From the NCBI RefSeq assembly GCF_036588685.1, contig NC_086373.1, forward strand, positions 101,742,001 to 101,806,000: a stretch of 64,000 nucleotides of DNA. Direction: 5' to 3'. Shown here one piece after another: positions 1-64,000 of the stretch. The stretch is from Mytilus trossulus (taxonomy: Eukaryota). Position numbers and translations under genes: made by a program. Every line of letters begins with the position of its first letter. Position 1 is the first letter of the stretch. The notes under the pieces are model-generated. The model was not told where the DNA came from, did not search any database, and saw only the letters and a list, made by a program, of their open reading frames with translations.

Positions 1-162
1 ATAACTTTGTTTTCTTTTTTTTTAAGCATTAGAAGCTTACGAATGCTTAAATAAGTATCATATATATATTTACATAAAGAATTTCTTAACATTTATTTGA
101 CATTGTAAAGAGAAATGATATTCACCACCAACACACAGTTGAACCAGCTTTCAGGAACTTAC

Positions 163-267
163 CTTTAATATAGATGATATAAGATCCCAGTTCCACATGA
201 GATTATTTTTAGTGCCAATTACCATAGAATCTCTCATCGCCTGAGTAATTATATCATCTGATGGAAA
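163..267 (-). CDS. RICTOR: RICTOR coding exon 16
   Basis: FPSDDIITQAMRDSMVIGTKNNLMWNWDLISSILK; GTAAGT donor. Confidence 0.92.
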
Positions 268-3200
268 CTAAAAAAAAGAAAAATATATCTTATTATAACA
301 TTGTTGTCTAAAAATGAATGGAAGTACACATCTAGTGCAAGAAATTGGAGATAATTTGTCCTTGATACAAATGGATCTATAAGTGGACCATGGTATCAAT
401 AATTTTCAGATATATTATGATTAGGTCTTGAAAAATGAACATACACAAAAAAAATATTATACACCAACATGACATGGAGGTCAAGTCAAATCAATATATA
501 TGAAAAATGAACATAAACAAAAATAAATTATACACCAACATGAAACGGAGGTCAAGTCAAATATATAAGAAGAATAAATAAGGATTATCTTTGATGTTCC
601 CTCATTGGTAAACAGAAATGGGACTTTCATTACCTTTGACAAATATAAGTCATACAGCTTGTCTTTTTGTAAGTGGAACTGTTTTTTATGTCCAGCATTT
701 TTCCCACTGCTGTACTGAATTAACTGGTCAAGGTATAAACTACATGGAACTACACCTTTCTTCTTCAGAGAATGAAATCTATCCAGGTAATATACTGCTT
801 TTTGAGCTTGGCTGAAAAGTATGAATTATTATCGTAGAATAATGTCAAAAGATGTGTTGTGAATACCACTGCATCTGATGTCACACAAGGTTTTGGCAGG
901 ATTCGTTTTGTTAAGTTTTTATGTTTTGTATGTAGTGTTGTGTAGACTGTTGTTTATACTTATTGTCATTTTAATATTATGTTATGATTCCTCAGTGTCT
1001 CTATAACTTATGTGTTTTATTTTCTAATATTCAGTTTCTTTTACACAAGTGAGAAGAAAATACATTTTTTCAATTTCTATTAACCATAAAATACATAGCA
1101 TAGAATTTTCTATTGATTTTTTTCTTTCCAAATTGTTTGATATCTGGTATTTTTCTGCCTTGTTAAGACTTAGTTAAATTGAACGGTTGACAATTAAGAA
1201 TTTGGTAATTTATGAATAAAATGTAATCCAAAAATGCACTTTCCACTCTGTAAATGAAATCATCAAATAAGTTGTACTATAGAGTATCATGTATACAGAT
1301 ATCTATGCAGACAGTTATTTGAAACAAAATTAGAGTATTCTGACTGACATAAATAATCACTGTTGAAATACAATTTAAAAAAGAATTGGGTCAATGCTGT
1401 GTGCAGACTTACTTTCTTTGGTCAGCCTGTACATCCATTGATGAAGCTATTGACAACAGAGAGGGTAGGCAATGGTTATGGTAGCTACATTCATGGGGTA
1501 ATAATGTACTTGCCTGAAAATAAAAAAAACAAAACTTTATAAAGATATACAAAACAAGTAAATGTAATCATTTTATCGATTCTTATCAGGAATTTAATAT
1601 GCCTAATCTACAGTGGGATGTTATTTGAAAGAAGAGATGGTAAAGTAAGGTATTAATTCTTCTCTTACTAAGATTTTAATAAATTCTTATGCTTAGCTGC
1701 GTAATTTATATCTTATGTTCTTTTGTTGTCAGTTGATGGCTGGTGTCTTACTTCAAAGCAAAATGGCCTATACTTAATTCATGCATTCAGTTGAAAAATG
1801 TGGTTTTTAACAATTTCTTTTTCAAATATTAACTTACTGAATTTTAACTGAATTGACACAATGCAAGAACACGCAGACCATATTCTTGGAATAACTACAT
1901 GTGCATCTGAAGACTTTTATGTATAAATACTTACCAAATGTAACAGCTCTCCTAACAATATTGTTGCCCTTATAGACAACTTTGTACTACTGCTGATGAT
2001 AACTTCTACTAAAGCCTAGAATAGATAATTAATTTATCAAGTCATAGCAATCATTTAAACTGTTTTCTATATTAAATAATCTCTCAACAGAATTTGGTAA
2101 AGACTTGTCAAAGCTCAAAATTAACTTTGGGGACCCTGAATTAAAAAAAAGCATTATGAAATCATATGAGTGTTTAGAAAGGAGCATGGAAATCATTCAA
2201 CTAATGTAAACTTGTATAAAAGATTTGTTCTTTTTCCAAGCATGTCTTGGTCGATTACTTGTGTATCATTTCAACATTTTTTCCAAATATTTCCATGTCT
2301 TTATAATAGTTTATAATAAATATGTAAAAGTAACATTATTTCTACAAAGATTTCAGCAAACTAACCTCTAGGATGCCAGCTCCAATCCAGGCAAATAATA
2401 TCAATGCTATATGGTTTTCTACCAAATTAGGTCTGAAAAATAAACACAAATGTTAACATTTATTACATACATTCATGTGATTTTGAAATATGGTGTATAT
2501 ATGATGCAGTACAAATTATCATTCCTTTGTTAGGGCTATTCCATTTAAACATACATCAACCCCCAGGAAGGCACTATGACAATAGGGCAGCCACCCAGAG
2601 AAGCATTTTTACAAATTTTGAAGGATTGTCCTCATCAAAACTTTGAAAAGGGCACCCACCACTAGAAGTGGTTTCAAAATGCCTTCCTGGGGGTTGATCT
2701 ATGTTTAAATGGAATAGCCCTTACCAGACTGTTGTCAGTTTGCATAAATTTAACAGAATATAACAGCAGTTAAAAATAGCTCAACCAGAAATCTGTCATC
2801 ATTGAAATACCTCTTGACTATATATTTTTAAGATACTGCTTTATAAATTTTGTCTAATCAGCTATAAACTTTCATCATCTTCAAGACCATTACCTTATTT
2901 TAGCCATATGAGGCAGTGAAGACTTTCCTTCCTCTGCAACAAATCCTTCTGTAAGCCTCCATGTATACTTCATCACTGATGGATCTAGCAAAACAAATAT
3001 ACATTTTTTTATATATATTCATTACATAATAGCATTAGAAACTTCAAAGAAAAGAAAAAATATGGTCCTCAATTTTTAGACTGTTTGCTCTGAGTGTTCC
3101 AAATAAAGGCAAATTCTAACAGTACTTAGCAACTCTGCAAGCATAAAATATAAAATAAAATATAAAAAATATGGTATGATTTCTAAAAAGACGACTCTCT

Positions 3201-6200
3201 ACAAGAGACCAGATGACACAGAAATTAACAACTATAGGTCACTGTTCAGCCTTCAACAATGAATTTGATTTAATTCTTATAAAGAGGTTGTAATGTTTAG
3301 AAATTCAGGTAAATATCTAAATATCAAACTAATAATGAGAGAAAATATCAAAGTTACATACCAACACTGAGAAGTGCCTCCGAGAAATCTTCTGTAAATT
3401 CTGGTACTTGTAGACGAAATAGATCATATAAAATATCCAATATTCCTTGCTGTAAAAAAATAGTACATAGTAATGCCTTAATTCAAGAATGATATCACAT
3501 TTTTTCTGATTTATAATAAAAAAAAACCCAACAAAACTCTTACTGTTCATTAATATAACAGATCATTCAACATCTCATAGATTCATGTTATTTATATTAT
3601 AGACATAAAAAATACAGGTACAAGTAAAACAATTACTAATAATGCCATATTTAAGAATGTACTAAGTTATCAAAAGCAGTAAGATAACATTTTAATAGTT
3701 ACCACTGACTGATAATAAAAGCAATAATTCTTACATGACCACAAGTGAGGTGTGGAATAAAGTGTAAAAATTGTAAAAAACTGAAAAGTCTTAATCAACT
3801 GTTAATCTATTTCATAATACAATGGCATTTTCAGTCAAAATGAATACAATTTGTTATATGTAGATAAGCAAATACAAACCCTAATTTCAGGAAAGGGAAG
3901 ATATAAAATTCCAACAATAGATTGTAAACCACTCCCATCAGGTCGACAAAATCTCAGTATCCCTATAATATAAATGCATGTTTAATCATTGACAATCTGA
4001 ATCTGAATTCACAATAAGAACAGCGACACTACTTACACCATAAAATTTGACAGAGAAACATAAAGTATTAATTGTTATTTAATATTTTTGCCTCAGCTGA
4101 ACATATTGTTTTACAAACGTGTGGTCTATATGGAAAAATATACTCCAATTTGGTTGATTTTCATCCATTAAAGCAATTAGGCATACATAAAATTGAGAAT
4201 GGAAATGGGGAATGTGTCAAAGAGACAACAACCCGACCTTAGAAAAAACAACAACAGAAGGTCACCAACAGGTCTTCAATGTAACGAAAAATTCCCACAC
4301 CCACATCTTTGCAAAAATTATTCAAAACTTCTGAACTTTCATAGTTTTGTATAAAAGTGAAATTTTCAGTATTTAATGTTATTTCTGATCCAAACAGCTA
4401 AATGCTAATTTTTCAACCATTTCACAAAGAAGAGGGTACTTGTTGTTTAAATAGTGATATAATGATGCAAATATATAGCTGTAGATGGTGAACCTTGCAT
4501 GGTTTAAGAATTGTTAAGGCAACATTTCAAAACAATAAAGGGAATAAGCACATCAATTGAAAACTATTTCTTTGGTAAATAATATATAACTTATATTTCA
4601 TAAATAACAGGCTTTTATTTGAACTTGGAATTATTTTTAATTATGGAATTAACATAATTTCTTGTGTTGGAATTTTTTTATAAATTCCATGTTTATTTTG
4701 TATTATTATGTTTTGAGCGGAGCATAACACTTTCCCCACAGTGTACTTTGTATAGATAGTGTTGTGCGCGGCACAATACATTCTATTGAAAGTGTGCTAT
4801 TGTTTTTGTAATAGAAAGTGTTGTGTGCGGCACAAAACATTATGATACAGAATAAACATGGAATTCATTAAAAATTTCTAACACAAGAAATAATACATAT
4901 TCCATAATTAAAAATAATTCCAAGTTCATATAATAGCCTGTTAAATGTGAAGTTGTCATATGTATGAATCGACCCTTCATTGTCTTTTTTCAATGCTCAG
5001 ACCATTGTTTAATTTGTTTTACAGTTTTTTAATTACAAATGCTGTATAAGTAACTTTCTGAAATAAAGTTGTAAACATGTGCACTCTTATGTCTTAAAAG
5101 ATTATTACTAACCTGGCCATGATTTCATTATAGCTATAACAGCCATCTTACTGGAGGCAAATCTATGTTCTTTATCTTCTCTACAAAAAAACAAAAAAAC
5201 CATGATATTAGGCAGAGCTAAGGGGGTAGGGGTTTCAAAGAATGACCTAATTATCAAATAAACTGTTGGTGTTTTTACTGATTCAGAAAAAACATAATAA
5301 CAGTGTCATAATGACATCATATATGCTAAATCCATTATCCTTTATTGAAAAAATTAAATTTCCTGTCAATTTGTTATTTTTTCTTTAAATACTGCTGTAT
5401 TTGAAAGTTTTGAATTTTAAGACAAAATATGCCGACTGAGAATAATTAATAACAATGTAATATTAACTTACCCAGTAGATCCATCACTTGAGTCTGCACT
5501 AAATCTATAATGACAGTCAGTGAATGGTGCTAACAATTGCTGGAAAGATACGTAAAACAACCTTATAAACAATGGAATTGTAGACATAATATAAACAATA
5601 AAACATAAATGAACTAATGAGGTACAAACAACAACAGCTTAAGATGTTAATTTGAAACTCTCAAAACTTACATTAAAGCTACAGATACTAAAGGGATAAT
5701 TGCAGTAAAATTTCTTGACAAATGATGTTAATTTAACCCCGCCACATTATTTATGTATGTGCCTGTCCCAAGTCAGGAGCCTGTAATTCAGTGGTTGTCG
5801 TTTGTTTATGTGTTACATATTTGTTTTTCGTTCATTTTTTTACATAAATAAGGCTGTTAGTTTTCTCCTGTGAATTGTTTTACATTGTCTTATCGGGGCC
5901 TTTTATAGCTGACTGTATGCGGTATGGGCTTTGCTCATTGTTGAAGACCGTACGGTGACCTATAATTGTTAATGTTTGTGTAATTTTGGTCTTTTGTGGA
6001 TAGTTGTCTCATTGGCAATCATACCACATCTTCTTTTTTATATATTAATGTTAATTTTTGGTGCATGATGATAACATGAACACTTTTATTATAATCGATA
6101 AAAAAAATGACTGATTTTGACGATTCATCTTAAATTTTTTCCAAAAATAACAGTAACAATAATTTTTTGAGAACTCTGACAAAGGATCTAATAAGGATAT

Positions 6201-9200
6201 TTTGATGACTCACGTTAAAAATTTAAACAGATTTTGACACTAATGGTAGCTGAAAAATTACCGTTTGAGACAGTAAAGGGCATTTCTACCCTTATACATA
6301 TTTATTTTTTGAAAGAAAAATAACATTTAGCATCTCTAAATGTGTCCATAGTATTGTTTTATTGGTACGTGGTATCTTTTAAAAAGAGAAATTCTATGAT
6401 GTGAAAAAAATTTCCTATTATTTTACCTCTAAATCTGTGTTGAATTTAATCAGATGTCTTGTCCTAGGATGATTTAGCAAATATAAAATGGTTGATACAA
6501 GTGACTCGTTGATCCTGGGATACTGATGACAGTCTAATGCTGCTCTTATGATTGTCGATATACCTCCACATAACGATAATAACTCAGGGTTCAGAAAAGC
6601 TGAAATAACAATGATAAATCTTATGACACAATCAAAGAGCTGATAGCTCTGAAGTGGAAGAAGGTGAATAAAAGGTAACTTGAATTACCATAAAAGCAGC
6701 CTCACTTACCCAGGCTGCTTTGTTCCATTATTGTTAAAATGTATTTTTTTTCTTCAAACAAGAAAAGGTCATAAGTACATGGATTTCCCATCCGTACAAT
6801 CATTTTCTATGTTCAGTTGACTATGAAAATTAGGTAAAATCTTTTAATTTGGCAGTAAAATTAAGAAGATCATATCAAGAGGAACAAATGTTTACTAAGT
6901 TTCAAGTTGATTGGATTTCAATTTCATCAAAAACTACCTCGACCATAATCTTTATAACCAGAAGCAGGACGGACGAACAGACTAGAAAACATATTGCCCA
7001 TAAATGGAGCATAAAAATAATAAGACTTATTACATACCCGCCAACTTTTGAAAGTTCCCATATGGGTTTTTGCTGCACAACAACAATTTTAAAGGTAACA
7101 ATTTTTAGCGACGTATTTTGCAAGATCTGGATTGTCTAGAAAAAGTGTCATATTTGTATGATGAACTTACATGCCTTTTCCTTAAGTCTGTTTGCATGAT
7201 TCTAGTTATAAATAAATCAGTAGAAAAAATATACATGAAGCTAGCAGACCAGGGTTTATTTTCCAGATTAAGAATATTAGATGCTTGTTGAAATTTCCAA
7301 TTTTGAATTATGCACAAAGATGGACCTTTAACAGGTTGGGAACAACACTCCAAATGAGGGTAACCTAACTGGAAGATCATCACAACCCACTGTAAAAAAT
7401 GAGCACAAAAAAGTCATTTATATTCATATTATTTGATGAAACTTTTCCCCAAGAACTATGCATCTATTAAGTACTGAATGGTCAAAACATCATATTTTTT
7501 TATCGACATAAATTTTGTCGTAAATGTAACCAAATGATGTAGAAATTGTGTTTTTTCTTCAAATTTCCATCAAATTGTAATATTTATAGTTCCCTTATTG
7601 CCTCTCTATTTGAATAAAATAAAATAATAAGAAGAATCTGTTTCTTGTTTTGTTTTGTTTTTGACAAATGATTGTTCACTGCTTGCAAATGAATCATTAT
7701 ATTTATATATCTTATCTGTATATATTTTTGTTCATGTCTCCATCTCCTTATCATTTGTAAATGTTTAGACAAATAAGAAAGAAATAAGCTCCACATGATA
7801 TGTATATTTGCAACATCGTAAATTAATTAAAAAAATAACATACACTAACACTAGCTAGTACTGCATGGATTTTAGCATTATGAAAGTCACATTTGTAGAA
7901 AGCTTAAAAAGAATTATAAACAGTGTAAAATGTCTTGCTATTTCTTAGCTTAGACAATAAAATCTAATATATACTAACATTTACAAATTTAAATTTCAAG
8001 ATTTTACTAGAAATTAATCTAACTACTACACCTTTTATTAGTCTAGTTGCACATATTGAATGTTGATTTCTAATCAGTTGTAAACAAATTTATCATATAA
8101 ACTTCAATTTAATCCTTGAAAGGAGGTCTAGATTGCTAAAATTATTTATAATTTTTTTTTTTTTTATTTGTCCAAAATCATTTAAATTCTTTTAATCAAC
8201 ATCATTTTATGATTATTTGATTAAAATATTAATCATTTATAGTCTTTTTACAATTTACATTTTTAAAAGCAAAATAACTGAAAACAGGATAAAACAAAGG
8301 GAAGTAACAAAAAAGTATTTCAATATTCCCAATACACATCGTTTTGATAACACAACGGCAGTTAGCCGGAGGTAAACATCGTTGATTACCAGTATGTTTG
8401 ACACCCAAGCTGTCAAGTGAAGCCATATAATTATACATCTTCTTTGATGTTCAGGTAAAATTTAACACAGGTGTCAATAACACCCGTACAGTAGTAAGAA
8501 ATGATCAAATATGGCGTCTGAAAATTTTCATTCATGAAATATTTCATACACGGGAGTTTTTTCTCCTAAACGGGAGGACGGGAGGAGACCCCTGAAAACG
8601 GGAGTTTTGTACTCCTGTCGGGAGGTTCACATGTATGTTACGTTATGTTAATTTACATAACAAAGGAAAACCATGAATAAAGACAACACTTTATATATCC
8701 TTTTTATTTATATAAAAACAAAATCTTCTTGTCCGCAGGATTGCAAATTTGTAACTTCAAGGGCGAACTTGTAAATAGGGCGAGTTGTCCCGATACCATA
8801 TTCACGCATGCGTAATACAAATATCTACAGTTACAACATTCTGTTACAAGTAAACAAATAACGTTCATGTGGATGAGATGAAATCTAATAATTAACATAA
8901 ATAAAAGGGGTATATTTACGATAGTGATTGTTTTACAATCATAATTTACAAATTAAATGATACAGATGCCTAATCATTTGTAAAAATCGGTGTCAGGAAT
9001 TTGAAATTGTAATACACGAAATGAATGCGGCATACAGAGACTCAATGCCAATGGTCAGCCCCTTAAGTCTTCAGAAGACTTGACGTCTTCTTCCACTAAT
9101 TATATCCACATAGACAGAATACTAACAACTTTATGAGATTTAAACATGAAGTGTGATAATTAATACTGGTATAAGTTTGACAATGTAATTTTTGTCAACT

Positions 9201-12200
9201 CATCTTGAGCTAAATATGAAATTTTATTTCTTATTAGAGCCTAGAAATAGAAGAATGTGTCAGAGGAAAGTTAAAAGAGGCATAACTTAGAAACTATAAG
9301 TGACTCACTGTTGCAATTTGAACTCTGTAAGCTAGTATTGGCTTTAAGCAATATGTATGAGTGTCATAAAATTTGGATGACGGAAACTAAAGTTAGAGGC
9401 AGAAACGAAAATGGGACTGACAGACATTATACATGTTATATTATATTAATTTTTTTCTCTGAAATTCTGTAAAAACTGTAATTTTGCTATCTTTCATTGT
9501 CAAGTGCAAGATTTAGATCTATATAACATAAGTGTGAATCACAGTACAGTTTTAAGAAGAAATAACTTTTTTATTACAGTCCTTTTCAGTAGCCCTCAAA
9601 TGTATCAGATTTCTATTGTGTCCATGCTGGCTGTCAAAGCACAAAATATACGGAACAATCACTATATTATATACATATTGTATTTACCTATTTCACATAT
9701 CGTAGCTAATGATATTCTGACCATTCTGTCTCTTTCATGGTTGCCATCATTACCAATAGCAACCAATGGATACACTAGAGAGGAAGATAGTTTGTGAGGT
9801 GCTACATGTGCTATCTTTCTGATCAATTTAATGGCATGTATTCTTTCTACCTCATTGTCAAGACAAACATCCACTGATCTGAAAATCACATTAACAGTAA
9901 TGAGTTATAGCATAATTAACTTGTATGTAAAGCATAAATTACATAAATTTGAATAAATTCATGCATGTTAGACAATGATGAAATTAAAACTTTATAGTTT
10001 AACTAAAATGAATCTTCTTAATTGTCTTTGAAACACCCTTTCTTGGCTAATGTATCCTCAATACTAAGTCTAAAAGCAGTGGTATCCCAAGATGGAAAGA
10101 TAAGACATACAATGACATATAAGCTACAAATGCCCAACAATTTTTGTCTTTTGCCTTGTTTTAATAATTTTAATATACCAGAATAAACTAGTCCACCTTG
10201 TCTGCATATATAACAAATGAATTATAAGTTCATACATTCAGGAGAAAGAGGTGGAATCAGTGCATTTTTGCGCCTGTCCCAAGTCAGGAGCCTCTGGCCT
10301 TTGTTAGTCTTGTATTATTTTTATATAAGTTTCTTGTGTACAATTTGGAAATTAGTATGGCGTTCATTATCACTGAACTAGTATATATTTGTTTAGGGGC
10401 CAGCTGAAGGACGCCTCCGGGTGCGGGAATTTCTCGCTACATTGAAGACCTGTTGGTGACCTTCTGCTGTTGTTTTTTATTTTGGTCGGGTTGTTGTCTC
10501 TTTGACACATTCCCCATTTCCATTCTCAATTTTATTACAAAAGTTGTTTGACCCTGCTACATGGCCATACATCCAAGTTCCAGTTGTTTAGTGAGTTTGG
10601 CATTGATTGCTGACTTTAGATAATCTATGTACATGTACATGTCATTCACATCTTTCCTAAACGTTTTAGTTTTACTATTGTTGAAATCTTCATGTTAAAA
10701 TGATAAATGTTTAGATGTCTCATTTTTTATTGTGCTGTTTGGTTAATGTGGCATCAATGTATACCCTATATCTCTTTGTTCATTAATAAATCATGATTAA
10801 CATACCTGACAATCAAATAATCTATCTGTAATGCATACACCAAGTCTATAGCTTCACCATCTTGTATAAAGTACCGTAAAACTCTTAAGGTGGCTGCTCT
10901 AACTTCTTTTGCTTCATGAAACAAACTTATTCTCAAACTGAAATATCATCATCAAGAATTATCAATCAAAAGCCATGGATTCAAGACAAAAATACCTTAA
11001 TCAGAAACTATTAAAACAATAGTAAATTTACTTTCTCCATTCAGTTTAAACAAAATAACTGAGGTCTCAGAATTACTACAAATCTCTGTTTCATATCATC
11101 GAGACATAACTTAGGAATGTTATCAGTATCAATATATACAAGATACCAATGAAAAATTAATTCTGAGGCAGACCAAAAATAAAGATAGGTGTAGTACAGA
11201 ATTTTAATATAAGTTTAATCTCTTAGAAGTTAATTCATTTGTATAAATTTACATTGTGTCATAGATCATATTTATTTGTTCTTTGTATGTTTGCTTGTTT
11301 TTGTTTATATGTCATTTGATAGAGTTCAGCCATTTCAATTGATATTTTTGTGTGTCTTTCTATGTTGTGATGTTTCACTATCGTTTCAGGTTAAGGTTGG
11401 TGCCTGTTTAAATGTTTAAACCCGCTGCATTTGTTTGCACCAATCAGTCAGTTCTTTTAAAAACAGGAGTTCGCAATGTGGTGTAAATTTGGAAAAATAT
11501 TCTCTGTATTATTTTAATTTGTTTATTGAAAATATTTTATCAAATATCAATTTATTATCATATATATATGGTTGATAAAAACTAAAGAAAACTGCTTCTT
11601 AACATTTGGTTAATGATGATACCATATGGTTACCATGTACAGCTAAATACTTACCAGCTTAAAATATCTCTCTTTGAAAATCCAGTAATTTTCTCCTGCT
11701 TATATTTCTGTAGGAACTTTACAAAAGCATTTAAGTAACCCAGTTTTCTTGATTTAGAAGTCTGTATTTGTGCAATAGTATTCACTAGTATTTCCTTCAA
11801 ATTATCTGTTGGGCCTAAAATAAAATAAGATTTATTCAACTACCAATACTCATTAATAGAATAAACAAATGCTTTCTTCAAGTTATTTGCAGGTTTTTGA
11901 AACACAATCACAAGCATGACATGTAGATTATTAATGTCATCAGTCTACATATATAGGAATAAAAAACACTACATTTGTACATTTGTAATTCTTGGGTAAA
12001 TTAGATGCAGAATCATAGCTAGGGTACATTTGAAATCAAAATAAATTTGTCCTTGGAAGTCTACAATTGTTCAGTGTTTTAATTTACAGACTTAATTTGA
12101 ATGATCAATAATCTTCCAAGGGCCTTCGAGGCCAAGTGGACTAATATGTTTAACCCCGCCACATTCTGTATGTATGTGCCTGTCCCAAGTTCAGAGCCTG

Positions 12201-15178
12201 TAATTCAGTGGTTGTCGGTTTGTTTATGTGTTACATATTTGTTTTTTGTTAATTTTTTGTTCATAAATAAGGCCATTAGTTTTTTCTTTAGAATTGTTTT
12301 ACATTTTAATTTCAGGGCCTTTCTTAGTTGACTATAGGGTATGGGCTTTGCTCCTTGTTAAAGGCTGTACAGTGACCTATAGTTGTTAATTTTTGTGTCT
12401 GTTGGTCTCTTGTGGAGAGTTGTCACATTGGCAATCATACCACATCTTCTTTTTTATAAGTAGTTCATCTTCTGTATCAATAGCATTTCAACACTGAGGT
12501 TGTGACTTCAACTCCAATCTTAATTGACCAGGATTGCTAGCTTCATGGCAATTGGCTTAAACCGAAAGTAATAACTTGCCAATAACGCTGTAAGTTGCAT
12601 TAAAAAACAAAAATAAATGTGTTATCTATTTCAGATTTTGACTTTTTCATGTAATGAGTTTAGATATCTAGTAAGTGATGTTTTCTAGTGTCAATAGTTC
12701 AAATTGTATTGTCAACCTGGTACATGTATGTTAATTAGGAAACATATTGTTTTACATGCTAAACATGTGTATATGTATATATTTTCCAATTTGTATTTCT
12801 GATTTATGTTCGAAGTTCGAACTAACATCAAAGTCCCTTAATACAAACAAATTGATTGATGCAAATTACCTTAGGAAACTCCCTTGGATACTGTGACTTC
12901 ATTTTTTTTATTCATTGGATACCAATTTTTCGTGGGTTACATGGGTATAGATGAACCACAAATTCAAATGTTAAGCAAATAACATATTTTCAATAGGCTT
13001 TTATATACAAAGATTGGCAAAACCATGAAATCAAATACCCATGAAAATGCAAGTTTTCAGCAATCCACCAAAATTGATACCCACGAAAATAAATTAATCC
13101 ACATATATGCAAAAAAAAAAAAGAAAACCAACCAATTTAAATATATTCTGAACTGTACATCAAAGTAACAAAATGATTAAAATTATTTTATTTTCTGAAT
13201 TTGTTTACTTCTGTTCAAATTTTAACATATCTAGTGAAATTTATGTTATTTTCTTTGAGGAGACTTTAGAACAAACTTAATTAAAACATGATTTGAACTA
13301 ACTAAGTACTGAGTCATTAATAGTTACAAATGTTAGAGGAATGATTCTGAAAAGTTAAGTCTCCTGGGACAAATAATTGAAAAACATCATAGAAAATTTG
13401 TGCCGAAGACTTGAGTAAAGAAGGGTTGTTATATTTTATCGAATTGATATATAAGATCATGATGATATACCATCTTAAGGTGTTTATATAACACAACTTA
13501 TTTGCTATGCCCATGATGCCTATGTCTGTAGCGACATTTTGGATTTAAATGAATGTAACCTATGTATCACTGGTAAATATATTTTGTATAATTCAGTCAG
13601 GGATTACCTAGATTTGGTTTTGAAGTTTGGTTGTACCTGTAGAAAACTTTATCATAAATTAGGCTGTAACAGGCAATAGTTTTCTCAATTGAATTGTTTT
13701 ATTTGTGATTTTTGGGCCTTTAGAAGCTGACTATGCAGAATTGGCTTTGGTCATTGTTGAAGGCTGTATAGTGACCTACATTTAGTTATTTTCTGAGTCA
13801 TTTTTTCTTTTGGTAGGATTTGTGTTATTTGCAATCATACCAAATCTTCTTTTTTGTATATCTTCCTATACAAAACTCCTGGCTAACAGAAAATAAAATA
13901 AATAATGACGAGCAATATCAATTGACCCATTGCTGATGACACTGAAATAATAGGCATTCAAGGTACAAAACAGTGTATTTATTGGCATTTAGATAACACA
14001 AGACCATTACATTGTACCTAATTATTCAAAATTAAACAATGACCTGTGAGTTTTTTTTTCCAGAAAATACAGTAAAATGCAAGAGTTGATACCAGATGTG
14101 AACTGCAATCGTCTTAAAAACATTGTAGCTATGGAATGGTATAACATATGATTTTTTATGAATCATGAGCATGATAAGACTTGCATGTATATATGTACTA
14201 TGTCTTAAGTCTATTACAATACACCTTATCGCTATTTATGGGTCTCAATGGGGTCTAAGTGTGACGAAGGATTGCCAATTTTTACTATTGTGAGCACTGT
14301 GAAAACCGGAATGAAGTAGCGGGACACAAGAAATAACAAAAAAATGAGAATTACTTACGTACATAGTGTAAGCGTAATACGGGAATCTAACAAAAAAAGT
14401 TAGCAGGATCCGGGGTCAGAATCCCCTATTAAGACCACTCTTTATATTTGTCTACCATTACACAATACCGGAGATCAGACAGGTTCCCGTAAAATTCTGA
14501 CATCATGTACAATACATAATATGTGACACCACAAAGGAAAAGTGATTGTTGTATTATTTTAATACTTCAAGCGGGAAAGATTCTCAGGTCAGCCCGGTTT
14601 AGCGATAACGTGTATCAAAGTCTACACAAGCTTCCGAATTTCATTAATGAATGCACTGCCAAAGTTTACCTGCGGTCATTTTGGGGAAACTTTGTCAAAT
14701 GACATGTGGGGTAAAGATATTTGCTTTTATATGTCAATTTTTCCAGGGGAAAATGCACCAAATGGTAGGTCATGGATACTGTAAATTGTAAATTATAGGC
14801 CTGCTATGTCATGTATGTAGACAGGTCTGACAGGCAGATCTGCACAATTCAAATACACAGTAAATCAAATCTTATAAAATGACAGTAGTTGTGCAAAATT
14901 TTTCAACTGTGAGAGTATTTGTTTCCCCATAGCAAGTTGTTTTTGTTGTAATTATAAAGTTGACATTTCATAAATAACAAACCTTTGGTAAAGTCCAATC
15001 GAAAAACTTCATCGCCACTGTCATTTCGAGCTGAAATGAAAGAAAAAATACATAGTTACAAAGTTAAGGATATAATTGAAATATGTAATGTAGATAGGAT
15101 TTCATGAAAGATTTACATACATTTAAAACGCCCTGTTTTGTGTGACCGTATGCCCTGGCGAGCCCCAACGGCCGCCAT
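163..15178 (-). CDS. RICTOR: RICTOR (mTORC2 subunit), N-terminal 16 coding exons, 564 codons; gene continues beyond the left edge of the window
   Basis: Manually spliced, all GT-AG and phase-consistent: 15121-15178, 14983-15030, 11655-11814, 10806-10937, 9688-9878, 6427-6599, 5472-5539, 5113-5180, 3880-3962, 3362-3449, 2894-2984, 2366-2432, 1935-2015, 1413-1513, 634-811, 163-267. Translation MAAVGARQG...RNDSGDE...RKLGYLNAF...HEAKEVRAATLRVLRY...AIGNDGNHERDRMVR...RATILLGELLHL...WNWDLISSILK is colinear with vertebrate RICTOR as I recall it. Confidence 0.96.
430..562. repeat. ~72-bp tandem duplication (2 copies) in a RICTOR intron
   Basis: GAAAAATGAACATA...TATACACCAACATGA...GGAGGTCAAGTCAAAT occurs at 430 and 502. 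Confidence 0.8.
634..811 (-). CDS. RICTOR: RICTOR coding exon 15
   Basis: QAQKAVYYLDRFHSLKKKGVVPCSLYLDQLIQ...LYLSK. Confidence 0.92.
1413..1513 (-). CDS. RICTOR: RICTOR coding exon 14
   Basis: ASTLLPHECSYHNHCLPSLLSIASSMD. Confidence 0.93.
1935..2015 (-). CDS. RICTOR: RICTOR coding exon 13
   Basis: ALVEVIISSSTKLSIRATILLGELLHL. Confidence 0.94.
2366..2432 (-). CDS. RICTOR: RICTOR coding exon 12
   Basis: PNLVENHIALILFAWIGAGILE. Confidence 0.92.
2533..2720. mobile_element. PIF/Harbinger (Tourist-like) MITE
   Basis: 41-bp TIRs GGGCTATTCCATTTAAACATA...GGAAGGCA (1 mismatch); TTA target-site duplication at 2530-2532 and 2721-2723. Confidence 0.85.
2894..2984 (-). CDS. RICTOR: RICTOR coding exon 11
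   Basis: DPSVMKYTWRLTEGFVAEEGKSSLPHMAKIR. Confidence 0.93.
3362..3449 (-). CDS. RICTOR: RICTOR coding exon 10
   Basis: QGILDILYDLFRLQVPEFTEDFSEALLSV. Confidence 0.92.
3880..3962 (-). CDS. RICTOR: RICTOR coding exon 9
   Basis: GILRFCRPDGSGLQSIVGILYLPFPEIR. Confidence 0.92.
4605..4943. mobile_element. Foldback/MITE with long inverted arms
   Basis: ACAGGCT..TATTTGAACTTGGAATT at the left end mirrored at the right end; inverted over ~125 bp per arm; TA flanks; shorter relative at 21432-21563. Confidence 0.8.
5113..5180 (-). CDS. RICTOR: RICTOR coding exon 8
   Basis: EDKEHRFASSKMAVIAIMKSWP. Confidence 0.92.
5472..5539 (-). CDS. RICTOR: RICTOR coding exon 7
   Basis: QLLAPFTDCHYRFSADSSDGST. Confidence 0.92.
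5729..6043 (+). mobile_element. 3'-terminal fragment of the Naiad-type element (family B tail)
   Basis: Closely similar to 38958-39260; ends GGCAATCATACCACATCTTCTTTTTTATAT. Further copies at 12140-12458, 13655-13860 and 45509-45900. Confidence 0.8.
6427..6599 (-). CDS. RICTOR: RICTOR coding exon 6
   Basis: FLNPELLSLCGGISTII...PRINESLVSTILYLLNHPRTRH...DLE. Confidence 0.95.
6757..7017 (-). mobile_element. Helentron-associated (HINE/DINE-like) non-autonomous element, degenerate
   Basis: Minus strand starts TTTTTATGCTCC, has a GTCC/GTCT-type microsatellite remnant and ends CTTGTT. Confidence 0.45.
9688..9878 (-). CDS. RICTOR: RICTOR coding exon 5
   Basis: NEVERIHAIKLIRK...AIGNDGNHERDRMVRISLATICEI. 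Confidence 0.95.
10261..10535 (+). mobile_element. Short dispersed retro-repeat (family D)
   Basis: Copies at 50345-50578 (+), 4189-4303 (-) and 17409-17480 (-); ends CTTTGACACATTCCCCATTTCCATTCTCAATTTTA. Confidence 0.75.
10806..10937 (-). CDS. RICTOR: RICTOR coding exon 4
   Basis: LRISLFHEAKEVRAATLRVLRYFIQD...IDYLIVR. Confidence 0.95.
11655..11814 (-). CDS. RICTOR: RICTOR coding exon 3
   Basis: PTDNLKEIL...RKLGYLNAFVKFL; within ORF 11651-11839; GTAAGT donor. Confidence 0.93.
12140..12458 (+). mobile_element. Family B tail copy
   Basis: TTTAACCCCGCCACATT...CCTGTCCCAAGT...ATACCACATCTTC. Confidence 0.8.
14983..15030 (-). CDS. RICTOR: RICTOR coding exon 2 (RNDSGDEVFRLDFTK)
   Basis: TTCAG acceptor, GTTTGT donor; RNDSG motif. 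Confidence 0.9.
15121..15178 (-). CDS. RICTOR: RICTOR coding exon 1 (MAAVGARQGIRSHKTGRFK)
   Basis: ATG at 15178-15176 in AAT-ATG-G context; donor GTATGT. Confidence 0.85.
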
Positions 15179-15370
15179 ATTTTTACTTCCTATTTTTACG
15201 GCTTGTCGTAATATTATTCGATAGCAAGATACAAGGCAACTAGATTGTAAAATAATCTTTGTTTTCTTCAGATTCTTATACCAATTTGAACATAATTTAT
15301 TTATTGAAGTAAATCAAAACTACTTTGTTTACATATTGTCTAATTTACGACAAGCAAAGTTACTTTGACC
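15172..15370. promoter_or_regulatory. Probable bidirectional promoter shared by RICTOR and DFPase
   Basis: 192 bp between divergent ATGs; YY1-like CCGCCATATT overlapping the RICTOR start and an ETS-like ACTTCCT at ~15185. Confidence 0.6.
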
Positions 15371-15553
15371 ATGGCCGACACAGGTGCCCCTAAAATTTCA
15401 CAACCCGAATTTACAAAGATTGCTGACAAATTATTAGGGTCGGAAGGTCCAGTGTTTGATAAGAATGGAAATTTTTACATGGTTGCTCCTGAGGTTGAAA
15501 AAGATGGTGCGTTTGCAGGACAGATTCTAAAAGTTGATCTTTCAACTTGTAAA
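15371..15553 (+). CDS. DFPase exon 1
   Basis: ACC-ATG-G Kozak context; MADTGAPKISQPEFTK...VDLSTCK; GTATGT donor. Confidence 0.92.
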
Positions 15554-18500
15554 GTATGTTGTAGAAGGGTTATCATTGAAACATGTACCTGAAAACCCCC
15601 AGATAAATGGTGTAATGATTTTTTTAGGGGTCAACCCGATATGCCAACATGGTAACACTCAGATTCGTAATACTCAACTAGTATGACGCCCTAATAGACA
15701 ACTTTCGAGTTCGATTCATTTCTGTCAAAAACTCTGGTTTTAGTGAACGTCGTTTGTGCGTTTAGGGGCGTCGTCACTTCCATTCCTATGTTGAGCGAGT
15801 GGTTGGAAAACTATAATTCTATATTGTATGAATTATTCTGCAAATTGAATTCTCATAATTGACAATCAGCATTGCTGTCATTAGGGAATTGACATTCAGT
15901 ACCTACAGAACAACCATTATTCCTAGTTTATCCTGCACGATGACAATCACTAAGACGCCTGATGAACGTAAGTAGTGCAGGGATACAGGCGACCCCCTCT
16001 ATCTGCATGATCTGGTAAATGACGTCATGATTTTGACTAAAATTGACCCTTTGAACACTGACTTTGGATGTTGTTTGGTTAATCTAATTGACATGATTGA
16101 AAATCATATTGTGTGAACAGAAAGCAGTACAATTTCTCTGGGCAAAGTTTTATCGAATAGAAAATCATACCATGTAAACACACCTTTCGTCATTATAAGC
16201 ACAATGTTATCATAGTTATTTAAATCATTTTTTTTTCAGGCAACAGTCATCTGTGAACCGGTAGTTGATGGTAATGGTGGAATACCAGCTGGTTGTCAGT
16301 GTGATAAAGATAATGTTATATGGATTGCTGACATGAGGTTGGGGATTCTAACCATGGACCAATCTGGTCAGTTTAAACAGGTACAAAGTCTATTTTCCAT
16401 TTGAATTGTGCAGACTAGATTATTCAATGCAGATAATTTTTTGCGATATTGAATCTTAAAAAGGGAGGAAAGATACCAGAGGGACAGTCAAACTCATAGA
16501 TGGAAAATAAACTGACAATGCCATCATGCATGCATGGCTTAAAATAAAAAGACAAACAGACAAATAATAGTATAGAAGTAATACTAAAGACTAAGCAACA
16601 TGAACCCCAACAAAAACTGGGGGTGATTTAAGGTGCTCCGTAAGTGTAAGCAGATCTTGCTCCACATGTGGCACACCTAAACTGCTGTGAACATTGTTAA
16701 AATCTAGAAGGTAAAATATGTTTGCCCTGATATTTTCTTAAAACTTAAAGGCTAATTATAACAATACATGAGTAAATAAATGATATTTCCTGTCTTCCAG
16801 TTTTGTACAGCAGACAGAGATGGAAATGTTATGCAGGGTTGTAATGACTGTAGTTTTGATTATGATGGTAATTTATGGGTAACAGCACCAGCAGGGGAGA
16901 TATCTCCACACCCTTTTAGAAGATCCACTGAGGTAAAATTTACTTGTATTTTTCAAATAAACAAGATTTACAGTTTGAATACACTTGAATTCAGTAGATT
17001 AAAAGTACAATATTTTTATCATGTTTATTATATAAAAAAGGGGACAAAGGAAAAAACCTTTAATACATAATTTTACTATTTCCCAAAATTAGAGCACAAC
17101 ATTATAATATACTTTATTACAAATCCATGCAGAGAGCACGATGATAAAGTAAAGAGCTAGATAATCTTATATACTGTGGATTCATTATTATTCTTTGGAT
17201 ACCAAATTTCGTGGATTTCGTGGGCACAGTCAAACCACGAAATTAAGTATTCAACGAATGATAATATTTCTATAGGTTTGTATGCAGACTTCAGCAAAAC
17301 CACGAAATCAAATATCCACGAATATGCAAGTGTTTCTTAATCCACGAAAATTGGTACCCACGAAAAAAAATGAATCCACAGTATTTTAAAAAAATAGATA
17401 AAGAAATAGAATTGAGAATGGTAATAGGGAATGTTTTATAGAGACAATAACCCAACAAAGACCAGAAAACAACAGAAGGGCACTGATTTATAAACATAAA
17501 CAACTCATCTAATCATTTCATATGATCTTTATTCACAAATGCTGGATTTATATTTGCTGAAAAGCATCTTATCTGTATTTGACTTATCTATAAATAGTAT
17601 CAGCAGTTTTAAATAGTGAAACTGCTAATATAAAAAAGAAGATGTGGTATGATTGCCAATTAGAAAACTATTCACAAAAGACCAAAATGACCCAGAGCAA
17701 GCATTGTGTTTCAAAAATTGAAATTTATCTGTCTTTAGAGAAGAAATATTGAATGACACTTGATGCAGTGGTATATAGATCAGTATTGTTACAGTTCACA
17801 AATTGTTAAATGTATTTGTAATATTGTTTACTATAGGATCGGTTTGGATCAGTCTATTGTGTGACTAATAAGAAAGAAGTGATTAAGGTCGATACAGGGT
17901 ACAAGTTCTCTAATGGTATAGCTGTACAACATAAACCCGATGGAAAACCATGGAAGGTGATAGTAGCGGAGACATTTACCAAATCACTGTGGGCATATGA
18001 TATCCTGGGTCCCGGTCAAGTAGGACAGAAGACATTATGGGGAAAGTTACCAGGTAGGGAAACATAAAGATTTATAAGGTTTTCTGTGATATTGGTTATT
18101 TGTTATTCAGGGTAAATTGTTACAGAATTTATTTTATTACTCAGCTGACAAAAGGCTTATTTAAATGGTAGCTAACATTAGGTATGATTATTACAAGAAC
18201 AAAAAAAAAGAAGACAATTTACATATGTTACTGTTTAAGGTGACATCTTTTCAAAAGCAATACATTTGATAAAGATGATATGTTAAAGAGAACAACCTGA
18301 CCAAAAAGCCAAAAAGAAAAAAAACACAGAGATTTAATCAAAATTTACTTTTTTCATTGTTTTAGCTCTTTCCATTCCTGATGCCGATTTTGTCTATTCA
18401 GTTTATTGTTAATTGCAATGACAAAAATTAATTACTGTATAGCTAAAAAATGTGTAATTTGATCAAAATTTAAATATAGTATAAATGTTCTGTCTTTTTG

Positions 18501-18766
18501 AAGGAGATTTAGAAGGTGGCCCTGATGGCATGGACTTTGATGCAGCAGGTAACTTAATTGTAGCCCACTGGGGCTCAAGCCATCTAGAAGTATTCGGTCC
18601 AGATGGTGGAAGCCCTCATACAAGAATCAAATGTCCTTTCTCTAAGCCAAGTAATGTTCATTTCCAACCAGGAACCAGCACGGTATATGTAACAGAGCAC
18701 GAGTTCCATGGATTATGGAAATTCCAGTGGGAACACTCAGGAAAACCTCAGTATTGTGATGTTTAA
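15371..18766 (+). CDS. Diisopropyl-fluorophosphatase (DFPase; SMP-30/gluconolactonase six-bladed beta-propeller, Ca-dependent phosphotriesterase), 5 exons, 311 aa
   Basis: Exons 15371-15553, 16240-16380, 16801-16932, 17837-18053, 18504-18766 (936 nt including TAA), all GT-AG. Motifs EGPVFDKNG-FY-VAPEVE, GGIPAGCQCD, ADMRLG, MQGCNDC-FDY-GNLW-TAPAGE, NGIAV-H, GG-DGMDFD, WGSSH-EVFGPDGG, RI-CPF-KPSN-HF, VTEHE and QYC match squid DFPase. Confidence 0.96.
16240..16380 (+). CDS. DFPase exon 2
   Basis: ATVICEPVVDGNGGIPAGCQCDKDNVIWIADMRLGILTMDQSGQFKQ (not in the ORF track). Confidence 0.94.
16801..16932 (+). CDS. DFPase exon 3
   Basis: FCTADRDGNVMQGCNDCSFDYDGNLWVTAPAGE...RSTE. Confidence 0.94.
17172..17383. 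mobile_element. MITE in DFPase intron 3 (second copy at 12889-13103 in a RICTOR intron)
   Basis: TIRs TACTGTGGATTCATT / AATGAATCCACAGTA; internal CCACGAA repeats. Confidence 0.8.
17837..18053 (+). CDS. DFPase exon 4
   Basis: DRFGSVYCVTN...FSNGIAVQH...VAETFTKSLWAYDI...WGKLP. Confidence 0.94.
18504..18766 (+). CDS. DFPase exon 5
   Basis: DLEGGPDGMDFD...PQYCDV-stop. Confidence 0.93.
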
Positions 18767-20351
18767 TAGTTGGACTAGAGTTTTAACTAAAGCTATGCAG
18801 TAGGAATCTGTTTACAATCAAACATATCTTATTTTTATAATCGAAAAATGTTTTGATAATCATATTGAAAATTGTTATTTATAGTGATTTAAGATATTTG
18901 TGCAGTATATATTTTATTTTTACAAATCAATCTATTCATGTAGATTTAATATTTCATATATTTATATTTTATATATTTTGAAAATTTATATATAGATGCT
19001 AGTCACAGAATTCATTAGATGAAAACATTCGATATAATATTAATTTTCCTGCCCTGGAAACATGTATTCACAATTATATATACAAAACTGTGTTTCCAAG
19101 AAAGCATTTTAATTGCTTTATCCATTGAAAAGTATTTGTAGTGAAGTCAATCACATACTATTTAAATATGATTGAACAGATGAAAAACAAATAAATCTGT
19201 TATCCTGGTTTTGGAGGAGTTTGTTATTGAATTTGTTGAACAAGTACAAATGCACTTAAACAAAAAGGCAGCATTTTATATAAACTTTCACAAATGGGTA
19301 TTGCTTATTCCTGTATATGTGGTTTTTTTCTATATTTATTCTTGTTTATCAATTTTGTGCCATAATTGTTATCTAGAAATCAAGAATTTCAGAAATTTGC
19401 TACTTGCAATGACTAATAAAGTCGTCTGCTTTTGCTCAAAATATTTCATGTTAGTCAAAACATTTATTTTCAGTAGATAAAAAATTTACACTTTTTAATG
19501 AATATTTGGTAATTATTTTCATGAAAACAATGAAAAATGCAGAATTTATGCAGTTTTCCATCGTTATTTCCATTCACCGCAGTAATTTTATTGGTGCTCT
19601 TTAATATATTTTTAGTTGTGCAATATTAAAAAAACAACTAGTAAATCAATATTTAAGCATTTAAAGAAAAACTAACTTTATAGATTGGAAGCTTATTACA
19701 TTTACCAAATATGATCATCTTTTTTTTTTCTATTTAAGGGAACTATTTCTGCTTTTGGAAAGAAGTTACTTCGAATGATAGGTTGTGTAAAGGGTATTGG
19801 TGTTCAGCAGTTTTATAGATTATATTTTGATAACAACCGCTTTTGTTCAGTTTTTGTTTTGTCCTGCCTCAAACAAATCTCAGAGGCAAGACTTAAGCAT
19901 GCTGTTTTCTGTGGCAGCTTGACAATTTGTTAAAGTTTGGGATTAGGATTGGACCAATAATGTTAAAACAATTATAATCAGTTTTATAAGCAAATTTTTT
20001 TTAGCAAAAGATATAATATATGCGTGTATTTAAGATTTTGCAAAAGATTTAAAGTACATAATATTTTTCAACAGTAATAATAGTAATTTGATTAGCTCCA
20101 CTCTTGAAAACTTTTACATGGTTATCCCGCATATTATATTAAAGTTGAGTGCCCAAAAAAATATTTTTTATAACATGTTTTTGTCTAGTCTTGGGTTAGT
20201 TGGGTTTTATATATATGGTTTTACATTTAATCATGACTTTAGCACTATTAAGATGGTGTATTGTTAAAATTTTAGTCAGGTATGTGATTTTTTTTCTGAC
20301 AACAGAATTATTGTTATTGTTATTAACGTTAATTTAGATTTTTCAATAATG

Positions 20352-20390
20352 AATAAATGATTAACTTTGTGTTTGTTGTCTTGTGAAATC
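20352..20390 (+). promoter_or_regulatory. Candidate polyadenylation signal of DFPase
   Basis: AATAAA followed by a GT-rich tract; other AATAAA hexamers lie closer to the stop, so the choice is uncertain. Confidence 0.3.
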
Positions 20391-21431
20391 TTTGTCTCCA
20401 GATTGAATTGTGAGTATTTTTTTATTACTTTTCCTATATCCATTTATGTCCAATCATTTATTTCTTCATATTCATTACTTGATTGATTTTTCAAAATACA
20501 GGGAATGAAATAATATTCATGCTGATTCTTTGGAATGTGGCCTTAAAGTATTTTTCTCAGCAATTTGTCTTAAAAGAACAAAATTAATATATTTATGAAT
20601 AATGATACTTTCATTAAGTTTATAATTTGATAAGACATGGGCCTGATAATGGAGACCTAAGTTTATGTTTCATTAATTATAGGGATTGATAACCAAAACC
20701 AATTACCTTTGACATTTTGATATTTTACAAACTATTTATGCACCATATCAGATAACCTTTCTGTATTGCTCAATGATCAATAAAACTTATATAGGAATGT
20801 TAGTAGGTCAGTAATCTAGCAAATCTAGGTTTCACTAATCTTCTTTTTGACTCTTCACTGACTTTTATGATTATTCATTTCCTGAGATATTACTCAGTTG
20901 GGTTCACCTGATCAGACCAGATGTAATTGTCAAAGAAATAGAAATTACTATCCAGGCCAGGGTCTGGAAAAATAAGAACGTGTATCCATGGTTTACCAGC
21001 AGGAACTGATAAATGAAATTCTGTTCTCTATTTAAATAAAAAGCTTCATGGTGAATTTTGGAATGTATCAGTTTAAAAATGAAAAAAAATGATTTTAATG
21101 GTCTGATAGCTACTATTAGCTACTGATTACAAAAAATTCAATTTATGACAAAAAGGCCAATAAAATTTCCAATGATGATAAATTCTTAAATTCAATTTGA
21201 CAAAAAATCAGACTTTTAATCCAGTCATAAGGATTTGAAATCAGTCAAAATTGACAAATATGACCTTTTCCTGACCCTTGGTGTTACTGATTATAATTAA
21301 TTTTATTAAGGTAACTCCTGTCCTCAGTTGTCCTATAATATATAAGGACCTGGCGTAAATTGTCATGGATTTCTACCAAACTTGGACAGAAGCTTGTTTA
21401 TGATCATAAGATAGTATCCAAAAATAAATTA

Positions 21432-21563
21432 AAACAGGCTATTATTTGAACTTGGAATTTTTTTTGAACTGTGGAATTTGCTTGATTTCTTGTTATTGTT
21501 ACCGCAAGAAATTATGCAAATTCCATAATTAAAAATTATTCCAAGTTCAAATAATAGCCTGTT
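21432..21563. mobile_element. Short palindromic MITE, same family as 4605-4943
   Basis: AAACAGGCTATTATTTGAACTTGGAAT...ATTCCAAGTTCAAATAATAGCCTGTTT with TA on both sides. Confidence 0.75.
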
Positions 21564-22146
21564 TTATGTAAAAAAAATATTCTTTTTTTCCCTATTTAAC
21601 AAAACTGTTGTATTGCTGGGTCTTCCAAGTGCTCCACGAAAACTCTTTCTAAATTATTAACATCTATTTTATCAGCAATCAAATAAGGGTTTCAAAGTTA
21701 TTGTGAAACTGCCTATTCTAGAGGTGGCCTGAATCAGATGTGGATACTTGAGACTCCCAAAGATCTTTTAGAGTACATACAATCTAACTCTCTTTTATCT
21801 TGTAATACTATTAAAACATGTGACTTTTTTACACCTTACGCAAGTATTCCACATTCCAAACTAACAGACAAATTGCTTGTCTAAGGGAGGAATAACTCCT
21901 ACTTTGTAAAAGATCACTCAGATTCAAACAAAAAATTCTTTGAAACTGACATTACCAAGATGCTTGATTTCTTGATTGACAACATATTTGTTACGTTCGG
22001 AGAACATGTTTTTCCAACAAACTGTCGGCATTCCAATGGGAACAAATTGTCCCCTCTTGCCGACTTGTTTTTTTTTTATTGTTATGAGGCTGACTTCATT
22101 CAGGAACTTTTTAGGAAGAAAGATGAAAAATTAGCGATATCCTTTG

Positions 22147-23150
22147 ATATAAAAAAGAAGTTGTGGTATGATTGCCAATGAGACAACTATCACTAAAGAC
22201 CAAATGACACACATTAACAACTATAGGTCACCTTCAACAATGAGCAAAGCCCATACCACATAATCAGCTCTAAAAGGCTCCGATAAGACAATGTAAACAA
22301 TTCAAACAAGAAAACTAACGGCCTTATTTATGTAAAAAAATTAACAAAAAACAAATATGTAACACATACACAAACGACAACCACTGAATTTACAGGTTCC
22401 TGACTTGGGACAGGCACATACATAAATAATATGGCGGGGTTAAACATGTTAGCGGGATCTCAACCCTCCTCCTAACCTGGGACAGTGGTATAACAGTACA
22501 ACATAAGAACGTCTATAAAAATCCCTTGAAAAAGGCTTAACTCATCAGATGGACAAAAAATACAAGTGGACGTGGCCGGGTACTTATACATCCCAACACA
22601 AAACACAAAGAACAGATCTGAGAGTACTCACAGTTATCTGACAGCTAGTTCAAAGCTACCAACAACTAATAAAAAAAATCATGCATCTAAGACTAAACTA
22701 TCAATCCGTACACATCCATTATCATGTGGATTTAGTATAAAGACGTCAAAAACAGCCAGAGACAACATGAACTTGTGCAATGCCATGTTACAGATATCGA
22801 CATATTGTAGATCCATGAATATGTATATGTATATAACATACTAGTAATATTTAGTTAGCTTTTAATTTACTGATAAAATCAATATTTATACCAATAAACA
22901 CAATATTCAATGATCTTATTACAGTGTTGAGAAGGTAACCTTTTAGAATAAGTTTATTTAAGGGAGCGACAAGTTTACATGGATCATTTCTAAATTTCCG
23001 GGCACGGTTAACAACATTTCCGTAAAAATGAGGATGTGCTACCCCGTTTGAAATTACGGTTTTCTACAAGTACAACCAAACTTTAATACCAAATCTTTAT
23101 ATCTATGGAAAAATTTAGTAAAGGTTATAACTTATAAGTAATTTATGGGA
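22147..23150 (-). mobile_element. 3' ~1 kb of the family B Naiad element nested in antisense within family A
   Basis: Reverse complement aligns by eye to ~38320-39260; CGATATCC occurs near both junctions (22135, 23152), a possible TSD. Confidence 0.8.
22690..22760 (-). promoter_or_regulatory. SECIS-like element, second copy (first A of AUGA mutated to U)
   Basis: UGAC-GUCUUUAUAC-U-AAA-UCCA-loop-UGGA-U-GUGUACGGAU-UGAU. Confidence 0.65.
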
Positions 23151-24486
23151 ACGATATCCCTGGTTTAACCCTACTTTCCGCTATATAGATGATGTTCTTT
23201 CACTAAATGATTCAAAATTTAGTGACTATGTGGAACGCATCTATCCCATCGAACTAGTTATAAAGGATACTACAGATACAATTAAGTCGGCCTCATTTCC
23301 CGACTTACATCTAGAAATTGACAATGAGGGTCGGTTGAAAACAAAACTTTACGACAACAGAGATGATTTCAGCTTTCCAATTGTGAAATTTCCATTTCTA
23401 AGTAGCAACATTCCAGCAGCAGCTGCATACGGGGTATGTATCTCCCAATTGATACGATATTCCCGTGCTTGCATTTCCTATCATGGTTTTCTTGATATAG
23501 GGTTGCTGCTCACAAGGAAGCCATTAAACCAAGAGTTCCAAATGGTGAAGTTGAAAATATGCCTTCGTAAATTTTACGGACGCCATCACGAGTTGGTTGA
23601 CCGTTAATGAATAACCATTTCACAAATGATATCGGATATGTTCCGTACGTCGTAACTGCAATCCCCTTCCCTTTCATGAATGTGACCTACCGAATAAGAC
23701 TATTTACCGGATTTGTTATTACATAAGCAACACGACGGGTGCCACATATGGAGCAGGATCTGCAATCTTCATGTTCGTCAGATTCATGTCCCAATCCAAG
23801 GTTAAGCGTTTATTGATGTTACCCTGTAGCTTAGATGCTATATGCAGAAGGTCGATTATATATTTGGGTTATGCAATGATTGTAAGGCGTACATGTTTCT
23901 CTTGCAAGTTTAAGCTAACCTTGACAATTTTTTCAAGTTTCTTTAGATAAAGAAATTGTTTGTGTTTGAGTTCGTTTCTCAGATGCTATAATCTATGTCA
24001 ACTAAATTTTGTATATGGAATGTTCGTTAGTTGTCTGGTAGGTAGACTTCATCTTCATCCATTAGTCTCCATTAGCATTAGGTCAATTGTAATGTATATA
24101 TATATATATTATATTATATATAAACGAGTCTAAATTGAAAACTACGTTCAAACCTATGATTGCGTTGGATAAAAACCGCAATTTTTATACGTGTGCATGT
24201 CAAACAAATTTCGTTGTAGAAGGGTCTAAAAACAGCACAAACAACATTTTCCAAAAGACCAAAAAAGTGAAAAAGTATATTTCAACAAAACGCATTTGAC
24301 TAACAGGTCGAACAACTGATGTTCTTTAACCCTGCTGACTGCCATTGACGATTGCCAAATAAAATTGATCACAAGATGTAACAAAATGGATCTGAATATT
24401 AATTTAATACGTCACAGAAAAAAAAATTTGTAAACTTGTGGCTACGATGTTGTGCCACAAACATTCGGTGTCAATATTTCTTTAGT

Positions 24487-24530
24487 ACACCAGATCTAGA
24501 TTTCGACAATATATGTCTCTTCAGTGATGT
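24487..24530 (-). ncRNA. Minimal type-I hammerhead ribozyme, intact core
   Basis: ACATCA-CTGAAGA-GACA-TATAT-TGTC-GAAA-T-CTAG-ATC-TGGTGT: all three stems pair; palindromic loop III. Confidence 0.8.
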
Positions 24531-26806
24531 TAGGGATCGAAACGGTATTTGGAAGGCCATATAATTTACTCTCAATTTAAGATTGACTCTTGAATTTTAA
24601 GAGACAATATAGGATGAACGGATCATATAAACCGGAGAGAATATATATGTATGATTGAGTGTTGGGTCGGTTTGTCTGACCTTGACCTCATTTCAGGGAT
24701 CAATGTAAGCGTTTTCAATGATTAATATACACAAAAAGGTGTGGTATGATCGATAATGCAACAACTCTCAATCCAAGACACAATGTATAAGTAAACCATT
24801 ACAGGTCAAAGTACGGCCATCGAATTCAACAATGAATGCCTCCCATCGAACAGAAAGCTATAAAGGATCACAAAATGGTTAGAGTACAACATTCAAAAAG
24901 GAAAACTAATAGTCTAATATGTATATAAAAACTTGTTTCTACACTGAGATTACTAATAAGTGTTATAGAAGTCTCAGTTCTAAGGTGCAATCATTTGTAT
25001 TCCTGTTGTGTGATGTTATTAATGACACCTTCAATATCATTGCCATTGAAAAGAAACTTAGCATTTCAGTTGAATAGATTTCTCGCTTCGGCCATTAATT
25101 GGACATATTGATAAATTGTATGGTATATTAGGACCGAAACCAGACGGCTAAACAAAAAGGATGTCAAAACAAGAAAAACAGTGATGGGTGAGGATGAAAA
25201 ATCTTGAATACAAAATATCATAAGAAACATAAAAATAATAACGTATTAGTCTTGCAATGTATAAATCGGTGAAGAACTAGAGATAGGTTTGCTTATAAAG
25301 TTGATAATGAGTTTTCATACAGTTGAAGAAGTGATTCAATAGAAATAACACTTTATAAATTGCGGGCGTCAGAAGTGCTTTTTCTGGATTTACCTCCATC
25401 AGAAAGAAACCATAAAAAAATAAATCTGTAGTTGAAGGATGCATAAATACCCGGTACGTAGAATCGTTAATGGCTATATGACCAAAAGGAACCAAAAAAA
25501 GATTGGTCATACGTAACCATCTAAATAAAGGCAACAGTAGTATACCGCTATTCATAAATCGATTGAGAAAAAAAACCAAATCCGGGTAACAAACTAAAAA
25601 TGAGAGAAACACATCAAATATAAAAGGAGAACTACGACACAACAGGTCGAGTTTGAATGTTATGTCTCTTTTAATAAATTCTTAATGGCAGTTGTTTTCA
25701 GTTCGTTTGATGTGTTTAAGTTTTTGATTTTGCCATTTGATGATGCACTTTCCGATTTGAATTTCCTTGGAGTTCGGTATTATTTTTATTAAACTTTTTT
25801 CTTCAATTTTCAACTCGGCATTACTTTAGCATTTGCTTATTGAAGTGATAATGTTTAAGAAAGTTAGAAATCAAAGAAATCACTGGCAAAACACTAATAC
25901 AAATATAATTCTGCAGGAAATGGTAACTTGAAATTCTGCAGAAACGCATATAAAATAAAAGGATCGTGTCCTGCTTTAATTGTTATAAAATTTCAGTTTT
26001 TGTCTCAACACCACTTATAAACAAATCATTTGATTTCACTGCGATATGTTTTCTTTCTCTATGTCACCACTTTGGTTAGAATATTGTCTCAAATCATTAC
26101 AATTAAGTCCAAAAGTAAATCCTTTCCACAGAAAGAAACTATTTGATAGAGTAAAGCCTACTTTGGAATCAGATTCAATGAAAAATAATTCATCATAGCT
26201 GTGTAACTGTCTACTACAGGCACGTGACTACAAGTAAAATATAAATCATCCATTTTGCTCTTTATTTCGAGATATTTTTCTGGCGAAATAAAAAAAAAAC
26301 ACTTCTTAAAATAAGAGGAAGAGAAGTTGGTAAATTTGAAAATGATATGGTCGTGTCATAAATCAGTTCGTATTATTGTATCTTGATTCATCGAATGCAA
26401 TTGTAAAAGTAAGTGTAAGAAGTTAAGATAAAAGATGAAATGATGAAGATTAATTATAGATATTGCAGAAAAAAGATTTACATACTTCAAAGACGAAATA
26501 CTTAGAATTTACGTAATAACTAACTTTTGTGAAAACAATACTTATTTGAAATATGTAGCTTCCTTGTCTAAGTAATAATAGAACTACGTTTGAAAACGAT
26601 TCAATTCAGAAATAACATCATACGTATATTCATATTCCAAACGTGATTGTTCCACCTGGTCCATTAATTATATAACATCATTTTGTTGCACTTCTATGGA
26701 GTAAATTGTATCAAAGGAATTAATGTAAATTTTGTTTTCTGAATTAGGAAAATTAACAACAAAATGTGGTACACACTGAATAGACCACGTAGTAGGATAT
26801 AAAAGT

Positions 26807-27000
26807 GAGAGGGTTAGCGCTATAAAACCAGGTTTAATCCACCATTTTCTACATTTGAAAATGCCTGTACCAAGTCAGGAATATGACAGTTCTTGTCCAT
26901 TCGTTTTTTATGCATTTTGTTATTTGATTTTGCCATGTGATTATGGACTTTCCGAATTGATATTTCTCTAAGTTTAGTATTTTTGTTATTTTATTTTTTT
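26807..27000 (+). mobile_element. Short dispersed retro-repeat (family E)
   Basis: Related segments at 55630-55810 (+), 44970-45240 (-) and 60300-60490 (-); contains the CCTGTACCAAGTCAGG core. Confidence 0.6.
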
Positions 27001-29804
27001 ATATATCTAAAATTGTGCACCATATTTGATTTATTTTGAATAGACAAAAACAAATATTAAAGTTATTCTTTGTAAATTTTATATTGAAGATCCAACAATT
27101 TTGGTTTTATATGAACCTATTTCCGACCTTTAATGAGGTAACTATACCTGTATTAAAATCAGTTAAAAAGAACCTATACAGTTTAAATGCATATATATTT
27201 GTTCATCAATGAACAAAATTTAAAGACAACTTTTATAACTCATAAATAAATCAAATAAAGGAAAATAACACAATATGAGCTTAGATACAATATAAGAGAT
27301 ATGTTAAAACGTGACAACTCATCCTGCTTCATGACTTGTGCTCTGGATAAATCAACAATATAAACATATTCAAACAAAATACAATTTAAAAGGAAATGCG
27401 GCACCCATCTACCATAATAAAAAAAAAGACAGGTAGACAAAAATCAGTCCACAAATGAAGTTATGGTACTACGAATCTGGAGAACATCATGTGTATCAAC
27501 GTTCACTTGAAAATAAAGTTTAACGCAGGTGAGGGAAGGGTTATTCTTTTTTAATGCAGTTTCATAACACAAATATAAGCATATATATAAAATTATATAT
27601 ATAATTCAAAGACATTTTATCTACATTGTGCAATTCCCCCCACAGTGAACCTGAAAATTTACGTCAAAATAAAGATGACCGAAAAAAAAATGAAATTGTT
27701 GGTTCCCGAGTAATCACATTATACACGAAAACATTTAAACAAAACATTCAACAATATGACGAAATAGCTTCTCTACAAATACACTTGTAAGTAACACAGA
27801 TGTATCATAACTACAAAGATACTTAACAAATCATAAAATTTCTTCAAGTGATTTTTTGTCAATTAACTTTTAGTTATCCTGTATAACATTTAGTATACAG
27901 TTGTATAGTTTGGGATAATTTATTTCCATTTAGATCATTTGATCCGGAGTCATTAGCCAACATGCCTTCATTGCATTTGACTTGTGTTGCAAAGTTTACA
28001 TTTTACAGCTTAAACATAGTTTAACAAAGATATCGACCTCTAGGGTAAATTTAAAAAAAAAAGTGGAAAGTCCTTAAAACATGACTAAATCAAATGTTTA
28101 ACTTTCCTGTAAATCTATTCTATAACCTAACAAACATGTTTGACATGGAAACTGACAAAATTTCGTCAACATAAATTCTTTTTTGAGTAAAACACTTTTA
28201 AAAGATTTTAATCATAAAATCTCCGAAAACATGAAACCGGATAATTTTTCAAACTTTATGGAAATAATTAACATCTCTCATAAAAGCAACATTAATAATA
28301 ATATTCAACTAATCTTAATCAAAAGCTTCCTAAAAAGAATAAACCAAAATCTGAAAGTAAAAAAGAAATGTAAACGGGTTTTATGCCGTCACCATGCAAT
28401 TGATTCTGTTCGATTAAACGTGTAATGATCAAAAACTAAGCCATCTATCAATAACATCTATGAATCTTGATCTCGGAGAAGATTATTTTCAAAAGTTTCC
28501 ATGATGATTAAACAAAGATACCAAAAAAATGTAATATCAGACTTGTGTAAACAAAACATTATCTGTTATTTAAAAATAAAAGCTTATGTCTAATTTAAAT
28601 AAAACTCCATGAAGGTGTGACAAAATTTTTAATGTGTAAAAAAACTTAAACCACATACTGAACCTAATTGTTTACGCCACCGACGCCGAAACAGTAAAAT
28701 TGATATTATGATTCTACCACAAAATCTATTGTCAAGATATTTTTAAACGTATGGATAGTACTATAATTTTATATAGCTATATATGGAGTATTTCAAAGCC
28801 AGAAACAATCCATTTATTTCATTTCTCATATATTCATGATGGAAATCATAAAATCACTATAACATAGAAAGCAACCTTCGCAAAGCCTTTTAAATGTCAT
28901 ACCAGTGAACCGAACTCAGTACAACGTACTACATTTGGTTTATCTTGATAGTAATAAAGACTCGTTTGAAATCGATTCCCATTTAATAATGATATTCGTA
29001 CTCGTAGTTGTCCAGCTGATCCCGTAATTTATAACACCAATGTGTCTACAGATTGTAGTTGTCAATTTCAAAGTAGTTTGTAATTGGTTTTGATTTCATG
29101 TATTCACCTGCTGTTATATCAAATTACTGTAAAAAAAGTGCAAGTTTGAGTGATAAACATATTTCTTGTTAAAGGAAATTAAACTTTTTGCTTGATAACG
29201 ATGGCAAATACCTTTACAGGAAAGATACTTGACATTTATTTCGCTTGATAAATCAAGAAAGTGTCATTTCGTGCAATAATTCCTTTTTCAGTAGCATTAC
29301 ATCTCATATACTTATCAAACTTTTAAAAGTTATAATATGACAGAGGGATAAAAACTTGTATATGATTATCATTAGTTCCAATATATAGCGTTCATACGTG
29401 AGTAGGTATATTGATTTGCTCTGGTACGAAGCGCTTTCATATATTCTTTTCAATGAATATTAACATTTAATTTACTCCAGTGTGTATCTTTTCAATGTGC
29501 ACTGAAGTTGTAAAATGTCCCTTGCTTTAGTAGAAAACATTTTTATTATGTTCTTGATTTGTTCAAGTGTTTAGCGTTTTCATATGTTCTAGAGCAGTAA
29601 CATATGATTTACCCCCATTTGTAGCGTTGGCTTATTTTCTTGTGTTCTTTTCGTTTTCATATGTACATACAATATACTTCCGTTTATTTTGTTTTTCAGT
29701 AGAAAAATAATATTTGCTCCAGAATGTAGTTTTTGTAAATGTCCTTTGAAGTAAAATATATTTTGCTATAGTATATATCATTTTATTATGTTCTTGAGGG
29801 ATAG

Positions 29805-31070
29805 AAAAAGAGGGACGAAAGATACCAAAGGGACATTCAAACTCATAAATCTAAAACAAACTGCTTTTAACTAGCTGTCAGTAACTGCGAGTACTCTCAA
29901 ATCGTATTTTCTAGTTAATTCGACCTGTTGATACTGTTTATAATGCTTTTTTGTTATTTTTTATTTATATGGATCTTGTCTGTACACCAGCTTTGATTAT
30001 TTTTAATATCTTCAATTTTTCACTTATTCTTACAACATTTGTATAAACTTCAAGATTATAAAAAAACGGTTTTTTTCTAAAGTGAACATTGATTGGTTAA
30101 ATATTTCTCAGTGATGTCCTGTGTTTGAATTTGTTTGTTAGCTTTTTGGTCATGAATGTTTGTCTCTAATATTTAATTAACTGTGCATTTGTATTCAGAT
30201 ATCGCAGATCAAATTTATTCGTTCATTGTGTAATCATACGTTTTTTGATTGAGTTAAGTCTGCCAATTGATATTTTATCGTATGTTTTTCTATGTTGTGA
30301 TGTTATGCTATTGTTTCAGAAAAAGGGAGAAGGTTTGGATTCATTAAAACGTTTAATCCCGCTGCAAATGTTTGCACCTGTCCTAAGCCAGGAATCTGAT
30401 GTACAGTAGTTGTCGTTTGTTTATCTAATATATACGTGTTTCTCGTTTCTCGTTTTGTTTATATAGATTAGACCGTTGGTTTTCCCGTTTGAATGGTTTC
30501 ACACTAGTAATTTTGGGGCCCTTTATAGCTTGTTGTTCGGTGTGAGCCAAGGCTCCGGGTTGAAGGCCGTACTTTAACCTATAATGGTTTACTTTTTAAA
30601 TTGTTATTTTGATGGAGAGTTGTCTCATTGGCACTCACACCACATCTTCCTATATCTATTGACAACGCCATGGCTAAAAATGAAAAAGACAAACAGAAAA
30701 ACAATAGTACACATTACACAACATAAAAAACTAAACAATAAACAATACGAACCCCACCAAAAAACAAGGCGTGATCTCAGGTGCTCCTGAAGGGTAAGCA
30801 GATCCTGCTCCACATGTGGCACCCGTCGTGTTGCTTATGTGATAAAAAATCCGGTAAATAGTCTAATTCGGTAGGTCATATTCATGAAAGGGAAGGAGAT
30901 TGTAGTTACGATGTAAGGAACATATCCCATATCATTTGTGAAACGGTTATTCCATAACGGTCAACCAACTCGTGATGGCGTCCGTAAAACTTACGAAGGG
31001 ATGATTTCAACTTCACCCTTAATTTTGGAACTCTTGGTTAAATAGTTTCCTTGTGAGCAGCAACCCTCTA
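29805..31070 (-). mobile_element. Family A Penelope-like 3' end (RT C-terminus plus tail), split by the family C insertion
   Basis: 30800-31070 is the reverse complement of ~23495-23765; the tail continues at 29805-29863; another tail copy lies at 16460-16680. Confidence 0.75.
29864..30659 (+). mobile_element. Family C retro-repeat inserted into family A
   Basis: Interrupts host AAACAAACTG|ACAACGCC; ends CACCACATCTTCCTATATCTAT; partial copies at 32020-32218, 58586-58830 and 11320-11440. Confidence 0.75.
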
Positions 31071-31784
31071 ACGTTTGATATCCCTTGGTGTACATTTTTT
31101 CTTATGTACTTGTATAGGAACATGTCATCTTCTTCAGTATTAATATATAATTAACTCCAGTATATCTTTTTAGTTGTAACATATCATTTGACCAAGTATA
31201 TGGTGTTTTCATAATTATGTTCTTGTGTATTAAAATATTATTTGCTTCAGTATGCAATGTTTTCATCTTTTCTTGTGCAGTAACATATTATTTGCTCGCT
31301 ATGTAACGTTTCAATATGTTCTTGTGTATAAACATGTGATTTGCTCTAGTATGTAAAGTTCTCATATGTTTTTCTGTATAAACATATAATAAACACTAAT
31401 ATATTTTTGAGTAGTAATCAACACAACTTTTGCTCCAAAATTTAGATTAAAAGTTTAATTATGAAGGTTTGTTAAATACTTGCCTTATTAACTATTTAGG
31501 TATACATCGGTATTGGTTATTATCAGCCCAGATAATTGTTAATTAACGTTCTTTGAAACAAAGAAAAGAACAAACAAACAATTCTTACTTTTCCATTTGA
31601 AATCACAGACAGTGAGTCAACAAACATACATATGGTGACAAATAGTAGTAATATCCAATGATTTATTTCTATTTTAGGAATAGATTACCGTAGCTGTATT
31701 TGGCACTACCTTTAGGAAATTTTTGGTCCTCAATGCTCTTCAACTTCGTACGTTATTTGGCCTTTTAAACATCTTTGAATTCGA

Positions 31785-31828
31785 GCGTCACTGATGAGTC
31801 TTTTGTAGACGAAACGCGCGTCTGGCGT
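31785..31828 (+). ncRNA. Minimal type-I hammerhead ribozyme in a retrozyme fragment (~31660-31870)
   Basis: GCGTCA-CTGATGA-GTCT-TTTGT-AGAC-GAAAC-GCGC-GTC-TGGCGT; predicted cleavage after C31822. Confidence 0.88.
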
Positions 31829-32546
31829 AAATATAAAATTTTAGTCCTGGTATCTATGATGAGTTTATTTACTGATGAAAAATAGAATACCTTTGAGAAG
31901 AAAAAAAATGAGAGGGATTTTGTTTTTACTTGGCCTTAACTGGCTCGATTTCGGGTATTTGTTTTATAAAAATGCATCCAACTCAATTGAAATAAACAAT
32001 TTAATACAGAAAATATACTTAGATTAGACCGTTGGTTTTCCCGTTTAAATGGTTTTACACTAGTCTTTTATGGGGCTTTTTATAGCTTGTTGTTCGGTTT
32101 GAGCCAAGGCTCCGTGTTGAAAGCCGTACCTTGACATATAATGGTTTACTTTTATCAATTGTTACTAGGATGGAGAGTTGTTTCATTGGAAATCATATCT
32201 CATCTTCCTATATCTATTAGGAGTGGATTTGAAAAAAAATATAAAAATGTAAAAATAAATATAATAAAACAAACCTTGTTACATTGATATCTCATTCGAT
32301 TTATGACCATTGAAGATCGGTATACTACTGTTGGCATTTTTTCTCAATTGCGCGTAGGAAATTTGTATTATGCAATAATGCATCAAATTGCAATGAAAGA
32401 AAAATTGTCATTCAATATATACACCATCTTGACATTTTTACTTTTTCTTATTAAGCAATTCTGATTGATTTCATATTTTAATATAAAAATAAATACAGTC
32501 TCTCTAATTAGGGCCCCGACTAAAAGTCGGGTCGCCCTATAGTGAT

Positions 32547-33694
32547 CAGTCTGTCCGTCCGTCCGTCCGTCTGTCCGTCGTACCGTCTGTCCGTCCGTCC
32601 GTCCGTAACACTTTAACTTTGTGTCCGCTCCATATCTAGAAAACCATTATGATTTCATACTTTATACTTTACATGTTTATTAACCACCACCAGAGGCCGT
32701 GTCATGATGTATGTACAACTTTCTAGGTCAAAGGTCATGGTAAAAATACTTTGGTTTCAGTTGACAACCCTGTGTCCTGTGGTGATGATCGTGTCCGCTC
32801 TATATCTTGAGAACCCTTATGATTTCAAAGTTTATACTTGATATCCATTTTAACCAACACCAGAGGGTGTGTCATGATGTATGTACAACTTCCTAGGTCA
32901 AAGGTCAAGGTAAAAAAACCTTTGGTTTTAGTTGACAACCCTGTGTCCTGAGTTGAAGATTGTGTCCGCTCTATATCTTGGGAACTGTTTTGATTTCAAA
33001 TATTATACTTGACATCCATTTAAACCAACACCAGAGGGTGTGTCATGATGTATGTACAACTTCCTAGGTCAAGGTCAAAAACTTTGGTTTCAGTTGACAA
33101 CCCCGTGTCCTGTGATGAAGATCGTGTCCGCTACATATCTAGATAACCGTTCTGATTTTATACTTAATACTTAACATGTTTATTAACCAGCACCAGAGGG
33201 TGTGTCATGATGTATGTACAACTGCCTAGGTCAAAGGTCAAGGTCAAAAACTTTGGTTTCAGTTGATAGCCCTGTGTCCTGTGGTAAAGATCGTGTCCGC
33301 TCCATATCTGGATAACCTTTATGATTTCAAAGTTTATACTTGACATCCATTTTAACCACCATCAGAGGGCGTGTCATGATGTATGTACAACTTCCTAGGT
33401 CAAAGGTCAAGGTAAAAAAAACTTTGGTTTTAGTTGACAACCCTGTGTCCTGAGTTGAAGATTGTGTCCGCTCTATATCTTGGGAACCATTTTGATTTCA
33501 AATATTATACTTGACATCCATTTTAACCAACACCAGAGGGTGTGTCATGATGTATGTACAATTTTCTAGGTCAAAGGTCTGTTTGTCTGTTGGTCTGTCC
33601 ATCGCTTACAATTTTGATTCACACTATATTTATTTTCCCAACGTTATTGACAGCGGGGCCCACAGAGATGGCTTCCATCTCAATGATATCTAGT
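32547..33694 (+). mobile_element. Helentron-associated non-autonomous element (HINE/pearl/MgE-like) carrying a tandem array
   Basis: Subterminal IRs GGGCCCCG / CGGGGCCC, 5' hairpin CCGACT..AGTCGG, (GTCC)n microsatellite, central repeats, 3' hairpin GAGATGG-CTT-CCATCTC, CTAGT end. Confidence 0.8.
32620..33578 (+). repeat. ~170-bp satellite array, ~5.6 units
   Basis: TGTCATGATGTATGTACAA at ~32700, 32870, 33041, 33203, 33372 and 33543. Confidence 0.9.
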
Positions 33695-35712
33695 CTCCTT
33701 AATAATTTATTATATAAAGTTATGAAGGTAGAGAGCACTCATGCGCCAATTTTAAGTTGATGCTGTGTGTTATTTTATTGTGTGTATTACCTGGTCTTGT
33801 GAGATGCAAATAGAGTGTTATCTAAAATTAAAATTTATGACTCTCAAAACTGTTTTTTTCAATATTAAAATTAAAATTGCTTTGTTCAATCTCTTTCACA
33901 TATATATATAAATATTGGAATTTTGTTTAAAGATACTGGTTTTAAATTTGTTTGTTCCAAGTACCTGATGTAGGTTATTCCAGAAACAAGTAGCATACAA
34001 GGGAAACCGGTATCTTTCTATATTTCACAGGCAAAACACTAATTAATAGAAACGTCATTGTTAGAAACATCTGCAATAGGTTTAATTATTACAATAACAC
34101 TATATGACAAGAGAAAAGAATAATATAACAGGTACTAAAATAGTTATTGTTGGACTAAGATTGATAGTGCATGATCTTAGATTGATTTAATTCTTCTAAT
34201 GTATAATAACAGTCCATTCGAACTTGGAATGTTTCTACGAATTACGTCATAGTTAAGTGCTTCTAATAGGTCAATTAAAAATTATGGCGGAAATGTACAA
34301 CAGACATCAGGATGTCTATAGACATATGCAAACAATGCTAGGAACGTATGAAGCGACAGGTTACATTAACCTTGCACAACCCTCAAAGATTTGAAATTCA
34401 ACTCATTTATAATAACTAAAACTTAATATGTAAAAATGGACTTCAAAGTTAAGCTAAAGTCTTCAGAACTGTATTAGAGATAAGAAATTATTTTTGGTCA
34501 GACATTATTTTGAGATCCCTTCTGAAAGGAAACACAACCAAAAACTCTAATCAATAATAGGAACACTTAATCAGTGAACGTTTGTGTCAAGTTTACACTT
34601 TGTGAAACAAATCAAGCGAATAAAACAGCGGGACTCAGCGTTAAATATTCTTTTTTCAAAAATAAATTAATTGGTAGAACAAAACAGTGTACACTGGTCG
34701 TATCCAAAGTCACATGCTTTGTTTAAAAAATGTAACAATATTACTAAAAACTGATGTGTTATCTGTGTTTAAAATCGATTCAGCAAAAATTTGAACACCA
34801 AATCTCTGTATTATTGAAACAATCTAATGAAAGTTTGAAGATACTTATGGTAAGGAAATAGATGACTTCATAATGCACAAGTTATACATATTGCTCATTC
34901 ATCTCAATCTTAAATATAACTTCAGACACGAGCAAAGCGAACGGGTAAAAAATTATACAGAACTTTAGAAAGGGACAAAGGCCCATCATCGTTCAAACAG
35001 GAAACAAAAACCAATGAATTTCGTATTGATTTTCGACGTTAAGCTGAACGATCCAAATCTATAAACGGAAAAGTTATTTCTCTTATTAAAAAAAATATCT
35101 AAATCAGTTCCCTTGGATAAATTTCCGCAGTAAAGTTAGATGATTCCGGATTATTTAGAGCAAAAATATCTTCAAGGTAAGGTCAAGTTTGATTAAATAG
35201 AATTTAGGATGATCGTTCAAATAGTTTGGCAATATAAACTTTGATTCATTACATTACAATGAAAGAGATGCGTATAAAGGAATATAAATGTTGTCTATTT
35301 GATTGCTTATAACCTGTTTAAAAAAACTTTATTGCAGAAGTGACATGCATATTGTCAAGATGAAAATTTACAGCCTTAATCATCTCTTCACAGTTCCAGT
35401 AAGTGTTTCTATCATATGTACAGTTTCATTTTACAATACGTCTATAATATGTGTTAGATTTAAACCTAGACTGAATCGTTGATGAACTGGGAACAAAATA
35501 TAAATTTACAAATGTTAGCGACAGTCTACGTTTTTTGATTTTACATTTTATGAGCAATTACGTTAAAAATTATACTCTTCAATCATATTTTCCAATGCAG
35601 CCTTCCTTTCTTACGAATTCGTAATTTATATATTCCGTTATTTTAACTCCTAATTCAATGTTTTGACTTTCGGCCTCATTTTACCTTCTCATAACCCTTT
35701 AAATAATACAAA

Positions 35713-38700
35713 ATGGAAAGAAAACACTTAACACCAATCCTTCAAGGATATTCAACCTCGGTCAATCTAAATTCCCCATATAAATTTAGTACTTTTTATA
35801 ATTTGGTTAAAGGTGGCAATGCTGCAGCAGACAGATTATTCGATAAAAATGCACGTGGATATTCACGAATACTTCCGTGCAATGCCAGAAAATGACGAAC
35901 CTGTTCTAGATTACCTTTTGATAATACCATAAGGTCAACAGTGAACGGTAGAGCTTTTTCGCTTTCCGTTTCCTGCGACATTACATGAAAAACACAAAGC
36001 CTCATTTAACTAGCTACATGAACATAGCAAAAGCGTGGTATACAATATGTAGGACAAACAGGACGGGAGTTTTTTTAAATGAACACAGGAACATCTATAC
36101 CGCTTCTCCGAAAACCTAAGAAATTCAAAAGTATAATCTATCAACATTTAGGTAAACACAACCACAATATCAAATTTATTAGATTTCAACCGCTCGAAAA
36201 CCGGTTCAGAAACAAAAAGGGCAATCGCCTAAACAATTTGAAGATTCCAGTAAAACTATCGATCTGTCTTGGATTAAGCGTCTTCAAAAGCTTATTCCCA
36301 GGATCTAAATGACAATATACTTGGGCAAGGGAACATATTTACTATTTTTCTATTGATATCATGAATGTTATTGATAAAAAAACATCGAAATAATAGGTCT
36401 CATGGGAAACGTATCAATCGAAATCAACGAGTTAAACATCTTATATATTATACACTTGTTAATCTCCTATCTATATTTAAAAACAATGGAAGGCAATAGT
36501 TGTTATGTAAACTGGGTCAAATACCCATTAGTAAATTACACGATATTTTCAAAGAGTGTGACACTATCTCTTTCTTCAGCCCACTGTATGAATATTCTCG
36601 TATAATTACATTTTTTTGCCACCATAGGCTGTTCACGCGTATCGACAAACCTGAAGATCATAAACGTCATTGTGTGAAAATTAAATATATGAGCAGAGGT
36701 ATTAATTTTATCTACTTATCTTGTATATTTAATGACTCTACCGTTCAAAACTTTATACTTCCCTATTTTGATTACATAGTACCACCTAGAATTAACTGTA
36801 AATCGTCGAAGTTTAGATATGTTCCCTATAGCCATGTTATTACAGGGGAACTCAATATCGTCCAGGACAAAGAGGTTAAAAACTTTTTGAAAAAAGGACC
36901 TAAATATCGTCTTCCATCTAAAATAGATTGGAAAGAGTGTCGTCAAGTCACCAAAGATGCTCTTTCCTCGTTTTGAAAAAGCGGTGTAAACGGGAAAAAT
37001 CTGATAAAAAACTCTTGATTCTTAAAATAAATGTATGAATGTGATAGAGAATATAACCTTTTAAAAAAAAATTAGAAGTAAATAATAAAGTATATAATAC
37101 ACCTATTTCCAGAATACGAAATAAACGTCAAGAACTTTCAAAGCGGTTTGTGTTTTTACCGACCGACAAAGCAGCCAACAATGTGATGGTGATATGCCGT
37201 AAATACTACAAGGACGTTCTTAAGAATGAAATTTTAAATTTATCTACATTCAAGATCATCTGCCCCACAGAGAGTCATATAGTAAACAAACATATTACAA
37301 CCACATCAAAGCCCCAGGCTTCTTCTGAACATTTGGAGGTCCCTTCTATGTATATGCTACCTAAATTACACCAAAAAACATTTAAATATCATTTCATCTC
37401 GGCCTCTAGTTAGTGTTCTACCACTTATCTTTCAGTGTGTTTATCAAGTTCATAAACTTCTATTAAAGAGTTTATCATCGACTTCTGTAATAAAATATAT
37501 GAACATAGTGGTATGAACTATTTTTGGAGTGTACCAATTCTTTGGGTTCCTTTTTTAGATAAATTACGTGCTTTTGATGGTCTTTTTGATTCTGTTGACA
37601 GTTTGGATTTTTCTCCTCTTTACACTACACTTCCATACTTGGTAAAGCTGAATGCAAATAGTATATTTGCTGCAACTAATGTCAACCCTTCTTCTCTAAT
37701 GAGAAAGGTAAATATGCTAGATATACTTACTAGAGGTGTGATGAGATGATTGAAGCTGTTAATTTTCTACTTGATAATATTTATGTACGTTTCGGCAAAA
37801 AAGTTTATCGACAGGGTACTAATTGTGCCCCTTTCATAGCGGATATGTTTTTGTACTGTTACAAATCACAGTTTATGACTTAACTCGAGAAAGACTCGTT
37901 GAAATTGCAATTAATTGATAAATTCAACAACACTTACCGTTATCTTGATGACATTTTTTCGTTAAATAATCAAGAATTTTCTCAATATACTACTGAAATT
38001 TACCCCCAAGGAACTTAATTTAAATAAATCAAATTTATACGTTAATAACAGTCCTTTCCTGGATTTAGATATTTCGGTTTTAAACGAGAAACTCCACACT
38101 AAGATTTACGACAAAAGGGACGTTTGTTCGTTCTCTATTGTTAATTTTCCATTTTTCGATGTTGATGTTTCTTTGGCACAATCTTACGGTGTTTATATTT
38201 CACAATTCGTTCGCTATGCCCGTGTCTGTTGTTATGTTTTTTGATTTTAACGAACGCAATCTATGTATTACTGGTAAATTATTTAACCAGGTGTATCGCT
38301 ACCACAAATTTATTTAAACCTTTACTAAATTTTTCCATAGATATAAATATTTGGTTTTGAAATTGTAGGTTGTTCCTGTACATAACTTATTTCAAACAGG
38401 ATATAACATCCTAATTTTTACGGAAATGTTGTTAACCGTGCCCGGAAATTTAGAAATGATCCTTGTAAACTTATCGCTCCTTAAAATAAACTTATTCTAA
38501 AATGTAACTAATTCAACACTGTAATAAGATTATTAAATATTGTTTTTATCGGTATAAATATTGATTTTGTTATCAGGAAATTAATAGCAAACATCAATAT
38601 TACTAGTATGTTATACACATAAACACATTCATGGATCTACAATCTGTCGATACCTGTAACTTGTCATTGCACAATGTCATGTTTTCTCTGACTGTTTATG

Positions 38701-39260
38701 ACGCCTTTACATTAAATCAATTGGATGTTTGATGTGTACGGATTGATTGTTGAGTCTTAGATAAATGATTTGTTTGTCTACTCTCAGATCTGTTCCTAGT
38801 GTCTTTTTGTTGTCGGGATGTACAAGTACCCGGCCACGTCTAATTTGAGTCCATCTGATGAGCTAAGCCTTTTTCAACTGATTTTTATAGTTGTTCTTAT
38901 GTTGTACTGTTATACCACTGTCCCAGGTTAGGGGGAGGGTTGTAATACCGCTAACAAGTTTAACACCGCCACAGTTTTTATGTATGTGTCTGTCCCAAGT
39001 CAGGAGGCTGTAATTCAGTGGTTGTCGTTTGTTTATGTGTTCATATTTCGTTCATGTTTGATATAAATAAGGTCGATAGTTTTTTCGTTTGAATTGTTTT
39101 ACATTGCCATATCGCGTCCTTTTATAGCTGACTATGCGGTATAGGCTTTGCTCATGGTTGAAGGCCGTAAGATGACCTATAGTTGTTAATGTATGTGTCA
39201 TTTTGGTCTCTTGTGGACAGTTATCTCATTGGCAATCATACCAAATCTTCTTTTTTATAT
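35713..39260 (+). mobile_element. Decayed, near full-length Naiad-type Penelope-like retrotransposon (family B): N-terminal GIY-YIG endonuclease, then RT; putatively selenoprotein-encoding
   Basis: From ATG 35713: CNARK*RTC Zn motif, LI*LAT*..GIQYVGQTGR, QEH, IYQH..H..QPLE, WIKRLQ..LND (EN); NCKSSKF..HVITGEL linker; KGPKYR, PTDKAANN, LPKLH..FIS, DFSPLYTTLP, GTNCAP, YRYLDD, KIYDKRD, SYGVYISQFVRYARVC (RT); many frameshifts; 3' UTR to 39260. Confidence 0.88.
38688..38760 (+). promoter_or_regulatory. Type-II SECIS-like element in the 3' UTR of the Naiad element
   Basis: AUGA 38698-38701, 12-nt spacer, AAA 38714-38716, apical mini-stem, complementary 3' arm GUGUACGGAU, UGAU 38744-38747. Confidence 0.72.
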
Positions 39261-41520
39261 TTGAATTACACTTAAAACAAAACGATTAAAGAAGGGCAAT
39301 AGTAACCTCATCCAAATATCCATAAATGTGGACAATCAATTTACTTCTTTAGAATTTTTTAATATAGTATGAATGAAACAGAAACAACAAGAAGCTGACA
39401 AAAACTCCCATGTGTTATAATTTGCTTACTAGTATCTCATAATAATCAATATCAATATCAAAAAAGAATTTTGTTGCCAGGTGAAAGGAAATTCCAGTGA
39501 ATGTAAACGAATTGGAACTTATATAGCTGATCTTTGTTCACTTTAACATTGTAGTACTTTAACAACACTGCATTTGAGGAACCTCGTCATGCCTTTTTTA
39601 AAAGTATAGTATTATACAAACTCATCATAGATACCAGAATAAAGAAAAAAGTCGACACTCGAATAATACAAATTACCGGAAAGAGAAAAATATAAAGAAA
39701 TCGTATTTAAAATGTTGCTCTTAGTTGCGGTTGTTTGCGATTCGTTTCGTTGGTTGATATAGTCAAGACTTTAAGAGAAATCTATCCAAACAAGTACGAA
39801 ACTATGAAAATATAACATAGTTCGAACAGTTAATATCAAATTGATGTTGGCTGTTAATGGCCATAATTTCATGAAATACATAATGCATCTTAACAAATTA
39901 AGGCAATATGTAAATACCACTGACAACTGAAACCTTGGTGATTATGCGGAATGCTAAAAAACGAGGACATTATATAATAGTGGTTTGTGATTGATGACCA
40001 AAGATCATGGGATAGAGTGATAAAGTGTTCATTGTAGGACAACAACTCACTAATGTAATACAAAGTACAATATAGATCTTCGACCTTGCCTTCAATCACA
40101 TACATCATTCCATAGTCTTAAATCTCATTATGTTCACTTGACTTCAATTCCATTTAGCTCCTCCTTTGATTTACCAATGAGGTAATTTACAAATTGATTA
40201 CTTTATTTATCGTTGTTGGTTTACACTTGTGCATTCAATGTAATTACTCTCTGGAAACTGGTTAAGTTAACCATGATCTATGAGAATGGTTCACGCAATG
40301 GACTTCTATAGCACATGATGACAAATATACAGATATAAAGTCATCCTGACACAATCAGTCAGACCAAGAGAAAATAACCACCATTAGAGGACGAGCAAAA
40401 TATTTTATCTCCCTAAGGCAAAGCTGACCTTAGATAAATTTGGCCTTTTTTTTTTTTAACTTCTCTCGTTTTCATGTCTTAGACCACTTGGATTTCATTT
40501 ATTGATAGGATAAGGAGTGTTCCTGATTGGATTTAATCCAGAACAGCTCTTCGGACTGACAAACTTATAAAAAATGTTATTTTTATCGTCTATGTTCTTC
40601 AATTTTTGTTATAAAAATAATATAAATAAAAAAATTGTAAGATAAAATTTTGCATAATCTCGTCCCCTTTCTTTGACATAGAAACGTAGATAAAGTAGTC
40701 AAATTTCACTATCGTAACCGTCAACATACTGCAACTCGTTTCGTCGTACCATTTGCATCTGATATCGACATATTAATCTCTATTCAACATTTATTGATAA
40801 ATATCTGCTATGTTCTACCATTTTCTCTCTTAGTGCTGCTCTTGTCCTGTGTTGTTAAATATGTTTGTGTTTTTACATTTAAGTGATTTAACCTTTTGCA
40901 AGGCAATCATACCACATCTTCTTTTTATCTTATTTCATTCGCAGCGTTTTATTTCTCTTTTAACTTGATATATGGTCCTGGCAGTTGCCAATAATTGAAA
41001 AACCTTATGTCCATTTTGTATCATTTTTGTTGGTATCATAGGTACAGATACAAAATAAAATCATATAAAACCGTTTGAAAGAACATTAAAAAACAACGTT
41101 ATAAATTTCTTCGGTCAAAAGCGCTTTTCTGAATTTACCTTCATTAGGAACACTAAAAACCTAATATTTTAAAGCAAAGGATATTACAGTACCCAAACAG
41201 CTGAAGAGCTACTTAACTCAAAGGATATAAAAAATAAGCAAATTCATCTGAAGTCAACTTTAGTGTCTTATTATTTATAAAATTTACTGGCAGTACAAGA
41301 AGACACCATCTTGCGGTTTACTCTAATTTTAACCGTACGTTAATTTATTTCAACAAAATCTCATTCATAAATAACAGGCTTCAAATCATATAAATTAAAC
41401 TCACGTTACGTTTAAAAAAGACTCATCAGTGACGCTCCAAGTAAAAAAAAGTTAAAAGGCCATAAAGTACGAATTTGAAGAGCATTAACGACCTTACAGT
41501 AATAGGGGATATGTCTTGTC

Positions 41521-41543
<23 letters not shown>

Positions 41544-41551
<8 letters not shown>

Positions 41552-41793
41552 TCTAAAGATTTGCACAACGGTACTGATATAAGGTGTTATTAAACGAAAA
41601 TGTTGTTATAAAATCGTGTTGACAAATATTTCGGCTCAACAAATGGCCTTCTTCTTGTGTCACAAGTTTTAACAATACTGATACATAATGTATAAGGTGT
41701 GAAAATAGATCAGGTGATAATACAGGTAAGTTTTGGTCGATTGATTTTAATCCTGAATATCATAATTTAAACAAAACACTTTAAATCAATATA
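41544..41793 (-). repeat. Inverted copy of the Penelope 3' pLTR (pairs with 43563-43812)
   Basis: 250-bp reverse complement; I found one mismatch (41729 vs 43627). Confidence 0.93.
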
Positions 41794-41804
41794 TTTTCTT
41801 TTGG

Positions 41805-43517
41805 TTCTACCAAAAACTAGACTCTGATCCTACTACATCTTTTAGCAGAGATATTACTAATAGTTTGGTAGAAATGCATGCCGATGGTTTCATCGATGAC
41901 AAAACTCTTGAATATTTGAAACCAGAAAACCCAAAACCGGGCAGATTTTATTTATTACCTAAAATTCATAAGGCCAATAACCCAGGAAGACCTATAGTTT
42001 CAGCGAACGGTCATCCGACGGAAAAAATATCGGAATTTGTTGGCTTCCATCTTCGTCAACATGTTGAAGACTTACCATCTCACATCAAAGATACAACCGA
42101 TTATCTTAGAAAAATTCAGGCCTTAAACCCACTCCCCTCCGACACGACTCTTGTTTCCATGGATGTTACCTCCCTCTACACTAATATTCCACATGCAGAT
42201 GGCATCGATGCATGCAAAGAAGTTTGGAATTCCAGACCAGTGAAATATCCACCTACTGAATGCCTGGTCAAAATGCTCACGCTGGTACTTAAGAAAAACA
42301 ACTTCACTTTTGATGGAGATCATTATTTGCAAGTAAATGGAACTGCCATGGGCACCAAAATGGCTCCGTCATATGCCAACATATTTATGGGCAAATTAGA
42401 GAAACAACTCCTTGAAACTTCCATCGAAAAACCGCTTTCCTGGTTTAGATTTATAGATGATGTGGATATGAAATGGAATAAAAGCGACGAGGATTTAGAC
42501 ACTTTTATCACTCATGCCAACAACATACATCCAAGTATCAAATTTACTCATGAGAAGTCTAAATCCAAAATCGCCTTCCTCGATACTTCAAGTTCGCTCA
42601 CAGAGGGCATCATATCTACAGATTTATATTCTAAGCCTACTGACACTCATCAATATTTGTCCCCTAAAAGTTGCCATCCTGCTCATCTTACCAAGAGCAT
42701 TCCATACAGTCAGGCACTTAGAGTCAAGCGAATATGCTCCAACACAGAAACAACTAAAAGACAACTGCGTAAACTTGAAACTCGCTTGAAGAAAAGGGGC
42801 TACAAACACAGAAATATCAAAAAAAGCTTTCAGAAAGCGGAGTCAATTCCGAGGAGTGAACTATTGGAATACAAAGTTAAAAAGAAAAACAAAAGGACTC
42901 CATGTGTTCTAACTTATCACCCATCTCTCAAAAACAGCTTTGGTGTCATTCGTGAGCATTGGAAATCAGTTGAAAAGAATTCCAAACTGTCCAAGATTTT
43001 CCCTGAGCCTCCAATGATAGCTTTTAGGCAACCTAGTAGTCTACGGAACCTACTAGTGCGGGCTGAAGTGTCTGATAATAGAAGTACTCCTGGAGAATGT
43101 CGTTCTTGTGGAGAAAAACACTGCAAATGCTGTTTACAGATGCAGCATTCGTCAACATTTCACAGTAAGGCAACCGAAAATAACTATAAGATATTTTGCA
43201 ATGTTACCTGCAAAAGTATGAATGTTATTTACATACTAGAATGTTCGGTTTGTGGCCTCCAATATGTTGGTGAATCAAAGCAGCCTTTCCACAAACGCCT
43301 CAATGGCCATAGGAGTGATATATCTAAGAAGCCACTTCTTCCAGTCTCTCAGCACTTCAGACAGTCAGATCACAAACTTGATGACTTTAACCGCATGAAA
43401 ATTCTAGTGATTGAACAGAACATTCACTGGAGTGATGCACAGCGACAGGTTCGGGAAAGCTTTTGGATAAAGGAACTTAATGTACATCACCCAAACGGCA
43501 TCAATAAGAAATACTAA
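41805..43517 (+). CDS. Penelope RT + GIY-YIG endonuclease ORF (5'-truncated, no native start)
   Basis: [10 protein letters not shown] upstream of the listed ORF; [66 protein letters not shown] linker, [30 protein letters not shown]. Confidence 0.93.
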
Positions 43518-43562
43518 CAGTTTTGTTTTCACTTATTTTTATTGTTAATATACACAGTCACG

Positions 43563-43812
43563 TATATTGATTTAAAGTGTTTTGTTTAAATTATGATATT
43601 CAGGATTAAAATCAATCGACCAAAACGTACCTGTATTATCACCTGATCTATTTTCACACCTTATACATTATGTATCAGTATTGTTAAAACTTGTGACACA
43701 AGAAGAAGGCCATTTGTTGAGCCGAAATATTTGTCAACACGATTTTATAACAACATTTTCGTTTAATAACACCTTATATCAGTACCGTTGTGCAAATCTT
43801 TAGACTGATATA
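43563..43812 (+). repeat. Penelope pLTR segment (direct copy)
   Basis: Reverse complement of 41544-41793. Confidence 0.93.
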
Positions 43813-43915
43813 ATTTTTTCCTTATCTGCATAGTATCGCCTATTCTAGACGATCCGGTACATAGTAAATTTGCTGGTTGGTCCTTTTTATAGACTTTTAT
43901 ATATATATATATATA

Positions 43916-44079
43916 ACTCGTCTAAACATCAACCCAACAATGTTAGATCTGTAAATTTTCATTCGCAAATTTTTTGTTCTTCCCTCGCCGGGATTCGAAC
44001 CCATGCTACTGTGATATCGTGACACCAAATCGCCTGCACTGCAGCCGTCCCGCTAGACCACACGACTACCTGGGCTCTC
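43916..44079 (-). mobile_element. tRNA-derived SINE-like element flanked by (TA)n
   Basis: Minus strand GAGAGCCCAGGTAGTCGTGTGG (A-box-like) ... GGTTCGAATCC (B box, 43991-44001), followed by a non-tRNA tail. Confidence 0.7.
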
Positions 44080-45508
44080 AAAATATATATATGCATAATG
44101 ATATTCATCTCCGCGCATTAAAAAAAATATAATACTAATCAGTACAAATGCACACACACATAGACAAAGATTTAACAGCTACATAATCTTTATTTTAGCC
44201 TTCTGTCAATTTGCGTGATTCATTTTCGACCACATCGTTACTTCAAAGTAAACGGAAATCGAATTCAAATCATATGAATGCTTTTTAGATGACTACAAAC
44301 TTTCTATCATGAAACGGAAACAAATTTGTTGTCATTAACGACCACGTAGATCCCGAAAATCTTTTGACAGTTTTCACAACAAATGCGCAATTGGTATTAT
44401 ATTGAGTGGAAGGAATCAATGACACAGTTAGTGGTGCAGTCATTATTCATGTTCTGTTTATTTTAAGTTATGCAGACCACTAGGTTGACTGAATATTAGG
44501 AATATTGCAGCTCTCGAACTTCTTCTGACTATCAATAATGTCCTTGCAAAGATGGTGTGATCGTTTGTTATCGAGTTGTATATATTAGGCAGACACATCT
44601 GGTCAGTAAAAGAAAAGCTAAATCCGATACCTGATGTAGTGTAAAGATAGTGTCACGCGTTACGAATCCTTGCAATAACTCTTTGATGGGTCTGTAGATT
44701 GTCTGTTGCAATGCTTATTTTCTATACATATTCAATACACCTTCAGTCCAATTCGGTATTTTTCTTATTTAACTTTCACACCTCTTTGTCGATCCTAATT
44801 TCATTAATTTCATATGTAATGGATGTAAAATGTGTCACTGGATTGCTTAGCAAATAACAATCCATCAATAAATAAATCAATCAATCAAATAAACATTGAC
44901 AGATAGTCAAATTGACCTCTTGGCACCTCTTTTGGTTAAAAAGAAGAAAAAAATAACAGAAATACCGAAAAGTCCCGTGTCAAATGGCAAAATCGAAAGC
45001 GCAAACATATCAAACAAATTGATTATAACTGTCATATTTCGGACTTTGTACATATATTTTCTTATGTACAAAAAAGGTAGATTAAACCTGGTTTTATAGG
45101 TAGGAAAACCTCTCACTTTTATGACTGTCGCATATAACTTCATTATATTGACAACAATGTGTGAGCAAACAGACATAATAGGTAAAATGTTAAGGCTTCG
45201 GTCAACATTGTGAAATAATCTCAATCACTATAAAAACAAATTACTATTTCAAATGTTCCTATTTTGGGTTACATGTATAGTATTCGAGAAATGATTATAA
45301 AGGTTTGAATCGTCCATAAGGAGCACATTGTATTTGTTAGAGCAGTTAACGATTCTGTTTTGTAATGTCCGGTACTTATTACATTTGCTTGTCGGTCATG
45401 TTCATAGACTTCTATATATGTTCTGTCTATGTGGCTGTGTTGTCTAAAGCGCTGGACATTCATTTTGAGATGCTTAATTCATGACTACCATTGATCAGGT
45501 AAACCATA

Positions 45509-45900
45509 ATTGTATAGTTCGTTCTTATGTTGTACTGTTATACCACTGTCCCAGGTTAGTGGGAGGGTTCGGATCCCGCTAACATTTGTAATCCCGCCAC
45601 ATTATGTATGTAAGTGCCTGTCCCAAGTCATGAGCCTGCTATTCAGTGGTTGTCGTTTGTTTATTGTTACATATTTGTTTTCGTTCATTTTTTTGTACAT
45701 AAATTAGGCCGTAAGTTTTCTCGTTTGAATTGTTTTACATTGTCATTTCGGGGCCTTTTATAGCTTACTATGCGGTATGGGCTTTGCTCATCGTTGAAGT
45801 TGCGGTACGGTGACCTACAGATGTTAAACTTTCTGTGTCATTCTAGTCACTTGTGGACAGTTGACTCATTGGCAAACATACCACATCTTCTTTTTTATAT
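45509..45900 (+). mobile_element. Family B tail copy
   Basis: Aligns by eye to 38885-39260. Confidence 0.8.
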
Positions 45901-48900
45901 AAACACTACTGCCTAGTATATATGACGAGTTTATAATCATTGCATGCTATCAACTTGTTTATGTTTTTAATATTAATATTGCCGGCCAAACAATTATGCC
46001 ATCTATCAGCAGACTATAATTATCTTCTGTGGTTGAATAACCCAAACCGACGGATTCCTTCACCGAATTATAAGTCTTAATAACGACATTAATCAAACAC
46101 AAGTCAATCATGTCAATGTGTAACTAGAAATTGTAAAAATTAAATATAGTGCCTTAAATAAGTAAGGCAATTAATGAAATATTCCTCACTAAATTTCAGG
46201 ATACATAACTTAGTGGCAATGCAATAACTAATGCCTATAATTTACGCTTTATACATTATTTAAACTTACTAAAATTGAGGCGGGAGATACTAAACAGACA
46301 TACATATTGCCCATGGTCATAATCGTTTGAGAGACTACTTTTGAAATGGCTAGTTATCAGGGTACTGAATAAACGTCTGAACTGCTTCTTAATTACTCAT
46401 GTATAAACTGAACATAGATATTATTGATGATAGTATGATTATTTTGCAGCTAGCTGATAGTGGCTGAAAACGATTCCCGATTAGTGGTTAGCAATTTTCG
46501 TAAAAGTAGCCATTTTGATCTATATCATTATAAGCTTGGATGAAATGTTCAGTCCATGTTGTAAAACACGTCAGTACAGCCAACGATTGGTTGCCAGAAT
46601 CAGCAAAGACCTCAAATTGAGTTCACACATATAACATTTTACACTCTGTAAAGAGGAATTTATTCAGGAGTGCTGTATAAACCAAGGATTAGGCAGTAAA
46701 GTCCTTCGTCAGACCACCATTAGAATTTGCTTGCTTTGTATTGTTTGCCTAGAAACAAGACATACACACCATTGGAATGACAAATGGCATGTATCTAGAA
46801 TCGCAAAACTTAAATGACAAGAGAAAGAACTCACGATCAAAAATGCTCTGTAGTAACTCATCAACAATACCAAGCTAATAATTTAGAAATGCACCAAAAT
46901 GTAAAATCTGTTCCTGTTCCACATGTTGTATTGCTCATTTAAAATCTATTAAGTAATGTTTTCTAGTGAATAGCTATTTCGCAATAGCAGAATGGTAATT
47001 GACTATGAGTAATAGTAGACTCATAGACATCACCTATTTTGCTATCATAGAAATTGTTAAAATAAACCCTGCAACTTGACCCATTTGGAAATTCGAAATT
47101 GAAACACATGTTTCTCGGGAAAAGGGATGAAATACAAAGCAATTTCAGGAATAAACAACAAAGACATTGATAAAAAGCACAAAATACAGCACTCAGAACT
47201 TTTTTTCATATTTCGGTGATGTTTTAACCAAGAGAATACGATAATGAAGCACATATTAAATAACGTTAAACCATCTCATCACGGTGCCCTTGAAACACAG
47301 GTATTCGTGATGACATAGAATTAATATAATTAACATTTAATGAGTTCTAATTCAACTAGAGGCAACAACAGTTTACTGGTGTTAAAATTATCTTGTTCAA
47401 GATACAAATCAAAGTAACATACAAAACCGGATCATTTTCTGAGGGAATCACATCAACACCAAAAAGAGCGAGATCGGTTGTGTCGATTAATTGATTTCAA
47501 ATCTACAATTGTATTGAAAAGGCTAGTTTTCTCTTTTGCTTCATCCTCATGAATAGGTCGATGTGGGTATTTGTTAATAATCATTGTTGATTTTGAATAT
47601 CAATTGTAAAACTTGATATCTTGATTGAATTCTCGTTGATGTCATATCACATATATGTATCACTCATACTTAAAGAACATATTTTTATTCAATTATGATT
47701 TTATAGAAGATATAACAATACCAAAAACTTTGCTTCAAGCAAATCTGATCTAAATTCGTATTATACTTGTATCTCTAAATGTAATCTGGCGACGAAGTTA
47801 GTCTACTTCTTTTATTATATCTGCTCTTATTATGACTAACAGGTTTCATTTGTTTATTCTTACACAATTTTTATGCTATAAGAAGTATTTGTATCATGTA
47901 GTACTCACATTAAACACAAATATTGGACAATTAACCCGATACTTTATGAATTATTTGCGTTTGAAGTGCTTTTCTGGATTAACCTTGATCAGGAACATAC
48001 TAAGCTAAGGATGTGTAATTAATTGAAAACGTTAATATGTTGTTATTCAATTCTACAATACCAAACACAAGTGCACTAGTCAGGATGATGCTTTATATTT
48101 TTCAAATAATCTGAAGGAATATTAAAATTTTGGTCGTTTGTTCCTCTAAATAAAAAAAATTAGCATGTCGTGTTACATACCCCTTGTTTATTACGTTAAA
48201 TCAAATCACAACGTTGTGGCGAAGTTTTTGAAAATACTACCTAGAATGCTGTAGATTCTGTTACTGAGAATTGTGAAATTATCAGTCTGCACCGATTGGT
48301 CTCATTCAGAATATTTAAATGTGTGTATCAGTCTGCATCCGATTTCGGAAGAATGACTAAAACCGGAAATCGATACATCATTTTTCTTTTTGATGTTTTT
48401 ATTCAGTCGATAACATCGTACCAAGACATAACGTAGTTTTTGGATATTCATAATAATACATGCAACGTTTGAACAATTCCATTGTAAGTTGTATTTCGAT
48501 GTACTGTCTGACATTGGAGAGACATCATGCTAGATTAACCAACTATAATAGGCACTTATATATAAATATAATTACCAGGAACTGTGAAGTATCGTATCAC
48601 ATAAGAGTTAGTGGTACAACTATATGTAATCATTCTAAGACAATATGCAAGAAAACTTTTACGTAATAGTTATTGTGTGACTTTATCATACGTGGTTGAC
48701 TCTATAATACACGCAAAATTAAAGACCATTAGACCTAAAGAAAATTTAATTTCAAAATGAAATCGATACAAATGAAAATGTTGATAGAACTATACGTACT
48801 GTTAGCAATGCTTAGTAAATGAACCCACCGCCATTGTAAAGTCCATGTTATATAACTAGAGGTCGTCAAGTTATTGTAGATAACCCAACCAAAAACAACT

Positions 48901-50851
48901 GAGGGATCATGATTTTGTTTCCGTATCAGTCGTTGTGAAAGTTTACAAGCATTTGTTGTATGTTTTACATAGAATAATTGCGGTGTTTATGTAATGCATA
49001 TTTCCAATGTTCTCTGATGCCATTTATAGCAGTTTTTCCTACATATGAAGAAAACTTGGGATTGCAATGATTGCAATAATAAAAGAAGTTCCCTAAATTT
49101 TCTCTCTTTATTATATAAATTCAATATTGTTGCTAACTCGACTGTTAATAATTAATATAATAAAAGGCTATAGCTCTGATTATCTTTTCATAAGTTTTGG
49201 GGATCATTTTTCTGTTATTTAAGTCAAACATTAACATTTCAACCAATTTCAAAATAACGTTTTTCATCTATCATCCAGAGGTCACAATATTTTTTCTCAC
49301 AAAAAAACAAGTACCATTACTTGGGAATAGTAAACTGAAATCAACAAAAATTAAGCCTCGTTCATGATTGATAAGTAATCCAATACATTTCATTAAATGT
49401 ACCAATCAACTTCATACAAGGTGTTTCCATCTGTTCATCCGAATTCACATAATGTTTTCGAAAACAAATAGTACCATGATTCTCAAACGGAAAAAGTGAA
49501 ATCGACAAAACAATAAACCATTTTTAATTTTGATTAGTGTTCAAGCACATTCCATTTAAATTTCAATCAATTTGAAAATAAGTTCCGAATTTTTTGTCTA
49601 GAAAACAAACATAAGGAGGATGGACCGCTAGATAGGCGTCCTACATACCCCAATTTTGTCGAGCGTGATTATAAAAATGAAACTAACATTTTACAACTTT
49701 GTTACGTTCGAAATTCTTTTTCTAGATTTACATTATAGATGATCGCGTAAACACAATAATTTGAAAACGCAAAGGATTAAGTGCACACTTATAACAACCA
49801 GTTTAGGCAACCTTCACATGTTGGACGACTATTTGGTATTTCAGTCTCATAGATGCCCACGGATTCCTCGATTAAGAAACCGCCAATTGAAACTTATCAT
49901 CGAACATGATAGTACCCTTAACAACTTGACGTCTGCCACATGTGGAGCAGGATCTACTTCACCTGCCAGAACACAAAAGACCACCAAGGTATTTTGGTAG
50001 GAATCGGGTTGCTCAGTTCTATTTAATGTTCTTATAGCGTTTTAATGGCATGCGATACAGCTAAAGGGAAGGTAATGACGTCGCTAACGTAACATGTTTC
50101 TTTTCACATTGTCAACCTGTGCTAAAGTAGGAAAAACGTGCATTATTTTTACTGATTTGAATCAATATTTTGAAAACGTGTGCATGACTTCGTCTTTAAA
50201 TGATATTTGCCTTGCTTGTTCATATTATATGAACTATTGGGTTAAGGAATTAAACCCAAATAATTTTATCTTAATGAGATGATTAAGTAGCATATATTTA
50301 ATTTTTTCGAAGAGTTATAACACAAATTTTAAAGCAAACACACAGCCTCTTGCTTTTGTTAGTCTTGTATTTTTTTAAATTTTAGTTTCTTGTGTACAAT
50401 TTGGAAATTAGTATGGCTGAATTAGTATATATTTTTTAAAGGGGCCAGCTAAAGGACGCCTCCGGATGCAGGAATTTCTCGCTACATTGAAAACCTGTTG
50501 GTGACCTTCTGCTGTTCTTTGTTATATGGTCGGGTTGTTGTCTCTTTGACACATTCCCCATTTCCATTCTCAATTTTACAGGTAAAGAAGATATGCAATC
50601 TAACATAAATATCTTATTTGCATACATCATATAAATCTTAGTTACAAATCGTATAATATTGACACTGTACTTTAAGGAGGAGATTGAAACACTATATTTA
50701 ACACAACGGAAACGAGTTTGATTTGAATAAACTCTTATTTAATTATTCAGAAACATTAGAAAGTCTGAATTAGTTGGAATAAGTTGACTGTTTCTCTGGT
50801 ATCTTTCGTCTTTCTTTTGAAATAGACACCGTGTTTATTCCGATCTGTACC

Positions 50852-50852
<1 letters not shown>

Positions 50853-50902
<50 letters not shown>
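50853..50902. repeat. Poly(T) run, 50 nt
   Basis: Direct count; lies near a family A tail fragment. Confidence 0.95.
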
Positions 50903-50905
<3 letters not shown>

Positions 50906-53900
50906 GTAGATGAAATATTTGCTTACTAGATAATTTGCAGAGAAGAAAGAAAGAAAATTTCTTTCTATAAATATAGGGAGATATATACTGATTGCCAATG
51001 CAAATTTGCCGACTTTTCAAGAAAGAAACTATCGATAACCACTGATTTTTCAGGTTCCCGACCCAGCCGGACAGACACATGAGGAATATTGTATTGTTTT
51101 TATACTCCACATCCTCCCTCTAACCGAAGACTTAAATTTAATTCCAGTAAGTCGAAACAGTTCGCATTACATTGCAATGCAGGGATCTGTTAACTTATCC
51201 AGGACAACAGTTGCCTTCATCCCTAGTTGATGAAACATATCGATTATATTAGTGACAACATCTTTGCTAATTAAATATAATACTATTGCTTCAATGTTTC
51301 ATTGACATATATATTGGTAACATATTGCTTGCAGTCTCTTTGTACTACAAGCACATGTGTTATAGACTTTAAATGTTAACCATGCCTCATGGCTAGGTGT
51401 AGGAATATTTATTTCTTCAAACGTCAATAAAGAAACATGCTTCTTTCATAAAAAGAAAGAACTTGCTTATAATTAAATAATGGGGAGCCGACAAAGTATA
51501 TGTTTTATACCTTATAATATTTCTCGGATTCTGCTAGTTATCTCATTTCCGGCGGCTAATTCTTATGGGAAAAAATCACCTGCTTGATTATGTCGAAAAG
51601 AATCTTCACTGATGAAAAAATACAATTAAATATGCCTGACAGGAAAACAGAAAATCTCAAATATAGCTATGATAGTTAAATTACCTGTATATAAAGCAAA
51701 CTATTCTCATTACACGAAATAAAAAAAACACAACACCATTAAAGAGGATTTAAACCTTTAATCGCATTAATATTAGTCTTAGATATGTTGAGGGGTGGTT
51801 GCTCGCACAATCTTTAGTACATACAACACATTGATATTTCCGACCAATATTTAAGTGGCAAATTCAATCTTGGAATCTTCAACTGGACAACAAATCTGGT
51901 TTAAAAAAAATTGCAATCTACAAAGCTAATGATGCTTTAAAATAAAGACAGGGTAAACTATGGCCATGATTGGGTGTAAAAAGTAGCAAAAGGGACCAGA
52001 CCCGAGTATATATTCGTGTTTTCTTTTAACTTTTGATTGAAATTGAATATAAAAGCAACTAAGTTTATCTAAGTATTTTCCATTTTTAAATCTATTTTAA
52101 CCATTTAGCGGCTACAAATATTTCCAAATATTTACACCCCGTGTATCAACTGTATATGTTTGGTTTTTACGGACGTGGGTAAATCCAAAAAAGCTATTCA
52201 TAATGAGAAATTTATAAAATTAAATGTTATTTTCACTTACACACATTGGGTCGATACCTATACCGATGGACTGTAATCGTCTAGAATATCGTCAGTTCAG
52301 TAGTCAGGACTGCTTAGAATAAGAACACATATTTTTTCCAAAGTTTTTAAATGTTAGATTTAGAAATTATATAGAAACTGATGTTCAAAATTACTCGAAA
52401 AAAGTTTACGTTAAATTTGGAAAAGCTTAAAAGGTCCCTTTGGTCCAATAAGTTCTAATGTTTGTACATATTTTTAACTTCCATGTTTTCAAAGCAAAAT
52501 GTCAAAAAGTTAAACAAGAGCAGGTCTGACGAAGATTATTTAAAAAGTCGTTTTTGATGCCCAAAATCTATAAAAGAATAGCTTCTTTTTAGCATAAGGT
52601 GGATGATTTTTGAAAATGAAGTTTCCTCTTACATTGATTTTTTTTTTTAAGTTTCCAGTATGCATGCGAACAAAACTTATCATTGACCCTCGACGAATAA
52701 GAAAAGCTAAATAGGCAAATAATAACGAAGTTGAAGAGCATTTGGGACCATATTTGTATGTAAAAAGCTCTTAAAGTAACAAAACGATCTGAAAACATAG
52801 CTCAACTGATAAGAGTAAAGTTTAAATATTTCTTATTAATTTTCTTTTATGTTATGGTAATTTTCCAGAATTCTTTAAACAAAGGCATTGAACTAGGATA
52901 TGTAAGTAAAGGTAATGATTTGGTCTCTTGTGGAGAATTTTCTCATTTGCAATCATACCACGTCTCCTTCTTTAAATTAAAATTTCATTGTTTATTTGTT
53001 TCCTGCGTGGTAAATATATGTATTTTTAGGAAATTATATTCATTAAAATTGACAAATACTCACCCATTTAAATTTTATATAAAGCGTAATTTACGTTTCG
53101 TTACCATTACTATGGAGATTTGTTATGATTGTCAGTGAAACTACGTATACATCCATCATTGCACAAGGAACAGGAAAGACACACATAATGGACTATGTCT
53201 CAAGGACAACTCAAAGTCAAACCAACCATGTGATGACGAGTTATTTATTTTACGTCTTTGGTCTCTTATACGACCTTGAAATGTCTAACGCGTTGCAATA
53301 CAAAACAACTCTTGAATCAAACAATTAGTTTTACTAGTAATTACATAACATAATTTACTACTAATATCTTAAACATTTTCATTTTCCAGAATGGTTATAC
53401 ATGACAACCATGATATATCAAAACAATAAATGGCATGTATGACAAGATATGTTAAAAATATCAAAATGGCAATGAAAAAATCTCCTCAGTAGCAGATGTT
53501 GTTTTGTTTATGATAAAGGTAACGAGTCTCATTTGGTAACATAACAATCGAGTCGTGAAAGATGTTTTGATTTTAAGATACCACAATAATCGGCTTGTTA
53601 TGTTTTGATCCATTTCGGAACTTCTGGACTATATCTTGATTTGTATCTGGGGATGCATACTGTATAACATGCTTAAAAACGAACCGATCTAGATCCTTTT
53701 TAAGTTGAATGGGTTTCCTCAGTTACTTCTCTTCGAGAATTAAATGCTTCTTTTTTATTTGTTTGTAAAAGCGTTTACCGACACACAGTTTGTATGAAGC
53801 GCAGAACAGTTTCATTCTAAAAAAGTGCGTACGGTCAACGCGTCAACACTAAAAGGTTACTAAACAAAAAGCATTCAATACTTGTAAATACATTTTTCTT

Positions 53901-56183
53901 GCTAGGATCATGAAAAAATAATTCATCAAGTTTTTCTTTTATTAACTTGTGCATTTCATTTTGGAAGCTTGTGTTAAAACGCATATTACATTTTATTTCT
54001 AAAATGAATGTTTAATTCAGATTGAAGAGATATTGCTGTTAGCTAATCGAAATAAAGTATTATATATACCAAAACCAATATACATTTTGTAGGTGGTGTC
54101 AAAGGAAAATCTTTTGTTATGATCCCAATAGATACGTTTTGATGATTTTTCGACCTCGTTTTTTATAATTTATTTATTTCTTATACTTTTTTGAAATACG
54201 TATTCTTATATGACCTATTTCGGACACTTGTATTGTCCCGATTGTATCCATGTTCCTTAAATCTGAAATTATCCTGAGGGAAGCGTTGCATGATGGCACT
54301 TTAACATCTCGTCGCACGTCATACGTGTTTGTTCCTGTATGTTCTTCCTTCGGCAGCAATTTGGAAAAAAAGAAGGCTGCATAATAAAACATGTGCTTGT
54401 AGTAGCGGCCTCATATCAATTGCAAAATTCCAATGAGTTTCATGTCAGATCAGCACATATGTACTGTACAAAACTATTTTCCACATACATGTATTTCTAA
54501 ATTTTACAAAACATGATATCACAAGACTGAATACAATTAAACAAAAAAAGATTTTTCATTGTACCATAAAGTCACTTATGCTGCACATAAGTATATATAC
54601 AACACTATACACTATAATGTAACATACATTGGTTTTAAAATTCAAAACGATTTGTGTACATCGATAAACTACTGTTTCGTGTTAGCGTGAGCATCATTTT
54701 TATAATATTTGCTTTATTTTGATAATACGATTTGAATTAAGACTATATTTGTTCTACAGGCCTGGAAATAAATATTTGAAAAAATTAACATAGATTTTGT
54801 TTACCTGTAGAGATACGTTTTACATACCCGAAAGTATGAACTGGGAAGACTGCTTGCTAACTTAAAATATATATATAGTTCTTGGATTAGTTCTTTCATA
54901 TGATTTGTTCTTTGAACTGTTCATACGGCCATTCTACTTGGTGACACTGAACACTTAAACTAACATGTTTTCAAAACAATTCCGAATACGGAAATACTTG
55001 TATGGTTTTGGGAGATTACACGATTGGTATTGTGTAAACATATTCTGATGCAAACTTACGTAATTTATATTTAACCATCGTCTATATTTGCTATTTTTTT
55101 AATCAAACTGTTGTTTTGTGTTCTTGGTTATTTTAAGAGATCGGTGTTAAATGTGTATTGACCATACAAGGTTTTATTTCAAGTTAAAAGGACAAATAAC
55201 AAATCTTTTCAAAGATATAAACTTCAAAAGTAGTTGTTTTAAAGTTTTTTTGGTTATTTCTTGAATTGTAATTCATTTTTATAGTAGAGCAAGGCATATG
55301 GCAAAAAACCGGCTGAATCCCACAATTCAATTCATACGAAAAATATGAAGATTAAAACTTGTGTACATTAAGCATATTGGACAATGTAAATAGTGATTTT
55401 TAACATAATGATTTGGTTTACCAGGCAAGCACGTCATCAAAATGATGTAATACTTATGTGAAAATTTCCATTTTCGGATGAGATGGAATATGTTTTTGAT
55501 AGAACTTTGACATTTCTCAAAATTGGAAAGATACGGAAAATTGGTTAATATCCTTGAGATGATGCAATACTTTGTATGTGTTTTCATAACAATGATTGAT
55601 CTGGACAGTTCCTGGAGAATATACAACTAAAGTGCTGTACCCATATTTGTGACACTTTTATCTTTAATGACTGTTTGCTTTGTTCACACATCGTTGTCAT
55701 TGTAATGGAATTTTACACGACTGTCATTCAAGTGGAAGTTTAGCTAGCTATAAAATCAGGTTAAACCACCGTTTCCTACATAACAAATGTCTTTACCAAG
55801 TCAGGTACGACAGTCGTTGTCGCTTATAAAATGCCCTGACATAAAAAAAATATGAAACAGTTCAAACGAGAAAACTAATGGCCTTAATTTATAACAAAAC
55901 AAAACTAGTTTATAACTATTTATACCTAAACAGTAAACGGAAAAGAAATATAGCAGACATAAAGTAACGATAGCCCTTGAACTATAGGCTCCTTACCATG
56001 TACATAAAGGCAAAAGTAGTATACCGCTGTTCGACATAGATATAAATAGTGTGGCGTGGTTACAAATATTCTCGAGAGGTCAACCTTGCCCTTACCTGGG
56101 ACAATGGTGTAACAATACAACTTAAGAACAAACTGTTAACATCAGTATCAATTTTCTATTCTCAAAATGTCGGTACTATGCAC

Positions 56184-57379
56184 CAGAGATGGGTCCGATT
56201 ACTTTCAATGTAATTGATTAAATTACAATTACTTTGTCATGTGTACGATTAAATTAAATTAATGATTACATAATTTCTGAAAGTGGCTGATTAAATTAAT
56301 GATTACATTGGCAAAGTAATCATGATTACATCTGATTACAATGTATTTCCATACCTGCCAACTTTTCAATAACTATAGCACTTTTAAGCAAGGATTCGGT
56401 TTGATATATAATAAAATGATAACAGTTTACTACATACATACATGAACATTGTGTCACTGGTTATGACCCTTTACACTTTCTCATTATTGATCTCTGAATT
56501 ATTTTGACTTCAATTGACTATACTATTATAAAACGTTTGCTGCTTGTCTTCTTACCTCTTCAAAAATTTACATGTGTTTCAATGTGCAGTTTCTAGGAGT
56601 TAGAATATGGATGAAATAAAGTTACCAGTTCAAAATTATGTAAAATTTTAATAGAATTGTGATTCACATTTACAAAGTACAAGTACTAAAAATCATTGCA
56701 TTTTACATGCCCAGTCCAAAGACCTACAGAAAAATGTTTATTTTAAACAAATATGTGTCCATCTTTTGATTTATTTTGTGCTAATTAGATAGATTTTCAC
56801 ATGTCTGATTATATCATATATTGTCCTCCAGCTATACTCAATTGTTAATTGCAATAAAAACAAAACTTAATTGGTGTCCTACCTGTCAATTCAAAGTTGA
56901 CAGAAATCACACTATTAACAAAAGATTATAATTCAGGGTTAGAGAAAAGCATTGCTAGAAAATAGCAGTTATTATCAAATATATACATGATATATATACA
57001 TCTTTAAATTGTTAATATATGTACAATATCTTTTACTAGGGGAGTCTTTTCAATACTGTAACAAATTATTTTTTTTACAGAAGTAAACAAATCAATTAAC
57101 ATGCTTTATAAATGAAACTATCTTAATAGTAAAATATGTTAAATAATTATTAAATAGGAATATCAAAAATGTTCATTTATTGACCTTAAACACAGTTTAA
57201 GAATTTTGTCATTGTAATCAGAATGTAATCATAAAGTAATCAGGATTACAGTTTTTTTTTAAAAGTAATTAATTAAATTAAATTACATCTAATCAGATTT
57301 TTGGCTGATTAATGATTACACTGATTACTTGGGAAATTGCAGCTGATTAACGATTACAATTACAATTACCCCAAGTCTG
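56184..57379. mobile_element. Non-autonomous hAT DNA transposon
   Basis: Ends CAGAGATGGG / CCCAAGTCTG; perfect 8-bp TSD CTATGCAC; dense subterminal GATTAC/GTAATC motifs. Confidence 0.88.
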
Positions 57380-59099
57380 CTATGCACAAAAATAACTAAC
57401 ATAAAACAACAGAAATGCACAAAGCACCGACATATGAGAACTCGCATGTACTGAAACCTATTACAAATTATAAATAAATCATGAAATCCCATACAAAAGT
57501 ACCAATCAGTAAAAATTCACCGTATTTAGTGTAAAGAAATAAATGACCTTGTGTAATGCCATAATATAAATAAACCGTATCGATACGAAGTATGATAATG
57601 ACGATTGATATATATGACTGTACAAATATAGCATTATGCCTTAAGTTAATTTTTATTTTTTGTATAAATTTAATCAATTTTAGCTCTTATAAAAACTATA
57701 TTTAGAGATTCGACTACTGTGTCTATACCGAGGATTGCAATGAGCTCTGTTTTTCTCTAGTTTTCGAAGCAGTTGACTAACTGTCTGTTTTCCTTTAACC
57801 AAGGTGTTATTTTTTTTATTCAATTTATGCGTTTGATTCTCCCTGAAAAATGTCCTTACAAAAAATTAAAGACGTAAACTAAAAATCCTAAAAAAAGAGA
57901 GGGATCTATGTAGGAGCAATCTATAATCATCATATCAAAATAGCGGGAGTGATCCTGTTTGCATAATGCCATAAATCAACTTCTAAAATGTCAACATACG
58001 TCAAATGTAAGAACTATCGTAACTGCTGCATCGTTTCTTTTTTCACTCGGCTTATTTCGAGTTTTGTTTAAATAAAATTTGACAGAACAAGGGTTTGTAT
58101 CTTTTAAATCAACAGGTGCCTCTTCTATTAACGACAGAGCAACGTGTTAGGCTGCAGGTGCGTACAATCAATGTAATGACTTCCGGCACAGACGGCATCT
58201 AAGGTCAACATGTTGAAGAGTAAAGATGGCAACGGTTTTCATATGCTGTCTTAATTGAGAATAATTAATTAGTTTCTCATGTCTAATTAGTATTTAATTG
58301 CATAGGGAAACATGTTGTTTTTCTCCTTTTCTGTGAGAACAATTTTAGTAACAAATAGTCAGTGTTAGTTTCTCATTGACTTGTTTATTTCCACACATCG
58401 TTTTAATTCGTTAATATGATAAATGTACATACATTTGTACTTAAAAAGTTGAACTATTTTTTTTTTTATTGCAGTTTTCAATCTCAGAAGTCAGTATGAA
58501 TGGAAAATATAAGAGAAAAAGCAAAGGTGTTTCACACTGAACTTCATTTTTTGCGGTACTACTTAAAATGAAATGGGATTGACTTATGTTCAGTGGTTGT
58601 CTTTTGTTGGTGTGGTTCTTAAGTGTTCCTTGTTTATCGTTTTTAAAATTGATTAGACCGTTGGTTTTTCTGTTTCAATTGTTTTCGGGTTCTGTAGAGC
58701 TTGCTATTTGTATAAATCCAAGTCTCCGTGTTGAAGGTCGTTGTTTGACCTATTACTGTTAACCTTTTTACAAATTGTGACTTGGATTGAGAGTTTTGTC
58801 ATTGTCACTGATATCACAACTTGTTATTTATATTTGCAAAATTAATAAAAATGTATAGGCCAATATAGTTTTATTTGAAAGCAACTGCAGGTTCTGTCAA
58901 AAACACGACAATTATATTTTTTTGGTAAAAAAATAGTTTTACCCTTTATCGTAGATATAAAAATAGTAGGAAGATTTAGGAACTCAATACCTTCAAATTT
59001 TATAGATTATTTTGACAACATAAGAAAAAATGAAAAAAGTATATGCAGATTTGCATGACATTTGTGTTACCTATCAGAATTGATAGTTGTCTCATTTGT

Positions 59100-59630
59100 A
59101 AAAAAAACAGTTATCACAGGTAACATGTGTGTAATTTGTTACGCCAGACGCGCGTTTCGTCATCATAAGACTCAACAGTGACGCGCGGATAAAAAAGTAA
59201 GATATCCAAACAAGAGCAATGAAGGTCCAAAATTTCAAAAAAATTATGCCAATTACAGCTACGGTAATATATGCCTGGGATAAGAAAGTCCTTTGTATTT
59301 CGAATAATTTTCACTTTAACAAACAGTAAATTTATAAAAATGACCATATAGTTGATATTGATGCCAACGCCGAAGTGCTGACTACTGAGTTGGTGATAAC
59401 CTCGGGGACGAAACGTCCATTAGCAGTGGCAACTAACAGTGGAGTAAATAGTTATCAAAGGTACCAGGCTAATAATTTGATGCGCCAGACAGGGGTTTCG
59501 TCTACAATAGGCTCATCAGTGATGCTTAGATAACAAAGTTAGAAATCCAAACAAGTATAAAGATGAAGAGCATTGAAGATCCAAAATTCTAAAAGAAATT
59601 GTGCCAAGTAATAAATGCCTGGGATCAACC
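59100..59630 (-). mobile_element. Non-LTR retrozyme: two tandem minimal hammerheads 341 nt apart
   Basis: Hammerheads at 59141-59184 (core CTGTTGA, A6 mutated) and 59482-59525 (CTGATGA..GAAAC..GTC); flanking sequence repeats with the same period. Confidence 0.82.
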
Positions 59631-60499
59631 TTTTCTCCTTTTTTTGAATGTTTTAGTTTTCTGTTTCAATACTTCTTTCAGTTTTAGTTCCATATACAAG
59701 TAAGATATATTTCAATAAGTCAAAAAGTGTTCCTATAAATTAACTATTAACCAGAGGAGTTGATGTTCGTTCTGTAAACAGATTCTAAGAGAGACATTCT
59801 TCAATGCCTGAACTTTTATATGAAAAATAAATTCCATATTTAGATAAATAATAATGAATCCCGTTCTTTACAGCTTTAAAAAGAAAAACACATTTATCCT
59901 GAAATTTATGGCGATTGTTGCATAACGACGTTAACAATCAATCTTTTGAGTAAACCGAAAGTATTATTTATAAAACTGATGTTTAAAACTCAAATGAGGA
60001 ACTGCCATTTTTTCAGGAATTCGTTTACTCATAGAGACATCTTCGATTAGTCGATGAAATCTGGTATCATCTGAGTCGCAAAGAGTCTGAAAAAAACCCA
60101 GAAAAATGTATTATAAATTTTCATGTTTGATATACAATTGTTTAAAGGTCATCTGAAACCAACATGATAAATGTGTATATGAACGAAATAACATGGCTTT
60201 CTTTTTAGAAGAGTTTTGGCCTTGGATTGGAACATATTTATTTTATTAATTTTTGAAAAATGCTAAAAATTTGCAATTATCTATCGAAATAGAAAAAAGG
60301 AAAATAGCAAAAAATCCGAATTACGAGGAAAATTCAAAATGAAAGTCCATAATAAAATGGCAAAATCAAAAGGTAAAACACATAAAACAAATGAATAAAA
60401 GCGCTTTATTTTTGATATAGAATAAATCGTTTTCTTTCACTTGTATGACAGTTGCATTAAATTCCATAAGGTGTGAACAAAACATACAAACATAGTACT

Positions 60500-61433
60500 C
60501 AGGAATGGGGTAATTGAAAATGTAATGGTAATTTAGTGTAATACATTACAATTTTCCATGTATTTGAATGTAATGTGGAAATGAGCATGATTTTAATTAC
60601 TTGTAATGGTAATTCAATTAATTACAATGAAAAAGCATTTTGTCAAATTTTTCCAATAAGTATATGCAAAATGATTTTAGAAATAAAAATTATCAGCTGT
60701 AAAAACAAACAGCAATTAATCAGATTAAAATGTGTAATAAAACAACCTATGAAAAAGGCCACTATAAGATGTATTTTATATAATTTTAAAACAATTAACA
60801 TGTTGCTAATGTTGAGACATTGATCATTGTTTGTAATATAAATCGTATTCAATATTATGACAAGCATACTTTTTAATATTTGTTAAGTAAAAAAAGGATA
60901 CAGACATTTATAATTATTTATAATGTTTTAATTCATTTTTTGTTTTAATTTAAAGACACCAATTCTGAGATGTCAAAATTCTCTTAATGTATTGGAGAGT
61001 TAATAGTTACAAATTCCCACTTCTGTCAACACATCTAGAAATACCTGCCACATCAGCCTCCTGTCGAAATACAATTCAAAATTTGTGGCAAAGTGTTCAG
61101 ACCAGAAAGGTGCAGACTAAATGTTAAACCATTAGAAACAGCGAATGACGATCAAATACACCACTTAAAAGTATGTTGTTAGCTCACATAGATATAGAGA
61201 GATGTGGTATGAGTGCCAATGAGACAACTCTCCATCCGAGTTTACAATTTATAAAGTAAACAATATTGGTCAAGGTACAACACTAATATTTTACACGTTT
61301 TAAAAAATTATAAATTGTTTAAAAAAACTATGACAACATGTTATGTGTAATGCTTATTAGTTTAATTGAACATTTTTGCAATGTAATGTGTCATTTAATT
61401 AATTACATACCAATATAAATGACCCCAAGTCTG
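60500..61433. mobile_element. Non-autonomous hAT DNA transposon related to 56184-57379
   Basis: Ends CAGGAATGGGG / CCCCAAGTCTG; TSD ATAGTACT / ATAGTAAT; GTAAT/ATTAC subterminal motifs. Confidence 0.78.
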
Positions 61434-63864
61434 ATAGTAATTAAACAAATTTCAAATATCCTGGTACAGCAATCAACATTGCGTTATGATCGTTTAATTT
61501 ATCAATATAAAAACAACCATATGTTAACAAAGAAAATCAAAAAGCATATAGACATAGCACATTAGCCAAATCGAAAGAATAACAATGTGCCATCAACTCA
61601 TTTTGGCCCCTATAGTCCCAAAGTTAATTCTTCTCACTTTAAAATTAAGTTTCTAGATAAATCTTACTTGCTTTTGAATTTTACTTTATTTCATTTTATT
61701 TCAAGCCAATTATGTATCTACAAAAATCGTTTTTCAAAACATAATATAATTGCATTTGTAGCTTATTGAAACAACCTTTGAACCATAATATCCAATACCT
61801 ATGATACCAAAAGCCAATAATACTTTAAAGAAGTTTGGTTTGCTTGTATAAAATCATCATGTACAGTTTCTATAAAACTTCGATTTATCAGAAACAATTA
61901 ATCAGACCTGATGTTTCAGCTGAACTGTGCGCACGGTTGTTAATTATTGTGAAAATCTTTCTCTTTATTGATGCTAATATGAAATCTGACTAAACTGATT
62001 AATGTGTGGTAAACTAAATCTATTGTGACTGCATGCCGGTCAGACTGCTCTTATTATAGAAGTCTACAAAAAGCTGAAGTAATAGTTTGGATGTCAATGC
62101 TAAATTTTCTATTCAGGTAAATTATGATTTATAAATTTAAGATATCTTACTGTGATACTGATGAAATAAATAAGATGTTGTGCACTTTCTTGCACGTGCT
62201 TGCATTCATAAAAGGTCTGGTGATGTTTTACTCTTGCGTGAAATCCTCAGCCTTTTCACCTAGATATAGTACATTTTTGAAATGGTCATTTCAATCGATC
62301 ACATTATTTATTAAATGATAAATGAAAAAGTGAACAATATATGTTTTTTCATTTATATCAAGGTGCATTGTATGTTGAATTTATCATAAGATTGAAATCT
62401 ATCAGGTGCAATTAAGATATAAGACTTTCATTATACGCCTAAGATATAATATAGTGTAACGAACTTGCTAATTCTGTATTGATTCAATGACTACTGTATT
62501 TGTCCTGATGGCCGTAGGGCCGAGGTCCAATACCGTTTACCATGACCGGCAATCAATACAGAATTTGTTACACTTTTATTAAATAATAAAACAGTCTATA
62601 TGACTGATCCATATGACAGGAACTAACTACAGCATGTCCGTATGGAAACACTTATTAATCGGGTCAAACAGCCGTATTCAACATATTGATACTATGATTT
62701 TAACTTAAGAATTCAATAACAGTCATGCTGATTTTAGCATATTCGGGCCAATTCAAACATATAATTGTTTAACACACCATATGACATACCTTGCAAGACC
62801 CTCATAGATAGTAAGGTTGTAAAAAAATCTACTATTACCATGCGAGACTGAGTTCGCCTAACATTGCATTTGTTTTCGCCAAAGTCAGAGCGAACTCTAT
62901 TTATCACAAGGGCTCTTGAAATATCATAAATCAAAGAATTTAATTTGGAGGATTGCTTCATAGGTTCAGATTAGGAATAAAGGCTACAGTAGTAAACCGG
63001 TGTTCAAAAGTTATAAATCGATTGAGAAAAAAACAAATATTGGTAAAAAACCAAAACCGAGGGAAAAACTGAAAACATACGTTCAGATTATAGGAAAATG
63101 TTAAAAGTATCTTCCAAATAATAACACTCCTGTTTAAATCGGTATAATTATGTTTTACATCAATGAATATGTTTATGCTTTAGAACTTTGCTAACGTAAA
63201 AGCTATTTAATAGCTGGTTACTTATCATGTATTTAGTAATTAGAATAAGATCTTCGTGATATATGTTTCATTATAAAGTGTACTGCCTTCACAAACCAAA
63301 GTAATATAGATATAAGAAAATGTGGTTTGCCCCGACATTACATTGTGTTTTAATCTTAAGGCTATGTCACCGATATGTGATCCTTTGTAAATGTCCAAGT
63401 CAATTTGCATTAATCTATTGTTTCGGCATGACTGAAGTAATTGATGCAGTTATCATTGAGATAGAGAGTTGTTGATAACAAGGAAGCTATCAAACAAGGG
63501 TTTGAAGTGTTTAAGTGGAGTTTATCACGCACTCCCGTCCGCTTTTGGATTTTTACACCACTGGTTCGATCCCACAGCTGGTTGACGTTTCGTCACCAGC
63601 CCAGTAGTCAGCACTTCGGTGTTGACATGAATATCAATTATATTGTCATTTTTATAAATTTCCTGTTTACAAAACTTTGAATATTTTGAAAAACTAAGGA
63701 TTTTCTTATCCCAGGATAGACAACCTTATCCGTATGTGATTTTTGTATTTTTGTATTTTCTGATCACAGGAATACATAACCTTAGCCGTTTTTGACACAA
63801 CTTTTGGAATTTTGGTCCTCAATGATCTTCAACTTGTTTCGTTTTATAACCATTTTGATCTGAG

Positions 63865-63906
63865 CGTCACTGATGAGTCTTATGTTGACGAAACGCGCGT
63901 CTGCCG
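63865..63906 (+). ncRNA. Minimal hammerhead ribozyme in a retrozyme copy (~63560-63930)
   Basis: CGTCA-CTGATGA-GTC-TTATGTT-GAC-GAAAC-GCGC-GTC-TGCCG. Confidence 0.85.
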
Positions 63907-64000
63907 TATTAAATTATAATACTGGTACCTTCGATCAATTTTAGGTGGATATGGCAAAATTAAACTTATCAATAAATGTGTACTTAAATGAGCAACATAA

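Follow-up and report, generated by a model that had tools for sequence, protein, structure and literature searches.

Results

A decayed Naiad element with a stem-loop in its 3′ UTR

The window (the whole 64-kb stretch of DNA analysed) carries the decayed open reading frame (ORF) of a Naiad, a Penelope-like retrotransposon, followed on the same strand by a putative SECIS element and by the remainder of the 3′ UTR and the element tail (Table 1). The ORF was delimited by tblastn with the ORF of an intact relative, L036, in which each TGA was replaced by X; the match falls into five pieces, in frames 1, 2, 1, 0 and 1, with identities of 49–71%. The motifs of an N-terminal GIY-YIG endonuclease, a KR-rich block, CxC, GxKY, DKA and a reverse transcriptase (RT; YRYLDD) can still be read, together with at least four frameshifts and about 25 in-frame TAA/TAG codons. 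The window copy is an old, dead insertion, and because its ORF is destroyed the SECIS downstream, itself weakened by a C·A mismatch beside the core, no longer has anything to recode in cis and survives as a molecular fossil; the relation between UGA codons and SECIS in this copy is historical. TGA survives at three canonical positions, while site 521 is TGC here and TGA in all other members of the selenocysteine (Sec) clade that were examined. The last ~390 nt of the element recur in the window as many 5′-truncated repeats, as seen by self-BLAST.

Table 1 Features of the Naiad copies in the window.
Feature	Position	Strand	Basis
Decayed Naiad (Penelope-like) ORF	35713..38594	+	tblastn of L036 ORF; ATG at 35713
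TGA, second Cys of C-x4-C-x2-C finger (site 54 of L036)	35893..35895	+	alignment to L036
TGA, Cys before GIY-YIG motif (site 85)	35986..35988	+	alignment to L036
TGA, first Cys of CCHH finger within GIY-YIG core (site 96)	36019..36021	+	alignment to L036
TGC (Cys), 8 residues after DKA (site 521)	37195..37197	+	alignment to L036
Putative SECIS element (relic)	38690..38756	+	motif, Rfam SECIS_1 alignment, family covariance model
Helix I	GACU 38690-38693 with AGUC 38753-38756	+	direct reading
5′ core AUGA	38698-38701	+	direct reading
Helix II	5′ arm 38703-38712 with 3′ arm 38734-38743	+	direct reading
Apical AAA	38714-38716	+	direct reading
Mini-stem, 8-nt loop	UCAA 38717-38720 with UUGA 38729-38732	+	direct reading
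3′ core UGAU	38744-38747	+	direct reading
Remaining 3′ UTR and element tail	38757..39260	+	self-BLAST, sequence
Second copy, 5′-truncated (3′ ~1 kb only), 80% identical	22147..23168	-	self-BLAST
SECIS homologue in second copy	22682-22763	-	91 bits, family covariance model

We assigned the element to the Naiads by the motifs named in PMC8557442. The N-terminus of L036 reads C-x4-U-x2-C followed by IY...U-x4-C...YVGQT, that is, a CX2-5CxxC finger and a CCHH finger in the GIY-YIG core, and its diagnostic motifs comprise a KR-rich run, UDC, GPKY and PADKA; in the window copy the two fingers can be read as well, together with GPKY and TDKA. Naiads are further characterised by pseudo-LTR partial tandems, 5′ truncation, a body of 3.4–4.4 kb and the lack of a canonical hammerhead. 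Pseudo-LTR tandems and 5′-truncated copies were found here, with tandem units 4445–4449 bp apart in L032 and L036, and Rfam returned no hammerhead in 38500–38900. Rfam likewise gave no support for interpreting the conserved CUGAUGAG box (38856–38863) as a hammerhead. Pfam gave no RT or GIY-YIG match for six pieces of the window ORF and three of L036; the RT region, with its YRYLDD motif, has 2839 homologues at E≤1e-10, all of them unnamed, and matched neither Pfam RVT nor PDB sequences.

The initial annotation had described a SECIS layout of AUGA, 12 nt, AAA, mini-stem, complementary arm and UGAU about 100 nt beyond the ORF, in the 3′ UTR and on the strand of the TGA-containing frame. Direct reading agrees in each respect: comparison with intact relatives places the end of the badly decayed ORF at ~38592–38594, some 96 nt upstream of the stem-loop, the spacing between AUGA and AAA is 12 nt, and the mini-stem has 4 bp. 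Standard pairs occupy 8 of the 10 helix II positions, with a C·A as an additional mismatch beside the core. The label "type II" would rest on the foldable mini-stem, of 3–5 bp.

The Rfam model SECIS_1 (RF00031) aligns over its full length (positions 1–64) to 38690–38756 with 22.5 bits (E=0.053 for 401 nt against 4227 families, or about 0.002 by our own rescaling to one family over the 64-kb window). Since this lies below the gathering cut-off of 35 bits, the element is missed at that threshold and the gathering-threshold scan of the whole window was blank. The pairing noted earlier in the second copy stands, with 9 of 10 helix II pairs kept and a UCCA/UGGA mini-stem, but its 5′ core has mutated from AUGA to UUGA (22749–22746) and is thus broken, and no Rfam match was found at this site. 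Searches of the window and of the sequence flanking the loci with the family covariance model brought up no additional SECIS variants.

Intact and recently active relatives in the genome

Genome-wide, the subfamily of the window copy (A) has more than 4500 candidate copies and subfamily C more than 1000. Copies of subfamilies B and C are 99–100% identical over 140–161 nt, which indicates recent activity. Two intact relatives, L036 and L048, hold frames of about 1000 codons without TAA or TAG, in which TGA occurs at five fixed positions spaced by 31, 11, 287 and 138 codons. Each element has one SECIS, which begins about 96 nt after the stop in A, 145 nt in B and 50–60 nt in C.

Every in-genome copy tested scores below the Rfam gathering cut-off (22.5–33 bits), held there by AT-rich helices, G·U pairs and one internal mismatch; sister copies reach 26–33 bits, and subfamily B gave no match at E≤1. 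The covariance-model check of the initial proposal thus turns out well for the family, with a full-model alignment here and scores of 42–43 bits in relatives from elsewhere, but leaves the window copy itself sub-threshold. Nine SECIS_1 matches in the genome exceed the cut-off, among them C7:83680481-83680545 and C11:5234697-5234761. When the subfamily C SECIS was used as a DNA query, the matches were near-identical copies only, none overlapping these nine. The host has two tRNA-Sec(TCA) genes (77–80 bits). In three studies, RNA libraries yielded contigs that cover the element, some of them bridging stop and SECIS; these could originate from contaminating DNA of a repeat with several thousand copies.

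The core is conserved and both helices covary

Across subfamilies A, B and C the core columns (AUGA, AAA, GAU) are identical at 10 of 10 positions, compared with 22 of the 63 remaining columns (Fisher p=1e-4), so that the core is more conserved than the flanking UTR, as expected of a SECIS. Pairing is kept in 91.4% of cells, against 26–44% in slid controls, with two-sided changes at 11 of 18 pairs and covariation in both helices; the covariation score was reached by none of 500 shuffles, and RNAalifold independently gives helix I and the basal part of helix II. Covariation between copies, which had been put forward as a check, is therefore strong. The layout is kept in the three in-genome subfamilies and in at least 11 more lineages from marine metagenome contigs. 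Among 20 SECIS sequences from at least 14 lineages, (A/G)UGA, AAA and NGA are kept in all 20, and the spacing from core to AAA is 11–13 nt (12 nt in 18); helix II shows four to seven pair types per position, and most relatives keep 9–10 of its 10 pairs.

These data bear on whether the stem-loop might be an AUGA...GA hairpin that arose by chance in AT-rich DNA and lacks biological significance. Its folding energy as a single sequence is unremarkable (z = -0.5), as is to be expected where non-Watson-Crick pairs form the motif, and by our own arithmetic from scaled E-values some 40 matches at 22.5 bits are expected per 1.3-Gb genome. A chance hairpin would not, however, recur at the homologous position across thousands of copies and in each of three subfamilies with compensatory helix changes, and we regard this explanation as refuted by the covariation, the core conservation and the 20-sequence comparison, with practically no probability left to it.

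Within subfamily A the core has decayed by 3.1% and the flanks by 5–5.7%, rates that are not clearly different, as expected of neutral copies. This comparison also bears on the idea that the relic was co-opted by a host transcript, for instance by lying within the 3′ UTR of some host gene that has an in-frame UGA. SECIS-carrying Naiad insertions with 5′ truncation have been raised as a possible route to new selenoproteins (Craig et al., PMC8557442), but no host gene is evident around 38690–38756, and the mismatch beside the core, like the decay rates, speaks against retention by the host; we consider co-option here extremely unlikely.

Sec sites and SECIS in external Naiad lineages

In 100 external Naiad loci the five sites are TGA, TGT or TGC with few exceptions, and in-frame TGA occurs in ORFs of the family only at these five conserved Cys positions, which upholds the selenocysteine reading first proposed for this locus. 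On a tree of 41 taxa, TGA and TGY have switched at least 14 times over the five sites. Sec-type lineages carry a SECIS after the stop, detected by descriptor in 11 and by Rfam in 10 further; those of L060 and L061 score 42.1–42.8 bits against SECIS_1, above the cut-off, and in several external lineages the SECIS begins 1–20 nt after the stop. SECIS_1 matched none of 19 Cys-type loci (68.6 kb; 11 all-Cys at the sites seen), no SECIS was found on the antisense strand, and five Sec-type external loci (L090, L106, L114, L115, L127) gave no match. As all SECIS-bearing lineages fall in one clade, the association of Sec with SECIS is confounded with phylogeny.

It is conceivable that the TGAs are decoded in another way, by a near-cognate or suppressor tRNA as Trp or Cys, or that all elements are inactive and have inherited nonsense mutations. 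Some database homologues indeed have W at two of the five sites, which is most simply explained as TGA that a metagenome pipeline has translated under genetic code 4. These readings are at odds with the restriction of TGA to positions that are Cys in relatives, with the repeated switching over the five sites, with the frames of about 1000 codons without TAA or TAG, with the many near-identical copies, and with the co-occurrence of a SECIS and the presence of tRNA-Sec. Taken together, we judge this alternative to be very improbable.

Conserved blocks between subfamilies also lie elsewhere in the 3′ UTR, on both sides of the stem-loop, and indicate that the UTR holds other constrained signals. 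The stem-loop could accordingly be a 3′-UTR structure with another role, for example in letting the element's own RT recognise its template RNA in target-primed reverse transcription, its likeness to a SECIS being incidental, and the sub-threshold Rfam scores in this genome are compatible with such a role. Yet what stays invariant is precisely the SECIS core, at the canonical spacing of 12 nt, some relatives exceed the SECIS_1 cut-off, and the structure is confined to lineages with in-frame TGA and absent from the 19 Cys-type relatives, which also need reverse transcription. We therefore think it highly unlikely that the stem-loop serves another role.

Discussion

The comparisons of sequence described above indicate that the stem-loop is very probably the SECIS of a selenoprotein-coding Naiad, a Penelope-like retrotransposon with an N-terminal GIY-YIG endonuclease. 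Active members would produce one mRNA with an ORF of about 1000 codons, containing up to five UGAs at the zinc-finger, CxC and DKA+8 Cys positions, and a single SECIS 50–145 nt past the UAA stop. By analogy with the established eukaryotic pathway, SBP2 would bind the AUGA/GA kink-turn of the family SECIS and recruit eEFSec and Sec-tRNA, so that the UGAs would be decoded as selenocysteine to give a full-length endonuclease-RT protein.

A more detailed history can be proposed, to which we give slightly less than an even chance. One Naiad clade, probably of marine bivalves, would have gained the SECIS along with its founding Sec, at DKA+8, after which four further Cys (two in endonuclease fingers, one before GIY-YIG and one in CxC) switched repeatedly between Cys and Sec, with at least 13 switches after the founding Sec on the 41-taxon tree. 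Its members would be active transposons with a protein that depends on up to five processive UGA recodings, and thousands of their dispersed 3′ ends would supply the host genome with ready-made SECIS elements from which new host selenoproteins could arise.

Selenoprotein-coding transposons have so far been recorded in a single paper and from four species (PMC8557442), to which the present genome adds three or more subfamilies, with copies in the thousands. With the metagenome relatives, it shows that once a SECIS is present, Cys codons change to UGA and revert at several sites, a natural experiment on the origin of selenoproteins and on the tolerance of multi-UGA messages. There are also practical consequences, as gene callers truncate such ORFs at every TGA (many database homologues are fragments of ~430–490 aa that begin right after the last TGA), and transposon copies will flood any SECIS scan of a whole genome in such species.

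The novelty implied by the initial annotation was overstated, as selenoprotein Naiads with a SECIS have been published: Naiad_Scon and Naiad_Mmer from clams, and Naiad_Sdum and Naiad_Smim from spiders (Craig, Yushenova, Rodriguez & Arkhipova 2021, PMC8557442). The element type itself is already known; what is new here are the five Sec sites and the SECIS 50–145 nt past the stop. Like the published elements, those described here are Penelope-like elements with an N-terminal GIY-YIG and an RT, have UGA at DKA+8, at the Cys before GIY-YIG and, like the clam elements, at the first of the CCHH cysteines, carry one 3′-UTR SECIS, and are present in very many copies that are often 5′-truncated. The published Naiads have three or four UGAs and a type I SECIS that starts 1–21 nt after the stop or overlaps it (PMC8557442), whereas up to five UGAs occur here and the in-genome SECIS, with a foldable apical mini-stem, lies 50–145 nt away. 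One of the additional UGAs takes the place of the second Cys in the CX2-5CxxC finger, as is known from one spider family; the other, at the first Cys of the CxC motif that is diagnostic of Naiads, is unreported in PMC8557442.

With RF00031 the element shares the AUGA/GA quartet, a helix II of 10 bp, within the range of about 9–12 bp usual for such elements, the unpaired AAA 12 nt past the core, helix I and the location in the 3′ UTR, but it serves a transposon ORF with several UGAs and not a host redox enzyme. Selenoprotein P of vertebrates has two SECIS elements, against the one found per Naiad element here. According to Baclaocos et al. 2019, cited in PMC8557442, this protein has up to 132 UGAs in molluscs. 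Molluscs seem particularly permissive for multi-UGA recoding. Selenoprotein P and the Naiads have in common several UGAs per ORF and a 3′ UTR that would aid their decoding; unlike in selenoprotein P, Sec in the Naiads would replace metal-binding or structural Cys of an endonuclease and RT, and would not be part of a selenium-transport tail.

A decayed Naiad copy followed by a SECIS-like stem-loop

The initial annotation proposed a SECIS layout of AUGA, 12 nt, AAA, mini-stem and UGAU about 100 nt 3' of the end of a Naiad ORF, and every part of it could be read at 38690-38756 (see table). As judged by homology with an intact relative, the ORF ends at approximately 38592-38594, and therefore the stem-loop starts approximately 96 nt past it. 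Helix II of this copy has gained a C·A mismatch adjoining the core. In a 401-nt search, the Rfam model SECIS_1 aligned end to end (model 1-64) with 38690-38756 at 22.5 bits (E=0.053), so that the covariance model covers the full structure but scores it under the gathering cut-off of 35 bits, which is why a gathering-threshold Rfam scan over the whole 64-kb window was blank. The thermodynamic z-score from single-sequence folding was unremarkable, as is normal given that the key pairs of the SECIS motif are non-canonical.

Coordinates of the stem-loop, of the short element ends and of the five Cys/Sec sites
Feature	Position	Strand	Remark
Helix I	GACU 38690-38693 with AGUC 38753-38756	+	direct reading of 38684-38765
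5' core AUGA	38698-38701	+	direct reading
Helix II, 10 positions	38703-38712 with 38734-38743	+	standard pairs at 8/10
Apical AAA	38714-38716	+	spacing from AUGA exactly 12 nt
Mini-stem UCAA with UUGA	between AAA and helix II 3' arm	+	loop 8 nt
3' core UGAU	38744-38747	+	direct reading
Short Naiad-A end copies	5732-6049, 12141-12458, 13676-13859, 30264-30660, 45510-45900, others		67-87% identical to 38875-39260
Site 54	L036 codon 54		second Cys of CX4CxxC finger
Site 85	L036 codon 85		Cys just before GIY-YIG
Site 96	L036 codon 96		first Cys of CCHH
Site 383	L036 codon 383		first Cys of CxC
Site 521	L036 codon 521		residue 8 after DKA (DKA+8)

With the intact relative as tblastn query, the ORF was recovered in five pieces (35815-38592; frames 1, 2, 1, 0, 1) interrupted by approximately 25 TAA/TAG codons, with an ATG at 35713, TGA at 35893, 35986 and 36019, and TGC at 37195. 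Because this decayed ORF is destroyed, the window copy is unable to use its own SECIS. Pfam recognised none of the ORF pieces, and the Naiad assignment therefore rests on motifs and structure. The motifs found (C-x4-C-x2-C, GIY...YVG with two internal Cys, a KR-rich block, CxC, GPKY, DKA and YRYLDD) match those diagnostic of Naiad Penelope-like elements (PMC8557442), and the structure is of Naiad type: relatives hold tandem units spaced at 4.45 kb, copies are truncated at the 5' end, and a hammerhead is lacking. Two subfamily B loci, L032 and L036, are head-to-tail partial tandems with units 4445-4449 bp apart, the former holding two sets of five TGAs and the latter two SECIS copies, the same pseudo-LTR arrangement that is typical of Penelope-like elements. 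Type I hammerhead matches (33 bits, cut-off 34) lie beside Naiad copies at L004:623-666, L014:3225-3268, L014:2806-2848 and L019:1196-1239; the genome apparently also contains canonical hammerhead-bearing Penelope-like elements or retrozymes.

The second copy, annotated at about 22690-22760 on the minus strand, does exist and keeps its pairing (homologous stem-loop at 22682-22763), but its core is UUGA and Rfam gave no match there. Homology between the two window copies is limited to 38282-39260 and 23168-22147 (80% identity), so the second amounts to a tail of 1 kb, truncated at its 5' end. Further copies of the final ~390 nt of the Naiad-A element are numerous in the window, and these short copies (~300-390 nt) are probably severely 5'-truncated insertions without SECIS. 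A CUGAUGAG box (38856-38863), approximately 100 nt 3' of the SECIS, is conserved in subfamily A and also occurs in loci L031, L040-L042 and L046 and in the second window copy; it resembles a hammerhead core, yet an Rfam hammerhead match is absent there. Just upstream of the first Naiad copy, the one with the decayed ORF, lies a tandem array (32621-33579; period ~170 bp, 83-93% unit identity).

Relatives in the genome and conservation of the SECIS

Over the 1.3-Gb genome, the stem-loop query (321 nt) gave >4500 first-look candidates and the ORF-piece query >4000. Every fetched copy of subfamily A, to which the window copy belongs, is decayed, whereas subfamily B copies are 99-100% identical and many of subfamily C are at 99%. 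When read with TAA/TAG alone as stops, B copies such as L036 and L048 have frames of approximately 1000 codons with TGA at five fixed positions; in subfamily C, site 383 is TGT/TGC. The host genome encodes tRNA-Sec(TCA) in two genes (77-80 bits, ARAGORN-confirmed). Two long tandem arrays (C10:63843916-63855579 and C10:64461689-64492367; period ~891-900 bp, at least 50 units) are built of a tRNA-like gene to which the tRNA-Sec model gives 45.9 bits, and in L059, neighbouring such an array, ARAGORN gives tRNA-Cys(GCA) and tRNA-Ser(GCT).

A homologous stem-loop follows the UAA stop in all three subfamilies, at ~96 nt (A), 145 nt (B) and 50-60 nt (C). Both covariation across copies and a core more conserved than its flanks, by which the initial annotation had proposed to check the SECIS reading, were borne out. 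Among 43 distinct aligned copies, 91.4% of cells paired in the 18-pair structure, against 26-44% in controls with the 3' partners slid by 1-3 columns; 11/18 pairs had two-sided changes, and the covariation score was 0.371 (0.04-0.13 when slid; 0/500 shuffles as high). RNAalifold by itself recovered helix I and the lower half of helix II. In subfamily majority bases, core columns (AUGA, AAA, GAU) were identical at 10/10 positions versus 22/63 elsewhere (Fisher p=1e-4). Within subfamily A the core had no clear advantage (divergence 3.1% versus 5-5.7% in flanks), a pattern expected of dead copies in neutral decay. SECIS_1 scored A copies at 26-30 bits and C copies at 27-33 bits, with no match at E<=1 on subfamily B.

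External Naiad loci and Cys/Sec switching

Searching with a profile built on the C-terminal 482 residues yielded 100 external loci (L060-L159), which lie on marine metagenome contigs or on contaminant contigs of bacterial MAGs, several of these MAGs being bivalve symbionts; some metagenome contigs may be dead copies. With few exceptions, the five sites hold only TGA, TGT or TGC, in mosaics (C, Cys; U, Sec/TGA) ranging from CCCCC via CCCCU, CUCCU, CUUCU and CUUUU up to UUUUU. A strict SECIS descriptor ((A/G)UGA, 10-13 nt, AA, <=2 helix II mismatches, GA, helix I of >=4 bp) matched past the stop in 11 Sec-type loci, and nowhere on the antisense strand or on all-Cys loci. SECIS_1 matched in 10/15 Sec-type loci missed by the descriptor, starting a few nt from the stop or overlapping it; L060/L061 scored 42.1-42.8 bits, above the 35-bit cut-off, and SECIS_1 had no match at E<=10 in the 68.6 kb of 19 Cys-type loci. 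Among loci with at least four sites observed, SECIS was present in 15/19 of Sec type versus 0/11 all-Cys. Twenty SECIS sequences, representing at least 14 lineages, have in common (A/G)UGA, 11-13 nt (12 in 18/20), AAA and NGA, with 4-7 standard pair types at every helix II position.

In a quick maximum-likelihood tree (41 rows, 419 RT columns, the five sites excluded from the alignment), SECIS/Sec lineages all fall in one clade (SH-aLRT 100%) nested in an all-Cys grade. The SECIS-Sec association is therefore phylogenetically one event, not many independent confirmations. Excluding the dead window copy, the minimum number of state changes was 1 at DKA+8 and 2, 2, 3 and 6 at sites 54, 85, 96 and 383. 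In the tree the window copy clusters with subfamily A, adjoining B, and its TGC at DKA+8, the sole Cys at that site in the Sec clade, fits post-mortem decay.

The database homologues P0059, P0064, P0074, P0080 and P0091 have Trp at DKA+8, and in P0064, P0080 and P0091 it occupies the first cysteine position of CxC as well, probably through translation of TGA with genetic code 4 by an annotation pipeline; many others are fragments of ~430-490 aa starting just past DKA+8. L157, a metagenome contig with a distant all-Cys PLE-like ORF, carries a type-P5 twister match (L157:3490-3546; 35.3 bits, cut-off 37.6) ~150 nt past the stop, and L115:4555-4618 matches twister-P1 weakly. Twisters would be unusual in the 3' region of a PLE.

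Expression and possible mechanism

RNA-library contigs from four runs in three studies cover 26-29/30 bins of a B copy, including pieces spanning the stop codon and SECIS, with no difference recorded at any of the five TGAs among the matches listed. These weakly support expression of B copies, as DNA carry-over is possible for a repeat of thousands of copies. The analysis directly shows the cis-elements, how they are conserved and how Sec and Cys are distributed. By the established eukaryotic pathway, SBP2 would bind the kink-turn that AUGA and GA form, and eEFSec would then bring Sec-tRNA to the UGA; a single SECIS would have to act for as many as five UGAs, which span ~1.4 kb and lie 1.6-3 kb upstream of it.

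Comparison with published Naiads

Selenoprotein-coding Naiads with SECIS are on record from two clam and two spider species and carry 3-4 UGAs (PMC8557442), and we found no later literature report of such elements. The Naiad selenoprotein phenomenon itself is thus already published, and the M. trossulus family joins it; what deserves further attention is how broad the Sec/Cys mosaic is. Sec sites 85, 96 and 521 are the same as in the clam elements (PMC8557442), whereas two added Sec sites set the M. trossulus family apart from their published description, Sec at the CxC site being previously unreported. The published SECIS are of type I and lie 1-21 nt past the stop (PMC8557442), whereas those of M. 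trossulus are farther from it and have a foldable mini-stem.

What the first reader, a model, noticed from the sequence alone, without database searches (positions are those of the whole stretch)
35713..39260. Retrotransposon that appears to encode a selenoprotein: three in-frame TGA codons at conserved Cys positions of an N-terminal GIY-YIG/Zn module
Seen: reading through the 'stop' of ORF 35713-35895 gives C-N-A-R-K-TGA(35893)-R-T-C ... D-I-T-TGA(35986)-K-T-Q-S-L-I-*-L-A-T-TGA(36019)-..-G-I-Q-Y-V-G-Q-T-G-R. The intact Neptune ORF 6 kb away has CGEKH-C-KCC ... [26 protein letters not shown], so all three TGAs align with Cys. Random decay should not hit three Cys codons with the same TGY>TGA transversion. 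Established: Naiad Penelope-like elements have a permuted EN-RT order, and Sec-encoding Naiads have been reported in spiders and clams. Inference: this family, whose 3' tails are abundant in this window, would need Sec recoding to make its transposition protein, tying its activity to selenium supply; this may be undescribed in this host lineage. This copy is dead (TAA/TAG stops and frameshifts).
Basis: partly seen in the sequence, partly recalled or inferred. Interest (0 to 1): 0.9.

Follow-up and report, generated by a model that had tools for sequence, protein, structure and literature searches.

The report
Selenocysteine-coding Naiad retrotransposon in a mussel
This is a dead copy of a mussel jumping gene (a Naiad-type Penelope-like retrotransposon) whose family needed the rare amino acid selenocysteine at up to five conserved cysteine sites; such elements are known from clams and spiders, so it is a new member of a known, unusual kind.

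Summary
Window 35893, 35986 and 36019 carry in-frame TGA, and this copy is dead: 16 frameshifting indels and 15 private stops.

Across 30 genomic copies the three TGAs are family-wide (25/30, 24/28, 28/30). The TAA at 36007 and TAG at 36025 are private to this copy (TAT and AAG elsewhere).

The family has two further TGAs. One is the first Cys of the CxC motif (19/20), lost here in a 96-nt deletion. The other lies 8 residues after DKA (TGA 13, TGC 6, TGT 1); this copy belongs to the TGC subfamily.

- All five sites align with Cys that is invariant in nine full-length Cys-type Naiad proteins.
- No other stop is shared by most copies across 1021 codon columns.
- Variants shared by three or more copies are biased towards synonymous changes, also downstream of the TGAs (p = 2e-8). 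Out-of-frame controls show nothing.
- A canonical SECIS lies 96 nt after the family TAA, but it scores below Rfam's cut-off.
- The host has tRNA-Sec.

Sec-coding Naiads were described in 2021 in two clams and two spiders, with 3-4 UGA. This is a new member in a mussel, with five UGA and a new position. First readers had already flagged the same thing elsewhere in this genome. Translation and Sec insertion are untested.

The parts
35625..39261 (+). Whole decayed copy of the Sec-type Naiad (N-terminal EN+ Penelope-like) element
   Evidence: Other genomic copies align from about 35625 to 39261. Ten 5'-truncated tails in the window end at the same 3' position.
35703..38596 (+). Remnant of the single ORF of about 1026 codons in the family frame. 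The start region is mutated here. There are 16 frameshifting indels and 15 private stops.
   Evidence: Across copies the frame is open from the Met region to the TAA at 38594, with only five shared TGAs.
35875..35904 (+). C-x4-U-x2-C zinc-finger-like motif. TGA at 35893-35895 stands at its second Cys.
   Evidence: TGA in 25/30 copies, TGC in 3. It aligns with Cys in 9/9 Cys-type Naiad proteins.
35986..35988 (+). TGA at the first Cys of the CCHH motif
   Evidence: TGA in 24/28 copies. Cys in 9/9 relatives.
36007..36009 (+). Private TAA (decay of this copy)
   Evidence: TAT (Tyr) in 28/29 other copies. All contigs laid from three other runs read T at 36009.
36019..36021 (+). TGA at the Cys shortly before the GIY motif (U-x4-C-G-I-Q-Y-V-G)
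   Evidence: TGA in 28/30 copies. Cys in 9/9 relatives.
36025..36027 (+). Private TAG (decay of this copy)
   Evidence: AAG (Lys) in 24/29 other copies. Contigs from other runs read A at 36025.
36037..36320 (+). GIY-YIG endonuclease core (GIQYVG through LGLN)
   Evidence: A homologous piece from another copy aligns with the GIY-YIG domain of the Neptune-type ORF in this window: 33% identity, E = 3e-6.
36068..36074 (+). T-run of 7 in this copy. A run of 6 keeps the frame.
   Evidence: Run length varies from 5 to 9 among copies. Six is the most common, and all copies with an interrupted run have 6 letters.
36793..36794 (+). Site of a 96-nt deletion that removed the CxC motif and the family's fourth TGA (U-x-C)
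   Evidence: The missing stretch holds TGA in 19/20 copies, aligned with the first Cys of CxC in 9/9 relatives.
37165..37197 (+). DKA motif (37165-37173) and the Cys 8 residues after it (TGC at 37195-37197). This is the family's fifth Sec site.
   Evidence: TGA 13, TGC 6, TGT 1 among 22 copies. The TGC copies, including the window's, form a clade with support 0.997. Cys in 9/9 relatives.
37560..38590 (+). Reverse transcriptase domain (YLDD at 37942-37953)
   Evidence: An RT piece of another copy aligns with the Neptune-type RT at E = 5e-11. The best library hits are 900-1100-aa proteins with the RT at the C-terminal end.
38594..38596 (+). Family stop codon TAA
   Evidence: First shared stop in the frame that is not TGA, in 12/12 copies.
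38690..38756 (+). SECIS element with an AUGA / UGAU core, a 9-10-bp helix II, an unpaired UAA and a 5-bp mini-stem (form 2)
   Evidence: Rfam SECIS_1 full-length match of 22.5 bits, and 22.7 and 22.8 bits in two other copies. It is the only SECIS hit in the 64-kb window. RNAalifold consensus structure over 9 copies; single-copy folds.
38757..39261 (+). 3' tail, by far the most abundant part of the family

Best explanation
Window 35625-39261 is an old, dead copy of a Naiad-type Penelope-like retrotransposon family. Its single protein has an N-terminal GIY-YIG endonuclease, a CxC linker and a C-terminal reverse transcriptase.

The family's ORF carried in-frame UGA codons at conserved, presumably metal-binding cysteine positions. 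Four are in all subfamilies: the second Cys of C-x4-C-x2-C, the first Cys of CCHH, the Cys before GIY, and the first Cys of CxC. A fifth, 8 residues after DKA, is UGA in the younger subfamily and UGC in the subfamily of this copy.

Active elements most likely made their protein by recoding these UGAs as selenocysteine. This would use the SECIS stem-loop in their own 3' UTR, 96 nt after the UAA stop, together with the host's tRNA-Sec machinery.

Shown: the sites, their fixation across copies, their match to invariant Cys, the SECIS-like structure, selection on the frame downstream of the UGAs, and host tRNA-Sec. Inferred: actual Sec insertion, and any dependence of transposition on selenium.
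For: - TGA is fixed at five sites across 30 copies, and the window's TAA and TAG are private.
- No other stop is shared by most copies in 1021 codon columns, once the variable T-run is read at its commonest length of 6.
- All five sites align with Cys in 9/9 full-length Cys-type Naiad proteins.
- In 29 normal Cys columns TGA fills 0.9% of cells, against 84% in the five columns. Cys to TGA makes up 7.4% of one-step routes to a stop.
- Variants shared by 3 or more copies have N/S = 1.07 against 3.29 for singletons (Fisher p = 2e-8). The signal also holds downstream of the first TGA (2e-6) and of the last TGA (9e-4). Both out-of-frame controls are flat.
- The Cys/Sec difference at DKA+8 defines a supported clade.
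- SECIS_1 is the top Rfam hit in three copies, matching the full model with the AUGA, AA and GA core, and it is the only such hit in 64 kb.
- The host has two tRNA-Sec genes, at 79.6 and 77 bits.
- Precedent: Sec-coding Naiads in two clams and two spiders, with UGA at three of the same positions (PMC8557442).
Against: - The SECIS scores 22.5-22.8 bits, below Rfam's cut-off of 35.
- It lies 96 nt after the stop, against 1-21 nt in three of the four published families.
- None of the 30 copies examined is intact, so the family may be extinct here.
- There is no direct evidence of translation or Sec insertion.
- RNA evidence is limited to contigs in RNA libraries, which may contain DNA.
- Decoding five UGAs in one message needs processive recoding, known mainly from selenoprotein P.
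- My selection test treats shared variants as single events and is not a full phylogenetic codon model.
Confidence: 0.85

Rival explanations
1. The TGAs are true stops. A crippled master copy with nonsense mutations was copied many times by the enzymes of another, Cys-type Naiad family (non-autonomous amplification).
For: All 30 copies examined are broken. Other PLE families exist in this genome. The SECIS scores below the curated cut-off.
Against: All five shared stops are TGA at invariant Cys sites, about 2e-6 by chance. The frame downstream of each TGA shows purifying selection during the family's diversification. A Cys-for-Sec exchange marks a subfamily. A SECIS sits where a selenoprotein gene needs one.
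Confidence: 0.07
2. The UGAs were read through without selenocysteine, for example by low-level near-cognate decoding that inserts Cys, Trp or Arg, and the SECIS-like hairpin is incidental.
For: Selection downstream of the TGAs shows read-through but not which residue is inserted. The SECIS is sub-threshold in Rfam.
Against: Five successive leaky stops would leave almost no full-length protein (established knowledge on read-through efficiency). The hairpin has every SECIS core feature and is the only such hit in 64 kb. UGA at Cys sites together with a SECIS is the standard signature of Sec genes, and it is published for Naiads.
Confidence: 0.05
3. Random decay private to this copy happened to hit three Cys codons.
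For: The copy is heavily decayed.
Against: The same TGAs are present in 24-28 of about 30 independent copies, while this copy's other stops are not.
Confidence: 0.01

Closest known systems
[quoted passage not shown] 2021, PMC8557442)
   Same: Same element type, and the host is also a bivalve. UGA stands at the first Cys of CCHH, at the Cys before GIY-YIG, and at the Cys 8 residues after DKA. A SECIS lies in the 3' UTR after a UAA or UAG stop.
   Different: The host is a mussel, not a clam. There are five UGAs instead of 3-4. Extra UGAs stand at the second Cys of C-x4-C-x2-C and at the first Cys of CxC, a position the paper does not report. The SECIS folds as form 2 and lies 96 nt after the stop (type I in all four published families; 1-21 nt in three of them). 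One subfamily has Cys at DKA+8.
Naiad_Sdum and Naiad_Smim, the Sec-coding Naiads of Stegodyphus spiders (same paper)
   Same: UGA in the C-x2-5-C-x2-C finger (Naiad_Sdum: first and second Cys), before GIY-YIG, and at DKA+8.
   Different: The host phylum differs. The spiders have no UGA in CCHH or CxC.
Cys-type Naiads, e.g. nine full-length 915-1113-aa proteins from the public library, plus P0013 (643 aa), a relative from the pearl oyster Pinctada imbricata
   Same: The nine full-length proteins share the same domain order and motifs, with 35-45% identity in the RT. Their Cys residues align with all five TGA sites.
   Different: They encode Cys throughout and need no recoding.
Selenoprotein P of bivalves (Baclaocos et al. 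2019, as cited in PMC8557442)
   Same: One message has many UGA codons decoded with SECIS help. This shows that bivalves can recode processively.
   Different: It is a host gene for selenium transport, unrelated in sequence and function.

Membership tests
Naiad clade of Penelope-like elements | GIY-YIG endonuclease N-terminal to the reverse transcriptase in one ORF | tested here: met
   EN lies at about 35875-36320 and RT at about 37560-38590 on the same strand and family frame. The closest full-length relatives have the RT at the C-terminal end.
Naiad clade of Penelope-like elements | C-x2-5-C-x2-C and CCHH zinc-finger-like motifs at the endonuclease | tested here: met
   Both motifs are present, with U in place of one Cys each, and they align column by column with nine Naiad proteins.
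Naiad clade of Penelope-like elements | CxC motif in the linker between EN and RT | tested here: met
   U-x-C in 19/20 copies aligns with CxC of nine relatives. It is deleted in the window copy.
Naiad clade of Penelope-like elements | DKA in place of the DKG motif | tested here: met
   DKA at window 37165-37173 and in the other copies.
Naiad clade of Penelope-like elements | Insertion of about 20 residues (IFD) between RT3(A) and RT4(B) | tested here: met
   By spacing only: 89 residues from the motif-A Asp to the MGT Gly in this family, against 63 in the window's Neptune-type ORF. The fold was not examined.
Naiad clade of Penelope-like elements | No canonical hammerhead ribozyme | tested here: met
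   There is no Hammerhead hit inside 35625-39261, although three hits lie elsewhere in the window.
Naiad clade of Penelope-like elements | Insertion bias for (TA)n microsatellites; pseudo-LTRs and tandem or inverted copies | tested here: inconclusive
   Some 3' flanks are TA-rich and others are not. One copy shows an inverted partial duplicate. No systematic test was made.
Eukaryotic selenoprotein gene | In-frame UGA at a position where homologues have Cys | tested here: met
   Five sites, with Cys in 9/9 relatives at each.
Eukaryotic selenoprotein gene | SECIS element in the 3' UTR | tested here: inconclusive
   Full-length SECIS_1 match with a canonical AUGA/AA/GA core and a conserved fold, but 22.5-22.8 bits against the cut-off of 35. 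SECISearch3 was not available.
Eukaryotic selenoprotein gene | Coding constraint continues downstream of the UGA | tested here: met
   N/S of shared variants is 1.1 against 3.2-3.5 for singletons downstream of the first and of the last TGA. Controls are flat.
Eukaryotic selenoprotein gene | Host has the Sec decoding machinery | tested here: met
   Two tRNA-Sec genes at 79.6 and 77 bits. The protein factors were not searched.
Eukaryotic selenoprotein gene | Selenium is actually incorporated into the protein | not testable with these tools
   This needs 75Se labelling or mass spectrometry.

The most novel reading that the evidence does not exclude
A mussel retrotransposon family was translated with five selenocysteines, the most reported for any mobile element. 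One of them is in the CxC motif, where Sec has not been described. The number of Sec sites may have grown stepwise: the older subfamily has Cys at DKA+8 and the younger has Sec. The family's 5'-truncated copies have also scattered on the order of thousands of SECIS-bearing fragments through the genome (3240 first-look candidates), a ready source of SECIS elements for new host selenoprotein genes.
Probability: 0.3. Interest if true: 0.75.

Novelty: new member of a known kind. Interest (0 to 1): 0.55.

Why it matters
Selenoprotein-coding mobile elements are known from only four families, in two clams and two spiders. A fifth would extend them to a third host group (mussels, after clams and spiders).

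This family has more Sec sites than any of the four. It also has a Cys/Sec polymorphism between subfamilies and direct evidence that the frame behind the UGAs was under selection. Together these show the trait is not a curiosity of a few consensus sequences.

It also gives a natural series, four against five Sec, for asking why Sec replaces metal-binding Cys in an endonuclease and reverse transcriptase.

In practice, annotation pipelines will break such elements into fragments at every TGA. The thousands of dispersed SECIS copies are candidates for the birth of new host selenoproteins.

Tried and rejected
- Rfam at gathering threshold found nothing in the window. The SECIS appears only with E-value reporting.
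- A 10-locus Rfam scan at E <= 1 missed the SECIS because of the larger search space.
- Pfam on decayed ORF pieces gave only a weak RVT_1 hit, so I used pairwise and library comparisons instead.
- A programmed frameshift at the T-run (36068-36074) was considered and rejected. Six letters keep the frame, six is the commonest length, and it is the length of every copy with an interrupted run.
- The paper's supplement, with the published Sec-Naiad sequences, is not held, so no phylogeny against them was possible.
I therefore could not inspect the closest relatives from other assemblies for TGA at the same sites.
- Run and organism names are coded. I did not establish the host species myself.
- The laid contigs show the family in RNA libraries but cannot prove transcription.
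- Cluster look-up named only one relative, from Pinctada imbricata.
Full report
**What is in the sequence**

Reading window 35713-36330 in frame 1 gives TGA at 35893, 35986 and 36019. The window has no N and is 31% G+C.

The same strand continues with a DKA motif (37165-37173) and reverse-transcriptase motifs (YLDD at 37942-37953), in shifting frames. An intact Neptune-type Penelope-like ORF, with RT followed by a C-terminal GIY-YIG, lies at 41865-43517.

**Copies elsewhere in the genome**

The window's own assembly is 1.30 Gb in 541 contigs, 14 of them chromosome-sized. It holds many copies of this element. A first look found 253 candidates for the 5' endonuclease part, 751 for the middle and 3240 for the 3'-UTR stretch. 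That gradient is what 5'-truncated retrotransposition produces.

They align with window 35625-39261. Relative to them, the window copy has a 35-nt deletion near its start and a 96-nt deletion at 36793/36794. It has 21 indels in all, 16 of them frameshifting, and 15 private stops. None of the other 29 copies is intact either.

Over the other copies, site 35893 reads TGA in 25 of 29 (TGC in 3), site 35986 in 24 and site 36019 in 27. In contrast, 36007 is TAT in 28 of 29 and 36025 is AAG in 24 of 29. The TGAs therefore belong to the family, and the other two stops are private decay.

Contigs from three other sequencing runs, from other organisms by their coded labels, agree. They read T at 36009 and A at 36025 in all laid contigs, and no listed difference falls on the three TGAs. 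Not all differences were listed, however.

**Two more TGAs**

Other copies carry a fourth TGA at the first Cys of the CxC linker motif (19 of 20 copies). This site lies inside the stretch deleted from the window copy.

A fifth TGA lies 8 residues after DKA: TGA in 13 copies, TGC in 6, TGT in 1. The window has TGC at 37195.

I kept the alignment columns occupied in most copies and read the variable T-run (36068-36074) at 6 letters. Six is its commonest length, and it is the length of every copy whose run is interrupted. Read this way, the family frame is open for 1021 codon columns. The only stops shared by most copies are these five TGAs, and the frame ends at a TAA at window 38594.

These tallies used column majorities inside scripts only to classify variants. 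I printed and saved no consensus of the element. The short consensus line is the alignment tool's own output for a 3'-UTR stretch.

**Do the TGAs sit at cysteines?**

A search of 1.8 billion protein representatives with an uninterrupted RT piece returned many relatives. Among them were proteins of 915-1113 residues with the RT at the C-terminal end. I aligned nine of these with natural pieces of the family, writing X at each TGA. All five TGA columns are Cys in 9 of 9. The five positions are:

- the second Cys of C-x4-C-x2-C;
- the first Cys of CCHH;
- the Cys shortly before GIY;
- the first Cys of CxC;
- the Cys 8 residues after DKA.

In the family's 29 ordinary Cys columns, TGA fills 5 of 540 cells. 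In the five special columns it fills 109 of 130. Cys to TGA accounts for 7.4% of the one-step routes to a stop in this ORF, so five of five has a chance of about 2e-6.

**Was the frame behind the TGAs used?**

After insertion, copies decay neutrally. Changes shared by several copies arose in the active lineage.

| Region or control | N/S, variants in 3+ copies | N/S, singletons | Fisher p |
|---|---|---|---|
| Whole ORF | 1.07 | 3.29 | 2e-8 |
| Downstream of the first TGA | 1.11 | 3.20 | 2e-6 |
| Between the third and fourth TGA | 1.21 | 2.72 | 0.019 |
| Downstream of the last TGA | 1.06 | 3.48 | 9e-4 |
| Out-of-frame control +1 | 3.3 | 3.1 | not significant |
| Out-of-frame control +2 | 4.1 | 3.8 | not significant |

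Leaving out CpG changes, the whole-ORF p is 3e-7. So the protein was under selection while the TGAs were already in place, which argues against a dead master copied in trans.

The copies with Cys at DKA+8 form a clade (support 0.997) with longer terminal branches than the TGA copies. This means a Cys/Sec exchange happened in a living lineage. Its direction is not settled.

**The recoding signal**

Rfam's SECIS_1 model is the best hit in the 3' region of the window copy: 38690-38756, 22.5 bits, full model length. It is also the best hit in two other copies, at 22.7 and 22.8 bits, and it is the only SECIS hit in the whole 64-kb window on either strand.

The score is below Rfam's cut-off of 35. 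The stated E of about 0.1 counts all 4227 families; for the one family I was looking for, it is four orders of magnitude lower.

The consensus fold over nine copies has these parts:

- a 5-bp lower helix;
- an internal loop with AUGA facing UGAU, which is the sheared G·A quartet;
- a 9-10-bp helix II;
- an unpaired UAA;
- a 5-bp mini-stem.

That is a form 2 SECIS. It begins 96 nt after the family's TAA. The host has two tRNA-Sec genes, at 79.6 and 77 bits.

**Comparison with what is known**

Craig et al. 2021 (PMC8557442) defined Naiads as Penelope-like elements with an N-terminal GIY-YIG, a CxC linker, DKA and an insertion in the fingers domain. They reported four selenoprotein-coding families, two in clams and two in spiders, with 3-4 UGAs and a SECIS just after the stop.

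The present family meets every Naiad feature I could test, including no hammerhead inside the element. It also has a spacing between RT motifs A and B that is 26 residues longer than in the Neptune-type ORF next door.

It shares all three clam UGA positions. It adds the second Cys of the first finger, as in one spider family, and the CxC Cys, which the paper does not report.

Searches of the held literature found no later report of such elements and none for mussels.

Earlier unchecked notes of this scan call the genome Mytilus trossulus. The 14 chromosome-sized contigs, 1.3 Gb and 31% G+C fit a Mytilus, but I did not verify the species. First readers of other windows of this genome flagged the same kind of element. 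Those notes are leads, not support.

**Limits**

- Nothing here shows translation or selenium insertion.
- An RNA-seq library holds a 1.4-kb contig of the family's interior, but such libraries can carry DNA.
- I read only 30 of several hundred longer copies.
I therefore could not test common descent with the clam families or conservation of the TGAs in the closest foreign relatives.

**Verdict**

This is a new member of a known, rare kind: a selenocysteine-coding Naiad in a mussel, with five Sec sites. Confidence is 0.85 that the family used Sec recoding.

Noticed in passing
window 41865-43517 (+); 31785-31828 (+); 59141-59184 (-); 63868-63903 (+): An intact 550-aa Neptune-type Penelope-like ORF (RT plus C-terminal GIY-YIG), and three hammerhead type I ribozyme hits (32.5, 27.6 and 24.4 bits; cut-off 34). 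These are typical of canonical Penelope-like elements.
   Followed up: partly
window 3159-3262, 5732-6043, 12141-12458, 13469-13859, 17627-17694, 22147-23168, 30264-30660, 45510-45900, 52919-52978: Ten 5'-truncated fragments of the same Sec-Naiad family. Most end at the element's 3' terminus. Only the 22147-23168 fragment reaches the SECIS region, and it gave no SECIS hit.
   Followed up: partly
window 38800-39261: Summed contig depth in four runs rises about 100-fold over the last 370-460 nt. The extreme tail is therefore far more abundant than the rest of the element, possibly a tail module shared with other families or a SINE-like derivative.
   Followed up: no
G000:C10:63843916-64492367: Long tandem arrays (period about 891-900 bp) of a tRNA-like gene scoring 45.9 bits on the tRNA-Sec model, just under its cut-off of 47. 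It is probably another long-arm tRNA, not tRNA-Sec. The two clear tRNA-Sec genes are at C9:67288420 and C1:41171809.
   Followed up: no
window 38957-39015 (+); L038:1870-1905 (-): Weak twister-P1 ribozyme matches (14-16 bits; cut-off 67) at the homologous place in the 3' tail of two copies. Taken as chance.
   Followed up: no
window 36068-36074 and homologous places in L002-L030: The T-run inside the endonuclease coding region varies from 5 to 9 letters among copies. It is a mutation hot spot or an assembly weakness that shifts the frame in more than half of the copies.
   Followed up: yes
L042:4930-4973 (-): A hammerhead type I hit (33 bits) about 450 nt beyond the 3' end of another Sec-Naiad copy. 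It presumably belongs to a neighbouring canonical Penelope-like element.
   Followed up: no
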